From assembly GCF_006345805.1 (NCBI RefSeq), contig NC_043012.1, positions 39,184,001-39,248,000 on the forward strand: 64,000 nt of DNA, written 5' to 3'. How positions within the stretch are numbered: position 1 is the stretch's first letter; each line of letters starts with the position of its first letter. The notes below the pieces were generated by a model that had not been told where the DNA came from, ran no database searches, and saw only the letters and a program-made list of their open reading frames with translations. Shown here one piece after another: positions 1 through 64,000 of this stretch. Position numbers and translations under genes: made by a program. The stretch is from Octopus sinensis. Its lineage: Eukaryota.

Positions 1-813
1 GCTTGCGCTATCCCAGAACCAACTGCAAGACTTCAAATTCACCTTACCCTAATTAAATTATTCTAAATGACTTGAGATACTCATTCTGCCTTGGTTTTGT
101 TTTTACCTCTATCATAATATAAACCTGCTATAACGGAACCCTAATATGGAACCTTAGATCCAGCCTCAGCTGGGAACTTGGAACCTAACGGACTATCAAC
201 GATACCACTTACCCAGCGTACCTAGACGTTTAGATCACAAGGGAAATAAACCCCTAATTTCTATATATACACATACACATACACACACACATATATATAT
301 ATATCACATGCTCACGATTACTGTTATTATACATCACCGATTACAATGCGTTTTGCATTGTTTCAGCTTTCAGACGCCGCTACCCCGCTGGCTACTTATA
401 TATATATATATATAAGTTTGTATTTCTAAAACACGATATATTTTATATTAATATCTACTTACATTTCTACCTTCGTGCTTTCTTGTTTTAGCCAGATGCT
501 GTGGGCAAGCTGGAGCAGTGCCATTGATATATGTATAAAGAATTGATATATTTACACGCGTGTGTGTGTATGTGTGTGTGTGTGTAAGACCGAGTATGTC
601 TATGTTTTAATGAATATGTAAGTGCGTATATACATTCATATGTATACATATATATATATATAAATATATATATATCTATATATATATATATATATTTGTA
701 TGTATGTATGTATGTATATGTGCATGCATGTTTGTGTATATATATATAAATATAAGTATATATATATATATATATTTATATACACACACCCAGACGCATA
801 GGCACATACACAT

Positions 814-825
<12 letters not shown>

Positions 826-896
<71 letters not shown>
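826..896. repeat. (GATA)n microsatellite within a TA/CA-rich low-complexity block
   Basis: Direct reading of the sequence; explains ORF 636..944. Confidence 0.95.
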
Positions 897-1443
897 AGTA
901 GTTTTGGCTTCGTGTTTATGCAATACATAATATCTATTGTTCATATTAAGAGTTGGTGATGTGTAACAATACCGTTTAGACTTGACGTTTTATCTTTCCA
1001 GTGTATATAATGTCTGCGATTTCTATTTAGTTTCTATGGTGTTCTTATAATATGATACCAGTCATTCATTGAGGGTGGATGATAAAACAAGCTTTGCTTT
1101 CCTTCTAAACTTTTAGTCAGATAACTATGTTTTTTTTATGTTTTTAGGATCAGTGTAAGTCTTAAAGAATTCTCTTCAATTTATTTTGTTTCCCGTTTTA
1201 CGTCGAACACGAATCTAACATCAGAGGAAGCATGTGTATCAGGAATATATTGAGATTGATATACTACATCTGAAATATGTTTTATGGCGAGTAGTGAGCT
1301 CGTTAAATTGTGGGTGCGACGAACAAATTACCTTGCAGTAATTCTCACAGGTTAAAGGAAATATCTGCTAGTGGTTTGTGTTGATGGCATTTACTAAGCA
1401 TACATCTTGATATTTCTATTGTTCTGACGAAACAATTATTAAA

Positions 1444-1660
1444 GTGGCGAGCTGGTATTAGAAGCGTAAGCACACCGGAGGAAATTTCCAACGGTAATTC
1501 GTCCGGCTTAACTTTTCTGAGTTCGAATTCCGCCCGAAGTTGCCTTTGCCTTTCATCGTTTCGGGGTCGATAAAATAGGTACCAGTTGAGCTCTGGGATC
1601 CATGTAGTCGACTTACCTCTTCCCCAGAATTACTGGTCTTGCGAAAAAAATTTGAAATTA
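1444..1660 (+). mobile_element. tRNA-derived SINE, family 1 (GGCGAGCTGG...GAGTTCRAATTCC...GCCTTTCATCCTTTCGGGGTCGATAAA...GTACCAG)
   Basis: A-box-like TGGC/CTGG head, B-box-like GAGTTCGAATTCC and a conserved central domain; more than 10 diverged copies in this window. Confidence 0.8.
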
Positions 1661-1879
1661 TTGTGTTATTCTTCATTCAATTTTCTTTATTTCTTGCTAA
1701 GTGCCTAACCGACACCTAGAGCAAAGAAATTCACTGTATACATTGCTAAGCTAATACAGTGAACACACCAGATTGTTCCTTTACGGAAGTCAAGTTATGT
1801 TATAGAAAAAAGAGGGAAGAAAGAAAAAGGAAAGAAGGAAAATAAGGATAAAAACAAAGAAAATAAAATGGAAGAAGGA

Positions 1880-2275
1880 AAGACAATTCACATCGATAAT
1901 ACTCTTCCCAATGCGTGTGACGAACCAGTTAAAACAATTGTGTGCATTTCTCGCATGGATGGTAAACCAGGGATCATTTTCCAATAATTCTCAGTTGCTT
2001 TTTTGATTAATCCAAGTGATCCTGTAATCATTGGCATTGCCACCGTCTTGAGGTGCCACATCTTTTCAATTTTAGTTAACAAATCTTTAAATTTTCTAAG
2101 CTTATCAAATTCCTTTGCCGAGATTTTATGATCACAAGGTATGCTCATATCAATCAATAAACAGACTTTATTGTTTCAGTCTTTCACAACAATAACTGAT
2201 TCATTAGCTTTCATGCTCCGTTCTATACATTCTGACCGTTACATTTTCTCACTCAGTTACAGTTACAGCCTCTAT
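1880..2275 (-). mobile_element. Decayed 3' fragment of an RLE-type (R4/Dong-like) LINE, older family
   Basis: ORF 1888..2157 IDMSIPCDHKISAKEFDKLRKFKDL...MWHLKTVAMPMITGSLG resembles the PD..D restriction-like endonuclease C-terminus of the Dong-like copies here. Confidence 0.75.
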
Positions 2276-2289
2276 AATAATTATTCTTA

Positions 2290-2501
2290 GGGCGATAAAC
2301 TGGGAAAATGGTTGGCATGTTGGGCAAAATACTAAACAGCATCCCCTCCATGTATAAATTTGGAGTTGAAATTCCGTGGATGTCGAATTTTAGTTTTATC
2401 TTTTCGGGGTCGATAAATTAAGTACCAGTGAAATACTGGAGTCTATGTAATCGATTAGACCCCTCCCCAAAATGTCAGGCCTTGTGCCTATAGTATAATG
2501 G

Positions 2502-2505
<4 letters not shown>
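2290..2505 (+). mobile_element. SINE family 1 copy ending in an (ATT)n tail
   Basis: TTTTCGGGGTCGATAAATTAAGTACCAG core; tail GGCCTTGTGCCTATAGTA...GGATTATT. Confidence 0.75.
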
Positions 2506-2569
<64 letters not shown>

Positions 2570-2570
2570 C

Positions 2571-3275
2571 ATTCAGTAGTTTTATTTTTATAACGTATTT
2601 TCATTTCACTACCGAGCGCAGCTCTATGTGCCTTGGGTATGTGCTGTGATTTGTTGTTATGCTCTGATGGTTACTGTATCGAAAGTGTTCTGCGTAGGAT
2701 GAATGCAGTGCCTAGTAGTGCAATTTTCTGTATGTTATATGCGTTTGTAAGTCCTGGTCTTTTTGTTATGTATTTGTCTGAATATTTTTTTATCATGCCT
2801 AATGTACCTACTATGATAGGAATTGTTTCTGTTTTTTGATTCCACATTCCAGTTACCTCTATTTCCAGGTCTTTGTATTTTGAAAGTTTCTCCATTTCTT
2901 TTAGTGACATGTTGTCATCTGCTGGTATTGATACATCAATTAGAAAGCATTTTTTTCTTCATGATCTCTGACAACTATATATGGTCTGTTGGCCTTAATT
3001 TCTCTATCTGTGTGTATTGGCATATCTCAGAGTATGGTTGCTTTCTCGTTTTCTGTGACCTTTTCTGGTGTGTTCCCATACCATCTTTTTTCTGTTGTTA
3101 TTTCATAATGTTGGCATAGTTTCCAATGTATGTAGGTTCCAATTCTGTCATGTCTGTGAATATATTCCTTCTTAGCCAGGACTGGGCAGCCAGAGATAAT
3201 ATGATTTATTGTTTCTTGTCCATCTCCTCATATTCTGCAGTTACTTGTTATATTTCTTTTCATTGCACGTTTTTG

Positions 3276-3277
<2 letters not shown>
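2571..3277 (-). mobile_element. 5'-truncated R4/Dong-like LINE (CCHC finger, RLE, 3' UTR), family D1
   Basis: ORF 2671..2910 (EKLSKYKDLEIEV..W...IPIIVGTLG); near-identical to 51161-51773 and 55567-56280; (ATT)n on both flanks. Confidence 0.9.
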
Positions 3278-3307
<30 letters not shown>

Positions 3308-4426
3308 TCGATTCTAGTGGCGTGGAGAAATCGATTTCTTCTCTCTCCGTACTCAACATTATTTGAAACGACAGATGGTGCCCCACACACACACACACTC
3401 AGGAATCTTTCTAAATGTGTTTGCTCTTGTTCTTTGAGTTATATCTCTACTATCTAACAGCGTTCCAGCAATGACTATCCCATTTTTCATAAACACACAA
3501 GCACACACACACACACACACACACACACCACACACACACACACACACACATACACACACACACATAAATACATATACATAAATGAGAGCGTTCGCGCGTG
3601 TGACTGCGGTTATTGTCCATTTCAGAGAAAATTGGATGATTCCAATGTTTTCAATAGTTTGCAATGTTTCAGTAGGTCTCCAATTGATCAGGAATTTTGC
3701 CAAAAACTAAACGTGTTAGCCAATCATTACTGGAAAGATCACTGTTTGGCTTCTACATGATTGTCGAACTCAACTAGCCCTAACCCTAACCCTAACCCAA
3801 CAAGATGGAAAAGCGTATTTTTCACAGTCCTGCAGTTCTCATTTAATGAACTGCCAGATCACACCTTCAACATTTGGCATTCATTTCCTTGTAAATTATC
3901 TCCGACTTACTGACTTTCAATGAGGACCGATTTTCTTATTTACCTATTTTCCTTACCAATGACCAAGATTTATCGTAATCAAACATTGTGCAGTGGTCAT
4001 AAGAGTAAGCCTTTACTACGCGACTTTCCGTTACCAGTGTCAGCCAAATCATTCATTTACGTGGATAATGTATTTGAGAAAATATTACAGTTTCTTCTTC
4101 CGTAAATCTGAAATCATATTAAATGTCGTATTTCGTAATTTTCACACATTTCCGAATTGTTTTCTTTCGTACTTTTAACGCATTTCTGTAATATTTAATG
4201 CGTAGCTGGATCATCACAGATAACTTTCTAGTTGTTATGTTATATAACCCCAAGTCAGCTGTGGTCGAGGATATTTATGGCAGGTAGAGAGTCAGTTGAG
4301 TGGGTACAGATGTCATGGAGAGTAAAGGAAAATTAGAGGGAGGTTTCTGTTGCTAATTGAATCGAGTCGAGCGATAAACCGCCTCGATTAAGAAATCAAC
4401 TACAGCTACTACCGACATTACGCCTG

Positions 4427-4466
<40 letters not shown>

Positions 4467-4922
4467 CTCTGCTACTACTAGTACGCTGGAAGATCCCACG
4501 ACAATTTTATCAAGTCGACCGTTAATACTATGGATTGAGAAAAATAATTGTATTACCGCTACTATTAATGCTGATACTGTTGTTGCAATTATTACCACCA
4601 GCAGCAGCACTACCACCACCACCAGTAGTAGTAGTAGTAGTAGTAGTAGGGAAGATTTCACGATATATATGTAATAGCCCAGATGCAGCTCGTTTAATCG
4701 TTTAAAAAGTTCTTGGTTTCTCCTGTAAAATGTCTTTTAATTTCCAAATCTCGTTTTCACGTCGAAACGATTTCCATTCTCAAAAGAATTTGTATAGAAC
4801 GGACAGCATTTATATTTTGGTTTGGAGTCTGAAACTAGCAAGATAAAGGGTTGATATTCTTGATAACTGTTCGTCTGATATTAATGCTCGCAGCAAATGA
4901 ATGGGTTCGGCTAATGACTTAC

Positions 4923-4927
<5 letters not shown>

Positions 4928-4989
<62 letters not shown>
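4928..4989. repeat. (AG)n microsatellite
   Basis: Direct reading. Confidence 0.95.
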
Positions 4990-4991
<2 letters not shown>

Positions 4992-5684
4992 GTGGTAAAC
5001 AAACGAAAGATTAAATCCATCACCAATTCAGAGCCTGTCAAACAATTTCTGTTGAGCAAGATTTACACGTAAGACTTTGATTGACTTGAGGCTGTTATGA
5101 AGAACAAATGAACGATGCATCGTGCAATGGAGTCGAACCCTGTTCTAAATGAATGCGAGACCACTTCCATTAACATTCTACCAAGCTCCAGCAGAAGAAT
5201 GTAACACGCAGTGGTCGGTTTCTTTCTTCAAAGTTATTAGAACTAAATATAATGAAACATATCGCAATATTATCGACCTCTCACATATTCTCAATGCAAA
5301 TTTATGTAATGAAGAGCAACAACCAATGGAATTATTACAGTATATTGCTGAAATACAGAATTGTTTTATAGAATTCCAAGCGATGAACTGCTAAATCGAC
5401 TCCAGCGGATATTAACTTTGACTGAACAGACAAAAAGAAATAAAAATGAATAACGAGAGAGATATTTATTGATTTTACGTCACAAAAACGATAAATATTG
5501 ACAATTGTTTGATCTTTTGTGAACGGAGATATCATTGGACGAGGGAACCTATTGATCTTTGCACAGAAAATCTGGTGTCTATTCCCAACAATAAGACGAA
5601 CTCTTTTAGAATAACAGCTACTGTCTTAAAAGGCAGTGAATTCCACAGCCGTGTGTTGATGTCACATTGTTCTCTCCACTGACA

Positions 5685-5992
5685 AACAGCCACTCCGTCG
5701 GTTACGAGGACGAGGGATCCATTTGATACGATCAATGGAACAGCCTGCTCGTGAAATTATCGTGCAAGTGGCTGAGGCTTCCACAGACACGCGTGCGCTT
5801 AATGGAGTTCACAGAAAGTGTCAGCGTGACAAAGAATATGACGAGACTGGTCCCTATGTATTACAGGTACAACTAACTTTTGCCAGTTGAGTGAACCGGA
5901 GCAACGTGAAATAACGTGTCTTGCTCAAGGGCACAACGTGCCGCCAGGTATCAAGCTCACCACCTTGAGTCACTAAACCATTCGCCTTCACT
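5685..5992 (-). mobile_element. SINE family 3 (CCTTGAGCAAGACAC...TATTTCAC..TGCTCC.GTTCACTCA core)
   Basis: Minus strand GTGCCCTTGAGCAAGACACGTTATTTCACGTTGCTCCGGTTCACTCAACTG matches the core at ~62180-62230 (+); decayed tRNA-like head. Confidence 0.6.
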
Positions 5993-6098
5993 CCATTGAC
6001 AACCATCAACGTTGCCTCTATATGCCCCCCACCCGCCTTTATCTGCTAATGATAGCTGCTAAATCATTCTCTCTTGAAATAGGCAGAAAACATTCGAC

Positions 6099-6230
6099 GA
6101 TATGTTACTAGATGTGCCATCGCTCTTAATACGGCACCAGATGTGCCATTCTTGATAATATGGTAGCAGATATATTATCCCTGATAATAAGGTATCAAAC
6201 GCATTATTGCTCCTAATATGGTACCAAAGG
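6099..6230. repeat. Diverged ~29-bp minisatellite (ATATGGTACCAGATGTGCCATT-like, 4-5 units)
   Basis: Recurrent AATATGGTA/CAGATGTGCCAT at ~29-bp spacing. Confidence 0.55.
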
Positions 6231-9200
6231 TAGAATTCTTGACATTAAGATAGGAAAGACACAATTAGATTGTTTTAGTTCTTATCTCGATCAGATGTGA
6301 ACTTAAGTCAAAAACAAATTATGAAATTATTTACAGATGTGAAAATAGTCTCTCAAATAACCATCATTTATCATTTCTAATACAAGTCTTTTGTATATTT
6401 AAGGATATAGTCTAAATATTGATGTCTTATATTAATACAATGCCAAACCTCGTGTGCCTCACTGGTTGGCTCGGTTATTTTAAGTTCAGAAATAAAGTTA
6501 ATATTTGGGAATCTGCTAACGCCGATTGTCTCTAGGCACTGGTTGAGAAAGCGAATTGCCAATCAAGATGATATATTTATTAATCATGTTGCCTTTTTCT
6601 CTCTTTAATGCCAATAAAGCAGAGATAGCGATATCGACAACATTTGATCTGGCAAACATACAATGGTGGCGCCTAATATCATTTTTTCACCAATTTTCCA
6701 ACGAAAGGTGAATACTCAGTCTTGTCAGATTAACTCCATCCAAACCGAGCGCCTAAAAAGACTGGTGACATCAGTTTAGACAGAGATATTTGTGCAAATA
6801 TTATTGGCCTAACATTCAAGAGCTTATACATTACACGGTGTTTTGAGCAGAATTCTTTGATTAGAAATCAAGCGAACGATGAGGGAAGCCTGTTGTTGCT
6901 GACATTTACCGTAACAGCACTAAATGACAGTTGTAGAGATTTAGTGTAACATCGTTATGTGCGTTGTACATCCAACTATTGTTCTGTTAAAGGAACCTGG
7001 AAAAAAAACTAATTGAATTACATGATACCTTCCCTTTTCAGTTATAAAGAAAGGGAATACTTAGACTGTGAATTTCGGATCCAGATCTGTTTGCAATTAA
7101 AGAAATGGCCTATTTGACATGTTGCTCTGGGTGAATAAGTGACGAATGAATTTTTGGAATAAGCTTGTTGTTTGATGATACAGCATGCCTGGATTGCACA
7201 CTTCCGATTTGATCAACACCTGTTGAGTGCTCTCAAGGTAAAGTAGACGTACTTCATTTTACTTTTAACTTACTTCTATTATTTGTTATTCAATAGTTTT
7301 TTTGTTGTCTCTTTTTGTAAGCATCATTTGTAAAAGCGCGGCGGGAATCCATCAATTTGTTGATCTAACGACATTTGGTGTAATTTGTACTAAGATGTCG
7401 AGCAAAACCTTTGGAATCCTAACCATACAGTCTTGACTTCAAACAGTACATAGAAACCTGAACTGAGATTACATAGCTACAACATGACCGTAACAGCTTT
7501 GGCTGTAACAAACTAAATCACAAATAACCACATAAGAAAAAGATATATTATCGAGGAAGTATATTTTTCTGAAGGCAGAAGAGAGTAATTTGAGGAAGAT
7601 TTGGACGCTATTTCTAGCATGCGATTTGAACACGTAGACATTGCCTGTGTGGCTAGTTTTTCAGATAGATACTTCAATATAAGTTGCATTAATAACGATA
7701 TTTTAAGGCCGATGTTTCGATATTAAAGCTATCGATTTTCTTACATAAACTCTCCTGTTCTTTTTTTTTCTCCCTTTGCTGTAACGTTTGGGGTGTCAGA
7801 AACACATGAATAATTTTCCTGTATAAAACATTTATGAATAACGCAATTTCTTTGGCATCATAGCAGAACATTCCGACATTTAGATATTTCTTTAAACATT
7901 TCAGTGCTGTGAGTGATAGCAAACGGTTGACATGAACACTAGCAGCCATTTTCTCTCGTCTAAAGAAGTTTACGATGCATTTTAATCCGTTCACATCAAC
8001 CAAAATGTCCTTCTCCGGTTACTCGACATAATAATTATGATCAACAAGGAACCATTATTGGGTCATCAATCTTCTTCTCTCTGAGAGAGGCTGCAATTTT
8101 ATTTCAAATTAGATTTTTAATTCTTAGAATATCGTGTTTTCATTAGATTTTAACAATTTTGAAATTGCTTTTTAACTGAACGCCATTTTATAACTTCGAT
8201 TGATGGATTAAAGTTACTTTGCTGCTCAAATTCACCATTTCAGGTTCAGGGACTTTCATCTTGTTTTCTTTTTTCCTTTTATAGCCTCAACTCTTTACAA
8301 ATCATCATATTACCAGCTTCTTTCTGTCTCTCTGTCTTTTGTTCCTGCTTCTGGTCACTAAGACAATCAGCAGAGCGGCAGACGACATGACATGTGACAG
8401 CGGGGCTGCGTGTCTTTTCTTTATGTTTTTAAATACAGCTGAGAAGGGTCTTGTTTTTCATTTGGCATTGGTCGATACCAGTCATGTACTGAGGTCAAAC
8501 ACCCCTTTCTAAAATATGTAGAACTCCACCTCTGCTACATTCTTTCTTCTGGTAAGGTGAATGGGAAGCTTCAGCTTGAAGACTCGAGATAATTCACCAA
8601 CTTTAATTATTATATCGTTCTCTGTAGTGGCTATGGTGGCGATGGTGGTGACGCTGGTCGTGGTGGTCATGGTGGTCGTGGTGGTAGTCGTGTTGAAAGC
8701 TGGGGTGGCGGAGGAGATATTTCCCAGCACCCTTTCATACTTCAGTTTTCACAATTTACGAAATGTGACACTCGCGAATCGGAAATTCCTATTTCCGACC
8801 ATTCGAAATTACTTCATTAATATTCTATCAACTGATTCTGTCTGCGATTCTTCCTACAGAGGTGTCTCAGAAAGTCTCAAGGCCACACATTTTCGGGTAG
8901 GACACAGTCTGTGAGCATGAGTCCAACATTTTCATTCAATAAATCTTCTTAAATCTGGAAGAATGATTTCAAATCACTACTTCCTTCAAGAGTGACTTTA
9001 ACAATCATTCTCTCTCACTCTCTCTATCTCTATATATATCTCTATCTCTCTATCTATCTCTTTCTTTCTCTTTCTCTCTGTCCCTTATCCCCCCTCTCTC
9101 TCTCTCTCATTCTTTCTTTACCTCTCTCTACATTTCTCTCGCTCTTTCTCTTTCTCTGTTTTCTCCTTCACTCTCACCCTCTCTACCGCTCTTTCTCCTG

Positions 9201-9231
9201 CTCTCTCTCACACTTTCTTTCTCTTTCTCGC

Positions 9232-9277
<46 letters not shown>

Positions 9278-9949
9278 ACAAGCACAAACACATGTATACA
9301 CACACTTTTACTCACACGCATCTCTGGTGACAAAAGTATAATTAGTCAGTGATATTTATGTCTAATCATCTCCCTAGCAACAATCGTCTAATATCGATTG
9401 GAAGGCATAAAAAGAGAATGCACATTTCCCCTTCATATTTACTACATATTTCAAATTTAAAATGCTAAAACGACTCCCGTGCTCTTCTGAATTGGAGGAA
9501 GTGAGGCGGGTAGAAAAAGGGTGGCTGATGCTGCTGTCATCATGAATTACACTTAACTCAGCTGTAAGATGTAATAGTTCGCTGATTGAAGATGCATATG
9601 ATAAATGATGTGACAATTCAGCCGTGACCATCCCGTCACATACCAGATTACGTTATCTAAGGTTCTTCCGCTGTGTGCTGGTATGGCTACTGAGATAATA
9701 GCAAGTGGAAACTCAGTAGAGTGCGTCCATCATCGGATCAGACGCAAGCGAATGTACGGAAGGCTTAGATATCATAGGATGTACTTTCGTACGATGTGAA
9801 CAGTCAGGGCTTCAGATATTTGCAGGGCCATTGCTGGGTGTAAACAGTTCTGTTGGGGATAGAAACAAAAGGCTCGTTCCCTCAACAAATGGGAAAGTTT
9901 CGAGACCTGAGACAAAGGATCACTTTGACTAAAAATGTCTTTTCAATTT

Positions 9950-10146
9950 TATCTTTTATTTGTCTCAGTTATTGGACCTCGGCCATGCTGGGGTGCTGCC
10001 CTGAAGGCTACTTTTTTAAAGGCAAGTGCTTATGCTATCGCTCTCCTTTTGCCGATCGGCTAAGTTACGGGGACGTAAAACACACCAACATTGGTTGTCA
10101 AGTGGTGGTAGGGGCCAAACAGACACAAAGACACACATACACACAC
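9950..10146 (-). mobile_element. 3' half of long SINE family 2 (partner of the 5' half at 13087-13249)
   Basis: Matches 34820-35030: GGCCATGCTGG tail, CTTTTGCCGA..GCTAAGTTACGGGGACGTAAA, GGTTGTCAAG, then the internal CA/TA microsatellite. Confidence 0.8.
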
Positions 10147-10151
10147 ATATA

Positions 10152-10203
<52 letters not shown>

Positions 10204-10396
10204 TATATACTAAGTAATTAAGGGTTTAGCAACGAATTGCCTCACCACACACCGAATTTAGAAATAGCAGTCAAAGAGTTATAGCTATTCTTTCTACTAA
10301 AAGGGAGATCTCAGTAAAAACACAGCACTTGAAAGGCAAACACAGACAGGTAAGAGAGAATGAAATGACGGCAATCTATCATACAATTTTAAGTCA

Positions 10397-10487
10397 CCTA
10401 CGGACGTACGTTTCGAAATTAAGTTTTAGGAAAGCATAAGAATTAGATAATCATGTCTTACCCAACTTATTTTCTCATCAGCGTAGG
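10397..10487 (-). ncRNA. Type I hammerhead ribozyme (A1)
   Basis: Minus strand: CCUACG-CUGAUGA-GAAAAUAAGUU...AACUUAAUUUC-GAAA-CGUACG-UC-CGUAGG. Perfect 6-bp stem I, full core, long stem II, palindromic stem III (ACGUACGU), GUC site; predicted cut between 10403 and 10402. Confidence 0.9.
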
Positions 10488-10979
10488 ACACTACAACTAT
10501 GAATAATTGTATATTAAATTTCGAGATACTAGAAGGCATCATCTCAACTCAGTATCAGAGCGAGCTAAAGCCGTTACCAGTATCACCAAATTCAAAATGT
10601 GAATGAAAGTTTGTGTCACCAACCCCTTCCCACCCGCGTGTAGCCAAGACAAGATGCTGTGGTCATTTACTGGAATGAAATATGGCTATCAGTAACAATA
10701 TAGGGTGAAATTAATTAATTTGGAATAATCATTAATTACACCAAGTGGATCTCGGCATGTAAAAGCCTCATTCGAGGAAAGTTTAAGTAATACTAAGTAA
10801 TTAAGGGTTTAGCAACGAATTGCCTCACCACACACCGAATTTAGAAATAGCAGTCAAAGAGTTATAGCTATTCTTTCTACTAAAAGGGAGATCTCAGTAA
10901 AAACACAGCACTTGAAAGGCAAACACAGACAGGTAAGAGAGAATGAAATGACGGCAATCTATCATACAATTTTAAGTCA

Positions 10980-11070
10980 CCTACGGACGTACGTTTCGAA
11001 ATTAAGTTTTAGGAAAGCATAAGAATTAGATAATCATGTCTTACCCAACTTCTTTTCTCATCAGCGTAGA
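10980..11070 (-). ncRNA. Type I hammerhead ribozyme (A2)
   Basis: Same motif 583 nt away; stem I UCUACG/CGUAGG keeps pairing through U-G; predicted cut between 10986 and 10985. Confidence 0.88.
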
Positions 11071-11126
11071 ACACTACAATTATGAATAATTGTATATTAA
11101 ATTTCGAGATACTAGAAGGCATCATC

Positions 11127-11422
11127 TGCAACAGCTTGGGTTTCAGAGGACCACAGCTCTTTAACATCCTCCCTAAATGCCTGAGAGACTTACATGGTGT
11201 GGATGTGGGTTTCTTTAAAACTAAACTGGATCTCTTCTTGTTGTGAGTCCCAGATGAACCTACCTCACGACAGGAGACGCGGATGCGGGCAGCAGCATCG
11301 AACTCCCTTGTTGATCAACTGCCACGTATCAGAGGTGGATTCACAAATTAGTGTAGCTCGTTCAGCGGTGGTGCCCCAGCATGGCCGCGGCCTTCGGGCT
11401 AAAACATTTTTAAGGATTTAGG
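11127..11422 (+). mobile_element. 3' end of a CR1-group LINE (ORF2 C-terminus and 3' UTR)
   Basis: Manual translation from 11127: CNSLGFRGPQLFNILPKCLRDLHGVDVGFFKTKLDLFLL*VPDEP...AASNSLVDQL, typical of the post-RT end of invertebrate CR1-like ORF2. Confidence 0.7.
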
Positions 11423-11499
<77 letters not shown>

Positions 11500-11504
11500 A
11501 TACA

Positions 11505-11576
<72 letters not shown>
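11423..11576. repeat. (TA)n microsatellite
   Basis: Direct reading; lies between the CR1 fragment and element B. Confidence 0.95.
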
Positions 11577-11578
<2 letters not shown>

Positions 11579-11846
11579 AAAAAGGGGGTCGAATTAATTA
11601 ATTGTTAATAAATTCGACCAAGCAGTATTCGGTATGTAAAGACCATTTACGGTATATTTGAAGTATTAATTTATAAAAATATGTAAAGTAAAAGAATTCA
11701 CTTTACCACACACCGAACTTTTCAGAAATAGCAGCCAAAAATTTGACTATTTCTTCAACTGCAAATAAAAGTCTCCAGACATGCATACTCAGAAAAATAA
11801 CTCACATAGGTATAAGGGAAAATGAAAGATCACATCCATACGATAC

Positions 11847-11906
11847 CCGAGGACAGTCTGTTTCTGGATTTGTGGGTAAAACGCCACTTTTCCTTCATCA
11901 GCTCAG
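11847..11906 (-). ncRNA. Type I hammerhead ribozyme (B1)
   Basis: Minus strand: CUGAG-CUGAUGA-aGGAaaaGUGGcguuuuacCCACaaaUCCa-GAAA-CAGACUG-UC-CUCGG. Stem I CUGAG/CUCGG, quasi-palindromic stem III ACAG-A-CUGU, GUC site (cut 11852/11851); first pair of stem II is an A.A mismatch. Confidence 0.8.
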
Positions 11907-12402
11907 AGATTTCTTCTGATTTAGATTTGAAAATACTAAGAATCAAACATACCCGTCCGATATCTGTAACATCGGACAAACCATGCCAGACACCCAGTAC
12001 TAGCGAATCCAAAAATACGAATGAGATCTATTATTCTCCCTGTCCACCCACGTGAGTCATAGAGCATTACATTTCTACAGAGGTAAAAACTGCAGTTCAA
12101 ATTCTTGGAGAGAAAGCATTATATTTTATCAAAAAGGGGGTCGAATTATTAATTGTTAATAAATTCGACCAAGCAGTATTCGGTATGTAAAGACCATTTA
12201 CGGTATATTTGAAGTATTAATTATAAAAATATGGTTAAAGTAAAAGAATTCACTTTACCACACACCGAAACTTCAGAAATAGCAGCCAAAAATTGACATT
12301 TCTTCAACTGCAAATTAAAAGTCTCCAGACAATGCATACTCAGAAAAATAACTCACATAGGTATAGGGAAAACAAAATGAAAGATCACATCCATTACGAT
12401 AC

Positions 12403-12461
12403 CCGAGGAAGTCTGTTTCTGGATTTGTGGGTAAAACGCCACTTTTCCTTCATCAGCTCAG
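12403..12461 (-). ncRNA. Type I hammerhead ribozyme (B2), 1-nt deletion in stem III
   Basis: Same motif ~555 nt away; reads GAAACAGACUUC, lacking one G (mutation or assembly indel). Confidence 0.65.
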
Positions 12462-13002
12462 AGATTTCTTCTGATTTAGATTTGAAAATACTAAGAATCA
12501 AACATACCCGTCCGATATCTGTAACATCGGACAAACCATGCCAGACACCCAGTACTAGCGAATCCAAAAATACGAATGAGATCTATTATTCTCCCTGTCC
12601 ACCACGTGAGTCATAGAGCATTACATTTCTACAGAGGTAAAAACTGCAGTTCAAATTCTTGGAGAGAAAGCATTATATTGTTATCAAAAAAGGGGGTCGA
12701 ATTAATTAATTGTTAATAAATTCGACCAAGCAGTATTCGGTATGTAACCATTTACGGTATATTTGAAGTATTAATTATAAAAATATGGTAAAGTAAAAGA
12801 ATTCACTTTACCACACACCGAACTTTTCAGAAATAGCAGCCAAAATTTGGCTATTTCTTCAACTGCAAATAAAAGTCTCCAGACAATGCATACTCAGAAA
12901 AATAACTCACATAGGTATAAGGGAAAAACAATGAAAGATCACATCCATCTGGAGACTTTTATTTGCAGTTGAAGAAATAGCCAAATTTTTGGCTGCTATT
13001 TC

Positions 13003-13076
<74 letters not shown>

Positions 13077-13086
13077 CATATGCATA

Positions 13087-13249
13087 TGACGGGTTTGCTT
13101 CAGTTTCCATCAACCGAATCCGCTAACAAGGCTTTAGACGGCCCGGGATCATAGCAGAAGACACTTACTCAAGTAGAGATGCAGTGAGACTTAAACTGGA
13201 TCCAGGCGGTTGGGAAGCAAGCTTCTTACCGCACAGCCACGCCTGCGCC
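13087..13249 (-). mobile_element. 5' half (tRNA-like head) of long SINE family 2
   Basis: Minus strand GGCGCAGGCGTGGCTGTGCGGTAAGAAGCTTGCTTCCCAACC...GGAAACTGAAG; homologous to 35147-35310 and 53262-53426. Confidence 0.8.
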
Positions 13250-14103
13250 TTTATCCAAAGAATAAATATAGGAATTCAGTTGTAAAGTTGAGCGGAGAAC
13301 GTTGTGGTACAGATCGATTACCCATTTGTTACATTGAGCCATCTACACAGAAAACAATTAACGACATCTACAGCTGTCAGCCAATCAGATTTGAGAAACG
13401 TTCATGTCAAGGAGAAGCTAATATGCTTCCCGCCAATTATGTCATTCACTTATGAAAATATCAAATATGACAAATTGACTAAAATGATCTTACCCCACTT
13501 CAACTATTGTTCTTCTCAAGATTCTTACAAAGAACAGAAATTGTTATTATTATTATTATTATTACTATTATTTTTATTATTATTGTTGTTGTTGTTTTTG
13601 TTGTCATCATTATCATCATCATTATTACCATTATCGTCAGCATAATTATCAACATCATCATTATCATCGTTATTATTTGTTATGTTTTTTTATTATTTTT
13701 ATTTCTATTATCTTTAAACTAATTTCTATTATTATAAAATTTTATTATCCCATTGTCATCTTCATAATTGTTTCATTCCTAAAATTTCAGACTTGTTTGT
13801 GCTTTAACGTAAAATAATTCATGTGGCCATATTTCTTGAAACTTTAAGCGGCGATGCCTTGAAATTGGGTCCAGCGATCGTTAGACATAATTGCCCCAGA
13901 AATATGTCATCCATTAGCAAATTATAGGTTCTGTTGATTTATTACATGGAATCTTTTCGTTCAACAACGTCGTTATTAGCATCTTCGTCATCATCGGCGT
14001 CATCATTAACATCGTCGTCGTCGTCGTCTTCAACTTATTTACACGATAATCATTATTATTGTTGATGTTGTTGTTGTTGTTGATGATGATGTTATTATTA
14101 TTA

Positions 14104-14712
14104 AGGCGACGAGCTGGCAGAATCGTTAGCACGGCGGACAAAATGCTTAGCAGCATTTCATCTGTCTGAGTTCAAATGCCGTCGAAGTCGATTTTGTCTT
14201 TCATCGTTTCGGGTTTTACTGACGTAGGTTCCAGATAAGAACTTGAGTCGGTGTAATTAACATTTCAGGTGTTGTGCAGGTAGCAGTAAAGATTATTATT
14301 GTTGACATTGTGGTTGTTGTTGCTGCTATTGTTGTCGTAATCAAGGCGGCGAGCTTGCAGAATCGTTAGCGGACAAAAGGATCTTGAATTCAGATATTGC
14401 CATATTCAACTTCACCTTTCATCTTTTTCGGGGTCGAGAACAAGATGTAACATTAACGTACTAGGGTCGATGTAATTGATTTTACCCTCCGCCCCTAATA
14501 TCAGGCTTTTTGCCAGAAGTCGAAAAATGAGAACCGTTAACTCGCCAGATGAAATACTTAACGGCATTTTGTCTGTCTACGTTTTGAGTTCAAATGCTAC
14601 CGAGGCCGTCCTCGCCTTTCATTCTTTCGGTATTGATAAAATAAGTTCGAGTTGAGCATTGGTGTTGATATAATCGACATTCCATTCCCGCCTGTAGTTA
14701 AAAGAATTGTTA
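14104..14712 (+). mobile_element. Three head-to-tail diverged SINE family 1 copies (~14104, ~14344, ~14530)
   Basis: Repeated GGCG.CGAGCT.GCAGAATCGTTAGC heads and CTTTCATC.TTTCGG cores. Confidence 0.75.
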
Positions 14713-16127
14713 TTATGTCATTTTCATGAAGTTCTCTTCTTTCAATTCTATGGCCTTTCTTCTTTCTATTCGGCATTAGCTTAGATGCATCATATACATA
14801 TATACATACATACATACATATATATATATATAATATATATATATATATAGCAAAGGGATTTGCTACCCGTCGGACTATCTAGAGTGTACCAAACGCCGTG
14901 TGATGTACACAACATGAGATTTCGGCCAGCCTCTGGGCGTTAAATACTCCTACCGGTGGATTTTTTTCTGTGTGCACAACCTAAATATCTCACAGGATTT
15001 ACGAAGCAAATGGATCGGACTGAGAATGGTGCTTACAGGTTAAATGAACCCAACTTGGTGCACACCATTTAAGTACCCGGTATTTTCCACAATCCTATAT
15101 ATATATATTGATACATATATATTTATCAATTTACTTATTTGTAGATAACCATTAGAATGTTACCTGTTACTTATTAATAATCTAATATCTATAATGTGTT
15201 CATCAAACGGAGAAATATAAAAATAATAATAATAAATCTATAACAACAACAACAATAATAACAATAATAATAATAATATCAATAATAATGATAATAATAT
15301 CAATAACAATAAGAAGACTATCAATGATAATAATATTAATAATTGTAATGATGAGAATGATGAGGAGGAGAAGGAGGTGAAGGATGGGGATGATGACGAT
15401 GATGATGATGGTGATGTTGATAGCAATAATTCTACTCAATACATAATGAAAACAGAAATAATAATTAATTATATAGATATTAATAATAATTGTAGTAGCA
15501 GTTGTTTTTGTTCTTGTTGTTGTAATAGTAACAACAACAACAACAACAACAACAACATAAAAATAATAAACCAGACACTTAAGGTTATATTTAATATATT
15601 GTCTACAACAACAACAGCAAAAACCAACACAGCCAGATCTGTCCAGATTTTTAAATCAATTCTAAATTAAATAACTGCCTTGAGATTATCGTCCTCCTGA
15701 AGATTTCAATAAAATATTCTGAAAAATTGACATCTTAATAAATTTGTTCATATTTATTTAGTTATTTCCAAAGTTTCTATGGATCGTTGTTGTTTCCCCT
15801 TTTTCCCTTTCCTTCCATACTTCATTCTCCAACATGCTTTTCTCTTCGTTTTTCTCTCATATTAATGTATATGTGTTTATTTTTACGCCTGTTTCTATTT
15901 CACTATAGAATTTTGGTTAACCATTTCCGTTATCTTTTATAGCTTGTGTCACTCACAAAAACAAAAGATTCTTTCTTTCTTTCTTTCTTTCTTTCTTGAG
16001 TTTAATTAAAAACAACGACAAAAGAGAAATAAATAAATAATAATAATAAACTACTGAAAATTATTAAAGTTAAATTAAAAGAAACATTAAAATATGATGA
16101 TAGCGATGTCGATGGTGATGATGATAG

Positions 16128-16173
<46 letters not shown>

Positions 16174-17229
16174 AGTAACTCGACAATGGTGGTGGTAGTG
16201 TAGACGATGTAAGAATCTCGATAGTGACAATTTCGAAGAAAACGATAGTGGCACATATTTACTGCTGCTGCTCCTGATGATGAGGATGATGGTGACGATG
16301 ACGATCATGATATGATTGTGATGACGATGAGGATAATGGCGAGGGTGTATTTCATTCGTCAAGTGCCTTCAAGATGTTATAAAACTGAAACAAAAATAAA
16401 ATCATATGCACATAAAAAAAGAGGAAAAACAAGGAGTAGGGAGGGGAGGGGAGGAGGAGGAGACTTCGAAGGAAAAGAAGAAGAAGAAGAAGAAGAAGAA
16501 CCATTCACTTTTATTGCGCTTGTGATTTAGATTTAAATCTTTCTTTACTGATTTATAAGTTAATTAATAATCAGCGTGTTAATCTGAGTGTTTGTTAATC
16601 CTCGATATCTGATTTCTTAAAGGCCAACTGTCACTGGATCCATACCCAACATTCAATATGGCGTCCTTCTTCGGGAGAGAAATTTATTAATGACGAGCCA
16701 CAGAACAGCAGGATTAATACGTTAGTCGACTTAAAACAACAACAATTACAAGAAAGAGAGAGAAGCTGACTTGATGTGTCATCTTGTTTAACACCATGAC
16801 CCGCTTCGGCGAATGTCTCCTCGATGTAATATGCCACGACGCCATCACGAGACCTGCCTGAATCAAAGAATGGTAGAATCAGTACGTCGCCATGTTTGAC
16901 ACAGTTATTGCCTTCAACCAAGGAAGGAGCCTCTGTGTTGTCACTCGGATTGCTATAAACCTCAACCGGACCTATAGCACACATATTACATAATTTCATA
17001 GTAAATAGTCGTTTGGTGGAATATCAGTAATCATCCGTCTGCTCGATCAGGGATGGCCTGGGGCTAAACCGCAACAATAGTAATACCGAGAAGTCGACCA
17101 AGAAATAATAAGGGCTTTCGAAATAGAGTAGAGGGGGATGCAAGGAAATCAAAATATATTTCTGCAGGTTTTCATCTCTGTGGGTTTCATTGTTGTAGTT
17201 TATTCTTTAGCTCCAATTTAGGTCATATT

Positions 17230-17900
17230 GAACAGACTTATGATCAAAGACATTTTATGGATTCCAACCATCTTCTTCTCCCATAATTCCTGGGAGCATT
17301 GTAGGAATAGAGTCTCTCAGCCCCTCTTGCATAAGAAACAACAGTCATTAGCCTTTCCGGCAGGTTTCTCAAGCGTGACGAATCGAGACTATGGAGATTC
17401 TCCAACCATTTCGTTACTGGTGTATATGTAAGTCTCCTGCGAGTTTCTTGGTCTTGAAGAATCCGTCTTGCGATTTTTTCCTGCGATAATTCCCATTGTA
17501 TGTCCGTAGTATCGGAGCTGTGATTTCTCAATGCAGAAAAGAAGCGTCTCGACCTGGACTGACTCCCTAATCTCCCTTTTACTTCCTCTGCGTAGTAGTG
17601 TTACTCCCGAGGCCCTTCTGAATAACCCCATATAGGCCATTTGTATTACCAAACTATCTTGGCCATAGGTGAACATAGGTTATGATACGCACAAAAAGCC
17701 TAATTTAAATAACGAGTTAGCCCTTTTCTTTTTGATCAAATCTTTCCTCTTCTCAGGATCAGATGCAGGGGATGGTGCATTTATGTGCTAGCACATATAG
17801 TTCTAGAATTCAATCCAACCTTCTGCCTTCTACCGTTCATGGCTACGGATATGTGATGCTTAAACTTATCCACTTGTCTCAGTGATTTTCAATTGAAAAT
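17230..17900 (-). mobile_element. Decayed RTE-clade LINE, RT C-terminal region
   Basis: ORF 17389..17676: MGLFRRASGVTLL...EIRESVQVETLLFCIEKSQLRYYGH fits the RTE pattern EMxFLRRIxGVT...IR..L.VE.....IE..QLRW.GH. Confidence 0.7.
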
Positions 17901-18499
17901 ATTGTGTCAATTAACTTGCGGCAGGCAGTGTACCATCAATCTTCAACTACCCATGCATAGTGTCCAGTAATTCCTAACTTCCTATCCACAGAGTCACATG
18001 CACTTTTAATTTCCTGTGCGCAGTGTACCAGTAACTCTTAGCTTTTCATCTTCAGTGTGCGAAAAATTGTTTTATTTCATTTCATGCGTGCCAAAAGTCA
18101 AAGAAATTGAAAATCACTGTCATAACATTTTTAAAATGGCAAGAATAAGAACTGCATATTTTCAAGTGAGTGTTCTAACAGTTGTTTGTCTTGGAGACAA
18201 TCCTCTTAACAGCCGATTTAAGCATTGCAACTCTTACACACTGGTGATCTCAAAGAATTAAATATTTTGCTTCCTTTGGGATATATAAACCGAAAATGTT
18301 AAAGATGAATTATTACCCCCTCACAGTATTAAAAGAATATCTATGAATGTTTGTGTATGGGACGAAAAGCTAACATTCGTGGTGAAAATGAAAACCTAAA
18401 TATTACACATACATGCATTCATACACCCTTGCATACGTACATACATATACATGCAGACATGCATGTATGTATACATACATATATGCGCGAAACATAAAT

Positions 18500-18776
18500 C
18501 TGCACATACATATATACATACATACATAGATACATACATACCTACAAACATACCTACATACATACATATATACATACATACATACATACATACATACATA
18601 CATACATACATACATACATACATACATACATACATACATACAGAAGTACCCTGTTGATGTTGAAATTCCAATGATAGATCCTTGGGTCTAAGTTAGAAAC
18701 CCGTTCTTCATTGCCAAGAAATATTGAAATATACATACATACATACATACATACATACATACATACATACCATACA

Positions 18777-18810
<34 letters not shown>

Positions 18811-18832
18811 CATACATACATACATACATACA

Positions 18833-18866
<34 letters not shown>

Positions 18867-18885
18867 CATACATACATACATACAT
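18500..18885. repeat. (CATA)n microsatellite blocks
   Basis: Direct reading; source of the YVCM/IHTY ORFs. Confidence 0.95.
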
Positions 18886-19287
18886 GGTTAAAAAGAACAA
18901 CAACGAAGTGATAGAGCAACAAGCAAGGTGTATTAGTTTGACGCTCATAGAAAATGAAAGGGTTCATTAATGTTTCGAGTCTAGGCTCTTCTACAGAAAG
19001 AATAGTTAAGGAGAAAAAAAGAATAGAGAAAAAAAACCCCGAGTCTGAATTAAACGGTCAACGCAGGCTGATATGACTGGAGGACAAAGACATTGGCTTG
19101 AGGAGGGGGTCGCAAGGGGGGACAGCTGTGGCCCGGCATGTGTGTACGTGTGTGTGTGCAAAGAGGTGAGCGTGTACGTGTGTGTGTGTGAAGCTAATGA
19201 GTGCGTGTGCATGTGTGTGCGTGTATGTATATGCATAAAAGACAATATTTGCGCGTGTGAGTTTGTGAATAGGTGTACGCGTGTACG

Positions 19288-19550
19288 AGTGTTTGAGGCT
19301 ATGTGACTTATGCGTGTGTTTGAGGCTATGTGACTTATGCGTGTGTGTGAGGCTATGTGACTTATGCGTGTGTTTGAGGCTATGAGACTTATGCGTGTGT
19401 TTGAGGCTATGTGACTTATGCGTGTGTGTGAGGCTATGTGACTTATGCGTGTGTTTGAGGCTATGAGACTTATGCGTGTGTTTGAGGCTATGAGACTTAT
19501 GCGTGTGTTTGAGGCTATGTGACTTATGCGTGTGTGTGAGGCTATGAGAC
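19288..19550. repeat. 27-bp minisatellite, 10 units (GAGGCTATGWGACTTATGCGTGTGTKT)
   Basis: GAGGCTATG starts at 19295, 19322, 19349 and so on to 19538, exactly every 27 bp. Confidence 0.95.
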
Positions 19551-20199
19551 GTGTTCGCGCGCGCGTGTGTGTGTATGTTTGTGTGTGTGTTTCTACGAGC
19601 GTGTGTGTATGAAGTTATTATATGTTTGGTTACTCTGTGCGTTGAGCATGTGTGCGTATGTGTGTTATTATTTCGTGATTATATGTTTGTGCCAGATACT
19701 ATGAGACATGTGTGTGTGTGAGTATGTGTGTGTGTGAGTATGTGTGTGTGTGAATACACATGTGTGTGCTTGTATATTGCTTCTTTATGCGTGTGACCCA
19801 GTGTGTGCCCCTTTGGCCAGCTAGTGCATGTGTACGAAGAACGAAGTATGTGTGTGTACATGAAGCTCATGTGGGCATGCATATATTCAGTATTTGTGCG
19901 TGTGTATATGCGTATTTGTGTGTGCATGTAACCTTGTATGTATGTGTGTGTGCGTGTGATTTGTTGGACGAAGTTCGGTTTTCCCTCATGGATACAGGTG
20001 TTTGGTAGAATAGAAGTGGCAAAAGTGGTAAGAGTTGAGCAGCGGTGGTGTAATTGTATACTTGCTGTTGCGCGTGTAAGGGTGGTGGTTGAGATGCAGG
20101 TGCCGGTACGTGTGAAGAGGGAAAACAAGAGGCTGTGCATGGGGAGATGCTAGTGAATGTGTGTGTGTGGAAGGTGGCGTGTTTGTAATGGCATGTTAA

Positions 20200-20665
20200 A
20201 TAACATGCAACATCATTTCTCCGGCTCTCGAATATGTTTTATAATTATCAAATGCACCATGCCACAGAAGCAGGAGAACCAACTCGTGGCTGTCGGACCA
20301 CATCACCCCTAATATCTGGCCACTTAACTGCCCAGACTGCAACCCCCTTGATTATTATGTGTGGGGCACAGTTGAGCGAGAGAACGTCAAAACTGCTTGT
20401 AACGCCAAAGATGAACTGAAAGCAAAGATTATGAGATCATTCCCCAACATAAACAAGAACAGCGTCCAGAAGAGTTGCCAGAGATTCCGAACTCGACTGG
20501 AGGTTATGGTTAAAGCCAAAGGCAATTTTATTGATTAAATTTTACTCTTTAGAATTTCCAGATATTTCATGTAATTTTGGTAAATATATCTGTTAAAATG
20601 AAATGCCAGTGTTATTTTCATTTTTGCGTAATTTAGACGACAATTTATTCACCGCCCCCCCTCTC

Positions 20666-20670
<5 letters not shown>
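20200..20670 (+). mobile_element. Tc1/mariner-superfamily transposase 3' fragment and right end
   Basis: Manual translation from 20317: WPLNCPDCNPLDYYVWGTVERENVKTACNAKDELKAKI...CQRFRTRLEVMVKAKGNFID* (WPPNSPDLNPLDY motif of maT/Tc1-like transposases); ends at CTG before (TA)n. Confidence 0.85.
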
Positions 20671-20711
<41 letters not shown>

Positions 20712-22079
20712 GATAAATAGGCAGATTAAAAGTAATTGAATATGTCACATTGACACTACGCTACACATTGCAATAAAGCTTGCATCGGGTTTCGCAGTCG
20801 ATTCATTAGCGTCTCATTGTCTTTCTGATATTCATTGTATTCAACACCGGGTTAAGAAAATTAAAGTTTCGTCGTGGGATTTGAGCTAAAAATGGAGAGG
20901 GATGTAACGAAAGGCCTCAAGGCATTAACTCCTGGCCTTCAATCGATAGTTCTATTCACGGGGCTTCAGATTGTATATAATTTAATAGGCAGCGCTGATG
21001 TGTCTTTCAAAGGGCAAATCTCGGAAGCGGGGAAGCATCTAAAAGATAGCTCCATTAGTCGTTCTTTGTTGCTCTGTGCGTTGCTTTTTGAAACACTTCA
21101 GCGGAATGATAATAAAGAATGATTCGAACCCACACATCGTGACTGAATATGTCATGCTATCCCTTCAAACTTCACTGCTGATGTACGTACAAATGAATTA
21201 TTGCCTTATATTGTCAATGGTTTATCGATCCGCTAACCTCATCCTAGTCTATGTCTTTTTCCCTTTCATTCTATTGCTCACAGCTATTACTACATTCTTC
21301 GATCGTTTTTTAGGGTCCTAGGTTAAAAGCACTCCACAGTGAGTAATGGATACATTTTACTCAAACACTGCCAGCTATAATTACGTTTCGTGTGTTCAAA
21401 TAGACACTGGTTTAAAACAGTATTTGACGTTTATCAATGAATTTGAAAACTTACTGATCCGGGCAGTTTTTGGCTTTTGTTAGATGAAAAGAGATTTAAA
21501 AGGAATCCAGCGTGGTGTTTCAAACAGCAAACCACGAACAAAACATTTAAATCAGCATTGTAGAATAACAAAGACCTCAATTAATTAAGTAATTAAAAAT
21601 CAATTACCTAATTAAATATAAAATAATTAAAGCATTATATAATATATTAATTGAATAAACAGCTGAATAATAAAATATAAGGCTTGTGAAAATCAATTAA
21701 TTAAAAATTTTCAAATGTAAGGAAAATGGTTTGGGGAATTATCGGCAATAATTATCCAATAAAAGAGATCGAAAGGAAAGTAGAATGATTGGAATTGGCG
21801 CGAAGAGTAAAGAAGCTAACGTTTCGGGACTTACTCTTCCTCTGAGTGTGAGAAAGTGAAATAGCGATTCAGTAGACTGTGGTATTGTCACTTGGATTCT
21901 ATGCCAGGGTGCAGATGCATATAGATACAAACACACACACACACACACACACATGCACACATACGCATACACACAAGCTTATAGATATATACATATGTTA
22001 CATATACCTATATATGCATCATATATACGTATATACATACATATACATATACACACATAACATAGATATAAAATGCGAT

Positions 22080-22992
22080 ATGGGTTCTCACGGGTAAGCT
22101 TTGGTTTTTCTATCCAGAGATTTTCAAACCAGGATTTACGTTCTATTATTTATAGCCTGATCTAAATCTATAGGGAATTAAACGTGCCAAACAATTAGAC
22201 ACAAAAACACTAAGAACAAAAAAACATAGCACCACACCTCAAACCAAAACATTACTTTTTATATCAACACACAACCCCAGAAACAGTGAGGCATTCAACA
22301 CTATTGTGCAAACTCTCCCTTTAGTAACTAGAGATCCAAAAATGAACGACATCCTGAAAACACACAAACTCATCAAATGCAAAAAACAAGACAAATCGCT
22401 AAAGAGACTACTAACAAATGCGAAGCTTTACAAAACAACCACGAAACCAACAGTTGAAAAATGTGGACGCCCGAACAGTGGCACCTGCCCCAACCTGCTT
22501 GACGGCTCGGATTTCCTTTTCAAACAAGGACAGATGTTCACAATTAAAACCAATTTTACCTGTGCCTCTGAGAACCTAATTTATGTAATAACCTGCTCGG
22601 GTTGCAGTCATTTTTACATTGGACAAACGAGTTTAACTTTGAGAAAGAGAATCACTCTGTATAAGGAGCAAATCCGTTTCCCGCAATACAGACAAATTCC
22701 TCTCGGTGAACACATAGAAAAATGTGCAGGTAACATCAAGCCAAATTTCACAGTCTTCCCTTTCTACCAGTGCAAAGACGCAATTTCTCAACAAGAACGC
22801 TTAAATAAAGAAACTTTTTTCATTGAAAAACACAAAACACGTCTTAATAGGCACGCATAACCAACTTTTATATTTTTACATATCACATCACTGTATATAA
22901 ATCCCCCTTCTAAACAAGGTCCCTTTTTTAAAACCTGTCTCTTTTCTGAAATTCATTGCATGCCCAACGCCGGAAGTCACCGCACGCCACTG

Positions 22993-23042
<50 letters not shown>

Positions 23043-23215
23043 GTACACAGAGTGACAGAGAAAAGGAGACAGGCAGACAGACAGGCGCACTTATATAGAA
23101 GGTATGAATTTACCATAAAACAGCCATTCATGACGAATCCATTGAAAGGATAAAATCGCTGAATAAATAGTTTTTACCCAAATCCTGTCAACTTGTCAAT
23201 CGTATTTTTCTTAAC
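22080..23215 (+). mobile_element. 5'-truncated Penelope-like element with interrupted 3' region
   Basis: Contains the GIY-YIG ORF 22306..22860; boundaries approximate. Confidence 0.75.
22306..22860 (+). CDS. PLE C-terminal GIY-YIG endonuclease (partial ORF)
   Basis: KCGRPNSGTCP Cys linker, FTCASENLIYVITCSGCSHFYIGQTSLTLRKRI, EH..KC, RLNKETFFI..H...LN. Confidence 0.9.
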   Translation: MQTLPLVTRDPKMNDILKTHKLIKCKKQDKSLKRLLTNAKLYKTTTKPTVEKCGRPNSGTCPNLLDGSDFLFKQGQMFTIKTNFTCASENLIYVITCSGCSHFYIGQTSLTLRKRITLYKEQIRFPQYRQIPLGEHIEKCAGNIKPNFTVFPFYQCKDAISQQERLNKETFFIEKHKTRLNRHA

Positions 23216-23324
23216 ACGCACACACACATACCCACACACACTCATACACACATGCATACACACTCAAACACACACATGCATATGTGTATGTATATATATA
23301 AATATATATATATGTGTATGTATG

Positions 23325-23361
<37 letters not shown>

Positions 23362-23634
23362 CAAATGAAAGACAGAAGATGGAATATACGAGGATTTATT
23401 GATAATCATGTCGTTTTAACACATCTACCATCGATTCCTCATGGCTTGGACACTCAACAACTGGTTCAGGGGCATCCGGTGGTGTCAGATGTATCTCGTC
23501 GGGTGATAAATAAATACAACTCGTTAAAATATATAGAGAGAAAAGCAGTCAGAGGGAGAAACTATTTTCATTTATACAGAAGATCAAAACTAAAATCACA
23601 GATGGCAAAAAGAGAAACGAACATGCAATCCGGC

Positions 23635-23672
<38 letters not shown>

Positions 23673-23987
23673 ATGTGTGTGTGTGTGTGTTGTGTGTGTA
23701 TGTCTGTGTGTGTGTGTGTGGTATCTGTGTGTGTGTGCGTCTGTGTATAGGTCTATAACTTCGCCTAGCAAATTATTTTATTTGCTAATTAAAGTTCGAA
23801 GCCTAGGTCTGGGTGTAAAAAAACATGGTAAAAATTTTTATTTTTCATTCCCTTCGAAATTGCTTTTAAATGTCGTTTTGGACGTTTTGACTGCTCCTTC
23901 TAACATGTAAGGCAGTCTGTTAAAAGTTGCCCCTTTTTGAGTTTAAATGTACACTAATTTTATATGTATAGGTCTAAATATATATAT

Positions 23988-24259
23988 ATAAATGGAGTTT
24001 AACGCAGGTATAATTCCTTTGGAATAATATCAGTGAAAACTTCGAAACATGTGTCGGATGTAAAAGTATTTCAATTATATTTGCGTTAAACTCCATTTAT
24101 CTATTTATATATTATACAAACAATTCCACGTAAACCCGAAGTTACTACCTTTAAAAACAAGCAGTTACAACCTCTTTGCTTGTGTGATTTTTTGCTACCC
24201 TGGTAACTATTTAATCTATTTTTTCCGTGTTAATTGTTAACAAGGGAAAACTACACTCA

Positions 24260-24260
<1 letters not shown>
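23988..24260 (+). mobile_element. Short PLE-terminus-like fragment with a 17-bp inverted repeat, between (TA)n tracts
   Basis: AAATGGAGTTTAACGCA ... TGCGTTAAACTCCATTT; half-hammerhead CTTCGAAACATGTGTC; TTTGCTACCCTGGTA shared with the end of the PLE at ~31575. Confidence 0.55.
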
Positions 24261-24341
<81 letters not shown>

Positions 24342-24401
24342 TATATATATACATACATACGCACACACACACACACACAAATACACGCGCGCGCGTTCAC
24401 A

Positions 24402-24530
24402 CAACGGGCTCCCAGACCGTTTCCATTTACAAAATCCACTGAAAAGTCATTGGCTTTCCAGGGGCTAAAGTACAACCACTTGCCCATGGTGCTGCCCGGC
24501 TTGATCAAACCTGAAACCACATGATTTGAA
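24402..24530 (-). mobile_element. SINE family 2 fragment (5' half, decayed)
   Basis: ACGGGCT...GTTTCCATTTACAAAATCCAC...CACTTGCCCATGGTG...AACCACATG homologous to 35147-35270. Confidence 0.6.
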
Positions 24531-25160
24531 GAATACTCGAGTGCTATTCTTTGCAAATGGAGATAATTTTACTTCATAGAATCTATTTCTGATTTTATAT
24601 TACTTATATATTTTTTCATCTGCATTATTTTAATATTTCTCATGATGTCGCAGAAAAATTTACAAATATGTTTTATCGAATTTCCATTGTAAATCACTTC
24701 GGCTTTCGCTACGAAAACTGCTAGCTAGCAGTCTGAGTTGCTAGAGGTAGCAGCCAAAATTGTCTTGATTTCTCTTTATGCCATAAAAACAAACCCAAAA
24801 TAGGAAGGAACGCATTATATAAAGAAGCCTCACAGTTATTATACTCCGTCACAAAAACAGAAATACTAGGATTAATGTACCAGTAATATTCCATGTAGAA
24901 AAAATGTAAGTCAGAAGTAGTGTTGGCCACGGTTGTCTTTGATCATACATCTGTTTGATCAGCACTAAACGAGTAGAAAACATCAAAACCGGCAACAAAT
25001 AAGAATTTACTGAAAAACAAAAAGAAAGAAATTATATTTTCTCTGAGCAGAATCGACACAAAGCTTTCTCTACATTTCATTTGCAACGCAATTTAGACGA
25101 AGGTTAACTAAATGCTGTAGTTTTCCCCCCACTTTTTACTAATAATACTACTACTACTAC

Positions 25161-25209
<49 letters not shown>

Positions 25210-25854
25210 ATTATTATTATTATTATTATTATTATTATTTGTGAAATTCTGGCTGCAGCGAACGTAATTACGTGATAACGGTTTCTCTAACTTACTCCAG
25301 TACCTATTACAGGCTTTGAACGTGCGCAATGCTAGTATCATTTAATTTAACAACTACCGTTTTTGTTTGTATGAAAACAAAAACAACGATAAAGAAAAAG
25401 AAGAAAAAAGTAGAAGGAAATGTCTCTTCTATCCAAATTGTTCTCCAGAATCTTCAATGGAAAACGATGGAATTAGCTTTTCTTCATTCATGCTTTGTTC
25501 TCGTATAAAATCATAGCTGTTGAATGTGTGTGTACATGTGTGTGTGTGTTTGTGCGTGGCAGTATGTGTATAGAAATGTGAATGTATGTTCGTGTACGTA
25601 CACATATATGCAAAGATTCATGCAAGCTAGTATAACTAAATGCATGCATATATGTATATGCGCATGCAAACGCACGTGTATACAAACGTATATGCATGAG
25701 TACACACTTAAATGCATAAATAAACACACACACATACGCTAATACATATGTACATATATGTATACGTACAAACACATAGACCCACATACGTGCATACAGA
25801 AAGACATACGCATAATATATGTGTATATGTATATATATATATAGATATATATAT

Positions 25855-25909
<55 letters not shown>

Positions 25910-25966
25910 ATATATATATATACACATACACACACACACATATACATATATATATATATATATTAT

Positions 25967-26065
<99 letters not shown>

Positions 26066-26255
26066 ATATAAACACCTAATTCTATGGACGTTTTATAAAT
26101 TCGTTTTTGCCTCGTTATCACCATCTGCGTCTGATTGGAGATTGAACACACTCTCTTTCCATTGTCTGCCTATTTTTTTTTCACCCACATTTTCATTCAT
26201 ACTACACATTCACTCCCCACAGCTCCGTCAGTCTCCGTCCGTCTCCGTCTCTACT

Positions 26256-26287
<32 letters not shown>

Positions 26288-26678
26288 ACTCACTCACACA
26301 TTCACTCACTCACGCACAATCTCCTCCTATTTGATAAGCAATACCCAGCGTATTCCAGCCGCAGACATTTTGGTTCCACCATTTTTTTTTCAGTAATTTT
26401 ACAAACTCTCTCAATAATTACTTCTATCCTTGCTTTTTTTCTCATATTTTTTGTCTTTTTTTTTATTATTGTTATTACTGATGTTAGCAGTCTTGTAGTT
26501 TTTGTTGTTGCCTTTGTTATTTTTTTGTAGTTGTTCTTTTTGTTGTTTCTTTTAAATATTTGTTGGTCATGCTGTACATTTGTGCTGTAACTTTCCATTA
26601 CTCTATTTCCTATTTATCTGTTCTTTCCCTCCATTTGTTTATTCATTTACTTATCCATTTCTCTATTATTAATATATG

Positions 26679-26709
<31 letters not shown>

Positions 26710-26752
26710 TATATATAATACATATATATATATACACACATATATATATATA

Positions 26753-26806
<54 letters not shown>

Positions 26807-27739
26807 TATATAAACATATATATATTATATATATAATATATTATATATATATATATAAACATATATATATATATACATGTGTATACATATATATATATAT
26901 ATGTGTATTTACGTATGTATTTACGTATGTGTTATGTATTTGCATATATATATACATATGTATGTGTACATATAAACATTTGTGTGCGTGCGTGTTCGCC
27001 GTGTGTGTGTGAGACCGTGTGTGCATGTGTGTATTTGCATGTGTGTGTGTGTGTGTGTCTACGTGCGTGTGTGTGTGTGTATATGTGTGTATGTGATTGT
27101 AGTGCATTACAATAGGAAGAAACAGAACTCGATGAGAGGAGCATCTCTATGTTCATTTTAGTCACCGAGAGATTACATAAGTGGTTGAAGGGCTGAGAAT
27201 ATCGCGTATCAACCTTTATGAAACTCGTAATAAATGACTGTACAAAACTCGTGATATTAGAGTTCGCTTTGTCCTTTCACACGCACACAGGGACACACAC
27301 AGGCACGAAAACACACACACACACACACACGTCTAAACGAGAGATGTGAGATCTCAATACCATGTCTAGTTTATGTTTATTAAGAGTTGATGGTTCACTT
27401 CGTTGTTATTCCATGTGTCGCACAGCTCTACGTTTACGTTTAAGAATGTATGTGTGGATGCGGTGTATGTATGTATATGGGTGTGACTGTATATGTATAT
27501 GTGGGTATGCGTGAGTGTATGTGTTTGTGATTGTCCTTGCCTGATTGTGGGATGGGGTGGTTTGCCAGTGCCTGTTAGCCTGAGTGCGTGTGCCTACGTG
27601 CCCTGTGTTAACATCCTCATACCAGCATCATTGGTGTGACAGTGCTCAAGCCATTCCATTTGTTCACCTAAATGAAAGCCACCTTCTTATTTCCCTATTT
27701 TCCGCCATAATATATTGTATAATCATGTACTGTAAACAT

Positions 27740-27930
27740 TCTTTTCTACTCTAGGCACAAGGCCCGAAATTTGTTTTTGGAGGAGGGAGACCAGTCCATT
27801 AAATCGAGCGCAATACGCAACTGGTACTTCATTTATCGACCCCGAAAGGATGAAATGCAAAGTCGATTCCGGCGGAATTTGAACTCAGAACGTAATGACA
27901 GACGAAATACCGCTAATCATCTCGCCCTGC
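27740..27930 (-). mobile_element. SINE family 1 copy
   Basis: CTGGTACTTCATTTATCGACCCCGAAAGGATGAAA...GGCGGAATTTGAACTCAGAACGTAA. Confidence 0.8.
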
Positions 27931-29329
27931 GTGATGTACTGTAAATATTGTTTCTAAATATCTGCACATATATTTCACAGGGAATTTTTGTGCCTCCAAT
28001 GTCGTTTTCGTGTACAAGTTGACCCACCAATTTTAGCTGCAAATCTCGGTCTGAAATATTCGACTTGCATAACGGGAAACACGTTAAGTGACAAAATCTC
28101 ATACAACAACATCAACTAAAAACAATAACAAATAGCTGGAAAAAGTACAATCAACAGCGTACGCATTTACGTTGTGTTGACCATCTTTCTAACAGTTCTT
28201 GACCACAGGTGTCTTTCTGTTTCCTGAGTCTTTCGTGCCGGTATAATCACCGCACAATTCTAACATATACTGGAGTGAGTTGATCTCCAGTCTTGAAGTT
28301 TTCGAACAGGCAAATATCTGCCATATCACGGTCACACTGATATGCGTCCTGAATCAGTTTACAGGGAACTTTTCCAGGTTTGGGTATCCTCCTCCACCCT
28401 AGACTGGGTCATGAAAGGAACTCTCTACTGGCCATCTCATCAGAGAATCATTGAATAAGAAAGATACAATGAAAGAAGTTCCTCATTGGTGCTTGTTACA
28501 ATGGGATGGAGATGTTGTTTGGAGATGGTGGGACTGCGCGGTTGTCCAAGTGCTCTGAAGAGGTCACTCAGAAGACGTCAAATAATTCGGATTCAAAAAC
28601 AGGTGAGTAGCGTAGATTGAACGACAGAGTGGAAACATGTTGTGGCCAGCGATGTAGGTCAATAAACAAAAAGGCAAAAGAATATTTTTATATAAATTAT
28701 ATTCGACTGACAGGAATTTGCGAAATGTGGATACAATTCTTTGTTTTATTTAATTCCACCTGTATTATTGCTGCAATGTGGCATAAGTCAGACGCATCAG
28801 ATCACAGAGTGTTTAGAAACGATGCATATATTTTCTCTAGATACGCCATGCTTTCAATAACTAACAAACTGCATATTTCCATATGAAGTGATTATTTTCA
28901 TTGTCTAGAATTTTGCATTCTATAGACGCCGTGTACTATTTCCAGGCTGTTTAGCCTATATCGGTTCACCTATATTTCCATTTCTATATATTGAGCGGTT
29001 TTATACTTAGCAGCACAAGTTAACCGAATTTGCAGGCGAGTTAAACGTTGTTAGCTGTTGCTTCTAATGATTAATGTGACTTCCCATGGTACAATAATTA
29101 TTGCTGAGACTCATTTTCTTCTCCTCTTCCTTCACTCTCCGTTTAGTGAAACACTGCTTTGGGCGAACAACGTCTGCTTGTAATTATGTAACTACTCTAA
29201 ATTTATTGTACTTAAAGTGTTTATGGATATTAACGATGGGTGCTCACGAACCTGTTTCGCTATACCTGCAATATACTACTACAAATATTACTACTACTAC
29301 TGATAAAAAAATAATCATAACTATTAGCG

Positions 29330-29540
29330 CTTTCTAATTTAGTTACAGAGCCAGACATTTTGAACGAATGGTTTAGTCAATACCATTGACAGCAGTACTT
29401 CATTCTTTTATGGACTCCGGAGAAAATAAATTATAAAGTTGACCGCAGCGGGTTATAAACTCAGAAAGTAGAGAGCCAGAGTACCTCCTGCAGGGCATTT
29501 TTCTCGATGATCTAGCGATTTCGTCAGCACACTGCCCTAT
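29330..29540 (-). mobile_element. Highly decayed SINE family 1 copy
   Basis: AGTACTT...AAAGTTGACCGCAGCGGG...AACTCAGAA...GATTTCGTCAGC. Confidence 0.5.
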
Positions 29541-30653
29541 TTAATATAAATATAATAACGATTTGTTTTACAGGCCACAAGGACTTCAGGGCCTTTGGAA
29601 CAATAGAAAGAAGAAACATAAATAAAAACAATAAAGAAGAAACAGTTGGGAATGAAATGGAGTGTAAAGGGTGAATGATAAAAAAAAAGACATCAACAGA
29701 TAATTATAAATGTGAAAATAGAACGAGAGCGGATCTTACAACTAGGTGCAAGCACATGGTGTAGCACGCATCTTCCCTCATCCATGCAACCACCGATTCC
29801 CCTGAAATACAGACAGCGATTTCATTTTCTTGGTGCTTGTATCCAGCCTACAGTTGCTTACTTAGTGAAGTTCTGTTTAACGACCCACAATTTCGTTATT
29901 TACAACAAACCTTCTAAAAGTTTACGCGGAGCAAGCAATTCACTCGCTTACTTCAGATTTTTATCCTACATTTGATGTAAACATACACGGAAACGATACA
30001 TGGACGTTGAACAAAAATGCCGGATGTTTCATAAAACAGAGCGCAGTAGGGTTTGGTTAGAAACGTCTCCAATACGATCATACTTCTATCATGTGATCCT
30101 GAACATGTGACTCTGCTGTTTCTTCTAGGTCGAAGCCCGAGGAGCCAGCTTCCCTAGTTGTATCGCATAATGATTTGTAGTCATTAAAATTAATTTCTGT
30201 GCAAATATGACATCTATTCATCTTAATCAAGACACTACTTTTGTTAATGTCGCCATACTTAATTTCTACCATGGCCCTCACCCAGTGAAACGCTGGAAGT
30301 TTGGATTTCAACACTTATGAAACGTTCGATAACTGAAATACTAATTCTCTATCTGCTAGAACTAACAGTTTAAGCGTCGTCAAGTGATAAACTAGTTCTC
30401 AAAGTATAAAGTTGTGGTATTAGTTTCAAATTCTGTCACTCAGCCAGCAATTTATTTGGAGATTTTAAGTCGATTTCGAAATAATTAAAGGCAAAATCAA
30501 CATCGGCGGAATTTGAACTCAGAACGTAAAGACGGACGTAAAGACACATACACACACACACACACACATACACACACACACACACACATACACACACACA
30601 CACACACACACCACACACCACAAAAAAAAATATATATATATATATATTTTAAA

Positions 30654-30687
<34 letters not shown>

Positions 30688-31065
30688 GCACATACACACA
30701 TATATATATATACATATATATTATATATATATACCACATACACACATACACACACACATATATATATAAATATTTATATATATATATATATATATATAAC
30801 ATATACATATATATATATATATATATATACACTCACACACGCATACACCCACACACACACACCACCGAACAGTAGTCCGTGGTCACCAAGTGACTGGAAA
30901 GACGTGTTTAAAGCTGATTATTTCCTCACTAAATCTATTTAGTATGCTTAACAGAAATGAAATCTTTCCTTGCCAGTTGCTGACAATTTAGGGTTCCCAG
31001 GTGATGGACAAGCTGACCAAAATACTTCACTTGTTTTAATACCAGCTAATCTTAAGGCAACAAAA

Positions 31066-31260
31066 GTTGGCAGAATCGTTAGCACGCCAGTCAAACTACT
31101 TGGCGACATTTCGTTTGGCTTTACTTTCCGAGTTCTACTTTGCACTTCGTCCTTTGCGGGTTGATAAAAATAAGTCGTAGCTCTTCCCTTCGGGCGATGA
31201 AAGCGACTTTCCCGCCTCACCCGAAATTGCTGACTTCCTGCCGATACTTTAAACCAATCA
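31066..31260 (+). mobile_element. SINE family 1 copy
   Basis: TGGCAGAATCGTTAGCACGCC head; CCTTTGCGGGTTGATAAAA core. Confidence 0.7.
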
Positions 31261-31479
31261 CAGATAATCTTATTTTAGCTACTGAACATACCGCCCCCTA
31301 CACCTCACCGGTTCGTACGCATCTTAATGAACGTTTAGAAGAGGTCCCACTATACATGGTTTATATTATTTTCGTCCGTAGTTGCCTTTTAGAATGCGTT
31401 ATGGCACAATTTCTTAAATCTTTTGCTCTCTGTCCATTTCACTGAATGATATCTCTATTGATATATATATATAATATAT

Positions 31480-31512
<33 letters not shown>

Positions 31513-31728
31513 TATATGGTATTTAAGTAGACAAATGAATTATCTTATTACGGATAATTCGAAGATAACCGATACCTGGGTAGCAAACTCACAACAGAAA
31601 AAGCACGGTTGAAGTTACGACCATAGGGCATAAAATCCGTGCCTTAGTGCGGAAATTTGAAGTTTAATTTAATATATTAAGTATAGGAAAGAATGGAGCT
31701 GAACGAAGATTTAACAAAGTTCCTTTTT

Positions 31729-31814
31729 TATTTCGACATATGTTTCGAAGTCTGCAAAATCCCTAATTCCGAATGAATAAGGAGTCAATTATGCAGCTTT
31801 CTCTTCAGGGAAAA
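31729..31814 (-). ncRNA. Type I hammerhead ribozyme in PLE 3' region (weak stem I)
   Basis: Minus strand: UUUUCC-CUGAAGA-GAAAGCUGCA...UGCAGACUUC-GAAA-CAUAUG-UC-GAAAUA; palindromic stem III ACAUAUGU and GUC site. Confidence 0.75.
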
Positions 31815-32365
31815 CCAGGAACTTAATTCTCCAACAAAATGCACAAGTTTTTCGATGACTGCTCACTAGGAGCCCATAGAGATAATGATAAATATTGTCT
31901 ATTTATAGGGGGTGACGCCAGATTGGTTGAAAGTAGGAGAAAATGTCAGTTAAAATAGGGTTCAATCAGGGTTGGTGAAGGAAGGTAAAGGAAAACTAAA
32001 GTGAGGGAATGTATTCTCTATGACTGGTGTTTATATTTGATTTATTTTATGAATGAGTGCTCGTATGTATGTGTGTGTAAATTTGCCTTAATGTGTGTGT
32101 GTGTGTCTGTGACTGAGTGAATGTATGTGTAGAAGGCAGAGAAAAAGAATTAACGGTCAAGAGGTGAAAAGACTGTGTCTGTGTGTTCGAATGTGTCAAC
32201 TTAAGAGGGAGAGGGTAGAAAGAGCCACAATAGTAATGACAAGAGACAAGGTTACTGCTGGAATTGGTAGTGTTCTTAGCAATTATGAGAAAGTCTTATA
32301 GACTAAAGGGATGAGAAATCACAAATTAATTTAATAGGAAGTCCAGGGGTTATCTATATTAGACT

Positions 32366-32857
32366 TCATTGGTATGAGTGAAAGGTATGATTTTTCCAGT
32401 GAAGGCATCTGAAAGATCGTTCGACAATCGAATTTATTACTTGGCCTCGAGCAAACAGAATATGAAAGAGTTCGGAATTACAGAGGGCACAGATTTTTCT
32501 GCCCTTATCAAACGGTAAGGACACTGATAATATTGACCATTCCAGCTTAAAAGTTGAATTTGCGTTCTTCAAACGCCAGATTAATTTGCTTAGCCCCGTG
32601 GCGTGCTGTTTACTGTTATCACGAAACGTGGAAAAATGATTTGATATCCTTGTGGCTAATTTCGAGGAGGTTGCCCCTATATAGAGGTAGACATCGGATC
32701 CAGTAGAAATTTTGCACTGGTAAGTGGTGTTTCTAATTTTGGAGTTATATGATAGGAACCCTAATCTATTGGGATTAGTTTCCGATACTAATACAGCGTT
32801 CTTATTTCTATGATGGGTGTAAAAATTACTGCTGGATTTGGGCACAATACTATTCAT
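32366..32857 (-). CDS. PLE GIY-YIG endonuclease (partial ORF)
   Basis: TTYQCKI...YIGATSSKLATRISNHFSTFR...TGLSKLIWRLK...WSIL...CALCNSE...CLH. Confidence 0.85.
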   Translation of the reverse strand: MNSIVPKSSSNFYTHHRNKNAVLVSETNPNRLGFLSYNSKIRNTTYQCKISTGSDVYLYIGATSSKLATRISNHFSTFRDNSKQHATGLSKLIWRLKNANSTFKLEWSILSVSLPFDKGRKICALCNSELFHILFARGQVINSIVERSFRCLHWKNHTFHSYQ

Positions 32858-33140
32858 CCTATTTTCATTACTATTTAAGGCAATATCACCTGCACATTCC
32901 CTGTTTCTGGGAATGCTGTGATTGTTATTGTCCGTAAAGCTACTGTTGTTAAAAACGCGGCTACTATTATTGCTGAGACCCCCTCCGTTAATGACCAGGC
33001 CAGTGCTCTTATCCTTATTACTATTAATAACGCGTTATTGGACTCCTTATTCATTCGGAATTAGGGATTTTGCAGACTTCGAAACATGTCGAAAATAAAA
33101 TAAAGGAACTTTGTTAAATCTTCGTTCAGCTCCATTCTTT

Positions 33141-33269
<129 letters not shown>

Positions 33270-33720
33270 TATGCCTACTACTGTCTCGCCCTACCTCACA
33301 CGCCTACATACACCAACACACTAACACATACTATATTTTTTGTTTTTTTATCTCGCCTCACACACACAATACACACACGCACACGCACAACTCACACATA
33401 CACACACATCTGTTGCGTTACCAACCCTGTCTCCACTCTTTTGGCTTTAAAAACCTACTTTGCTCTTGTTATCGTAAACTTCCGCCGTTCACCATGTGTA
33501 CTTCGTAAACACCAGTCGTTTTTTTTTTCTCCTCCATCTCCTGTTGCCCGCTTGGGATCTTTCTTTCCTCTCTCTCCTTCTTTATGTTTCCAACGAAGAG
33601 CTCCGCTCGAAACGTCATACCTTCCTGCTTCCATATTTCCTGAGCGCCTATTAATAATAATACTGTAATTGTTCCACTGTTGTTGTTTTTTTGTTTTCCC
33701 CCGTTTGGATTAAAATTATA

Positions 33721-33801
<81 letters not shown>

Positions 33802-34179
33802 CATACATACATACATACATATATACACGCATATTAGCGTTTGTGTATCTATGTAGGCATATATGTGTGTGTTTATGTATGTATGTCATGTGTTAACCGA
33901 TCTCGGGTTGATCTTCGAAGTAGGTTCTGTGAACAAATTTGTGTTGTTTATCTGAAGTAATTGCGTAGAATTGAAGCACGAAAAATATGACAACAAATAC
34001 GACATGACATCCACATTGCTTTATTCATTCTTCATCATTTATTATTTATGGAGTCATTAAAGAATTTGTCGTGTCTAAATGGTATGCGATCTATTACAGT
34101 TTTAGTGTTGTTGTTGTTGGTGGTGGTGATGGTGGTGATGCTACTACTACTACTACTACAAGTTTTAATAATGGCTTTA

Positions 34180-34378
34180 AATTTTGCCACAAGGACAGCA
34201 ACTTTGGAGAAGGAGATGAGCCGATTATATCGGTCTTAGTGTTTCTCTGGTACTCAATTTATCGATTCCGAAAGGATGAGAGGCAAAGTCGACCTCGGCG
34301 GAATATGAAACCAGAGCATGCAGACAGACGAATGATTGCTAAGTATTTTGGCTGGCGATTCTGACACATCGCCGCCTT
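34180..34378 (-). mobile_element. SINE family 1 copy
   Basis: CTGGTACTCAATTTATCGATTCCGAAAGGATGAGAGGCAAAGTCGACCTCGGCGGAAT...TCGCCGCC. Confidence 0.8.
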
Positions 34379-34440
34379 AATAATAATAATGTCTTCAAAT
34401 TTTGTCACAAGGGCAGAAATTTTGGGGGAGAGCATGAGTC

Positions 34441-34489
<49 letters not shown>

Positions 34490-34499
34490 TAGTAGTAAT

Positions 34500-34750
34500 T
34501 GCTTTTGTCCTTGAAATCACAATATCTCGGCAAAAGAATTGACAATCTCAGAAAATATAAAAATTAGCTCATTGGACCCGATAAAAATGTGACATTTCAA
34601 AGCGGATACCTGTGATTGTAGAATTAGGAATGATCAAAATAAGGAACAGAAAATTATTTGAAAATCATACCTGGCTTATCCTACATGCAAGAAGGGCAAA
34701 AGTTTGTGTTTAACTGGGATGTCGCAGGTATTGAGAAAAACCATTGTCGA
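34500..34750 (+). mobile_element. Decayed RLE-LINE 3' fragment, same older family as 1880-2275
   Basis: AATATCTCGGCAAAAGAATTGAC...GAAAATTATTTGAAAATCATACCTGGCTTATCC matches the reverse complement of ~1960-2130. Confidence 0.6.
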
Positions 34751-34819
34751 CGTAAGCACGAAAATTTCCTATGAATTTTATTTCATTTCATTTACGTTTT
34801 TACTCGTTTTCACTCTTTT

Positions 34820-35080
34820 ACTTTTCTCCTCTTTTACTTGTTTCGGTGATTTGACTGCGGCCATGCTGGAGCACCGCCTTCAGTCGAACCAATCGATCCT
34901 AGGACTTAATCTTTGTAAACCTATTACTTATTCTATCGTTCTCTTTTTGCCCAACCGCAAAGATTCGAGGACGTTAACAACGGTTGTCAAGCGATGGTGA
35001 GAGAACTAATACAGACACACAAATACATAGATGTATATGTATATATACATATATATGTGTGTGTGTATGTGTGTGTGTGT

Positions 35081-35127
<47 letters not shown>

Positions 35128-35310
35128 TGTGTGTATACATATATGTAGTACGGGCTTCTTTCAGTTTCCGTGTACCAAGTCCTCTCACAAGGCTTTGATC
35201 GGCATGAGTCTATAGTAGGAGACACTTGACCAAGATGCCACGCAGCGGGACTGAACCCGGAGCCATGTGGTTGGGAAGCAAGTTTCTTAGCCTACAGCCA
35301 CTCCTGCGCC
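34820..35310 (-). mobile_element. Complete long SINE family 2 with internal (CA)n microsatellite
   Basis: tRNA-like head GGCGCAGGAGTGGCTGTAGG...GGTTCCGGGTTCAGTCCC-like B box, internal microsatellite 35030-35145, tail GGCGGTGCTCCAGCATGGCCGCAGTCAAAT. Confidence 0.85.
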
Positions 35311-35494
35311 CTTTTATTTATCTATGTTCTTTTCACATTTTTTTTCATTTCATTTTGAAAATGAAGAATCTGGTGTTATTAATTGAAAGGCCTGTCAATG
35401 ATTACATTGGATTTCTTTGTCACAGCGTTCGGGAAGACACTCGGTAAGAAATGGAACCAAAATTTAAAGAAAAACCTAATAATAATAATGATAA

Positions 35495-35640
35495 TGATTT
35501 CAAATTTTACCACAAAGACAGCAATTTTGGGGGAGGGGATGAGTCGATGACATCGACCCCAGTCTTCAAATGGTACTTATTTTATCAACCCCGAAGGGAT
35601 GAAAGGCAAGTCGACGTCGTCGGAATTTGAACTCAGTACT
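35495..35640 (-). mobile_element. SINE family 1 copy (5'-truncated)
   Basis: TGGTACTTATTTTATCAACCCCGAAGGGATGAAAGGCAAGTCGAC...GGAATTTGAACTCAG. Confidence 0.75.
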
Positions 35641-35973
35641 ACCGACGGTCGAAGACATGAACAAATTATTATACAGGATGGAATCCAGTTACGGTATTTT
35701 ACATAGAGTGCAACAGAAAATAGAAACAAATAAGAACAAAATATTATCAGGTGTGCTTCAAGCACTTGAAACCTAAGGTTACAGGTAGAAATAAGCGACC
35801 CACATAAATGCTAACAGGAACAAGACCGAAACTGAGGGGAAACAATAACAACAGTAATAATAATATTTCGACATCTCGTGTGTCTTCGACAGGTTCAAAA
35901 ATAAACGAATCAATCTACTTCTTTTTTGGTTAATATTTATAGGATTGATAATAATAAAATAATAATAAAAATG

Positions 35974-36011
<38 letters not shown>

Positions 36012-36079
36012 TATAATAATAATAATATAATAATAATAATATAATAATATAATAATAATAAAATAATTATTATTATTAT

Positions 36080-36110
<31 letters not shown>

Positions 36111-36195
36111 TAATAATAATAATATAATAATAATAATAATTATAATAATAATAATAATAATAATATAATAATAATAATAATAATAATATAATAAT

Positions 36196-36822
36196 GAAAC
36201 TGAAAATAGGTGTGTAAAGAAAAGAATGTATGGTCAATTTCATAGGGATGTTGAAGATAAGACAGACAGAGAAAAAAGATGCCTGTGGATGACTAAAAGT
36301 GATTTAAAACCGGAAACGGAGGCTCTAATCTGTGCTGCCCAAGAGCAAGCACTAAGAACAATCTACATAAAATACAGAATAGACAACACAGCAGAAAGTG
36401 ATAAGTGCAGAATCTGTGGACAAAACGGTGAAACCGTATGGCATATTACCAGCCAATCTACGCCATTAGCCCAGAAGGAATATAAGAGACGCCACGACAA
36501 TATAGACAGGCTTGTCCATTGGACACTTTGCAACAAGTATGGACTTGACAGAGCAAAAAATTGGTTCGACCACAAACCTGAAGACATCATCGAAAATAGA
36601 AATGCAAAGATCCTATGGGATTTTATCATTCAGTGTAACCATGAGATAGAGAATAGGAAGTCGGACATAGTCTTAATCGAGAAAGAAAGCAATCTATGCT
36701 GGATCATAGATATAGCATACCCAGCTAACATGGTATGCGATAATGAAGAAAGTCGAGAGATATGACAGGTTAGCTTGGGACGTTAAGCAGTTGTGGTCGA
36801 TGAAAAAGGTAGCAGTAGTATC
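36196..36822 (+). mobile_element. R4/Dong-like LINE fragment, family D3 (CCHC and RLE)
   Basis: ORF 36226..36765: HGQF-like, LKPETEALICAAQEQAL, CRICGQNGETVWHI, YKRRHD, KILWDF, KSDIVLI, IIDIAYP; (AAT)n on both flanks. Confidence 0.9.
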
Positions 36823-36860
36823 AATAATAATAATAATAATAATAAAAATAATAATAATAA

Positions 36861-37497
36861 AGCGTGCCTCACATTGTTAGTGCTTGTGAATGAGTACAAG
36901 CGTAGACACGACAAAGCAGCCCCAGACCTCCACTGGCTTCTATGCCGTAAGTATGAATATGAGGTTACGTGTGCTTGGTACCAACATACACCGGAAAAGG
37001 TAATGGATGAAAATGGGAAGGCAAAAATACTCTGTGACTTTGACTCCAGACAGATAAGGTATTAGAGCACCGAAGATCGGATTTAGTAACCTTTATGAGG
37101 GACAAACAAGGATGACTAATATTTGACGTGTCAGTGCCAGGTGATCAACATATCATCATGAAAGAAAGAGAAAAGGTTGATAAATATGGAGAGCTGAGAA
37201 TTGAGATCGCCAAAATATGGCTGCTACGATAGTCAAACATAAAGGTTGTCCCTCTTGTCATCGGAGCATTGGATTCAATACCACTCAATCTAAAGAAAAA
37301 ACATCTGAAAACTTTAGAAATACCCTTCAATTTAGATGTATTGCAAAAGTCGGCATTACTTGTAACTGCACGGATATTGCGTAAAGTACTGTCTGTCTGC
37401 GCTCCTTGTCGTGACTTGACAAACAGTACAATCCCCCGGTGGACACAATATCTTCAATCGACAGCCTCTCGATACTGTATACTGTGCGACGTCTACA
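36861..37497 (+). mobile_element. R4/Dong-like LINE 3' fragment, family D4 (frameshifted RLE and 3' UTR)
   Basis: EYKRRHDK..LHWLLCRKY...WYQHTPEKV...KILCDF; LQKSALLVTARILRKVLSV; (AAT)n on both flanks. Confidence 0.85.
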
Positions 37498-37515
37498 ACA
37501 ATATTAATAATAATA

Positions 37516-37564
<49 letters not shown>

Positions 37565-37622
37565 TAACGATAACGATAACGATAACAACAACAACAATAA
37601 CAACAACAACAACAACAACAAC

Positions 37623-37654
<32 letters not shown>

Positions 37655-37688
37655 TAATAACAATAATAATAATAATAATAATAATAAC

Positions 37689-37720
<32 letters not shown>

Positions 37721-37748
37721 TAATAATAATAATAATAATAACAATAAC

Positions 37749-37793
<45 letters not shown>

Positions 37794-37886
37794 GATAACG
37801 ATAACGATAACGATAACAACAACAACAATAACAACAACAACAACAACAACAACAATAATAATAATAATAATAATAATGATAATAAC

Positions 37887-37951
<65 letters not shown>

Positions 37952-37961
37952 TAATAATAAC

Positions 37962-38025
<64 letters not shown>

Positions 38026-38050
38026 TAATAATAATAACAATAATAATAAC

Positions 38051-38094
<44 letters not shown>

Positions 38095-38116
38095 TAATAA
38101 TAATAATAATAATAAC

Positions 38117-38209
<93 letters not shown>

Positions 38210-38276
38210 GATAACGATAACGATAACGATAACAACAACAATAACAACAACAACTATAATATAATATAATAATAAC

Positions 38277-38365
<89 letters not shown>

Positions 38366-38423
38366 GATAACGATAACGATAACGATAACAACAACAATAA
38401 CAACAACAACTATAATAATAATA

Positions 38424-38494
<71 letters not shown>

Positions 38495-38600
38495 TAATAA
38501 TAAGATAATAATAATAATACTGATAACGATAACGATAACGATAACAACAACAATAACAACAACAACTATAATAATAATAATAATAATAACAATAATAATA

Positions 38601-38648
<48 letters not shown>
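37498..38648. repeat. 1.15-kb compound (AAT/AAC/GAT-AAC)n array with higher-order duplications
   Basis: The block GATAACGATAACGATAACGATAACAACAAC recurs five times (~37563, 37794, 38209, 38366, 38522). Confidence 0.9.
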
Positions 38649-38650
<2 letters not shown>

Positions 38651-40829
38651 GTGAAAAGATAAAAGAATTCCATCAGACTACAGGTTATCATCTTTTTTTT
38701 GCAGCTCTGTCAGTAGGGTTGCTTGCGTCTATGAATTCTACTTGCTGTACTTGTTGACAATAGAAACCGACAAAATACAAACTCGGTTATATTCCCCTCT
38801 CCGTCACAAGAAAGTTTTATCATCGACTAAAATCTCTTCATTGCTGTATTCTTGCATTTTACGAAATTGATTCTTTTCAATGCAGACCAGCATTAGTACT
38901 TTTCTTGAACGATCATGTGTATCTGTTTTATTCCAATACACTGCGTGACATTAGTTTATCGTCTGCTATGCCGCTTTATCTGTCATCTGCAGTATGATAC
39001 AAAGATTTAGCATCTCTCTTAGAGTCGCTTCACTTTAAATATTTCAAAATCTCTTTGGTTTTTTTTTCTTTGAAAAATATGAAAAAATATATTCTTCGTT
39101 GGTTATTGTAATTCTTTTAATATGTGGTTGTTCAGATGTTGAAATTATTTACAAAACAGTAGAACAACCATTGTTGCTATACATTAAAGATTCTGAAAAC
39201 GAAAAGAAAAGAGAAAAGAATTCGTTGAATTCTTCAAATCGAAGAGGAAATAAACAAATCTCAAAAACAGGAATACACATGTGCGTTTGTTTGTGTGTAT
39301 GTATTTACATGCAGACATACATATACATACATTTTTATGCATATAAACACAGATATATCTTATCAAGACATACAAAAGCTGCCATAATACACTTGTAGTT
39401 CGCTTTCATACCAATAAAATATTAATATATCTGCTTCTTCAATTCTCTATTAATCAAAAGATATTAAATATTTTTGCAGTGCCTCTAACCAGATTTAGTG
39501 TGCAGATAACTTTCTGAGCTCAACCGAAAAACTCTCTATCTTCGATATGACAAAAGCGAAAGCGAACATTGATATAATGTGCAGTGAGGTATGCAGTTAA
39601 CATTGTAGAGCCATAGAAGAAAGCATCAAGTCGCATTCTGTCTAGCTGCGGGGCTGTTCACTCATCAGGTTACACCTGCCATTTTCAGTTTTATTAGCAA
39701 ATATTATCGCCGATTACAATGTGTTCAGTCGTTTGTCTTAAAATAGCGAAAAACCGATCGAATGTTCCTTGTAAATGTTTTCCCATCATTTATGATATCT
39801 TAAGAAGAATTAATAATTTTGCGTTGTCTGCGTTTTTGAGCATATGTGTGTGTCTGTGCGTGCACGCGCGTGGTTGAGTGTGTGTGTGTGCGTGCGTGTG
39901 TGTGAATCTACTATCTACGTGTGCACTTATGTATGCATATATAGATATTTATGTGTGTGTGTGTGTTTTATGTCCGCATAAGAGTTGGTATATACATATA
40001 TATATATATACATGTATATTTATACGTATATATATATGTTTATATGTATATATACATATATGTGTATATATATATATATATATATTATGTATATATACAT
40101 ATATATATATACATAATATATATGTATACATGTATGTATGTACGTACCTATATATATACATATATATATATATATTACAATGTATTTATGCAGTTGGTGG
40201 AAAAACATTTACTGCTTCGTGACAACACAACAGAAAGAAGAAAGATGACAAAATATCAAAATGATAAGACAATACACTCCAATCGAACCGTTTTTATTGG
40301 TTTAAGTTTAAATTGTTAAATGTTACAGGTTTCCAATATGCTTTGACAAATGGCTTGATATGCATACTTATCGATAAACTGGATAAATAGTTTTAAAGTT
40401 GGTCAGCAGCGACTAACTGGATGAATTCTATATGTTGCTATGTCAAAATAAGTTCTGTCCATTCACTGCTCAGAACTATAAAAATATGTAATTTCACGTG
40501 TCCAACTCCCTTCCGGGATAGCATTATGTTTTACTGTCTATGCAGTAAGGAAGGTTTCGAGAGTCGATGTTTCTTGCTGAGATATAGTTTAGAATTTTTC
40601 AGCAAAGTACAGTGCTGACATATTTCTTGTTTATATTCAAGAATTTTATGTCTGGAACTCAATGACATTGGAGTTCCATGCCAAAGACTTGTCAAACACG
40701 AAGCTTAAACGTTTGAACAGGTTTGTTTCTTGTACGAAATTGTAGATCTCCGAAATCACTGGTGTGGCTTCTGTCTCTTTTTCTCTGTGTACATGTATAT
40801 AGAAATATATGTGTGTGCGTTTGTCTGTG

Positions 40830-40863
<34 letters not shown>

Positions 40864-41083
40864 CCTGTCTGTGTCTATATACACACATACCCATTCATAT
40901 AGACAGTGGAATTTATTTCTTTGTTTGGTTTCCCTGAAGCAATGTGTAATTCAATTTGTAAATTTGATAACATGTTGGCAGTAAGTTATTCCTTAATTAG
41001 TAATTACGCATACACACCCGACTCACATGCACACAGACACATACACGCACATTTATACATAGATATGTGTAGGTGTGTGCCAT

Positions 41084-41350
<267 letters not shown>

Positions 41351-42367
41351 GTTTCTTTATTAGCCACACGGGGATGTACACAGACGGGACAAATTACAAG
41401 GTAGAGCTTTTCTTTTGGGGGATAGAAAAGGTGTTTGTTTTTCGATCAAAAGGGATCGTAAAAGGAAAGAAAGAGGAAAACAAAAGCAAAAAAGTGGGGG
41501 GATAAAAGGAAAAAGAAAAAATCGATCAATATGGATTGTTATCACAGAAATGTCAATATAAAGTGTAAAGAGGAGGACAGGTGAGGCTTGCCCGTGGAAA
41601 GAAAAGCCTACGGAAAAGACCACGGTAACCTCGGCCAATGAAGTCACATGTTATTTTTTTTTACAAATAAGCAACTCTCTGTATCAATTTTTACGGTTCA
41701 TAGGATCATAGTCAAGGTGGCTTCGTCAATCATACGTGCCATCCTTGCTACATTCACCCATCTTTTTTTAAAACATTCACTAGACAAAACTTGCTTCTCT
41801 ACTCTCACTTTCCTCTTCAAGTGATACTTGAAGAAGTTGATGAGAGATTGACCAGAGAGGAAAGTGTTTGTCTCTAATCCTTTCAGGCGCGTCCACCAGA
41901 TACATTCTTTCGCCATAGCCACAAGTATGATAAAAATAGCTCTTCCTTCCCGTTTGAAGGAAGGAGGCGTGACGATATTAACGATAGACTCGGCTGATAA
42001 ACCGACACGTCCCACACGTGACAGCAGTCGTTCGACATAAGCCCACAGGTCGGAGATTGTTGGACACTGCACGATTGCGTACAGAACGGTTTCGTCGCTC
42101 TGCCCGCATCTCGGGCAGGTCGGCCCCGTGTTTCTTGAGCCATGCCTATAGAGCTTATCCCGAACGGGTAGCGCCTCTCGGTAGCACCGCCAGGCCAGGG
42201 ATCTCTGGAAGTTGTCCCGAAAGTCGTCTCAAACAGGCGGGTCAGGTATTCCTCGTCGACGCCCAGGTTCGCCACAAGATCGTTGTCGTACCTCCCCTCC
42301 ACTAATCCCCTATAGAATGCTTGGGTTGTGTTGAAGTCACTCAAGGTCGACCCGGGACGGCATAGTT
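41351..42367 (-). mobile_element. 5'-truncated L1/Tx1-like LINE, copy 1
   Basis: ORFs 41698..42072 and 41883..42344 encode frameshifted parts of a zf-RVT-type C-terminus; pyrimidine-rich 3' UTR ending AATAAAGAAAC. Confidence 0.85.
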
Positions 42368-42381
42368 AGATAGATAGATAT

Positions 42382-43775
42382 GTTTCTTTATTAGCCACAC
42401 AGGGCTGCACACAGATAGAACAAATTACATGGTAGAGCTTTTCTTTTGAAGGTTTAAAAAAAAAAAAAAAAAAAGGAAGGGGGAGTTTCGATCAAAAGGG
42501 ATCGTAAAAGGAGAGAAAGAGGACAAAAAAAAGGGGGGGTTAAAAAAAAAAAAAAGGGGGGGAGAGGAAAAAAAAGTTTACCAATAGGGATCGTTATCAC
42601 AGAAATGTCAATATGAAGTGTAAAGGGGAGGACAGGTGAGGTTTACCCGTGCAAAGAAAAGCCTACGGAAAAGACCACGGTAACCTCGGTCAATGAAGTC
42701 ACATTTTATATTTCTTTTTTTTTTTTTTTTTTTTGCAAATAAGCAACTCTCTGTTTTCGATTTCTGGGTTCATAGGACTATGCTCAAGGTGGCTTCGTCA
42801 TTCATACGTGCCATTCTTGCTACATTCACCCATCTTTTTTTAAAACATTCGCTAGACAAAACTTGCCTCTCTACTCTCACTTTCCTTTTCAAGTGGTACT
42901 TGAAGAGTTGATGAGAGATTGACCAGAGAGGAAAGTGTTTGTCTCCAATCCTTTCAGGCGCGTCCACCAGATACATTCTTCGCCATAGCCACAAGGATGA
43001 TGAAAATAGCTCTTCCTTCCGTTTGAAGGAAGGAGGCGTGACAATATTGACGATAGACTCAGCTGATAAACCGACTCGTCCCACACGTGACAGCAGTTGT
43101 TCGACATAAGCCCACAGGTCGGAAATTGTTGGACACTGAACGAGTGCGTGCAGAACGGTTTCGTCGCTCTGACCGCATCTCGGGCAGGTCGGCCCCGTGT
43201 TTCTCGAGCCGTGTCTGTAGAGCTTATCCCGAACGGGTAGCGCTTCTCGGTAGCACTGCCAGGCCAGGGATCTCTGGAAGTTGTCCATGGGCCTGGCCCG
43301 AAAGTCGTCCCGAACAGGCGGGTCAGGTACTCCTCATCGACGTCCAGGTTCGCCCCGAGCTCGTCGTCGTACCTCCCCTCCACTAAACCCCTATAGAATG
43401 CTTTGGTTGTGTGAAGTCACTTAAGGTCGACCCAGGACGGCAGAGTTGCTTGAGAGCAACGCGACACTCGCGGTGCCATTCGCCCTTCCTCGGCCTCTTT
43501 TTGATCCACGACTGCAGTTCGGTCATGGAGACGAGCTGCGGGAAAGCGTGCCTCACAAACGGCGACCACACCTGTTCACCGTCGTCTACATAGAGCCAGA
43601 GATGTCGCAGTCTCAGCGCGTGTCTGCGCATCATCAACCACGGCATGCCCAGCCCTCCTTTTAACGGGTGTTGACAGCAAATGGATCGCCTGACCATCGG
43701 GACGCATCCTTTCCACAAGAAGCGAAAGAGGATGCGTTGTAGTTTGGTGATGGTAGGGTCGGGACAAGGTACGAC

Positions 43776-43776
<1 letters not shown>
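42382..43776 (-). mobile_element. 5'-truncated L1/Tx1-like LINE, copy 2
   Basis: LFRFLWKG...CCQHPLKGGLGMP (L1/Tx1 GGLG motif); WQCYREALPVRDKL..CPRCGQSDETVLHALVQCP zinc finger; same 3' end as copy 1; (GATA)n on both flanks. Confidence 0.9.
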
Positions 43777-43854
<78 letters not shown>

Positions 43855-43864
43855 GTCGGATCGC

Positions 43865-44335
43865 TGTTCTAATTGCTAATAAGCCCACCCATTTTAATTT
43901 GTTGATTACACTTTTACCGTTTTGAAAAGCAGTACATGTTTTCAACGACTTTTCTAATGATAGGTAGTTGAGTTTAGCTCTATTCGTTAATGGTCGCTGA
44001 CGAGGACTGAGATGGTCTGCATCAAAATCTGAATGTGCCAACCATTGTGGACTTACCTCCCTTTCTCAATTGTTAAGAAAATGCATTTGCGGCTTTTGAG
44101 TTGTTTTGACTCTTATTTTTAGCAAAAGAGGTTCTTGTCAGTTCCCTCTTTCACTTTTGTGACCTCTATTAATTTTGCCTTGAGGTTCTGATTGCTAATA
44201 AGCCACCGTTTTTAGTTTGTTGTTTACACTCTGAAAATCAGCACAAGTTTTCAACGATTTTTCTTATAAGACTGACAAAAGTGATTGAGTTTAACCCTGG
44301 GCGTTAAAAGTCGCTGATGAGGATTAAGATGGTTT

Positions 44336-44337
<2 letters not shown>
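43865..44337 (+). repeat. Old diverged ~317-bp direct repeat with a decayed hammerhead motif
   Basis: CTAATTGCTAATAAGCC...TTTTCAACGA...GTCGCTGAYGAGGA present twice (cores at 43997 and 44314). Confidence 0.65.
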
Positions 44338-44401
<64 letters not shown>

Positions 44402-45150
44402 GTGTGTGTGCAAAGTGTGACGTAAAGGTTAATTTCAAGAGTTGAAGGGGTTTCATTCAGTTTCCATCACTTTTGTTTACTTAGTTGAAATGATTACCCG
44501 CTCATCGCCGCCTTATTTCCCACCATCTCTCGCATTCATAGCGTTTTTGCTGGACGCAAAACTATGGATGGCGATTTTGATCCCGACATGATTTGGGACT
44601 TGAAGTTAATAAATGCAGCAAAGAGTTTTGTCGATCGCACTAATGCTTCTACCAACACATCACTTTAATAGGATATAACATTTCCCGAGTGTTTTTACTC
44701 AACATGAAAAACTGAATTCATGGACATTCGTTCTGAGGAAACCAAAGTGAGAGAACTGACACAAGTGTATATAAAGATGTTTTAAACATAACGGAGTGAA
44801 CGTGATTGTTCATTTATGTCGACCCTTCGGTCCAATTTACTTCCTCGGTGAATACTAAATAATTGCTGCCGAATTCTCAGAACAAATTACTGATGTAGTA
44901 TTAGCTGGAGGAATATGTCACATTAGAGAGATGGAAACAGCGGATGGGTGTGAGTTTCAGCTGGTCAATAGAAGTGGGACGTCTACTGTATATATGTATG
45001 CGTATATTTGTGTGAACGTAGGTTTATTGTATATATGTATGTGTGTATGTATATACCTATATGTATATATCTAGCTACTATTATCCATCTATGTCTCTGA
45101 CTGTCTATCTATCTCTTTACCTATCCATCTGTGTGTGTATGCGTGATGCG

Positions 45151-45188
<38 letters not shown>

Positions 45189-45210
45189 ATGTTACATTAC
45201 TCGGTAGTCA

Positions 45211-45273
45211 AGATAAAACTCTGAGTTTCAGATGCCGAAGTGGAAATCCACAACACCATCTCTTCGGTTATCT
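45211..45273 (-). ncRNA. Variant hammerhead-like motif in PLE 3' region
   Basis: Reverse complement of the motif at 47561-47623. Confidence 0.55.
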
Positions 45274-45999
45274 GGCAATTTGAAAACGTTATGAAAAAAT
45301 ACCGTTAAAAATGAAGGAAATTACTCTGTTATAACTCTGCTTTGCCTGCGTACTTAACATCGCTCGCATTTTTCGTCATAAAAATTATATAAAAATACAT
45401 AAAAATATATAAAAATATATAAAAATATATAAAATCTTCTGGGACATAACACAGAAAGCATGTTCTATCCGTTTTCTTTAGGGGACCAAAAACGTAACAG
45501 AATTTAGTCACATGTGGGCATGATCCGAAAAGCTCTGTCCTTGTATTTAGACATGTGGTAGGGTCTAAGCTGCTTTTCCAGATAAGCCATCTCTCCATGT
45601 CGCATAAACCGCACCTTCCGCTGCCGTTAGTATAGGGCTTACATCTGGCCAAAATCTTCCATTGTATGTTATAATCGACACCTTTATCTCTAAAGACCAA
45701 ATAGATTGGATAATTGTGTCGCTTTTCTTTTGTTCCAGTGCCTAAAGCTCAAAGTGTGGTTATTGAACCTGGCCTTGAAATTACCCTCTGTCAGGCCCAC
45801 GTATTTCTTCGTCGAAACGGTGTCTTTAGTGGTTATAGAGTTTACGGTAGCTTCATATATGATGGTCTTGGACATGCAAGCTCCATTTAGCGGGCACAAT
45901 TCTTTATTCCTGCATGAACAGCTGTTTTCTTCTTGTGTTTTTTGTATGTTATGATTGATTATGTTTTTAAAATTGGTAGTTGAACTAAAACTAATTTTT

Positions 46000-46642
46000 A
46001 AATTGTGTCTATTAAAGAGTTTCCTATAAGCATGGTTAACTGGAAAATGTCTATCTATCAGTGCTAGGAAATTTTACCTATATTGAAGGCCACCTCGGGT
46101 GAGTAAGGGGGCGTAAACCAGATGACCTTCCTATTTCTATTATTCCTTTTCCTTATTGTTGGGCTGGTGATAGGTGTATTTTATTTTTTCGCTAAAACCA
46201 CTATCTTTTAAAGCTTTATTATAAACTGGGGCAACGCTATTGAAGATGTCCTCATTAGATGAGAGGCTAGAAATCCTCTTACTAATATTTTTAACTAAAT
46301 TTTTGAATACTATAGGGGGATGGCATGAACCTACATTAATATAACTTAGTCTATCATTGGGCTTCCTATAAGGCTTATAAATATTATTATTAAGATCTAA
46401 GGAACGTCTAAGAAATTGACAACCGTCAGGTTAGTGTCTATAGTTATACTAAGTCCGAAGTGTTTCATTAACTGGATAATATCCTTCCTAAAACGATCTT
46501 GTGCTGGTCCATTTGTATTAGCTGTTAAGGCGAGGGCATCATCTTTGTAGATGGCGAAATGTACGTTAGGGAATGTCTTACCGAAGGTATCTAGGAGAAA
46601 GAGTCCAATTAGATCACAGATGCCTGCCCCATCATATGAACC
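46000..46642 (-). pseudogene. PLE reverse transcriptase fragment (frameshifted)
   Basis: Manual translation: GSYDGAGICDLIGLFLLDTFGKTFPNVHFAIYKDDALAL...VVNFLDV...YKPYRKPNDRLSYINVGSCHPP. Confidence 0.85.
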
Positions 46643-46828
46643 AATTCGATATTGTTGATTTTTATGCCTCTATCTCTAAAGAACTGCTAGATAAAGCCCT
46701 AATCTTCGCTAGTGACTTCATAGAAATTAGTACCAATGATAAGGATATAATCTTCCATGCTAGAAAGACATTACTTTTCAGTGAGAATGCAAAGTGGGTA
46801 AAAAACACCGACACGGAGGGCGCTTTCG

Positions 46829-47340
46829 AAAAATTAGTTTTAGTTCAACTACCAATTTTAAAAACATAATCAATCATAACATACAAAAAACACAAGAAGA
46901 AAACAGCTGTTCATGCAGGAATAAAGAATTGTGCCCGCTAAATGGAGCTTGCATGTCCAAGACCATCATATATGAAGCTACCGTAAACTCTATAACCACT
47001 AAAGACACCGTTTCGACGAAGAAATACGTGGGCCTGACAGAGGGTAATTTCAAGGCCAGGTTCAATAACCACACTTTGAGCTTTAGGCACTGGAACAAAA
47101 GAAAAGCGACACAATTATCCAATCATATTTGGTCTTTAAGAGATAAAGGTGTCGATTATAACATACAATGGAAGATTTTGGCCAGATGTAAGCCCTATAC
47201 TAACGGCAGCGAAGGTGCGGTTTATGCGACATGGAGAGATGGCTTATCTGGAAAAGCAGCTTAGACCCTACCACATGTCTAAATACAAGGACAGAGCTTT
47301 TCGGATCATGCCCACATGTGACTAAATTTCTGTTACGTTT
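46829..47340 (+). pseudogene. PLE GIY-YIG endonuclease (frameshifted)
   Basis: CSCRNKELCPLNGAC..IIYEATV...YVGLTEGNFKARFNNHTLSFR...TQLSNHIW...WKIL...CGLCDMER...LNTRTELFGSCPH. Confidence 0.9.
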
Positions 47341-47560
47341 TTGGTCCCCTAAAGAAAACGGATAGAACATGCTTTCTGTGTTATGTCCCAAGAAGATTTT
47401 ATATATTTTTATATATTTTTATATATTTTTTATGTATTTTTATATAATTTTTATGACGAAAAATGCGAGCGATGTATAAGTACGCAGGCAAAGCAGAGTT
47501 ATAACAGAGTAATTTCCCTTCATTTTTAACGGTATTTTTTCATAACGTTTTCAAATAGCC

Positions 47561-47623
47561 AGATAACCGAAGAGATGGTGTTGTGGATTTCCACTTCGGC
47601 ATCTGAAACTCAGAGTTTTATCT
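47561..47623 (+). ncRNA. Variant hammerhead-like motif in PLE 3' region
   Basis: AGAUAA-CCGAAGA-GAUG...GUGG/CCAC...CAUC-U-GAAA-CUCAGAG-UU-UUAUCU: perfect stem I, U4C core, extra U before G12, quasi-palindromic stem III, GUU site. Confidence 0.6.
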
Positions 47624-47788
47624 TGACTACCGAGTAATGTAACATATTGTATAGATAAATTTCCTCTATTTACATAATATTGAGGTCTCTTTCTTTCTTT
47701 TGTTATCTTACCGTTTTATCAATAATATATATATATATATATATATGTGTTGTGTGTGTGTGTGTGTGTGTGGTGTGTGTGTGTGGTG

Positions 47789-47826
<38 letters not shown>

Positions 47827-47839
47827 CATGCATGTGTGA

Positions 47840-47868
<29 letters not shown>

Positions 47869-47870
<2 letters not shown>

Positions 47871-48730
47871 CAATAATATGTTACATTACTCGATAGTCAA
47901 GATAAAACTCTGAGTTTCAGATGCCGAAGTGGAAATCCACAATACCATCTCTTCGGTTATCTGGCTATTTGAAAACGCTATGAAAAAATACCGTTATATA
48001 AAGGGAAATTACTGTGTTATAACTCTGCTTGCCTGCGTACTTATACATCGCTCGCATTTTTCGTCATAAAAATTATATAAAAATACATAAAATACATAAA
48101 AATACAAAAGAAAAGCGACACAATTATCTAATCATATTTTGTCTTTAAGAGATAAAGGTGTCGATTATAACATACATTGGAAGATTTTGGCCAGATGTAA
48201 GCCCTATACCAACGGCAGCGGAAGGTGCGGTCTATGCGACATGGAGAGATGGCTTATCTGGAAAAGCAGCTTAGACCCTACTACATGTCTAAACACAAGG
48301 ACAAAACTTTTCGGTTCATGCCCACATGTGACTAAATTTCTGTAACGTTTTTGGTCCCCTAAAGAAAACAGATAGAACATGCTTTCTATGTTATGTCCCA
48401 AGAAGATTTTATATATTTTTATATATTTTTATATATTTTTTATGTATTTTTATATAATTGTTATGACGAAAAATGCGAGCGATGTATAAGTACGCAGGCA
48501 AGCAGAGTTATAACACAGTAATTTCCCTTTATATAACGGTATTTTTCATAGTGTTTTCAAATAGCCAGATAACCAAAGAGATGGTGTTGTGGATTTCCAC
48601 TTCGGCATCTGAAACTCAGAGTTTTATCTTGACTATCGAGTAGTGTAACATATTATTGTATAGATAAATTTCCTCTATTTACATAATATTGAGGTCTCTT
48701 TCTTTCTTTTATCTTACCGTTTTACCAATA
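47869..48730. mobile_element. Second, shorter copy of the same PLE: inverted 3' segment (47869-48092) plus 3' part (48104-48730)
   Basis: ORF 48139..48345 is the GIY-YIG C-terminus; hammerhead-like motifs at 47900-47962 (-) and 48567-48629 (+, core mutated to CCAAAGA); (TA)n on both flanks. Confidence 0.9.
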
Positions 48731-48797
48731 TATATATACATATATATAGAGAGAGAGATAGAGAGAGAGAGGGGGAGAGAGAGAGAGAGAGAGAGAG

Positions 48798-48872
<75 letters not shown>

Positions 48873-49525
48873 ATGCGTCACTATGACGAGAGCGGATAGA
48901 TGCTGGGAGAAAGTAAGTCGTGGGTTAAAGCATTAGCGTCAGAAGTGAGGCGACTAAAACGATAGGAGACCGGAGAGTTTTTAGTCGCGATAAAGAGAAC
49001 ATTATAGTAAAGACAATTACAAACATTCAATCTGAGATAATATTAATGTAAGAGTGAGTCACTATTAAGAATTTTATGTTGATTTAAACCAGACTTTAAT
49101 GTCTATATTTATTAATCTCTTATATCTATTATTACATCAAGTTAACTATATTTTTGTCAGAAATTATATAGCTGACCGGCTCTGCTCTTCGTTAAAGTCA
49201 CTTAATGTCCAAGTCTTCTTTCATTGTAAGTAGTAATGCTGCAGAAGTACACGTGCGCGCGAGTGCAGAGACACACACGTATTAGTACAATATTACGTTC
49301 CTACCTACTTTCCTTGAGACACTAACTCAAACAGAACGAATAACAGTGATTAGTAATGGTATTGATGGTAATCGTGAATGGAGAAAGACACAGAGAGAAA
49401 AACGGAGAGAGACACAGAGAGTAATATAGGGAGAGGAAAAGGGTGATAGAGGCAGGTAGAAGTTTTGGACTTCGTGAAGAGATGGAGAAAGAATATAGGA
49501 GTGAGAATTATATGTGTATTTGTGG

Positions 49526-49559
<34 letters not shown>

Positions 49560-49639
49560 GAGTGTGAGTGTGTGTGAGTGTGTGTGCATGAATAGGATAT
49601 TCTGAGAGGTGATAGCTTAACCAATGGCTGGAGTTAAAT

Positions 49640-49950
49640 AAACATGCATGAGAAAGAGGGTGAAGTGATACGGAGGTTTCAGTGTTTCATACTATTCCAC
49701 AGGGAATTGCCAATAAGAGAAGAGATTTTATATATTACCAAACTTTCCCCCAATTATTTATGTGGACGGTTCTCCAACGGTCCGTACAATATAAATATTT
49801 TGGCATCGTTTTTGGCAGAAGCACATTACTGGTTAATAGTTGGTCTTTACAACCATACGAGCCTCCTTTGCAGTCTTTCTGTTCACTGGGGAATATATCT
49901 CGTCATCCATGAGAAATGTATCTGCATATTTAGGATGAAGTAGTCAATTT
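49640..49950 (-). pseudogene. Highly decayed R4/Dong-like RT fragment
   Basis: Minus strand GAACAGAAAGACTGCAAAGGAGGCTCGTATGGTTGTAAAGACCAACTATTA translates to EQKDCKGGSYGCKDQLL, matching EQKGCRKGSYGCKDQLM in ORF 56995..57669. Confidence 0.65.
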
Positions 49951-50042
49951 AACTGCCAGGGATTTTCCTGGGATCTTACGTAATGTTATTTTACGAGTCG
50001 ATCGCCCATGAGATTCAGGGAAAGCATGCAGCCCAAAAGCTA

Positions 50043-50116
<74 letters not shown>

Positions 50117-50119
<3 letters not shown>

Positions 50120-50800
50120 ATGTTTAAATTTTGCTTTACATTTGCTGGCTCCAAGTATCAGCCAGAGACCTCAAGAGACAACAAGTTGGAAGTTCATGTG
50201 GTTGTTATGCCTAGTGTGCCATATATTTGGTTTTGTATTTAGTGCTGTACTAGTGAATGCTTAAAAAAAACATACGGTAATTATGTTTGTTTTAAAACTT
50301 GAGATTACATAGAAGGTATTTTGCGTAGGATATGAGCAGTTCCCATGAGCACTATCTTTTTAATTTCTGCCATTTTTGGGTTTCCTGGTATCTGAGTTAG
50401 GTAGCGATCAGCCCCTTTTGCTATCATTCCCAGGACACCTATGACAACAGGAATTGTTTTAGTCTTCAGGTCCTACATTTTGCTGATTTCTATTTCAAGA
50501 TCTTTATATTTGCTCAGTTTTTGGTAGGTCTTGACAGATACGTTTATATCGATTGGGACAGGCATATCAATGAGGAGGTATGTTCTTTGTCTGAAGTCTT
50601 TCAATATGATGTCTGGCCTATTTGCATCTATCTTCCTGTCAGTTTGAATGGTGTAGCTCCAGAGGAGGGAGATGTGATCATTTTCAAGCACTGGAGGTGG
50701 TTTGTGTTCCCACCAGTTTTTTCATGGGGCAAATCCAGGTTTTTGCAACTTACTCAGTAAATATATTGTGCAGCTCTATCATGCCTGTTGAGATACTCTG
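50117..50800 (-). mobile_element. 5'-truncated R4/Dong-like LINE, family D2
   Basis: ORF 50473..50691: LLWSYTIQTDRKIDANRPDIIL...LIDMPVP..KLSKYKDLEIEI; (ATT)n on both flanks. Confidence 0.88.
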
Positions 50801-50886
50801 TATTATTATTATTATTACTATTATTACTATTATTTTTATTTTTATTATTATTATTATTATTACTATTATTATTATTATTATTATTA

Positions 50887-50928
<42 letters not shown>

Positions 50929-50933
50929 CATTA

Positions 50934-50977
<44 letters not shown>

Positions 50978-51012
50978 TATTATTATCATTATTATTATTA
51001 TCATCACCATTA

Positions 51013-51057
<45 letters not shown>

Positions 51058-51114
51058 CATCATTATTATCATTATCATTATTATTGTATTATTATTATTA
51101 TCATTATTATTATA

Positions 51115-51160
<46 letters not shown>

Positions 51161-51165
<5 letters not shown>

Positions 51166-51772
51166 TAGTTTTATTTTAATAGCGTGCTTTCACTTCACTA
51201 CCGAGCGCAGCTCTGTGTGCCTTGGGTATGTGCTGTGATTTGTTGTGATGCTCTGATGGTTATTGTATGGAAAGTGTTCTGCGTAGGATGTGTGCAGTGC
51301 CTAGTAGTGCAATTTTCTGTATGTTATATGTGTTTGTAAGTCCTGGTGTTTTTGTTATGTATTTGTCTGAATATTTTTTTATCATGCCTAATGCACCTAC
51401 TATGATAGGAATTGTTTCTGTTTTCAGATTCCACATTCTAGTTACCTCTATTTCCAGGTCTTTGTATTTTGAGAGTTTCTCCATTTCTTTTAGAGACACG
51501 TTGTCATCAGCCGGTATTGATACATCAATTAGAAAGCATTTTTTTTCTTCATGGTCTCTGACAACTATATCTGGTCTGTTGGCCTTAATTTCTCTATCTG
51601 TGTGTATCGGCATATCCCAGAGTATGGTTGCTTTCTCGTTTTCTGTGACCTTTTCTGGTGTGTGCCTATACCATCTTTTTTCTGTTGTTATTCCATAATG
51701 TTGGCATAGCTTCCAATGTATGTAGGTTCCAACTCTGTCATGTCTGTGAATATATTCCTTCTTAGCCAGGAC

Positions 51773-51773
<1 letters not shown>
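51161..51773 (-). mobile_element. 5'-truncated R4/Dong-like LINE, family D1
   Basis: ORF 51260..51613 is an intact RLE domain (NRPDIVV...LIDVSIP...EKLSKYKDL); (ATT)n on both flanks. Confidence 0.92.
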
Positions 51774-51823
<50 letters not shown>

Positions 51824-52129
51824 TATTATTATTATTATTATCATCATTATTATCATTATCATTATTATTGTTATTATTATTATTATAATTATTATTATTA
51901 TTATCACCATCATAAAGCTACGGAGTGTACAGCAATAATATCAACAATACATTTAGTAAATAATACATTACGTGTAAACTGTAAATTTGCTCTGCAGTTT
52001 GATTTTGTGTTGGTAGGATTATCTATTCTCTATCTCACTATCTAGCTAGTTAACTAGCTATATATCTATATATCTATTTTTCTATCTATCTTTCGGTATA
52101 TAACCCTGTAGCTTTATAACCAAACATGT

Positions 52130-52168
<39 letters not shown>

Positions 52169-52442
52169 TTTTCTGTTTATTATCTTTTGTCTTTGTGTAT
52201 GAAGAGATGATGTTTTTTTACTGTGGGAATTCAATAACGCATAGTGACGGAATATTTACATATAAATGTATTTTCTTGTTAGTTTATTTTTGATTAAGAA
52301 ACCAAATATCTATAATTCCTTGTGCTCCATAAACCTATATATCAGTCATACAGTGTTGTATATAAATGATTTATCGTTTCTATATTCAACACGATATCAC
52401 ATACTTTCAGCAAATATTATCACTCTGATATATCTATATCTA

Positions 52443-52479
<37 letters not shown>

Positions 52480-53032
52480 CTCTATCTATCTATCTATATA
52501 TATATATATATATAAATATACGCGCGCATTCTTCACAGAATGTAATCTATATATATATATATATATCTGTACGCATGTATAGGTTTGTATGCGTAGTTCG
52601 CGCGCGTTTGAGTGTTGGGTTAGTGAATATGTGAATATGTCATTAGATTTATATGGAAGGATGTCGGTATCAGAAATCATATCAATGCATGTAGTTATCA
52701 GCAATACTCAGTAAAATCGCGAACGCAGATACGGGTGTGTTTACGTGTGAGTGTGTGATTGTGTGTACGTATGTGCGCATATGCCGTGTCATGTATACGA
52801 AATTACATCAGCATTCCTCTAGTGTTCTATCTTTAAATATTGATTAGAAACACAAGATATATACGTACGTAACATTCAATACTCATCCGTCATTCCATGG
52901 TCCTCTCCATCAACGAATGCTGGTTTCTACAGGGATACTTACGTATAACCCATGATTTGGATCTAATAATATACTGGAAACATTCACATACACACACACA
53001 TATATATACATATATAATACATACATACATAT

Positions 53033-53132
<100 letters not shown>

Positions 53133-53261
53133 CTCAAATATTCGTAGAATCAAATAAATACACATCGAAAATATATACCGATTACTCACCTGTGTAGCAA
53201 CGAAACGCGTAGACCTCAGTTACAGTGAAATATAGGAGAATTTTTTCATATATTATGAATA

Positions 53262-53660
53262 GGTGCAGGAGTGCCTGTGTGGCAAAGAAGTTTGCTTCCC
53301 AACCACATGGTTCCGAGTTCAGTCCCACTTCGTGGCACCTTAGGCAAGTCCCTTCTACTATATCCTTGGGCCGACCAAAGCATTGTCAGTGGAATTAGTA
53401 GACGGAAACTGAAAGAAGATCGTCGTATATATATATATGTGTGTGTGTGTGTATGTGTGTGTGAGAGTGTATGTGTGTGTGTGTGTGTGTGTATGTGTGT
53501 GTGTGTGTGTGTGTGTGTATTTGTTTCTCCGTGTTTGACGCCCATCATCGCTTGACAACCGATGTTGGCGTGTTCGGCCAAAGACTGATAGAGTTAGTAC
53601 TAGACTACTAAAAAGTTCTGATGTCGATTTCTTCGACTAAAGTAACGGAATGAAAGAGTA
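53262..53660 (+). mobile_element. Long SINE family 2 with internal (TG)n
   Basis: GGTGCAGGAGTGCCTGTGTGG...GGTTCCGAGTTCAGTCCCAC head; CATCGCTTGACAACCGATG after the microsatellite. Confidence 0.85.
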
Positions 53661-53919
53661 TAGATGGAACACTTGGATATAGCACTAGGATATCCTCGGC
53701 AAGCCACGGGTTAGAAGTTGTTTGATATTCAATCGTAAATAAAAGCAGGTACTAGAGTTTACAAAATGGTGCGTACAGCTATTGGAGAATAACACCACAA
53801 CAGGATATTCAACCAATTGCTGGAGACTAGATCACTTCATTACCGCAACTTACATTAAGACACCATTACATTTGCTTCAACGCCATTAATAAAAACTAGT
53901 TTTCAAGAGTCTTAAAATA

Positions 53920-54082
53920 CCGTTTCTCTTTTGCCGAACCACTACGTTAAAGGGACGTAAATACACTAACATCACCTGTCAAACGATGGTTGGAGGACAA
54001 ACGCAGACACAGAAACACATAATACACATATGCATGTATATACACAAAAAGCTTCTTTCAGTTTCCGTCTTCCAGATCCACT
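53920..54082 (-). mobile_element. SINE family 2 internal fragment
   Basis: CTCTTTTGCCGAACC...GGGACGTAAA...GCTTCTTTCAGTTTCCGTCT. Confidence 0.65.
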
Positions 54083-54089
54083 CACATAT

Positions 54090-54416
54090 ATATATATATG
54101 TATGTATCTATGTATGTATGTATGTATGTATGTGTATCTATATATGTATGTGTGTATAACAATACAAAATGGGACAAGAACGCAAAACATCCAGATAGGC
54201 GATACAAAAAAAAACAAGGAAAGGTGATTCCGAGTTTTCTTTCCTCAGTCGAGTTCCAGATTATCTTTGCAATATCGGATGATTATAATCGAGATTCCAA
54301 TCTAGCTAGCCACAAGGAAAATTAAGCTAAGAGCATTAGATTCCTTATAAATAAGTAGCGATATATATATATATATATTATATATATATATATAATATAT
54401 ATATATATATATAGTG

Positions 54417-54447
<31 letters not shown>

Positions 54448-54509
54448 CGAGAGAGAGGGGGGAGAGAGAGATTTTATACACAAATACACACGCGCGCATA
54501 TAGAAATAT

Positions 54510-54591
<82 letters not shown>

Positions 54592-54883
54592 CTATGTATG
54601 TATGTATGTATGTATGTATGTATGTATGTATGTATGTATGTATGTATGTATGTATGTGTATCTATATATGTATGTGTGTATAACAATACAAAATGGGACA
54701 AGAACGCAAAACATCCAGATAGGCGAAACAAAAAAAACAAGGAAAGGTGATTCCGAGTTTTCTTTCCTCAGTCGAGTTCCAGATTATCTTTGCAATATCG
54801 GATGATTATAATCGAGATTCCAATCTAGCTAGCCACAAGGAAAATTAAGCTAAGAGCATTAGATTCCTTATAAATAAGTAGCG

Positions 54884-54975
<92 letters not shown>

Positions 54976-55039
54976 GGGGGAGAGAGAGATTTTATACACA
55001 AATACACACGCGCGCATATAGAAATATATACATACATAC

Positions 55040-55097
<58 letters not shown>

Positions 55098-55165
55098 GGG
55101 GGAGAGAGAGATTTTATACACAAATACACACGCGCGCATATAGAAATATATACATACATACATAT
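54090..55165. repeat. Recent ~524-bp tandem duplication including microsatellites
   Basis: Unique block ~54150-54362 is repeated at ~54674-54885; the short block GATTTTATACACAAATACACACGCGCGCATATAG occurs three times. Confidence 0.9.
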
Positions 55166-55430
55166 ATATATATATTATATATTATATATATATATATAGT
55201 GTATATATATATATATATAATAGTAATGTATATTTACTCCGATTTAAAGCGACATTTATCTAAAGAATTGAGTGAAAAATAAAGTTAAGCTAACTCCCAT
55301 AAGATTCGAACCTACATTTCAACACAAACATAGCACCTTGCACATCGTGGGTTCGATTCTAATCAGTGGTAGCTCACCATTTTTTCGGTCAATTGTTTCG
55401 ATAAGAATCGGTTTCAATCAGAGTATGTAT

Positions 55431-55468
<38 letters not shown>

Positions 55469-55496
55469 GTTGTTGTTGTTGTTATTATTATTATTA

Positions 55497-55562
<66 letters not shown>

Positions 55563-55566
55563 TATT

Positions 55567-57684
55567 GTAGTTTTATTTTATAGCGTGCTTTCACTTCACT
55601 ACTACGAGCGCAGCTCTGTGTGCCTTGGGTATGTGCTGTGATTTGTTGTGATGCTCTGATGGTTATTGTATGGAAAGTGTTCTGCGTAGGATGTGTGCAG
55701 TGCCTAGTAGTGCAATTTTCTGTATGTTATATGTGTTTTGTAAGTCCTGGTCTTTTTGTTATGTATTTGTCTGAATATTTTTTTATCATGCCTAATGCAC
55801 CTACTATGATAGGAATTGTTTCTGTTTTCAGATTCCACATTCTAGTTACCTCTATTTCCAGGTCTTTGTATTTTGAGAGTTTCTCCATTTCTTTTAGAGA
55901 CACTTTGTCATCTGCCGGTATTGATACATCAATTAGAAAGCATTTTTTTTCTTCATGATCTCTGACAACTATATCTGGTCTGTTGGCCTTATTTCTCTAT
56001 CTGTGTGTATCGGCATATCCCAGAGTATGGTTGCTTTCTCGTTTTCTGTGACCTTTTCTGGTGTGTGCCTATACCATCTTTTTTCTGTTGTTATTCCATA
56101 ATGTTGGCATAGCTTCCAATGTATGTAGGTTCCAACTCTGTCATGTCTGTGAATATATTCCTTCTTAGCCAGGACTGGGCAGCTAGAGATAATATGATTT
56201 ATTGTTTCTTGTCCATCTCCACATATTCTGCAGTTACTTGTAATATTTCTTTTCATTACATGTTTTTGGTAATTTCTGGTGGGGAGGCTTTGGTCTTGTG
56301 CTGCAATTAAAAATCCCTCTGTTTCTGCTTTGAGTCCTGAGCTTCTCAACCATTGCTGGAATTTTTCTTTGTCTATTTCTTTTGCGTTTAGTTTAGTGCA
56401 GTACTTACCATGAAGGGGCTTTTCTTGCCATCGTTTTATCATGGTTCGTTGCTGTTCTATTTTTAGTTTGGATTTCATTTGTTTTATAGCTTTTGTTGTT
56501 TCTTCATCATCTACTTCTTCTTCTTTGTGTTTATTAGGTGGTATGATTTCTTGTTTGTATTTGTCAGCTTCCTTAAATACTGAGAACAGTTTTTTGTTTT
56601 GCTCGTGTTTTGCTGCTATCTGGATCAGTTTTCCTTCCTTCTGAAGTAGGTATTTTTGCAGTCCTATGTGGTTATTTTATAGTAGTTTTCAGCTGTATAA
56701 GGCCTCTACCCTACCACCTTCTATACGTTATATATATAGTCTTTCTATGTCAGATTTTGGGTGATGCATCCTAGATCCTGTCAGTATTTTCTTGTTTTCC
56801 TATCTATTTTGGACAGTTCATTTCGTGTCCAGTTAAGGATATTGTAGCTGTAACTTATAACTGGGACAGCTAAAGTGTTGATACCTATTATCTTGTTTTT
56901 AGCATTGAGCTCTGTTTTTAGTATTGATCTAACTCGTCTATAATATTCTTTTTTTATTTTCTCTTTCATTTGTGTGTGTTGTGTCTTATCTAGTTCATGG
57001 ATTCCTAAGTATTTCATTGGTTTTATCTAGTGTGATGTTGTTACTCTTAACTAGTTTTCCTCTTTTCAGGGTTACTTTGGCGCATTTTTCTAATCCAAAT
57101 TTCATATCTATTTCTTTGGTAAATCCATGAACTGTCTTTAATAGTGTTTCCAGCTGTTTGTCATTTGCAGCGTATAGTTTTAGGTCATCCATATATAAAA
57201 GGTGGCTGATCGTTTTGCCGTAACATTTATATCCGCATCCAGTTCTATTTAGCATATCAGATAGAGGTGACAGTGCCAAGCAGAAAAGGAGTGGAGAGAG
57301 CGTGTCTCCCTGGAATATTCCTCTTCTAATGGGGATGTCTTTGGTTTTCATGAGTCCCTCTTTTGTTTGGAGGTGTAGGACTGTTTGCCATTTATTCATA
57401 GAGTGCTCTATGAATTTTATGATTGTTGGTGCTACTTTGTTAATGGCTAGTGTTTCGAGGTTCCATGTGTTGGGGATGCTATCAAACGCCTTTTTGTAGT
57501 CGATCCAGGCCATACTGAGGCATTTCTTCTTTCTTTGGCTGTCTTCAGTTACGACTTTATTAATCATTAGTTGATCTTTACAGCCATATGAGCCTTTGCG
57601 GCATCCTTTCTGCTCTTCTGGGAACAGTTTGTTTTCGTCCAGGTGCTTGTTCAGCCTTTGCGATATCACTGCAGTAAATGCCTT
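55567..57684 (-). mobile_element. Longest R4/Dong-like LINE copy, family D1 (RT, CCHC, RLE; frameshifted, 5'-truncated)
   Basis: ORF 56995..57669: WIDYKKAFDSIP, RGIFQGDTLSPLLF, HLLYMDDLKLY. ORF 56781..57017: KYLG. ORF 55969..56478: CRICGDGQETINHIISSC, RHD. (ATT)n flanks. Confidence 0.95.
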
Positions 57685-57845
57685 TTATTAATTATTATTA
57701 TTATTAATTATTATTATTATTATTACATAGTTATGTGTGTGTATGTGTGTTTGTGTGGTTGATTGTACAATCTAAATTAAATTAGTATTATTGCCGTTAT
57801 CAATAATATTAATAATGAAAATAATAAAGTGGCTAGCAAGTATAA

Positions 57846-57898
<53 letters not shown>

Positions 57899-58026
57899 AG
57901 CTAAGTTCGTTTTGAATATCGAAGGGATATTCAAAATTAAAGAACGCAACGCGGCGCAAGGCAATGAATATTTTAGAAATAGATGTTACAGTGTTTATTT
58001 TCAGCTGATGAGCTTAAATTTTACAG

Positions 58027-59050
58027 ATCAAGTTCCGTGTTTATATTAGTTTTATAATCTATTTTCTACGCTGAGTTGTTCGTGTGATTCCGTATGTTTT
58101 TTATCTTCTCCCTGCTCCGTCACTACCACATTTATTGTATGCGATTGAAATATTTCGGAATTATTTTGCTATAATCAGGTTCATAGAAGTTGGTTCTCTC
58201 TTTAATCAAGCCTATAACTACGTCAGTCCTTATATTTACTTCAGATGCTTCATACTTAAAGCTGATATATTGAAATCCTGCTTGACTTTGGTATTTTGTC
58301 TCGAGAAGGGATTTCTTATATTCTTTTATCCTCTAACATATTCCAGCCCTACGTCTGTGGTCATGCTGATGCACTGCCCATACTGGAGCATCACCATGTA
58401 TACAAATATAGCGTTAAAAAAAAAACGAAGAAATAAATCAGCAGAAGGCAAATATTGCCCAGTAGTGGTAGTTGCGTTGCTAAATATAGATTTATGTTCT
58501 TTGAAGCTCTGCATCAAATATCTACTAGCAAACGCATGCTAAAATAAGTTTATTCCCTACTAATGTAGACAAAAAAAACCAATAGCTGGAAAATCACCGA
58601 TGCTGCATTCAGCCGGCGAGCTGAATAAAAATTCTTTATTAGCAACGGAATCATTATTAAGTCAATGCCACGATCTATAAATCAAACTTGCATCACTTAT
58701 ACTTTTGAAAGTCTAAAAACTGTCGAGAAATTAACTTTTATTGGCTTATAAAGTTAAAAAAAAAACAGGAATATATCGTGAATGTGCGTGTGTGCAAAAT
58801 TAATTTGGAATGTAAAGAATCGTTTAACTATCACCATAGAACTTTTGCAAAATCTTTTGGGTTGTAGTTCATCAACAGCCACTATCAAATTACGCAGGTC
58901 AAGTTCCGTGTTTATATTAGTTTTATAATTAATTTTCTACGCTGGGTAGTTCATGTGATTCAGTATGTTTTATTTTTCTCTCTGCTCCAACACTACCACG
59001 TTCATTGTATGCAAGTGAAATATTTCGGAAGTATTTTGCTATAATCAGGG
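58027..59050. repeat. Diverged ~150-bp direct repeat (58027-58180 and 58898-59050)
   Basis: TCAAGTTCCGTGTTTATATTAGTTTTATAAT...GAAATATTTCGGAA.TATTTTGCTATAATCAGG occurs twice. Confidence 0.8.
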
Positions 59051-59880
59051 TTATTCTCCGCCCTTGATAGAAATTGTTTCTCTCATTTCAGACGATTCAT
59101 AAAGGTCATACTATTTACCGAAATAAGAAAAAAATATTGCGTATATAAATTGTATGCATACTTCTAAAATATAAAATCTTGGAATATAAATTTGTTTCAC
59201 AGAAAGACTAATCGAATTAATAAATATAAAAAATAAATTACCATAAATACCTAAACCAAAGTATAAAAATATAAAAATAAATTAACATTAATATAAAAAT
59301 AAACGCGTAAATGCGGAATAGATATATTTTATTTATCAGAATAAATCAATATTTATTCGTCGATTAGTTTCGATTGGTTATTTTTCGTCATATTGTCATT
59401 CGTTGTAGACAGAAACGAAGCGGTTGAAGCTAAATACAAGAAATGCTGTCAATACGAGTTTTTGGCTTAACTAATGCCCATATCCGTACATTCGCTGGTA
59501 GTTTACAGAAACTAAACAGAGCAGTATTCCCAGATGTGTGCAAACTCGAACGTCAAGCAAAAAGCTCACTGTGTAGGACAAACGCGAGAACAGCACAGCT
59601 AGTTTCAATTGGTTATTGACATATTACAAGAATATTTACTCTTGTACTTTGTCCACAGAAAAATAGATTTGTTGCACACACTCACACACACACACACACA
59701 TAATGTGTGTGTGCATATATATATATATATACACATACACACACACACATATATATATAACTATTGTTTATTTTGCTATTATCTGTACCCTATGAGCATA
59801 GTGTGCCCAGGGTTAACGAAGGTAAATCACGCCGGAAGTAAGAACGGATATTCGTATCCCTTAGACGGTTATACTGCTTT

Positions 59881-59941
<61 letters not shown>

Positions 59942-60603
59942 GAAACACACACATAAGCATACGTATATTGCATAGTATCCTGTGTAAATAAATAATGCAA
60001 GAAGCAATGCTTTATTCATTTGTTCAATATTTATAATTTATTGAGCCAAAACATGAATTGTTATCACCTATTTCTAACTATATCAATACATTTAAGGTAA
60101 TAACTTACCGATCTATTTACCGATTAATATATTCATCACTATTCACATTGTCAAATATACCCTCAGGGGGCAAACTCTAATATCTTTCTTCTTTTCTAAC
60201 GATCCTATTTCAACTGCTTCTATGTCTACTGCCAGTGAAATTGCTGCTTCAGCTGGTCCTGCTTCCTTGCAAATATTACATCTACTTATGACGATGTTGA
60301 TGATGATGATAATGATGATGATGATGATGATGATGATAATGCAGGAGATGGTGGATGTGTTGGTGGTGATGGTGTATTCGTTAAAATGCAGCGAGTATTT
60401 TTGTTATTTTAGAACTGATGTTCGTACGTCGTTTCTGCTGTTGTAGCTTCTTTTTTATGTTGGTAGATTTAATACTTGTGTCCGATGGTAATGTTAATGA
60501 TATGCATTAGATTTTTTTATTATTGCTCAATCTGTCTCTTTCTCTAATTTCTGTCAGCGGGTCTCAGCAACTGTTTTATATATATAAGAGAGAGAGAGAG
60601 AGT

Positions 60604-60680
<77 letters not shown>

Positions 60681-60766
60681 TAGATTACACCTACATTCAT
60701 AAATACACACATACATACACACACATATATATGTATACACGTATATGCATACTTAATGTATCTGTA

Positions 60767-60809
<43 letters not shown>

Positions 60810-61384
60810 TTATTTATTTATTTATATTTATATTATATTTATATATGAATGAATGTATGTAAGTATTATGTATATGCGTGAGTGTACTTTATATAAATGT
60901 TCATGCGTATGCGAGCGTGAGTATGTGTGTGTGAGTGTGTTTGAGCGTGGGCACGTGTGTGTGAGCTGGCGCTCTTGCGTGTGCGTATGTGTGTCCGTGT
61001 CTGTGTGCAGTGTCTATACGTTGTGTCCGTCTGTGTAAGTCTGTATTTAATCAAATCTGCAGACGTCTCCTTGTTCCATACGTGAATGGAAAGAATCCAG
61101 CCAGTAAAATACCAACGAAAGTAAAAACAGCAGAAATATGAATAAACAAAACAACAAAAACAAGAGCAGAAACAGCTGCAGCAGCAGCAGCAGCAGCGAT
61201 AACAAGAGCAGCAGCACAAGCAGCAGTAACAAAATCAGCAGCAGTAATAGTATTGTATCATGATGAACAATTTAAAGATTTCAAAGATTTTTGTTGATGA
61301 CAGATCAATAACTAGTTGAGAAGAATACATATATTTTGAAACTATTCGAAGGACATCAAATTATCAGGATCTCATTTACATTTT

Positions 61385-61560
61385 TTTTTTCTTTCAGTTA
61401 TTAGACTTCGGTCATGCTGGAGCATCCGGTTGAAGAACTTTTGCCGAAAGAATAGAGTCCTTATTTTTTTAAACCTGGTACTTCTCTCGGTCTATTTTAC
61501 CGGACCGTTAATTTACGGAAACGTATACGCACCCCAACATCGGTTTTGAACCAGTTGTTG
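61385..61560 (-). mobile_element. SINE family 2, decayed 3' half
   Basis: CGGTCATGCTGGAGCATCC tail; CCGTTAATTTACGGAAACGTA...AACATCGGTT. Confidence 0.6.
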
Positions 61561-61599
61561 GCCACATTTGATGTATTCCTTCACTATTTGGCTTGTAAA

Positions 61600-61823
61600 T
61601 ATTTATTTCTTTATTGCCCACACGGGGCTAAACATAGAGGGACAAACAAGGATTAAGCTAATTATATCGACCCCAGTGCGTAACTAGTATTTAATTTATC
61701 GACCCCGAAAGGATGAAAGGCAAAGTCGACCTTGGCAGAATTAGAACTCTGAACGTAACGGCAGACGAGATACGGCTACGCATTTCGCCCGGCGTGCAAA
61801 CGTTTCTGCCAGCTCGCCGCCTT
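61600..61823 (-). mobile_element. Well-preserved SINE family 1 copy (subfamily with GTGGGCAATAAAGAAAT tail)
   Basis: Minus strand GGCGGCGAGCTGGCAGAAACG...GCCTTTCATCCTTTCGGGGTCGATAAATTAA...GGGCAATAAAGAAAT. Confidence 0.85.
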
Positions 61824-62106
61824 ATTTGGCTTGCTAAAATTGACACGTTTTAATGTAGGTTATTATTGGGGACTCGCTATAAATAGGAGGAGACACTCTG
61901 GCCGACAGGTATTCCTCAAACCAGTCAGCCGATCAGCTAGAAATAGCAGACAAATTAGCATTTAACCTCATTTTAATGTCATCAGAAGGAGGGACAAGAG
62001 ACAGAAATATTTCACTGTTTTGTGTAAATTTCTCCTCGACTCAAACAATGAATTAAATACAACGACATTTCTTCCGACACTTCGTTCCAAATGCCTAAAT
62101 TTCACA

Positions 62107-62430
62107 GTCGGTTCAGTGATGAGAACGTCGGGCTCAAAATCATGATGTAATGAGTTCGATTCCTGGACCAGGTTGTGTTGTGTTCTTGAGCAAGAAATTT
62201 ATTTCGCATTACTACAGTTCACTCACCTGAAGAAAAGAGTTGCGACGTCACTGGTGCCAAACTGCCTCGGTCATTACCTTTCGCTGGCATAATATCAGTT
62301 GCGTAGAGAGGGGAGACTGGTGAGTATGGCCGACGTCTGGTCTTCCATAAACACCCATTCCCTCACTTGTGTCTCGGAGAATAACTTGCTTGGTGCAATC
62401 CCATGGTCATTCATGTCTGAAGGGAGTCTT
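62107..62430 (+). mobile_element. tRNA-derived SINE related to family 3
   Basis: A-box-like GGTTCAGTG, B-box GAGTTCGATTCC, core TCTTGAGCAAG...GTTCACTCA. Confidence 0.7.
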
Positions 62431-62655
62431 TATTCTTTTTTCCCACACTCATTTCTCTTTTAATCAATTGCTTAACACCGTTACCAAACACCGAAGCAGC
62501 AATTAAGAAAAAAAAAAACTTTCACGTGTTTCATCAACGCTAACTGGAATTATTTGTATGAAGAGATCTAAGAACAACATACTCAGAGACTTTGTTCCGT
62601 TTCACGTTCTGAAGACAAATTCCTCTGCAGTCGACTTTATTTTACATCCTTTCCG

Positions 62656-62843
62656 CTGGCAGAATCGTTTGCACACCGGCAGAAAATGCTTAGCAGCATC
62701 TCGTCCGTTTTAAGCTCTGGGTTCAAAAGCACGCCGAAATCGACTTTGCTTATCATCCTTTCGAGTTCGATAAAATGGGCATCAGTTGAGCACCGAGGTC
62801 GATGTCATCGATTTTTGTCAGCTTTGTGCCAGAATCAACATAG

Positions 62844-62883
<40 letters not shown>

Positions 62884-63154
62884 TATTATTATTATTATAT
62901 TATTATTATTATATTATATTATTATTATTATTATTAACATTAGGGAGCGAGCTGGCAGAAACATCAGCACGCCGGGCGTAATGCTTAGCCACGTTTCGTC
63001 CATCCTTACGTTTTGAGTTCAAATTCCGCCGTAGTCGACTTTGCCGTTCAACCTATCAGAGTCGATAAAATAAGGACCAGTCAAGCACTGGGGTCATTGT
63101 AGTCGACTAGTCCCCTCTTTCCAATTTTCAGGCCTTGAGCCTTTAGTAGAAAGG

Positions 63155-63155
<1 letters not shown>
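62656..63155 (+). mobile_element. Two SINE family 1 copies (62656-62830 and 62943-63155) with CAT/ATT tails
   Basis: CTGGCAGAATCGTT.GCAC.CCGG heads, GAGTTCAAATTCC B box, GTCGATAAAAT core. Confidence 0.8.
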
Positions 63156-63200
<45 letters not shown>

Positions 63201-63811
63201 TATTCCCACATAGCCTGAAGATTGCTATTTACTGTTTACAAAAGACATTCAATCGAAACGCCCGTGTAAGAAATTCTCATAAGATTAAATAATATATTCC
63301 GGACGTTCCAAAAGTATCGACAGCGATAAAAAAATAACAATAGAGCAAAACACACAAAACACAAGAAAACAAAAACATTGAAATTTTCAGAAAGCAACGC
63401 ATAAAAACAGAATTTCCTATTCATTTATTTAATTATTGAAAAAATGTTCAAGCTGTGAATTTCTCTAATTAGTTAAACAAGGAAAAAATATTAGAAAAAT
63501 GTCTGTTTCTGTTTTTTTTTAAATTAATTTTTAACATTCATATTTTAATTTTGCTTTTTGATCTTATATTGTATTTCTCTGGTTTATTTATTATTAATAT
63601 TTTTTTTTTCCGAAATGATTTTCTCGACAGACATTTACTAAGAAACATCGTTTCTTCTGTTTCGTATTTCTTGCCAACATATACACCCAGGGTAAATTTA
63701 GAATTTCGTTTTCATTTATCGTTATTTAAATATTTACTTTCTATAATTCTTCGATATTTTAAACATGTCTCTAAATCTCAAAAGAATGAATGAAATATAA
63801 ACATACAACAG

Positions 63812-63844
<33 letters not shown>

Positions 63845-63857
63845 ACCACCACAAATA

Positions 63858-63893
<36 letters not shown>

Positions 63894-64000
63894 AACCACT
63901 ACTGCTACTTACCAGGTAGTGGCTTTCATGCCTTCTGATCTTAACTGATTGGAAGTGTTATCATGTACATTGTTTTGTCTTGGTATAAAAGATGGGCGAC

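Follow-up and report, generated by a model that had tools for sequence, protein, structure and literature searches.

A SINE copy in Octopus sinensis probably interrupted within its internal microsatellite by stacked retroelements

We analyzed a 64,000-nucleotide stretch of the Octopus sinensis genome (NC_043012.1, positions 39,184,001 to 39,248,000; hereafter the window, in whose coordinates all positions are given). Two SINE pieces in it are separated by a 2,939-bp gap (10147-13085) that contains two tandem elements, A (10207-11127) and B (11577-13003), both on the minus strand, and between them the 3′ fragment of a LINE. The features are as follows.

9938-10146, minus: SINE 3′ half, comprising the body, the CR1-like tail and the microsatellite's CA part; 31/146 sites differ from the leave-one-out majority
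10147-10206: left (TA)n tract, adjoining the 3′ end of A
10207-10789, minus: full unit of A, 583 bp, putative non-autonomous Penelope-like element (PLE)/retrozyme
10397-10487, minus: putative type I hammerhead of A unit 1, with 6-bp stem I, long stem II and palindromic stem III (Rfam and descriptor)
10790-11127, minus: second copy of A, 5′-truncated, a pseudo-LTR-type partial tandem; 3/338 sites differ from unit 1
about 10980-11070, minus: second putative A hammerhead, within the truncated copy (descriptor)
11126-11127: head-to-head A/LINE joint; 2-nt overlap within an interrupted 6-of-7 match, TA absent
11126-11422, plus: 3′ fragment of an APE+RT LINE, with short terminal repeats
11423-11576: middle (TA)n tract, with the LINE 3′ end on one side and the B 3′ end on the other
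11577-12129, minus: B unit 1, 553 bp
about 11846-11907, minus: putative hammerhead of B unit 1 (descriptor)
12130-12684, minus: B unit 2; 1/541 aligned sites differ from unit 1
12456, minus: hammerhead core of B unit 2, stem III one base short
12685-12948, minus: third copy of B, 5′-truncated, stopping short of the hammerhead
12948-13003, plus: inverted 56-bp piece at the 5′ end of B, a PLE-type inversion; 98% identity to 11724-11779 inverted
13004-13085: right TA-rich tract, leftover of the SINE internal microsatellite
13086-13249, minus: SINE 5′ half, comprising the head, with an A-box-like motif and a B-box-like motif that is damaged, and a CORE-like segment; 34/153 sites differ from the leave-one-out majority
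34816-35310, minus: intact SINE reference copy
53262-53660, plus: second uninterrupted SINE copy, tail with internal deletions

Aligned to the intact copy, the two SINE halves are collinear, on the same strand and complementary, with a blastn E value of 4e-26 for the head half; two pieces of the tail gave 1e-14 and 2e-5. A profile search placed the SINE 5′ end at 13249 on the minus strand and identified 9938-10146 as the 3′ half; the same profiles gave zero matches on a reversed-sequence control. CA followed by TA lies left of the gap and TA lies right of it, the order that the intact copies show in their internal microsatellite (35005-35150 and 53425-53525), and (TA)n is present at the 3′ end of each insert, A, B and the LINE. 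On these alignments, the two pieces are confirmed as the head and the tail of a single CORE-like SINE on the minus strand. The first-pass annotation had proposed one SINE split in two, which the shared orientation and order and the concordant ages of the halves bear out, and had put the inserts within its internal microsatellite, which agrees with the flanking CA/TA order. Its layout of the inserts stands insofar as A, the CR1-type 3′ fragment and B all lie in the gap, but no TA divides A from the LINE, and the two are fused.

ARAGORN found 0 genes, and Rfam gave no tRNA match on the head of the intact copy; the A and B boxes are putative, assigned by eye from the consensus. The column majority over four SINE heads reads CCTTGGG and equals the quoted CORE 7-mer (PMC5786205), an agreement that extends to this 7-mer only. 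At the other end, the SINE tail is identical to the LINE 3′ UTR at 20 of 22 nt, a score reached by 0 of 1000 shuffles for the intact and split tails and by 9 of 1000 for the tail at 61 kb. The LINE fragment comprises 74 codons of the ORF2 end, with one stop in frame, and a 3′ UTR carrying the SINE tail motif; its best match among APE+RT ORF2 C-termini has 83% identity (protein search, E 6e-25), and its best relatives carry PF00078 plus PF14529/PF03372. Its C-terminal motifs presumably place it in the CR1 group, a candidate label among CR1, L2, Crack and CR1-Zenon. The SINE and the CR1-type LINE share this 3′ tail. A pattern scan for the SINE motif gave 0 matches in viral contigs, and 44 metagenome loci were rejected as chance because none matches past 24 nt.

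The first-pass annotation had named different ages of the halves as one observation that would overturn it; we found them of like age. The split SINE differs from the other copies at 21% of tail sites (31/146) and 22% of head sites (34/153), and from the intact copy at 57/169 tail and 44/163 head sites (Fisher p 0.19); head and tail divergence compared against three copies gave p 0.19, 0.21 and 0.55. There is, nonetheless, a mild asymmetry: the split head is 22% diverged vs. 12-14% for other heads and the split tail 21% vs. 21-25% for others, with 26 private changes in the head (10 and 14 in other copies) and 17 in the tail (12 and 10), in a comparison of five head and five tail pieces, too few for defining subfamilies. 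This asymmetry would fit a history in which two neighbouring SINE copies were joined when, at the time of the insertions or later, the DNA from one microsatellite to the other was deleted. So would the best candidate for a target-site duplication joining both halves, 6 nt against 5-8 nt in mismatched controls (the uninterrupted copies likewise do not rise above controls), and the window's orphan halves: a tailless head at 24401-24535, with no tail partner in 13301-24400, and a headless tail at 61376-61561. Target loss at the locus is also evidenced by the A/LINE joint. However, order, strand and complementarity are exact, SINE sequence is neither missing nor doubled, and divergence is equal in both halves; full-length uninterrupted copies number only two in 64 kb, so sparse that chance pairing is unlikely. 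We therefore give two joined copies long odds and retain a single interrupted SINE.

The inserts look recent by comparison. Comparing tandem copies with one another gives 3/338 differing sites for A and 1/541, 1/260 and 3/260 for B, which, set against ∼21-22% decay of the SINE, makes A and B much younger than their host. The 583-bp period of the A family persists in contigs of read runs X3 and X7, and the A 3′ end adjoins (AT)n in two X7 contigs; X7 was used for sequence structure only, and read-run contigs were compared over 10540-11436 only. The only stop-to-stop frames of at least 90 aa overlapping A or B are 9844-10221, 11009-11314 and 12239-12616, none of which covers a whole unit, and both elements appear to be without protein-coding capacity. 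A and B are distant homologues sharing a predicted fold. A pattern scan for a motif common to both gave 0 matches in metagenomes, and the viral and metagenome scans together returned no cephalopod loci.

Our hammerhead descriptor gave six strong matches in the window, compared with a mean of 0.08 (maximum 1) in 50 shuffles, and three of the six lie in A and B. The motif recurs in consecutive units: A has two, the second in the truncated unit, and B has one intact and one lacking a stem III base. Rfam Hammerhead_1 matched A unit 1 at E 5.5e-4 and 23.6 bits, under the gathering threshold of 34, and found no hammerhead in B unit 1. Across the window Rfam gave 0 matches at gathering level; at E ≤5 over 9900-13300 it returned 29, mostly at TA tracts and with 0 ribozymes. 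The predicted monomer folds of A and B have z scores of −5.7 and −8.9 (0/100 shuffles), with energies of −161 and −166 kcal/mol in sense vs. −113 and −108 in antisense. Variants in the A family break a predicted pair at 8 of 32 sites vs. 10.3 expected (P 0.20, one row at which the two A copies differ being left out), which is no significant sparing.

The anatomy of both inserts points to Penelope-like elements, described as forming partial tandems and inverted 5′ copies and as biased to microsatellites (PMC8557442). PLE-type TA targeting by A and B, as the first-pass annotation had it, holds up: their 3′ ends lie on TA, both form partial tandems, and B has an inverted 5′ end. Elsewhere in the window, PLE fragments that encode GIY-YIG and have TA at the ends gave Pfam E values of 1.4e-5, 0.0054 and 0.0028, the latter two short of the curated cut-off, and one such cluster carries three hammerhead-like motifs. 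A search of the window turned up no autonomous partner for either element, and neither A nor B matched the ends of its GIY-YIG elements significantly. Judged by sequence and predicted fold, A and B are non-LTR retrozymes, or non-autonomous PLEs, with putative ribozymes. The likelier helper would belong to a C-terminal-EN clade, because the Naiads, the PLE clade stated to prefer (TA)n, are without canonical hammerheads.

At the A/LINE joint, loose ends in contigs fall at 11126 and 11127: the LINE family extends 5′ of 11126 in at least 40 X1 contigs and the A family beyond 11127 in at least 5 X3 contigs. A family-wide A + LINE composite was rejected, as each extends past the joint alone. One event could have made the fusion, with a PLE protein nicking both TA strands, A RNA and LINE RNA serving as templates, and the cDNAs joined by microhomology. 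The fusion is head to head, and each of the two 3′ ends sits on TA while none lies between; B shows the same geometry using its own sequence; a purified PLE protein is able to cut both strands and extend them (PMC11167929); and rough ages overlap, with at least 8/588 differing sites in A and at least 2/297 in the LINE (against ≥85% of the family depth in X1 and X3 alike, 40 of 77 rows). Yet 3′ ends of this LINE family often have AT-rich or TA-like flanks regardless (76 and 63 contigs, with agreement of about 0.5), so a two-step history is enough; the PLE reverse transcriptase that has been studied initiates within its own RNA; and this is one locus, with no joint-bridging piece among the 24 listed of more than 10,800. 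We consider a single event improbable, and hold the same doubt about reading it as a two-template version of B's inverted end. The fullest version, one Penelope-driven event on two RNAs (a retrozyme for one strand and a CR1-type LINE 3′ end for the other, joined head to head) inside a SINE that has the tail of this LINE family, in a cephalopod lineage of 550-580-nt retrozymes with conserved fold and moved DNA 3′ end, is a similarly speculative proposition.

The first-pass annotation further supposed that this SINE seeds TA landing pads. Only 4 of 32 TA tracts of at least 16 bp lie in SINE copies (two loci) and 28 lie outside, as do three of the five PLE-occupied TA loci, a lower bound for the outside since only positively evidenced inserts were entered. 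PLE-type inserts occur in two of five SINE copies with internal microsatellite vs. 3 of 25 other TA loci (Fisher p 0.18); without the index locus, excluded because it was chosen for having the feature, one of four SINE copies is occupied (Fisher p 0.47, binomial p 0.11). A special SINE-PLE seeding link is not supported. That the SINE family supplies a disproportionate share of TA pads for PLE-type elements genome-wide is a broader proposal that we regard as unlikely. In its favor, SINE sequence is 2.9% of the window and holds two of five occupied loci (binomial p 0.008), and in O. vulgaris 11.6% of the genome consists of SINEs (PMC13282606). Among SINE pads with at least 16 bp of TA, two of two are occupied vs. 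3 of 25 (p 0.028), a circular count that still leaves room for true enrichment. Against it, beyond the tract and locus counts above, pure TA spans only 6-13 bp in the three uninterrupted SINE copies.

The SINE head does lie upstream of both ribozyme arrays, all on the minus strand, as was first pointed out, but two inserts would share its strand by chance in 1 of 4 cases, and a second SINE-linked PLE end, at 24.0-24.3 kb, is oriented opposite to its SINE head. From the head to the first hammerhead there are 10 T-runs of at least 4, T5 first occurs 322 nt after the start, and the B-box-like motif is damaged (AGTTTAAGTCTC in the split head vs. GGTTCAGTCCC in the intact copy). Pol III read-through into the arrays, already doubted in the first-pass annotation, therefore seems unlikely from sequence, and a SINE head that transcribes the arrays and supplies retrozyme RNA is barely credible.

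We favor, with a probability of about 0.72, an old, probably dead SINE copy that was a passive target of stacked TA-preferring retroelements and not a dedicated partner. In this account, a CORE-like SINE of tRNA type, bearing a CR1-like tail and an internal CA/TA microsatellite, would have inserted long ago and decayed by ∼21-22%. TA-preferring retroelements would then have struck its short TA stretch, each insertion leaving or extending flanking TA and so renewing the target. For TAFTA elements of maize, short TA targets are described as expanding once an element has inserted (PMC5907723). B and A probably entered by target-primed reverse transcription, presumably with the RT/GIY-YIG protein of an autonomous PLE, which would account for their 3′ ends on TA, the partial tandems and B's inverted 5′ end. 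The CR1-type LINE end would have landed in TA too, and the truncated 5′ end of A may have joined it through microhomology with loss of the TA between them. The ribozymes would not be driven by the SINE head, and the SINE would be one TA source among several in the genome.

On its likeliest reading, the locus offers a clean teaching case for microsatellite stacking and a warning for cephalopod repeat annotation, that SINE halves kilobases apart may be one copy. Its nesting yields relative ages: the LINE piece, A and B are all far younger than the SINE. Three by-products outweigh the headline, namely two putative octopod hammerhead retrozyme families sharing a predicted fold, a candidate SINE-LINE partnership and the A/LINE joint. 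This joint bears on how PLE inversions form, which PLE papers call unresolved; were a single event true, PLE 5′ inversions would be general two-primer events able to capture foreign RNA. Were SINE-borne microsatellites enriched genome-wide as targets, one transposable element family would steer another's landing.

Ohshima and Okada reportedly described the octopus CORE-SINEs OR1 and OR2 in 1994. These are cited in PMC4824008 and PMC4758252, and the present SINE, likened to them by description, shares with OR1/OR2 and with mollusc SINEs having CR1-type tails or internal (CA)n a putative tRNA-type head, the column majority CCTTGGG and a CR1-group LINE tail. Haliotis MESC SINEs likewise have an internal microsatellite. 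Like metazoan non-LTR retrozymes (Cervera and de la Peña 2020, PMC7229834; Li et al. 2026, bioRxiv 10.64898/2026.07.22.740005), A and B are non-coding tandem units with a type I hammerhead motif per unit, short palindromic stem III, a strongly self-paired predicted fold and PLE co-occurrence. Their units of 553-583 bp fall inside the 51-972 bp range reported for metazoan retrozymes and are longer than the 150-450 bp given in the 2020 paper, whose text lacks the words octopus and cephalopod. They differ in their placement in (TA)n and PLE-type truncation and inversion, and A in its 59-nt stem II region. With EN+ PLEs (Craig et al. 2021, PMC8557442; Frangieh et al. 2024, PMC11167929), A and B share partial tandems, (TA)n targets and a DNA 3′ end lying apart from the site of hammerhead cleavage, and B an inverted 5′-truncated copy; unlike them, A and B have no ORF.

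The stacking itself has its closest parallels in SaTar MULEs of guayule and rice (PMC5907723) and in MINE-1 and Micron (reviewed in PMC3812793), where unrelated elements are also stacked end to end in a single microsatellite target with lengthened flanking TA. Those are DNA transposons, mostly of plants, whereas the elements here are retroelements, the microsatellite is the SINE's own, and two inserts are fused. The locus is a new example of known microsatellite-targeted stacking, which is mostly ordinary behavior for elements that aim at TA runs.

The tail and head of a SINE (9938-10146 and 13086-13249, both minus) flank a 2,939-bp gap. Within the window, the intact SINE copy (34816-35310) aligned to 13073-13252 (73%, E = 4e-26) and also to 10029-10176 and 9952-9991. 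The sense strand of the SINE is the minus strand, which places its 5′ end at 13249 and its 3′ half at 9938-10146. The alignments thus bear out the first-pass annotation, which had claimed the two halves of one SINE in matching order and orientation. It had also placed the inserts inside the SINE's internal microsatellite, and this holds: uninterrupted copies have a CA-rich middle and then TA adjoining the head, an order kept on either side of the gap. Profile searches of the window found five SINE heads (35310, 53262, 13249, 24535, and 54086) and five tails (35017, 10125, 53526, 54009, and 61561); the profiles were built from window copies, with five of five heads and four of five tails in the training set, and gave no matches to a reversed-sequence control. 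All counts rest on one 64-kb window or on one comparison with external sequence runs.

Compared with a leave-one-out majority built from the remaining copies, the split SINE shows 34 differences over 153 sites in its head and 31 over 146 in its tail. Fisher tests against three other SINE copies show no difference between head and tail distances (p = 0.19, 0.21, and 0.55). The halves are thus alike in age and very probably a single copy. This likeness argues against a fusion of two SINE copies, which we consider unlikely even though divergence is higher in the split head than in the two full heads (22% vs. 12-14%) but not in the tail (21% vs. 21-25% for full copies' tails), no target-site duplication stands out around the split SINE (best match 6 nt, controls 5-8 nt), and orphan halves occur in the window at 24.4 and 61.4 kb. 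The SINE may belong to family OR1 or OR2; the CORE 7-mer used for comparison was taken from the available text of PMC5786205.

The gap holds a LINE fragment and two hammerhead-bearing partial tandems, A and B:
10207-10789, minus, full unit of A (583 bp)
10790-11127, minus, second copy of A, 5′-truncated
11126-11422, plus, 3′ end of an APE+RT LINE, between A and B
B, minus, units of 553 and 555 bp, then a third, truncated copy and 56 bp of inverted sequence at the end
10403-10985, minus, cut-to-cut monomer of A
11852-12402, minus, cut-to-cut monomer of B

The SINE is older than these inserts: the A copies differ at only 3 of 338 sites and the B copies at 1 of 541, 1 of 260, and 3 of 260. Most differences among the B copies (11577-12948) are small gaps, with 22 gap columns against one substitution for units 1 and 2; many of the gaps fall in homopolymer runs. 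These gaps may be assembly errors, as could a base missing from B's second hammerhead. The 3′ ends of A and B both lie on TA; rather than coinciding with the hammerhead cut site, they fall ∼196 nt (A) and ∼272 nt (B) downstream, and they occupy different places in the monomer. By analogy, this fits internal initiation of reverse transcription, demonstrated for an anole Penelope-like element (PLE) in the available text of PMC11167929.

Across the window, a descriptor search returned six strong motifs of the type I hammerhead, where 50 shuffles averaged 0.08; A holds two, B one, and a GIY-YIG-coding PLE cluster (45-48 kb) the other three. B's second motif is one base short in stem III. The first motif of A matched Rfam Hammerhead_1 below the gathering threshold (E = 5.5e-4); that of B had no Rfam hammerhead match. 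By prediction, the monomers are far more stably folded than shuffled sequence (z = −5.7 for A and −8.9 for B), and more stably in sense than in antisense. A and B align from end to end, both partners have changed in 13 of the 78 consensus pairs, and the tree distance between the predicted folds is 282, against 494 ± 36 (minimum 420) for A and 25 shuffles of B. This comparison, a prediction from two sequences, points to A and B as distant homologues over their full length, with compensatory changes and predicted folds that run parallel; A's predicted fold drew no significant support from variants of its own family.

The LINE fragment encodes 74 codons with one stop, at 83% identity to a protein relative (P0001); of 11 matches, the two named to species belong to Argonauta hians and Octopus vulgaris, and on this ground we treat the window as octopod. 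In the external runs X1 and X3, whose codes denote two organisms, 6,929 and 3,781 contigs matched 10540-11436, marking both A and the LINE as families of high copy number. The 583-bp period of A goes on in X3 and a further run, X7, where A's 3′ end adjoins (AT)n in two contigs, and the LINE extends upstream of 11126 in 40 X1 contigs; the A/LINE joint therefore belongs to neither family. At this joint (11126-11127), the two are fused head to head and overlap by 2 nt within an interrupted match of 6 of 7 positions. The lack of TA between them would also suit a single event using two templates, which we regard as improbable. A raw-read run, X22, gave no matching reads. Flanks 3′ of LINE ends are mixed AT-rich and partly TA-like (76 and 63 contigs, agreement ∼0.5).

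The LINE 3′ UTR (11352-11422) and the SINE tail (34816-34870 and 9938-10010) share 20 of 22 nt, beyond 1000 shuffles, making the LINE family a candidate partner of the SINE. Contigs sharing only the LINE's last 60 bp number 18 in X1 and 22 in X3, and one joint, present in both, has SINE-like sequence upstream of the tail. Mollusc SINEs with CR1-type tails are already known from the available parts of PMC4824008, PMC4758252, and PMC11481361.

The first-pass annotation proposed that the SINE seeds (TA)n landing pads. Among the 32 TA tracts of 16 bp or longer in the window, four fall in SINE copies (three from the split locus and one at 24262). Counting only inserts with a GIY-YIG frame, a hammerhead, or homology plus inversion, PLE-type inserts occupy five TA loci (the split SINE, 24.3, 23.0, 31.5-33.2, and 45.2-47.9 kb), two of them SINE-linked. 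The SINE thus provides some TA targets and may or may not have a special role as supplier. That it is a strong supplier is doubtful. In favor are the SINE's 2.9% share of sequence (p = 0.008) and the occupancy of both SINE pads whose TA is long today (2/2, p = 0.028), although PLE insertion itself probably lengthens TA. Occupancy is 2/5 SINE copies vs. 3/25 other TA loci (p = 0.18); without the split locus it is 1/4 (p = 0.47, or 0.11 by sequence share), and uninterrupted copies have only 6-13 bp of pure TA.

Several other elements in the window adjoin simple repeats. At 45185-48727, two TA-flanked PLE insertions with a C-terminal GIY-YIG and complex inversions bear a hammerhead variant (core CCGAAGA, three intact-looking and one mutated). 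A TA-flanked PLE fragment at 31518-33142 has a GIY-YIG-like frame and is inverted over 100 bp at one end; its hammerhead (31735-31808) is degenerate. A PLE 3′ fragment at 22070-22996 codes for GIY-YIG (Pfam E = 1.4e-5) and ends at TA. At 23960-24535, the microsatellite of a second, tailless SINE head (35% diverged) adjoins a PLE-like end in opposite orientation. At 53892-54883, a TA/TATG tract truncates another SINE copy within the head; next comes a 203-bp element present twice (54158 and 54682, 99%), along with further 122-bp duplications. LINE 3′ pieces (zf-RVT), presumably Tx1-like, stand in tandem in an (ATAG)n tract at 41350-43860. These and the (ATT)n LINE pieces are unrelated to the split SINE's family. 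A 27-bp minisatellite (9.7 copies, 95% matches) occupies 19289-19550. Repeats found at several places in the window are:
2574-3276, 51163-51772, 55567-57684 (these three 94-98% alike), and 36187-37500, LINE pieces inserted in (ATT)n, with frames for RT or zf-RVT; we take them to be Dong/R4-like
1440-1780, 14094-14684, 27743-27936, 34166-34441, 35359-35653, and 61661-63154, a second dispersed repeat family besides the split SINE's, more numerous and likewise probably a SINE (>10 pieces, 66-85% alike)

We rejected Pol III read-through from the SINE head as the driver of the ribozyme arrays, a highly improbable explanation already doubted because of T-runs. Ten runs of at least four T, the first at 322 nt, separate the split head from the first hammerhead; compared with both full copies, its B-box-like motif, as assigned by an assumed box consensus, is damaged; the PLE-like end at the 24.4-kb head is on the opposite strand; and neither ARAGORN nor Rfam recognized the SINE head as a tRNA.

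We favor, at a probability of roughly 0.7, an old SINE copy that acted as a passive target of successive, target-primed insertions into TA. An EN+ PLE would have mobilized A and B in trans, and microhomology may have joined the 5′ end of A to the LINE. The anatomy, the age of the SINE relative to its inserts, the hammerhead motifs, and the family status of the elements rest on direct observation; which helper enzyme acted, that TA expanded, and in what order the inserts arrived are what we infer. The alternatives weighed here concern different parts of the locus, and their probabilities do not sum to one.

A literature search covering few subscription papers and no supplements turned up no paper about retrozymes in cephalopods or about PLEs targeting microsatellites inside SINEs; the repeat libraries in the supplements of PMC13282606 and PMC8557442 may already contain the A, B, SINE, and LINE families. 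In their available portions, PMC13282606 lists active PLEs, CR1, and SINEs in O. vulgaris, PMC7229834 describes metazoan tandem hammerhead retrozymes, bioRxiv 10.64898/2026.07.22.740005 proposes such retrozymes as nonautonomous PLEs, and PMC5907723 and PMC3812793 report unrelated elements stacked in plant microsatellites. For PLEs, the accessible text of PMC8557442 describes partial tandems, inverted 5′ copies, and a microsatellite bias, and that of PMC4209133 type I hammerheads with a palindromic stem III, acting as dimers.

Follow-up and report, generated by a model that had tools for sequence, protein, structure and literature searches.

Non-LTR retrozymes of metazoans are a published class (Cervera & de la Pena 2020, PMC7229834); circles have been described there for coral, mussel and axolotl, together with ligation by RtcB in vitro, and a rolling-circle cycle has been proposed. 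A recent preprint (Li, Clavereau & Pollet 2026, bioRxiv 10.64898/2026.07.22.740005) argues that animal retrozymes, with lengths of 51-972 bp, are non-autonomous derivatives of Penelope-like elements (PLEs); its sample comprises 35 species (31 vertebrates, 3 insects and 1 coral), and the frog retrozyme dimers that it describes were 8/9 uncleaved and 1/9 cleaved in vitro. Cleavage as a dimer, via a palindromic stem III, has also been described (PMC4209133). For PLEs themselves, an anole element studied in vitro used unprocessed RNA, the hammerhead being dispensable, and the PLE tail was traced to two internal reverse transcriptase (RT) start sites (Frangieh et al., PMC11167929). The tail, the inversion and the bias towards (TA)n were described by Craig et al. 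2021 (PMC8557442; bioRxiv version), from whom we also take the criteria for Hydra-type elements, and who list Hydra-1_Obim for Octopus bimaculoides with a preference for (TA)n. The mobilisation of animal retrozymes is still a hypothesis in the two defining papers, and why PLEs retain a hammerhead is an open question, because the sole in vitro system did not need one.

Here we describe family A, a repeat found in the window, by which we mean the whole stretch of 64,000 nucleotides of Octopus sinensis DNA that was analysed. The initial annotation was not aware of such a family having been characterised in cephalopods, and among the entries listed our full-text literature search likewise revealed no retrozyme from this group; Repbase or Dfam may include the repeat under a different name. 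Cephalopods are not mentioned in the main text of PMC7229834, and the words 'ribozyme' and 'retrozyme' do not occur in the main text of a 2026 repeat annotation of Octopus vulgaris (PMC13282606). The retrozyme class and its Penelope origin are already known; what is added here is the insertion record. We suggest that family A is a self-cleaving, circularised 583-nt retrozyme that would be copied into (TA)n by a PLE protein, an account to which we assign a probability of about 0.65.

Two hammerheads in a partial tandem

The minus strand of 10208-11127 carries two type I hammerheads, both complete (Table 1). They lie exactly 583 nt apart, as initially annotated, with cores at 11064 and 10481, and the cleavage positions that had been predicted, 10986/10985 and 10403/10402, agree with the coordinates that we recomputed. 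Both copies have the same build, in which a stem I of 6 bp and a stem II region of 60 nt are followed by GAAA-CGUACG-UC; stem III is 2 bp in the monomer form. The unit had been described as duplicated in tandem, but the insertion actually holds 1.58 units, and thus only one complete cleavage-to-cleavage monomer, in the form of 337-bp repeats that flank 246 unique bases. The repeats differ at 10469, 10487 and 10497, and hence not in stem I alone. The stem I change from C-G to U-G, noted as preserving the pairing, is indeed there; however, it is found in 1/54 aligned copies, and such a singleton provides no evidence of selection.

Table 1. Coordinates of family A and its surroundings in the window.
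Feature	Position	Strand	Description
Family A insertion	10208..11127	-	1.58 units, 920 bp
5' end of insertion	near 11127-11132	-	truncated
3' end of insertion		-	'short' internal site, monomer position ~196, inside (TA)n
Predicted monomer	10403..10985	-	cleavage to cleavage, 583 nt
Hammerhead copy 1	10980..11070	-	
Copy 1, stem I	11070-11065 / 10985-10980	-	UCUACG / CGUAGG
Copy 1, core	11064-11058	-	CUGAUGA
Copy 1, stem II region	11057-10998	-	
Copy 1, GAAA	10997-10994	-	
Copy 1, CGUACG-UC	10993-10986	-	
Hammerhead copy 2	10397..10487	-	
Copy 2, stem I	10487-10482 / 10402-10397	-	CCUACG / CGUAGG
Copy 2, core	10481-10475	-	
Copy 2, GAAA	10414-10411	-	
Copy 2, predicted cleavage	10403/10402	-	
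Downstream direct repeat	10208..10544	-	337 bp, pseudo-LTR-like, product of the partial tandem
Upstream direct repeat	10791..11127	-	337 bp, 3 mismatches to the downstream repeat
Target microsatellite	10147..10209	n/a	(TA)n at the 3' end of the element
Flank outside the element	11126..11422	+	3' fragment of another high-copy repeat
Structured domain	10686..10881	-	monomer ~105-300, common to families A, B and C

A loose hammerhead core pattern was matched 3 times across the window, where 0.05 matches would be expected, and none of 100 shuffles reaches this number; the third match lies within a coding PLE (31735-31808). The Rfam search that had been proposed as a check gave no hammerhead, either among the 150 matches listed for the whole window at E<=1 or in a local scan of the locus at E<=10. 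The likely reason is the length of the stem II region, 60 nt. Tandem-repeat searches, including TRF with its period limit of 500, did not list the 583-bp repeat, and microsatellites dominated their output.

Outside the element, the flank is a repeat that we take to be LINE-like, a label given by its short peptide. At 11126-11132 the 5' end of the retrozyme meets this 3' fragment head-to-head, with short microhomology. Since (TA)n is found at either outer end, the junction mimics an inverted insertion with a foreign arm.

Comparison with described elements

Family A resembles the metazoan non-LTR retrozymes in that its tandem unit is non-coding and low in GC, and in that each unit carries one type I hammerhead whose stem III is short and palindromic; its monomer is predicted to be highly self-paired with the ribozyme free to fold, it lacks LTR, PBS and PPT, and it coexists with PLEs. 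A molluscan precedent among these retrozymes, at 350-390 nt compared with the 583 nt of A, is found in mussel. The unit lies outside the 170-400 nt of PMC7229834 but inside the 51-972 bp of the preprint. It also differs in the stem II region, with 60 nt in place of 4 bp plus a loop, and Rfam misses it; furthermore, its insertions into (TA)n are short and dispersed, and bear the marks of tails and inversions.

With the Hydra- and Neptune-clade PLEs, family A shares the targeting of (TA)n, partial tandems, 5' truncation, an inverted 5' arm, an optional tail from two internal starts and a hammerhead near the 3' end. Unlike these elements it has no ORF, its tail measures ~100 nt rather than 30-40, and its 3' end lies ~196 nt past the cleavage site rather than ~50; there is also no sequence similarity to the three coding PLE families sampled. 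In plant LTR retrozymes, too, two hammerheads in direct repeats flank a non-coding monomer of ~600 nt (as given in PMC7229834 and the preprint), but their ribozyme is of type III whereas that of A is of type I. The repeats of A, a partial tandem whose 5' ends vary, are not true LTRs, and its insertion marks point to PLEs, not to Gypsy.

Family A in the genome

Family A is a dispersed, multi-copy repeat without true LTRs, in which tandem units carry at least two consecutive complete ribozymes. At least 134 matches were found in the 40 scored of 2497 candidates; exact ribozyme 22-mers number 453 genome-wide (2.7 Gb) and exact 27-mers of the downstream motif 1166, with 0 in the reversed control for both. 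The copies have about 75% to 99% identity, fall into several subfamilies and form arrays of up to ~3.6 units. Target-site duplications, which in non-LTR retrozymes exceed 4 bp when present, are unreadable because the flanks consist of (TA)n. Parts of the stretch occur in sequencing runs from five organisms, and none of the runs listed is recorded as RNA. Pieces of family A are contained in four presumed-RNA contig sets (4 of 24 runs listed), where flanking repeats are deeper; such contigs cannot reveal ends, strand or circles and were not counted for or against expression, and the junction sequence of a circle is the same as that of a tandem.

Selection on the ribozyme

In a sample of 32 distinct copies, from loci picked by a motif outside the ribozyme, the 12 bases of the catalytic core depart from the column majority in 5/376 cells (1.3%), and all 12 are intact in 26 of these 32 unselected copies. 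The tolerant position N7 is variant in 10/31 and stem I in 15/379 letters, while the stem II region (256/1881) and the flanks (198/1705 and 274/2484) show 11-14% variant letters. To judge from these copies, the catalytic bases of the hammerhead are under strong selection.

Pairing was followed in an alignment of 54 out of 80 distinct ribozyme sequences (the other 26 were omitted, mostly for indels or truncation at an edge, with some point variants among them), and is kept in 95% of cells. Three stem II pairs are changed on both sides, in 22 cells against 5.0 after shuffling (0/500), although the number of such pairs is not itself above that in shuffles (3 was reached in 291/500), and these changes represent few events, from a few subfamilies. 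Thus, when the copies are compared as had been proposed, core and stems prove conserved, while covariation is partial. One older subfamily has CGCGCG in place of CGUACG, with the palindrome retained. As counter-evidence, some subfamilies have spread with CCGAUGA, and in some that spread the pair G10.1-C11.1, which forms the base of stem II, is mismatched.

The insertion record

The insertion sample comprises 67 distinct insertions, drawn from an initial set of 91 loci (the near-identical loci L028 and L029 were dropped from this comparison), and 42 further sites, the motif-anchored sites coming from the first two contigs. Nearly all arms (121/131) end at two internal regions, 170-205 nt (77 arms) or 285-310 nt (44 arms) past the cleavage site, and (TA)n adjoins 104 of those 121 arm ends; the 5' ends vary. 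An inverted arm is present in 25/67 insertions, and a short end is paired with a long end in 34/36 inverted insertions; this pairing is the PLE tail. Two 3' ends, an inverted 5'-truncated arm, partial tandems and an AT-rich target are the marks of PLE mobilisation, and their presence supports the earlier proposal that family A may be moved by a PLE RT. Assignment of family A to the known class of non-LTR retrozymes, as a non-autonomous PLE, is supported by these sequence features, and we have little doubt that it is a Penelope-mobilised, non-autonomous hammerhead element.

The cleavage site is reached by 51 arms, none of which stops within 6 nt of it; 9 stop within 40 nt, a rate similar to that in other bins. 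The template was therefore continuous there, being either uncleaved or religated. If it was uncleaved, the same Penelope-type element would be copied from linear read-through RNA of multi-unit loci, with no need of a circle, and the hammerhead would only trim transcripts or act as a protein-binding fold. The absence of RT stops at the cleavage site is predicted by a linear template too, multi-unit source loci exist (L259, L263), and the dominant substrate of the anole PLE was unprocessed RNA (PMC11167929). On such a template, however, daughters could not outgrow their parent, yet multi-unit arrays occur in several subfamilies; those 85%, 92% and 96% identical to the window each have arrays, with units that are mutually nearest, and family B (see below) reaches ~8 units, in some arrays together with inverted arms. 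A linear template also does not sit well with the specific conservation of the catalytic bases, beyond that of the stems, and we regard it as a real, if rather unlikely, rival. The simplest way to reconcile a catalytic core that is conserved with a template that is unbroken at the cut would be for the RNA to be cleaved, ligated into a circle and then reverse-transcribed in rolling-circle fashion, and we believe that a circular monomer is probably the usual template.

Relationships within insertions bear on how the tandems arose. The nearest relative lies in the same insertion for 24/28 full units (12 insertions), a pattern that fits a monomer bottleneck, and 45 insertion-private variants are common to units or arms, while 113 are not shared within the insertion. 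In short overlaps, where the comparison uses the minimum over many segments, the distance within an insertion was not below that to the nearest other insertion (23/76 tandem pairs, 15/46 inverted pairs); the full-unit test was run after it. Alternatively, pieces of ~1.5 units could insert and the arrays lengthen later by unequal crossing-over, as a satellite derived from the terminal repeat of a PLE, a growth model discussed by Li et al. 2026 (bioRxiv 10.64898/2026.07.22.740005). Array units would then be expected to be each other's nearest relatives, as they are, and a copy of 1.58 units supplies the direct repeat for exchange. Yet tandem pairs have diverged as much as inverted-arm pairs, with medians of 0.0103 and 0.0114, although assembly error may put a floor under the distances; the tandems thus look as old as the insertion itself. 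Whole units are moreover found in both arms of some inverted insertions (L027, L260, L263), and the arrays are short and dispersed, so that we consider later growth by crossing-over improbable and prefer tandem copying at insertion from a circular template.

Coding Penelope-like elements

No sampled locus has an ORF with RT and GIY-YIG between the pseudo-LTRs of family A. PLE protein matches are present in 6/90 and 6/42 family A loci and, except at L005, lie downstream of or distant from the element. Units join head-to-tail without an ORF, and family A is therefore not merely the pseudo-LTR of a coding element; none of the copies sampled serves as the terminal repeat of such an element, and the retrozyme-like reading of the initial annotation thus survives the tests run on conservation and on this point. 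The sample is a fraction of all copies, and ORF-bearing copies of a PLE with this unit as its pseudo-LTR might lie outside it; coding PLEs of this genome do bear hammerheads of the same build in their 3' ends, and L005 joins a piece of PLE ORF to family A. Against this, the end of the unit runs seamlessly into its own start in multi-unit arrays, the other protein matches are placed as described above, and the PLE family at L005 has its own 3' end, unrelated to A. We hold a pseudo-LTR of this kind to be very improbable, and continue to treat family A as a non-autonomous element with a helper.

Three or four coding families came to light in searches with a GIY-YIG family, with two proteins of Hydra type and with one DNA sequence. 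Among 102 coding-PLE loci of three families (the screen left out 20 further loci), no sequence common with A or B was found beyond separate neighbouring insertions, which were inspected at L083, L159 and L173. Since no coding PLE among the loci screened shares sequence with the monomer, the helper remains a candidate only, and we lean slightly towards a Hydra-clade element. Candidates abound in this genome; one is a young Hydra-type family with an open frame of 717 codons and RWK, DKT and CxCX5C motifs; the 3' ends of a second, Hydra-like coding family carry hammerheads built like those of A. A third candidate is a coding family, presumably of the Neptune-like clade in view of its linker motif, which also targets (TA)n in this genome. 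By eye, a coding PLE at L255 is similar to Hydra-1_Obim, the Octopus bimaculoides element in the supplement of Craig et al., in line with the cephalopod origin that the initial annotation assumed; no exact 12-mer of the shared motif was found in that supplement.

Several individual PLE copies are worth describing. In the window, a truncated coding PLE with the GIY-YIG end (31500-33140, minus strand) has an inverted 5' arm and a tail of ~170 nt, and holds a full hammerhead (31735-31808) built like that of A. Two inverted insertions of the young Hydra-type family are found at 45174-48690, with a hammerhead-like motif that has a CCGAAGA core; this family has 19001 first-look candidates, many at 98% identity. 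A GIY-YIG PLE fragment of the Neptune-like type lies at 22174-22860 (plus strand). In a Neptune-like PLE elsewhere (L093:374-4077, plus strand), an upstream frame of 479 codons overlaps an RT/EN frame of 781 codons near a T-run, which suggests a frameshifted two-ORF layout.

At L005:490-2524, the second arm of an inverted PLE insertion changes over to family A sequence where the two share 8 nt of microhomology. We considered this junction as proof of a helper and rejected it as decisive; both outer ends are by eye of the long type, unlike the 34/36 single-family inversions, and a deletion between two insertions therefore fits equally well. The chimera is ambiguous between a template switch and such a deletion. 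At L215, family A is joined to a Hydra-type 3' tail.

The monomer and a proposed mechanism

As initially annotated, the unit is non-coding; the longest ATG ORF of the 583-nt monomer, read as a circle, is 38 aa. Its predicted fold is much more stable than those of shuffles, with z-scores of -5.74 (linear) and -6.3 (circular, against 30 shuffles), and has a predicted energy of -156 kcal/mol compared to -107 kcal/mol for the antisense strand, and stem I of the ribozyme forms within the predicted circular fold. The structured domain (Table 1) contains both favoured 3' ends, at ~196 (window ~10790) and at ~292-306 (window ~10687), and we infer that it is the region where the reverse transcriptase starts. 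When A, B and C were combined, the one element that RNAalifold retrieved was the terminal hairpin, which shows double-sided changes, and the long-range stem was missed; within family A alone, covariation was seen in only 1/61 pairs. A small conserved hairpin (10800-10830, minus strand; monomer ~155-185) lies just 5' of the short 3' end, and its surroundings resemble, by eye, a decayed minimal hammerhead (UGGUGAG-stem-UAAAC).

We propose that the cycle begins when transcription reads through a copy that exceeds one unit in length. The RNA would be cleaved after GUC at both ribozymes, an activity that the motif and its conservation lead us to expect, and by analogy with known hammerheads the pairing of palindromic stems III between two copies possibly assists. 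An RtcB-type ligase may then close the monomer, with its termini of 5'-OH and 2',3'-cyclic-phosphate type, as it does for other retrozymes in vitro. A Penelope-type RT/GIY-YIG protein would nick (TA)n and start cDNA at ~196 and ~299 nt past the cleavage site, inside the conserved folded domain. On a putative circular template the RT could go round as often as several times, crossing the ribozyme junction each time, and would thereby produce the structures that are observed, namely partial tandems, truncated 5' ends and arms in inverted orientation.

Family A is young and multi-copy, and offers selection on the ribozyme, passage of the RT across the junction, two mapped starts and candidate helper ORFs in one genome; the choice between a circle and an uncleaved linear template thereby becomes directly testable.

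Sister families and other hammerheads

Next to family A lies an insertion of a second family, B (11577-13003, minus strand), with a unit of ~555-561 bp present in ~2.5 units plus a 56-bp inverted arm. Its hammerhead cores are at 11901 and 12456, and in the second hammerhead one base is missing ahead of the cleavage triplet; elsewhere, arrays of this family extend up to the ~8 units mentioned above, some with inverted arms. Family C is older (L264-L293, e.g. L275:1501-1860, minus strand), with 2585 first-look candidates and a hammerhead that has ACUGUA/UACAGU as stem I and a CGCG palindrome; a PLE ORF directly upstream was found in 0/29 of its loci. B and C have the downstream domain in common with A, and their stem I differs in sequence yet pairs.

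We tentatively speculate that A, B and C form a superfamily of RNA circles of ~560-600 nt, copied in a rolling-circle manner by a Hydra-clade protein that would be recruited via the folded domain, which would also set the two starts; we would put this at somewhat less than even odds. If it is true, the insertions in this genome would directly record a transposition intermediate made of circular RNA in an animal, and would define the helper enzyme as well as the cis signal.

The octopus genome holds apparently unreported ribozyme-bearing repeats that Rfam misses. Many unrelated type I hammerheads with a palindromic stem III were also met by chance, at L064, L091, L092, L098, L129, L141, L171 and L265, which suggests an abundance of hammerhead families in this genome that may escape Rfam.

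Follow-up and report, generated by a model that had tools for sequence, protein, structure and literature searches.

A conserved, covarying RNA domain in hammerhead retrozymes of Octopus sinensis and its likely role in starting reverse transcription by a Penelope-like enzyme

Two adjacent insertions in a 64,000-nt stretch of the Octopus sinensis genome (contig NC_043012.1, positions 39,184,001–39,248,000; hereafter the window) are distant, collinear members of one lineage of hammerhead retrozymes. The best-conserved and most constrained part of this lineage is an RNA domain of ~180 nt, which is likely (we put the probability at about 0.7) the place where a borrowed Penelope-like element (PLE) reverse transcriptase binds and starts, setting two internal start points, here called sites 1 and 2. 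The common lineage of the two elements, A and B, and the particular constraint on the domain follow from the collinearity of their units and from comparison with shuffles, in which the domain scores z = 9.3 between A and B, compared with 2.2–2.9 for each other segment (with rough segment borders in B). Each insertion has an end in a TA tract, and their features, with the helices of the domain numbered P0–P5, are as follows.

10147–10206: (TA)n target tract at the 3′ end of A
10207–11128, minus strand: element A, ~1.6 tandem units of 583 nt, 5′-truncated; its 3′ end is site 1, in the TA tract
10207–10298, minus strand: terminal, incomplete domain of A, with P1, the 5′ strand of P2 and hairpin P3, ending 16 nt past ACC (site 1)
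10397–10487, minus strand: hammerhead copy 1 of A, type I with a long stem II; cut predicted from the core consensus between 10403 and 10402
10703–10881, minus strand: complete conserved domain of A, helices P0–P5, model score 168.8 bits
10752–10760, minus strand: 3′ strand of P2 in A, RNA ACAUGCCGA
10830–10838, minus strand: 5′ strand of P2 in A, RNA UCGGUGUGU
10980–11070, minus strand: hammerhead copy 2 of A, type I
11417–11576: (TA)n target tract at the 3′ end of B
11575–12948, minus strand: main arm of element B, ~2.5 tandem units of 551–557 nt; its 3′ end is site 2, in the TA tract
11585–11762, minus strand: terminal complete domain of B, 169 bits, with the end 10–12 nt past the P5-closing ACC (site 2)
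11846–11907, minus strand: hammerhead copy 1 of B, type I
12137–12311, minus strand: domain copy 2 of B, 147 bits
12402–12462, minus strand: hammerhead copy 2 of B, cleavage triplet one base shorter
12693–12866, minus strand: domain copy 3 of B, 170.3 bits
12949–13003, plus strand: inverted second arm of B, stopping directly past GCTATTTCT in a TA tract, before site 1 and thus shorter than the usual site-1 end

A type I hammerhead in each unit, tandem units, dispersed copies and a non-coding sequence (no frame of at least 120 aa on the RNA strand of the A and B units) match both to animal non-LTR retrozymes. Stem I of the hammerhead covaries between subfamilies. In Rfam 15, no family matched A or B at its gathering score, the hammerhead models being also below threshold, and the 29 weak matches were nearly all to TA repeats. 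Contigs from sequencing runs that we presume to be RNA span A and parts of B, although such contigs carry no information on strand, ends or level, and contigs matching A also occur in runs under three further organism labels. A very abundant repeat (11129–11416) lies directly against the 5′ end of A, with no TA tract, in the place expected for a second arm.

The initial annotation had described two short blocks common to A and B. The shared motif is real: the 13-mer ACCACACACCGAA occurs exactly at 10244, 10827, 11705, 12257 and 12810 (chance expectation 0.06; a further match with one mismatch, at 62483, is unrelated), and TCGG(C/T)ATGTAAA occurs at 10752, 11629 and 12180. It is also larger than two blocks, as the shared part is the whole ~180-nt domain, including a terminal hairpin and an outer helix, and the spacer that had been given as 2–5 nt is 6 nt in B (CTTTTC). 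Because the type I hammerheads sit on the minus strand, this strand is the functional one; the TCGG(C/T)ATGTAAA block, rightly described as complementary to its partner, therefore lies 3′ of it in the RNA rather than upstream. On the minus strand the motif helix is 9 bp long and perfect with G–U pairs, whereas A–C mismatches are needed on the plus strand, and the motif therefore belongs to the RNA of the hammerhead strand, 3′ of the predicted cut. The separation from the ribozyme had been put at ~140–150 nt, close to the 147–159 nt between the predicted cleavage site and the far end of the ACCACACACC block. The units themselves had been regarded as otherwise dissimilar RNAs of a superfamily; A and B instead align end to end via intermediate subfamilies, as one lineage.

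This lineage is large. Three non-overlapping variants of the motif pattern, that of the initial annotation and two with one helix base changed, gave 2258, 6579 and 8032 exact matches genome-wide, or 16,869 copies counted as units rather than insertions, compared with 0, 0 and 4 for the respective reversed patterns; the 3′ half of the motif alone matched 9687 times. The 55 complete copies fall into 15 clusters at 90% identity that are 62–89% alike over about 200 nt. There are at least 15 subfamilies, and more distant ones may be missed by the search patterns. A tree was built from 21 representatives, and whole units of six arrays could be aligned end to end. The hammerhead, where present, is located 112–135 nt upstream of GCUAUUUCU (43 distinct cases).

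Several neighbouring observations concern retrozymes of this genome more widely. In subfamily G (L117, L122), the hammerhead core is UUGACAA, not CUGANGA, and is like the pLTR cores of two autonomous Neptune-like families. Other hammerhead repeats have no copy of the domain (L042:510 and 1044; L058:96; L094:7985; L099:3791), and the genome therefore contains several separate retrozyme lineages. Inside a B-type unit (L098:1350–6850; G000:C1:62929500–62938500) we found a two-ORF LINE of about 5.3 kb, with frames of 589 and 1131 aa, bordered by a 17–18-nt duplication of retrozyme sequence; a frame like that of this LINE lies 359 nt upstream of a C-type copy (L006), and the LINE possibly targets these retrozymes.

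From an alignment of 27 copies, we drew a predicted fold in which an outer helix, P0 (AGUAG/CUACU), would close a junction with P1 (AGAAAUAGC/GCUAUUUCU, with an invariant GCUAUUUCU strand) and P2 (UCGGURUGU/ACAURCCGA). P2 would in turn close a second junction with two hairpins, P3, closed by GGY/RCC, and P4. The predicted hairpin P5, closed by GGU/ACC, would come after P0. Single-sequence folds recovered P2 and P5 in most of ten representatives. The RNA strand was the more stable by energy in 9 of the 10 and by z-score in 7; the opposite strand folded equally well by z-score in 3.

The evidence for covariation depends on the alignment. Copies of the unfitted alignment had been chosen with patterns that fix P2; there, RNAalifold proposed 16 pairs, placed only P2 correctly and found zero double changes; a double change was seen in 6 pairs, which is at chance level (reached in 300 of 500 shuffles), with 25 double-change cells compared with 13.4 in shuffles. 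In the model-fitted alignment of 89 distinct rows, which leans toward the model and whose copies are not independent events, 92.5% of cells were paired, 129 double-change cells were present compared with 39.5 in shuffles, and 15 of 44 pairs showed a double change, a number reached in 14 of 500 shuffles. The GCUAUUUCU strand shows hardly any covariation.

An unbiased read-out of P2 was obtained from copies chosen by their 5′ strand only, of which 53 of 103 instances have the 3′ strand. Among these 53 copies, pair 3 is G–C in 28, A–U in 23, G–U in 1 and A–C in 1, and pair 9 is U–A in 28, C–G in 18 and unpaired in 7. Over the first eight pairs there are 387 Watson–Crick pairs, 33 G–U, 3 A–C and 1 other, and the wobble changes fit only the RNA strand, that of the hammerhead. 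In the closing helix of P3, the third pair is U–A in 139 of 215 copies, C–G in 51, U–G in 11 and other in 14. Subfamilies J and M, both found without the search patterns, show double compensatory changes in the central helix: J was recovered by the covariance model after the patterns had missed it, and M, a rare subfamily of 4 copies first seen as a weak model match, has a P2 of CCAGCRUGG/CCAUGCUGG, with four of nine pairs rewritten on both sides and the layout kept. M also has one changed P0 pair and a P5 that is nearly all rewritten. The clear double changes stem from a handful of lineage events, and the counts given here are of copies rather than events. Together, copy counts and compensatory changes support the initial proposal of a conserved cis-element, here found to covary, as the defining feature of a large family.

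Insertions run into (TA)n at one of two points, ~100 nt apart and for the most part 8–22 nt 3′ of a hairpin closed by GGY/RCC. In a first set of 68 instances, 9 continue into a next unit and 59 are terminal, with 37 at site 1, 18 at site 2 and 4 between; 54 of the 59 run into TA. With subfamily J added (103 instances), 40 end at site 1, 26 at site 2 and 12 are unclassified, while 25 run on. Ends lie 8–22 nt past the closing RCC in 66 of 82 cases at site 1 and 56 of 65 at site 2, positions that TA-like letters at the junctions blur by several bases; six ends at +27–35 belong to copies with an extra AU hairpin inserted after P3. Of 21 arm pairs of two-armed insertions, 14 have one arm at each site and 7 include an arm that is unclassified; in none are the two arms alike. 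The window contains both kinds of end, A stopping at site 1 and the main arm of B at site 2. As in PLE-mobilised elements, the second arm is inverted and 5′-truncated, only one arm carries the tail, and the targets are (TA)n. The suggestion that the motif serves in recognition or priming by a reverse transcriptase gains support from this, since the 3′ ends of insertions fall at two fixed points in the domain.

In the mechanism that we propose, a PLE reverse transcriptase-endonuclease would cut the (TA)n tract, and the two DNA ends would prime on the RNA at a dozen or so unpaired AU-rich bases 3′ of P3 (site 1) and P5 (site 2). The PLE ‘tail’ would be the ~100 nt that separate the sites, and the two cDNAs would be joined back to back. 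As P2 encloses site 1 in its loop, a copy made from this site would have lost half of the domain and should be unable to restart unless tandem or circularised. Copying from site 1 leaves out both P5 and the 3′ strand of P2, yet these parts are conserved, a pattern that would be expected of a binding structure. The footprint equals the two-ended layout of PLEs, and by this analogy there is good support for a PLE protein as the mobilising enzyme. From the coincidence of constraint with end points we infer that this protein binds the folded domain and has its starts set by P3 and P5. Tandem or circular forms would then be the sole copies that can be mobilised again, which would tie the hammerhead and circle cycle to the PLE mechanism.

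Some other likenesses were considered and set aside. A telomerase template had been suggested by a telomeric ACCC stretch (AACCCU), but its ACC forms the 3′ side of the helix that closes P3 and becomes GCC, with a changed partner, in 51 of 215 copies. The telomeric-repeat reading known for EN-minus PLEs does not agree with insertions in (TA)n, and a likeness to the hairpin-ribozyme consensus was discarded, as the loop motifs are not conserved across subfamilies.

The domain might instead be a structured RNA that serves a different stage of the life cycle (circle formation by a host ligase, RNA stability, export or help in hammerhead folding), with insertions ending there only because AU-rich linkers are accessible for priming by a TA tract. 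The constant spacing to the hammerhead would agree with this, as would the location of both ends in AU-rich single strands with TA-like junction letters and the absence of the domain from all of the autonomous elements examined. The units have other AU-rich stretches, however, yet few ends fall elsewhere (4 of 59; 12 of 78 unclassified); with the same kind of hairpin before both sites and arms that pair one site with the other, we consider this explanation decidedly unlikely. A role of the sequence as DNA, either as a recognition site for the PLE endonuclease or as a cDNA hairpin resolved into two ends, is very improbable, given that the non-Watson–Crick pairs are G–U on the RNA strand (33, compared with 3 A–C) and would be mismatches on first-strand cDNA, and that G–U intermediates connect the double changes. 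It does have precedents: the tail of the Drosophila virilis element is needed for recognition of DNA by the endonuclease, as cited in PMC11167929, and the tail is attributed to endonuclease resolution in the relevant part of PMC8557442. P5 is, furthermore, nearly palindromic and folds on either strand.

Could the domain be a second self-cleaving ribozyme, or a processing signal, with sites 1 and 2 as the 3′ ends of the RNA it produces? Its several helices and invariant bases would be in keeping with one, but the Rfam result given above, the lack of conservation of the letters at the two ends and the scatter of the ends over ~15 nt, unlike a cleavage site, leave this scarcely plausible. We give as little credence to an internal promoter whose Pol III boxes or Pol II elements would be conserved as DNA; the point of departure for this is the GTTCG of subfamilies B, C, D and J, resembling part of the Pol III B box (GTTCR). 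Its G is missing in A, E, G, H and I, so that the B-box-like GTTCR is confined to some subfamilies and does not amount to a Pol III promoter; subfamily M rewrites the block yet keeps the pairing, and a site acting as DNA would show no covariation with a partner at a distance of 70 nt. The promoter that the initial annotation had offered as an alternative thus finds no support. Outside the domain, a CACG(T/C)G block (10635–10640 and 12049–12054 in the window) is present in all six aligned units, 60–90 nt after the tail, and is a better promoter candidate than the domain; CACGT also stands ahead of the ATG in two autonomous families.

If the domain is where a borrowed PLE reverse transcriptase docks, an autonomous partner could carry it too. 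PLE remains in the window include the following.

22174–22860, plus strand: truncated Neptune-like PLE endonuclease fragment
45329–47264: truncated Nematis-like PLE endonuclease fragments, an inverted pair

On the protein side, these Neptune-like and Nematis-like fragments, two young intact Neptune-like families and five further seeds were used. Protein or family searches, with flanks scanned by the model or an HMM, found no autonomous PLE with the domain at its own 3′ end in about eleven groups, among the best 150 of 3,500–21,700 candidates in each genome search; since each search scored the best 150, a partner gene may exist unseen among lower-ranked candidates. On the RNA side, no PLE coding end was found upstream of the motif in 231 instances, 124 of which have more than 350 nt of uninterrupted upstream sequence. 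The initial annotation had held that absence of the motif from autonomous elements would speak against its proposal; the motif is indeed absent from the 3′ ends of the PLE groups examined, in a search far from exhaustive.

Domain-model matches near PLEs proved, in the loci inspected, to belong to insertions of their own, with TA or other sequence between them and the PLE, and those at L306, L328, L364, L427 and L274 were set aside by strand or position alone. An N-terminal reverse-transcriptase-like fragment 410 nt upstream of a copy (L237/L282) was judged a decayed neighbour. Several autonomous PLE groups of this genome show two ends of their own, about 38–165 nt apart. Among them, a Nematis-like clade (window 31300–33100, minus strand; L325–L344; L480–L504) has a long-stem hammerhead and its own conserved block of ~165 nt spanning its two 3′ ends, which are about 165 nt apart; the conserved blocks persist across families that are 72–96% alike in the endonuclease. 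This clade, whose enzyme is available, lends itself to the same kind of structure analysis. Several young PLE families also have intact frames, of 775–782 aa (L261, L265, L093, L462), at least two young families having a separate upstream ORF1 (479 aa in L261). A further young PLE family (L405–L413) with Naiad-like reverse transcriptase motifs nevertheless has a C-terminal GIY-YIG domain, frames of up to 1120 aa and, near its 3′ end, a hammerhead-like core in unusual order.

Read jointly, these observations would offer the first comparative structure of an RNA element by which a telomerase-related Penelope reverse transcriptase is positioned. Each of the two like hairpins of the domain would dock one subunit of a dimeric enzyme and start it at a fixed unpaired distance, and the lineage would have kept the domain through many rounds of diversification without a sequence-related autonomous element, parasitising PLE proteins by shape alone. 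We regard this fuller account as speculative and rather unlikely. For experiments on the binding and starting role itself, the thousands of copies of this non-coding family, with their compensatory changes, provide a specific fold with named helices to mutate, and the natural variants J, M and H are ready controls.

Proteins of non-LTR retrotransposons recognise structures in the 3′ part of RNA, such as the R2 3′ UTR and the 3′ stem-loops shared by LINEs and SINEs. The octopus domain would resemble these in lying, as a structured cis-element, close to where reverse transcription begins, and in giving a non-coding RNA access to the enzyme of another element. Unlike them, it has two internal starts, not one that is 3′-terminal, and no sequence in common with a known autonomous partner.

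Animal non-LTR retrozymes, as presented in the portions of the two accounts drawn on here, are non-coding tandem units, each with a type I hammerhead and dispersed in many copies, and have been proposed to be non-autonomous derivatives of PLEs (PMC7229834; bioRxiv 10.64898/2026.07.22.740005). The A/B family matches this description and is set apart by units of 550–600 nt. A structured domain besides the hammerhead and a mapping of insertion ends, both given here, are not described in those portions. Xenopus retrozyme families match known pLTRs, as far as the same material goes, whereas no matching autonomous pLTR was found here.

The closest mechanistic parallel is with PLEs themselves, whose usual layout, according to the sections of PMC8557442 consulted, has inverted 5′-truncated arms with a tail at one end. 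The purified PLE protein of Anolis (Poseidon) cuts AT-rich DNA and extends both strands; its two start sites are internal to the RNA and mark the limits of the tail, and RNA 3′ of them is needed, a requirement mapped by truncation only in this one in vitro study (PMC11167929). To judge from the relevant passages on PLE tails, the octopus retrozymes share two 3′ ends downstream of a hammerhead, AT-rich targets, an inverted 5′-truncated second arm and a tail on one arm. On the same footing, their tail is ~100 nt long rather than 30–40 nt, and their start sites are AU-rich linkers after two like hairpins rather than one AC-rich stem-loop (PMC8557442, PMC11167929). The tail is non-coding here and inside the ORF in Anolis Poseidon, and the fold here, unlike that of Poseidon, is backed by covariation over many subfamilies (PMC11167929). 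Our literature search found no account of the domain, supplements aside; Fig. S1–S2 of PMC11167929, on the RNA fold of the Anolis element, may bear on its novelty. What is new in the octopus lineage is a covarying fold common to many subfamilies, together with the placement of both insertion ends after like hairpins.

Follow-up and report, generated by a model that had tools for sequence, protein, structure and literature searches.

The locus described here raises the question of what kind of template gives rise to a tandem array of ribozyme-carrying units, and which enzyme copies it into the chromosome. The window, i.e., the whole stretch of DNA that was analysed, comprises 64,000 nucleotides of Octopus sinensis (contig NC_043012.1), whose genome measures 2.7 Gb, and coordinates given without a locus label refer to it. 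Array B consists of 2.5 tandem non-coding units of 553–555 nt, placed in a (TA)n microsatellite and accompanied by a 56-nt inverted end. The tract between the (TA)n target repeats on the left (11423–11576) and on the right (13007–13081), to which no strand is assigned, is built wholly of copies of the unit. The tandem units lie on the minus strand. Unit B1 (11577–12129, 553 nt) has at its left end start site 1, the putative 3′ end of the copied RNA; B2 (about 12130–12684, 555 nt) has many indels and is 96% identical to B1; and the partial unit B3 (12685–12948) covers unit positions 1–263 and stops 12 nt before the cut site of the ribozyme. The first-pass annotation of this sequence had placed the units within the same bounds, and the array is real, as the exact 25-nt cut junction occurs in 253 genome copies and a control pattern in none. 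The annotation was right about the tandem units and missed two other features, the footprint of Penelope-type elements (PLEs) and a plus-strand piece at 12948–13003. This piece is an inverted copy of unit positions about 148–203, either a short second arm or a fold-back; as the second arm of array B, it starts at about unit position 149, outside both main start sites. B2 shows 15 gaps against the reference unit, compared with an average of 2.5–2.6 for the pieces of the family, which suggests consensus errors in the assembly.

Array B belongs to a young dispersed family. With B1 as the query, at least 164 matches were obtained from the 39 of 1,425 candidates that were scored. The units of the family measure 553–562 nt with a GC content of 0.33–0.34, and the 44 loci examined are dispersed, flanked by (TA)n and without terminal repeats; no LTR, PBS or PPT was seen in the family. 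B had been considered an element independent of its neighbour A (10208–11132, minus strand), which has a 583-nt unit in 1.6 copies with hammerhead cores at 10481 and 11064. This view is not borne out, since the two are identical in 192 of 265 aligned columns over B positions 9–288 (score 122; highest of 200 shuffles, 50), which makes A a distant homolog of B. Taken alone, the part from position 200 onward scores 33 and is not significant against the same shuffle maximum. A motif common to A and the whole superfamily lies at 11705–11739 on the minus strand, and again at 12257–12290 and 12810–12844, and is a candidate recognition site for the reverse transcriptase (RT). It occurs in 2,276 exact copies in the genome (control 0), spread over further families, and no ORF of at least 150 aa resembling an RT was found in 30 loci that contain it.

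The hammerhead of B1 (11846–11907, minus strand) is of type I, with a palindromic stem III. Its 6-bp stem I pairs 11907–11902 with 11851–11846, and the core CUGAUGA occupies 11901–11895. The second core strand, GAAA (11864–11861), is followed by CAGACUG, then by U16.1 at 11853 and C17 at 11852, with the predicted cut at 11852/11851. The hammerhead of B2 (12402–12462, minus strand, core 12456–12450) is short of one stem III base, as had been claimed, and B1 contains the only complete hammerhead of the array. In the 123 ribozyme segments of the family, taken from the 44 loci, all five core and stem features are found together in 98, the cut junction is exact in 117, and stem III is full in 114. 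The ribozyme is found on one strand only. The A·A apposition reported at the base of stem II in B1 (11894/11865) is genuine and moreover represents the family consensus, with the 5′ A in 118 and the 3′ A in 114 of the 123 segments. This pair, 10.1–11.1, adjoins the core and is A·A in B and also in family C, a relative with about 75% identity to B along the whole unit, and G-C in families A and D.

At the Rfam gathering threshold B gave zero matches, and the fold of the ribozyme taken alone is no more stable than that of shuffled sequences (z 0.41), so the assignment as a hammerhead rests on the core motif and on the comparison between families. Across A, B, C and D, stem I is altered on both sides and stem III is always palindromic, a pattern of sequence change that we read as selection on the ribozyme fold. 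The G10.1–C11.1 pair beside the core is described as strongly conserved in hammerheads (PMC4209133, PMC3088659), so the A·A of B may cripple the cleavage. In the part of PMC3088659 drawn on here, a natural U·U is the one mismatch recorded at this pair, and A·A does not appear. If hammerheads with the conserved A·A do cleave, they would widen the tolerated core. Other type I hammerhead families with different palindromic stems III, some of them in inverted pairs, were seen near PLE loci (L108, L109, L113, L132, L139, L196 and L079).

A type I hammerhead in the tandem unit, the non-coding sequence, the low GC content and the dispersed distribution support the earlier reading of B as a retrozyme. 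Cervera and de la Pena (2020; PMC7229834) define non-LTR retrozymes, hypothesise that tandem cDNA arises from circles, and name PLEs as candidates for the copying. As far as the metazoan elements are described there and in the preprint of Li, Clavereau and Pollet (2026; bioRxiv 10.64898/2026.07.22.740005), they resemble B in being tandem repeats that lack coding sequence, are low in GC and have in each unit one hammerhead of type I, the stem III of which is short and palindromic. Their units are given as 170–400 nt in the former and 51–972 nt in the latter source, compared with 553–562 nt in B, and B differs in the A·A at the base of stem II and in a 7-nt stem III palindrome. The two fixed starts, head-to-head arms and array-private variants of B, described below, are absent from the retrozyme accounts in the parts of the two sources consulted. 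The preprint likewise proposes that PLEs mobilise retrozymes, and links these to the pLTRs of PLEs; for B, no autonomous PLE with a matching pLTR was found. A highly paired circle and a ribozyme that is off in the monomer, both of which are predicted for B, are shared with plant LTR retrozymes and viroid-like circles. B differs from these in its type I rather than type III hammerhead, in the lack of any LTR, PBS or PPT seen, and in having the ribozyme on a single strand. B is thus a non-LTR retrozyme of a known kind and the family itself is new; its cutting and its circular RNA are predicted. A literature search without subscription papers and preprint supplements returned no paper on the B family or on within-array variants as a test of a circular template.

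The way in which B is inserted points to the enzyme. The insertions sit in (TA)n, and their starts are flanked by TA-rich repeats. The outer ends of the arrays, on the 3′ side of the RNA (n = 67), lie near unit position −10 in 27 cases, at 77–93 in 25, at 255–275 in three and elsewhere in 12. Two fixed start sites about 95 nt apart account for 52 of the 67 ends, a census biased by the choice of 39 of the 44 loci as best full-length matches; the five loci picked by the motif show the same start sites in eight of nine ends, and the ninth is cut by the edge of the locus. The outer ends of A fall at the homologous sites in 37 of 40 cases (17 + 20). Starts circularly permuted along the unit had been predicted for such arrays, and free permutation is ruled out by this concentration of ends at two PLE-type sites. 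The sequence between start site 1 and start site 2 forms an optional tail (11577–11665, minus strand in B1) that contains a hairpin at 11587–11619. Head-to-head two-armed arrays are present at 23 of the 44 B loci, and where both ends of a two-armed locus lie at main sites, one of each is used in 9 of 9 cases in B and 10 of 11 in A. A minor group of ends was noticed at unit positions 262–267, 10–14 nt from the cut site (L029, L032 and L041), and B3 ends at 263 as well.

PLEs are reported to occur as partial tandems and inverted copies and to have an optional tail (PMC8557442). In the anole PLE, two internal RT starts bound the tail, both DNA strands are cleaved and extended, and a protein dimer is predicted (PMC11167929). 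B insertions carry this PLE signature of two starts, partial tandems, inverted arms and a tail. As described in the parts of PMC8557442, PMC11167929 and PMC4209133 used for the comparison, EN+ PLEs (Neptune-type, Poseidon PAc) further resemble B in their microsatellite targets, 5′-truncated inverted copies, an additional base following A9, and a type I hammerhead downstream of which two internal starts bound the optional tail. B differs from them in the lack of an ORF, in the whole element being the repeating unit with up to 8.6 units per arm, and in a tail of about 95 nt rather than 30–40 nt. It is very probable that B is a retrozyme with a PLE footprint. B is no autonomous PLE itself, as the insertion contains only unit copies and no ORF with RT and GIY-YIG domains.

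Candidate enzymes are present in the genome in the form of (TA)n-flanked ORFs of 775–883 aa with RT and GIY-YIG domains, found among the PLE candidates scored (150 of 5,029 and 150 of 7,916). In one ORF of 781 aa, the RVT_1 match reaches 28.9 bits, just below the cut-off, and GIY-YIG is above it; the CX4CXXC linker of this ORF suggests the Neptune clade, judging from part of PMC8557442. It belongs to a young Neptune-like PLE at L106:636-5480 (G000:C1), in which the RT-EN ORF is overlapped by a 479-aa ORF1 read in a different frame. Some 110 nt upstream of the 3′ end of this PLE stands a degenerate core resembling that of a hammerhead, and the optional tail of the element, about 40 nt long, contains a hairpin. 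No autonomous PLE sharing sequence with the superfamily was found in 68 + 30 PLE 3′ flanks by BLAST and by a nucleotide profile built from 10 superfamily segments. The matches obtained in these flanks are separate insertions behind TA tracts (L098/L115, L091/L116, L214 and L208). To the eye, the main Neptune-like family resembles the shared motif at its 3′ end, but this likeness obtained no score.

The nature of the template can be approached through the variants within and between arrays. For this purpose, 174 unit pieces from the 44 loci were aligned, columns near gaps were masked, and the comparison was made on the 135 pieces in which 250 or more columns were called. The substitution distance in B is 0.0032 between units of the same arm (198 pairs), 0.0019 between opposite arms (75 pairs) and 0.0160 between different arrays (8,648 pairs), i.e., units of one array, opposite arms included, are 5–8 times closer than units of different arrays. 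The same order holds inside one young B subfamily (0.0011 within and 0.0059 between arrays) and in A (0.0084, 0.0064 and 0.0265, respectively), and the own array is among the nearest neighbours for 100 of 123 units. In arrays with at least three covering units, 160 variant cases were counted, of which 64 occur in all units (many of these being uninformative subfamily markers), seven in all but one, one in part of the units and 88 in a single unit. Eight variants are private to one array and yet present in every covering unit, for example in 6/6 units at L031 and at two sites in 6/6 units at L037, in both arms.

The far ends of the arms, which extend up to 8.6 units, are spread along the unit. 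Two of 67 are no more than 10 nt from the cut site, which is close to the uniform expectation, and eight of the 67 values (561–562) are a product of the piece-size cut-off; no pile of ends, such as run-off at the cut site would leave, was seen there. Because the units are alike within an array and array-private variants occur in all units, each array, as far as can be read from these variants, derives from one monomer sequence and passed a single-monomer bottleneck. Together with the far ends, this supports the claim that each array was copied from one monomer, and rolling reverse transcription accounts for the bottleneck most simply. Both start sites lie 190–285 nt downstream of the cut, and therefore a cleaved linear monomer could give no copy that crosses the ribozyme. 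It follows that the template of such copies was a circle, an uncleaved multimer or a monomer that was re-entered.

The main rival, which we consider unlikely, retains the same element and enzyme and takes the uncleaved multimeric transcript of an existing array as the template, with a ribozyme that is weak or acts later. The A·A at stem II and the predicted off-fold would agree with it, and it accounts equally well for the pair of start sites, the inversions and the random position of the far ends. The anole PLE, for which unprocessed RNA is reported as the main substrate and cleavage as dispensable (PMC11167929), counts against a circle, and the Xenopus retrozyme dimers, described as uncleaved in eight of nine cases and cleaved in one (bioRxiv 10.64898/2026.07.22.740005), count against an active ribozyme in B. 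Through multimers alone, however, a new mutation cannot become array-wide, nor can arrays lengthen, and most long arrays have array-wide variants of their own. Just six variants are polymorphic inside two arrays; five of them lie in the indel-prone positions 240–249 and none is at the same unit index in both.

Array B itself provides one observation that a single circle does not explain. A G>A change at position 171 (reference numbering) is found in B1 and apparently in B2, and is absent from B3 and the inverted piece. This difference, like the seven all-but-one cases, could be a conversion tract under another model, favoured at the DNA level by the 2026 preprint (bioRxiv 10.64898/2026.07.22.740005), in which a copy of 1.x units is inserted and the array grows by unequal crossover or conversion. 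Such growth also yields identical units in each array, but we judge it improbable, as divergence in the longest arrays is among the lowest, partial cases number one in 160, and opposite arms resemble each other as closely as adjacent units do. Our best reading remains rolling reverse transcription, in which a borrowed Penelope-type enzyme probably copies one predicted monomeric RNA circle several times.

The predicted folding of the RNA is compatible with such a circle. The B1 circle folds at −171.9 kcal/mol, compared with −115.8 ± 4.8 kcal/mol for 25 shuffles, and the linear monomer has a z of −7.1. In 4/4 B circles, the active ribozyme fold is predicted to lie 5.1–5.7 kcal/mol above the minimum; in the set of folded circles, one C unit gave no core. 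Stem III alone can form 3 bp, and the duplex between two copies is predicted at −6.9 kcal/mol, compared with −9.8 for A. According to PMC4209133, as far as its account was consulted, such hammerheads cleave in multimers, where they act as dimers, and stay inactive in monomeric circles, and the predicted folds of B fit this rule.

Long-range pairing is predicted to bring together both ends of the monomer, which is also what a further model would use: here the template would be a cleaved linear monomer, and the RT, on reaching the 5′ end, would jump back to the 3′ end of the same molecule, making it a non-covalent circle. Although its single template would explain the uniformity, this model is very improbable. 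Template jumps usually add or lose bases, whereas the junctions are exact in 117/123 segments without added bases, and far ends do not accumulate at the cut site as run-off would make them.

In the joint folding of 13 units of A, B and C by RNAalifold, 54 pairs were obtained, eight with two-sided changes, and the 10 units of B and C gave 146 pairs, again eight with two-sided changes. The families are few and mutually related, so the covariation is at most suggestive. The first set includes a predicted helix conserved in A, B and C that joins the shared motif to the tail (11706–11718 with 11627–11640, minus strand), and start site 2 lies inside the enclosed region (11627–11718). A conserved anti-core strand that would block the ribozyme, proposed from the folding of B and C, was not adopted: none of the 8 single-circle folds contains it, and a lone covarying site (10 of 13 C copies) is its basis.

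Junctions of the unit are also present in independent data. Two runs from two studies (X12 and X19) each contain one 597-nt contig that comprises a whole unit variant with an overlap of about 30 nt and spans both the unit junction and the cut junction. A third run (X6) contains a 509-nt contig and two 113-nt alleles that close a similar loop. These runs are only guessed to be RNA, and the contigs would be the same for a circle or a tandem; they show junctions in independent data, not expression. In four runs guessed to be RNA, 9320–9887 was left uncovered and A was represented only by short pieces that had diverged. The contigs bear on whether the tandem structure or its uniformity is an artefact of assembly or polishing, a notion that would draw on the indel-rich B2 and on a locus known from the assembly alone. 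We find it scarcely credible, given the 44 loci with distinct flanks and fixed phase and the independent contigs across the unit junction. Polishing to the family majority would, moreover, remove array-private alleles rather than make them.

The proposed mechanism would proceed as follows. The array would be transcribed on the minus strand, and two hammerheads are predicted to pair their palindromic stems III and to release a monomer of about 560 nt. Long-range pairing would hold the ends of this monomer, and a host ligase, as proposed in PMC7229834, could close the circle. A PLE RT-endonuclease would then nick (TA)n and prime cDNA inside the RNA at either of the two sites observed, 190 or 285 nt downstream of the cut site. 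By crossing the ligated junction repeatedly, the RT could produce the several units of one variant that are found in each arm. Both DNA strands would often be primed, one per site, which would generate the head-to-head arms seen in the arrays. In the most specific version, a dimeric Penelope-type RT-endonuclease nicks both (TA)n strands, and two RTs roll round one hammerhead-made circle from the two sites; we put this forward tentatively, as somewhat less probable than an even chance. If true, each two-armed array would be a clonal record of one circular RNA molecule and would be direct evidence, read from the genome, of the circle-to-DNA step so far hypothesised for animal retrozymes. Circles of animal retrozymes are known, and both the circle as an integration template and the copying enzyme are hypotheses in the account of PMC7229834. 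The B family offers a genomic test of the circle template through its fixed starts, their reciprocal use by two arms and the array-private variants. It also supplies the substrates for an in vitro rolling assay, namely the 560-nt circle, the start-site helix and candidate intact PLE ORFs.

Several other repeats were observed beside the family. The 3′ end of a young LINE, 97% identical between L029:2481-3400 and L038:2068-2700 and containing a Cys/His-rich C-terminal ORF, joins B at unit position 411–412 in two of the 44 loci, which belong to different subfamilies, in the same sense as the B RNA. From its motifs, we take this LINE to be Tx1-like, and it is possibly a site-specific LINE that targets the retrozyme. 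Relatives of about 70% identity are present in the window at 41974–42217 and 43044–43326. A LINE ORF2 C-terminal fragment with one in-frame stop, presumably CR1/L2-like by motif, lies at 11126–11330 and abuts the far end of A2. Elsewhere in the window, a 27-nt minisatellite occupies 19289–19550 (9.7 copies, 95%), and a perfect 122-nt duplication is located at 54932–55175.
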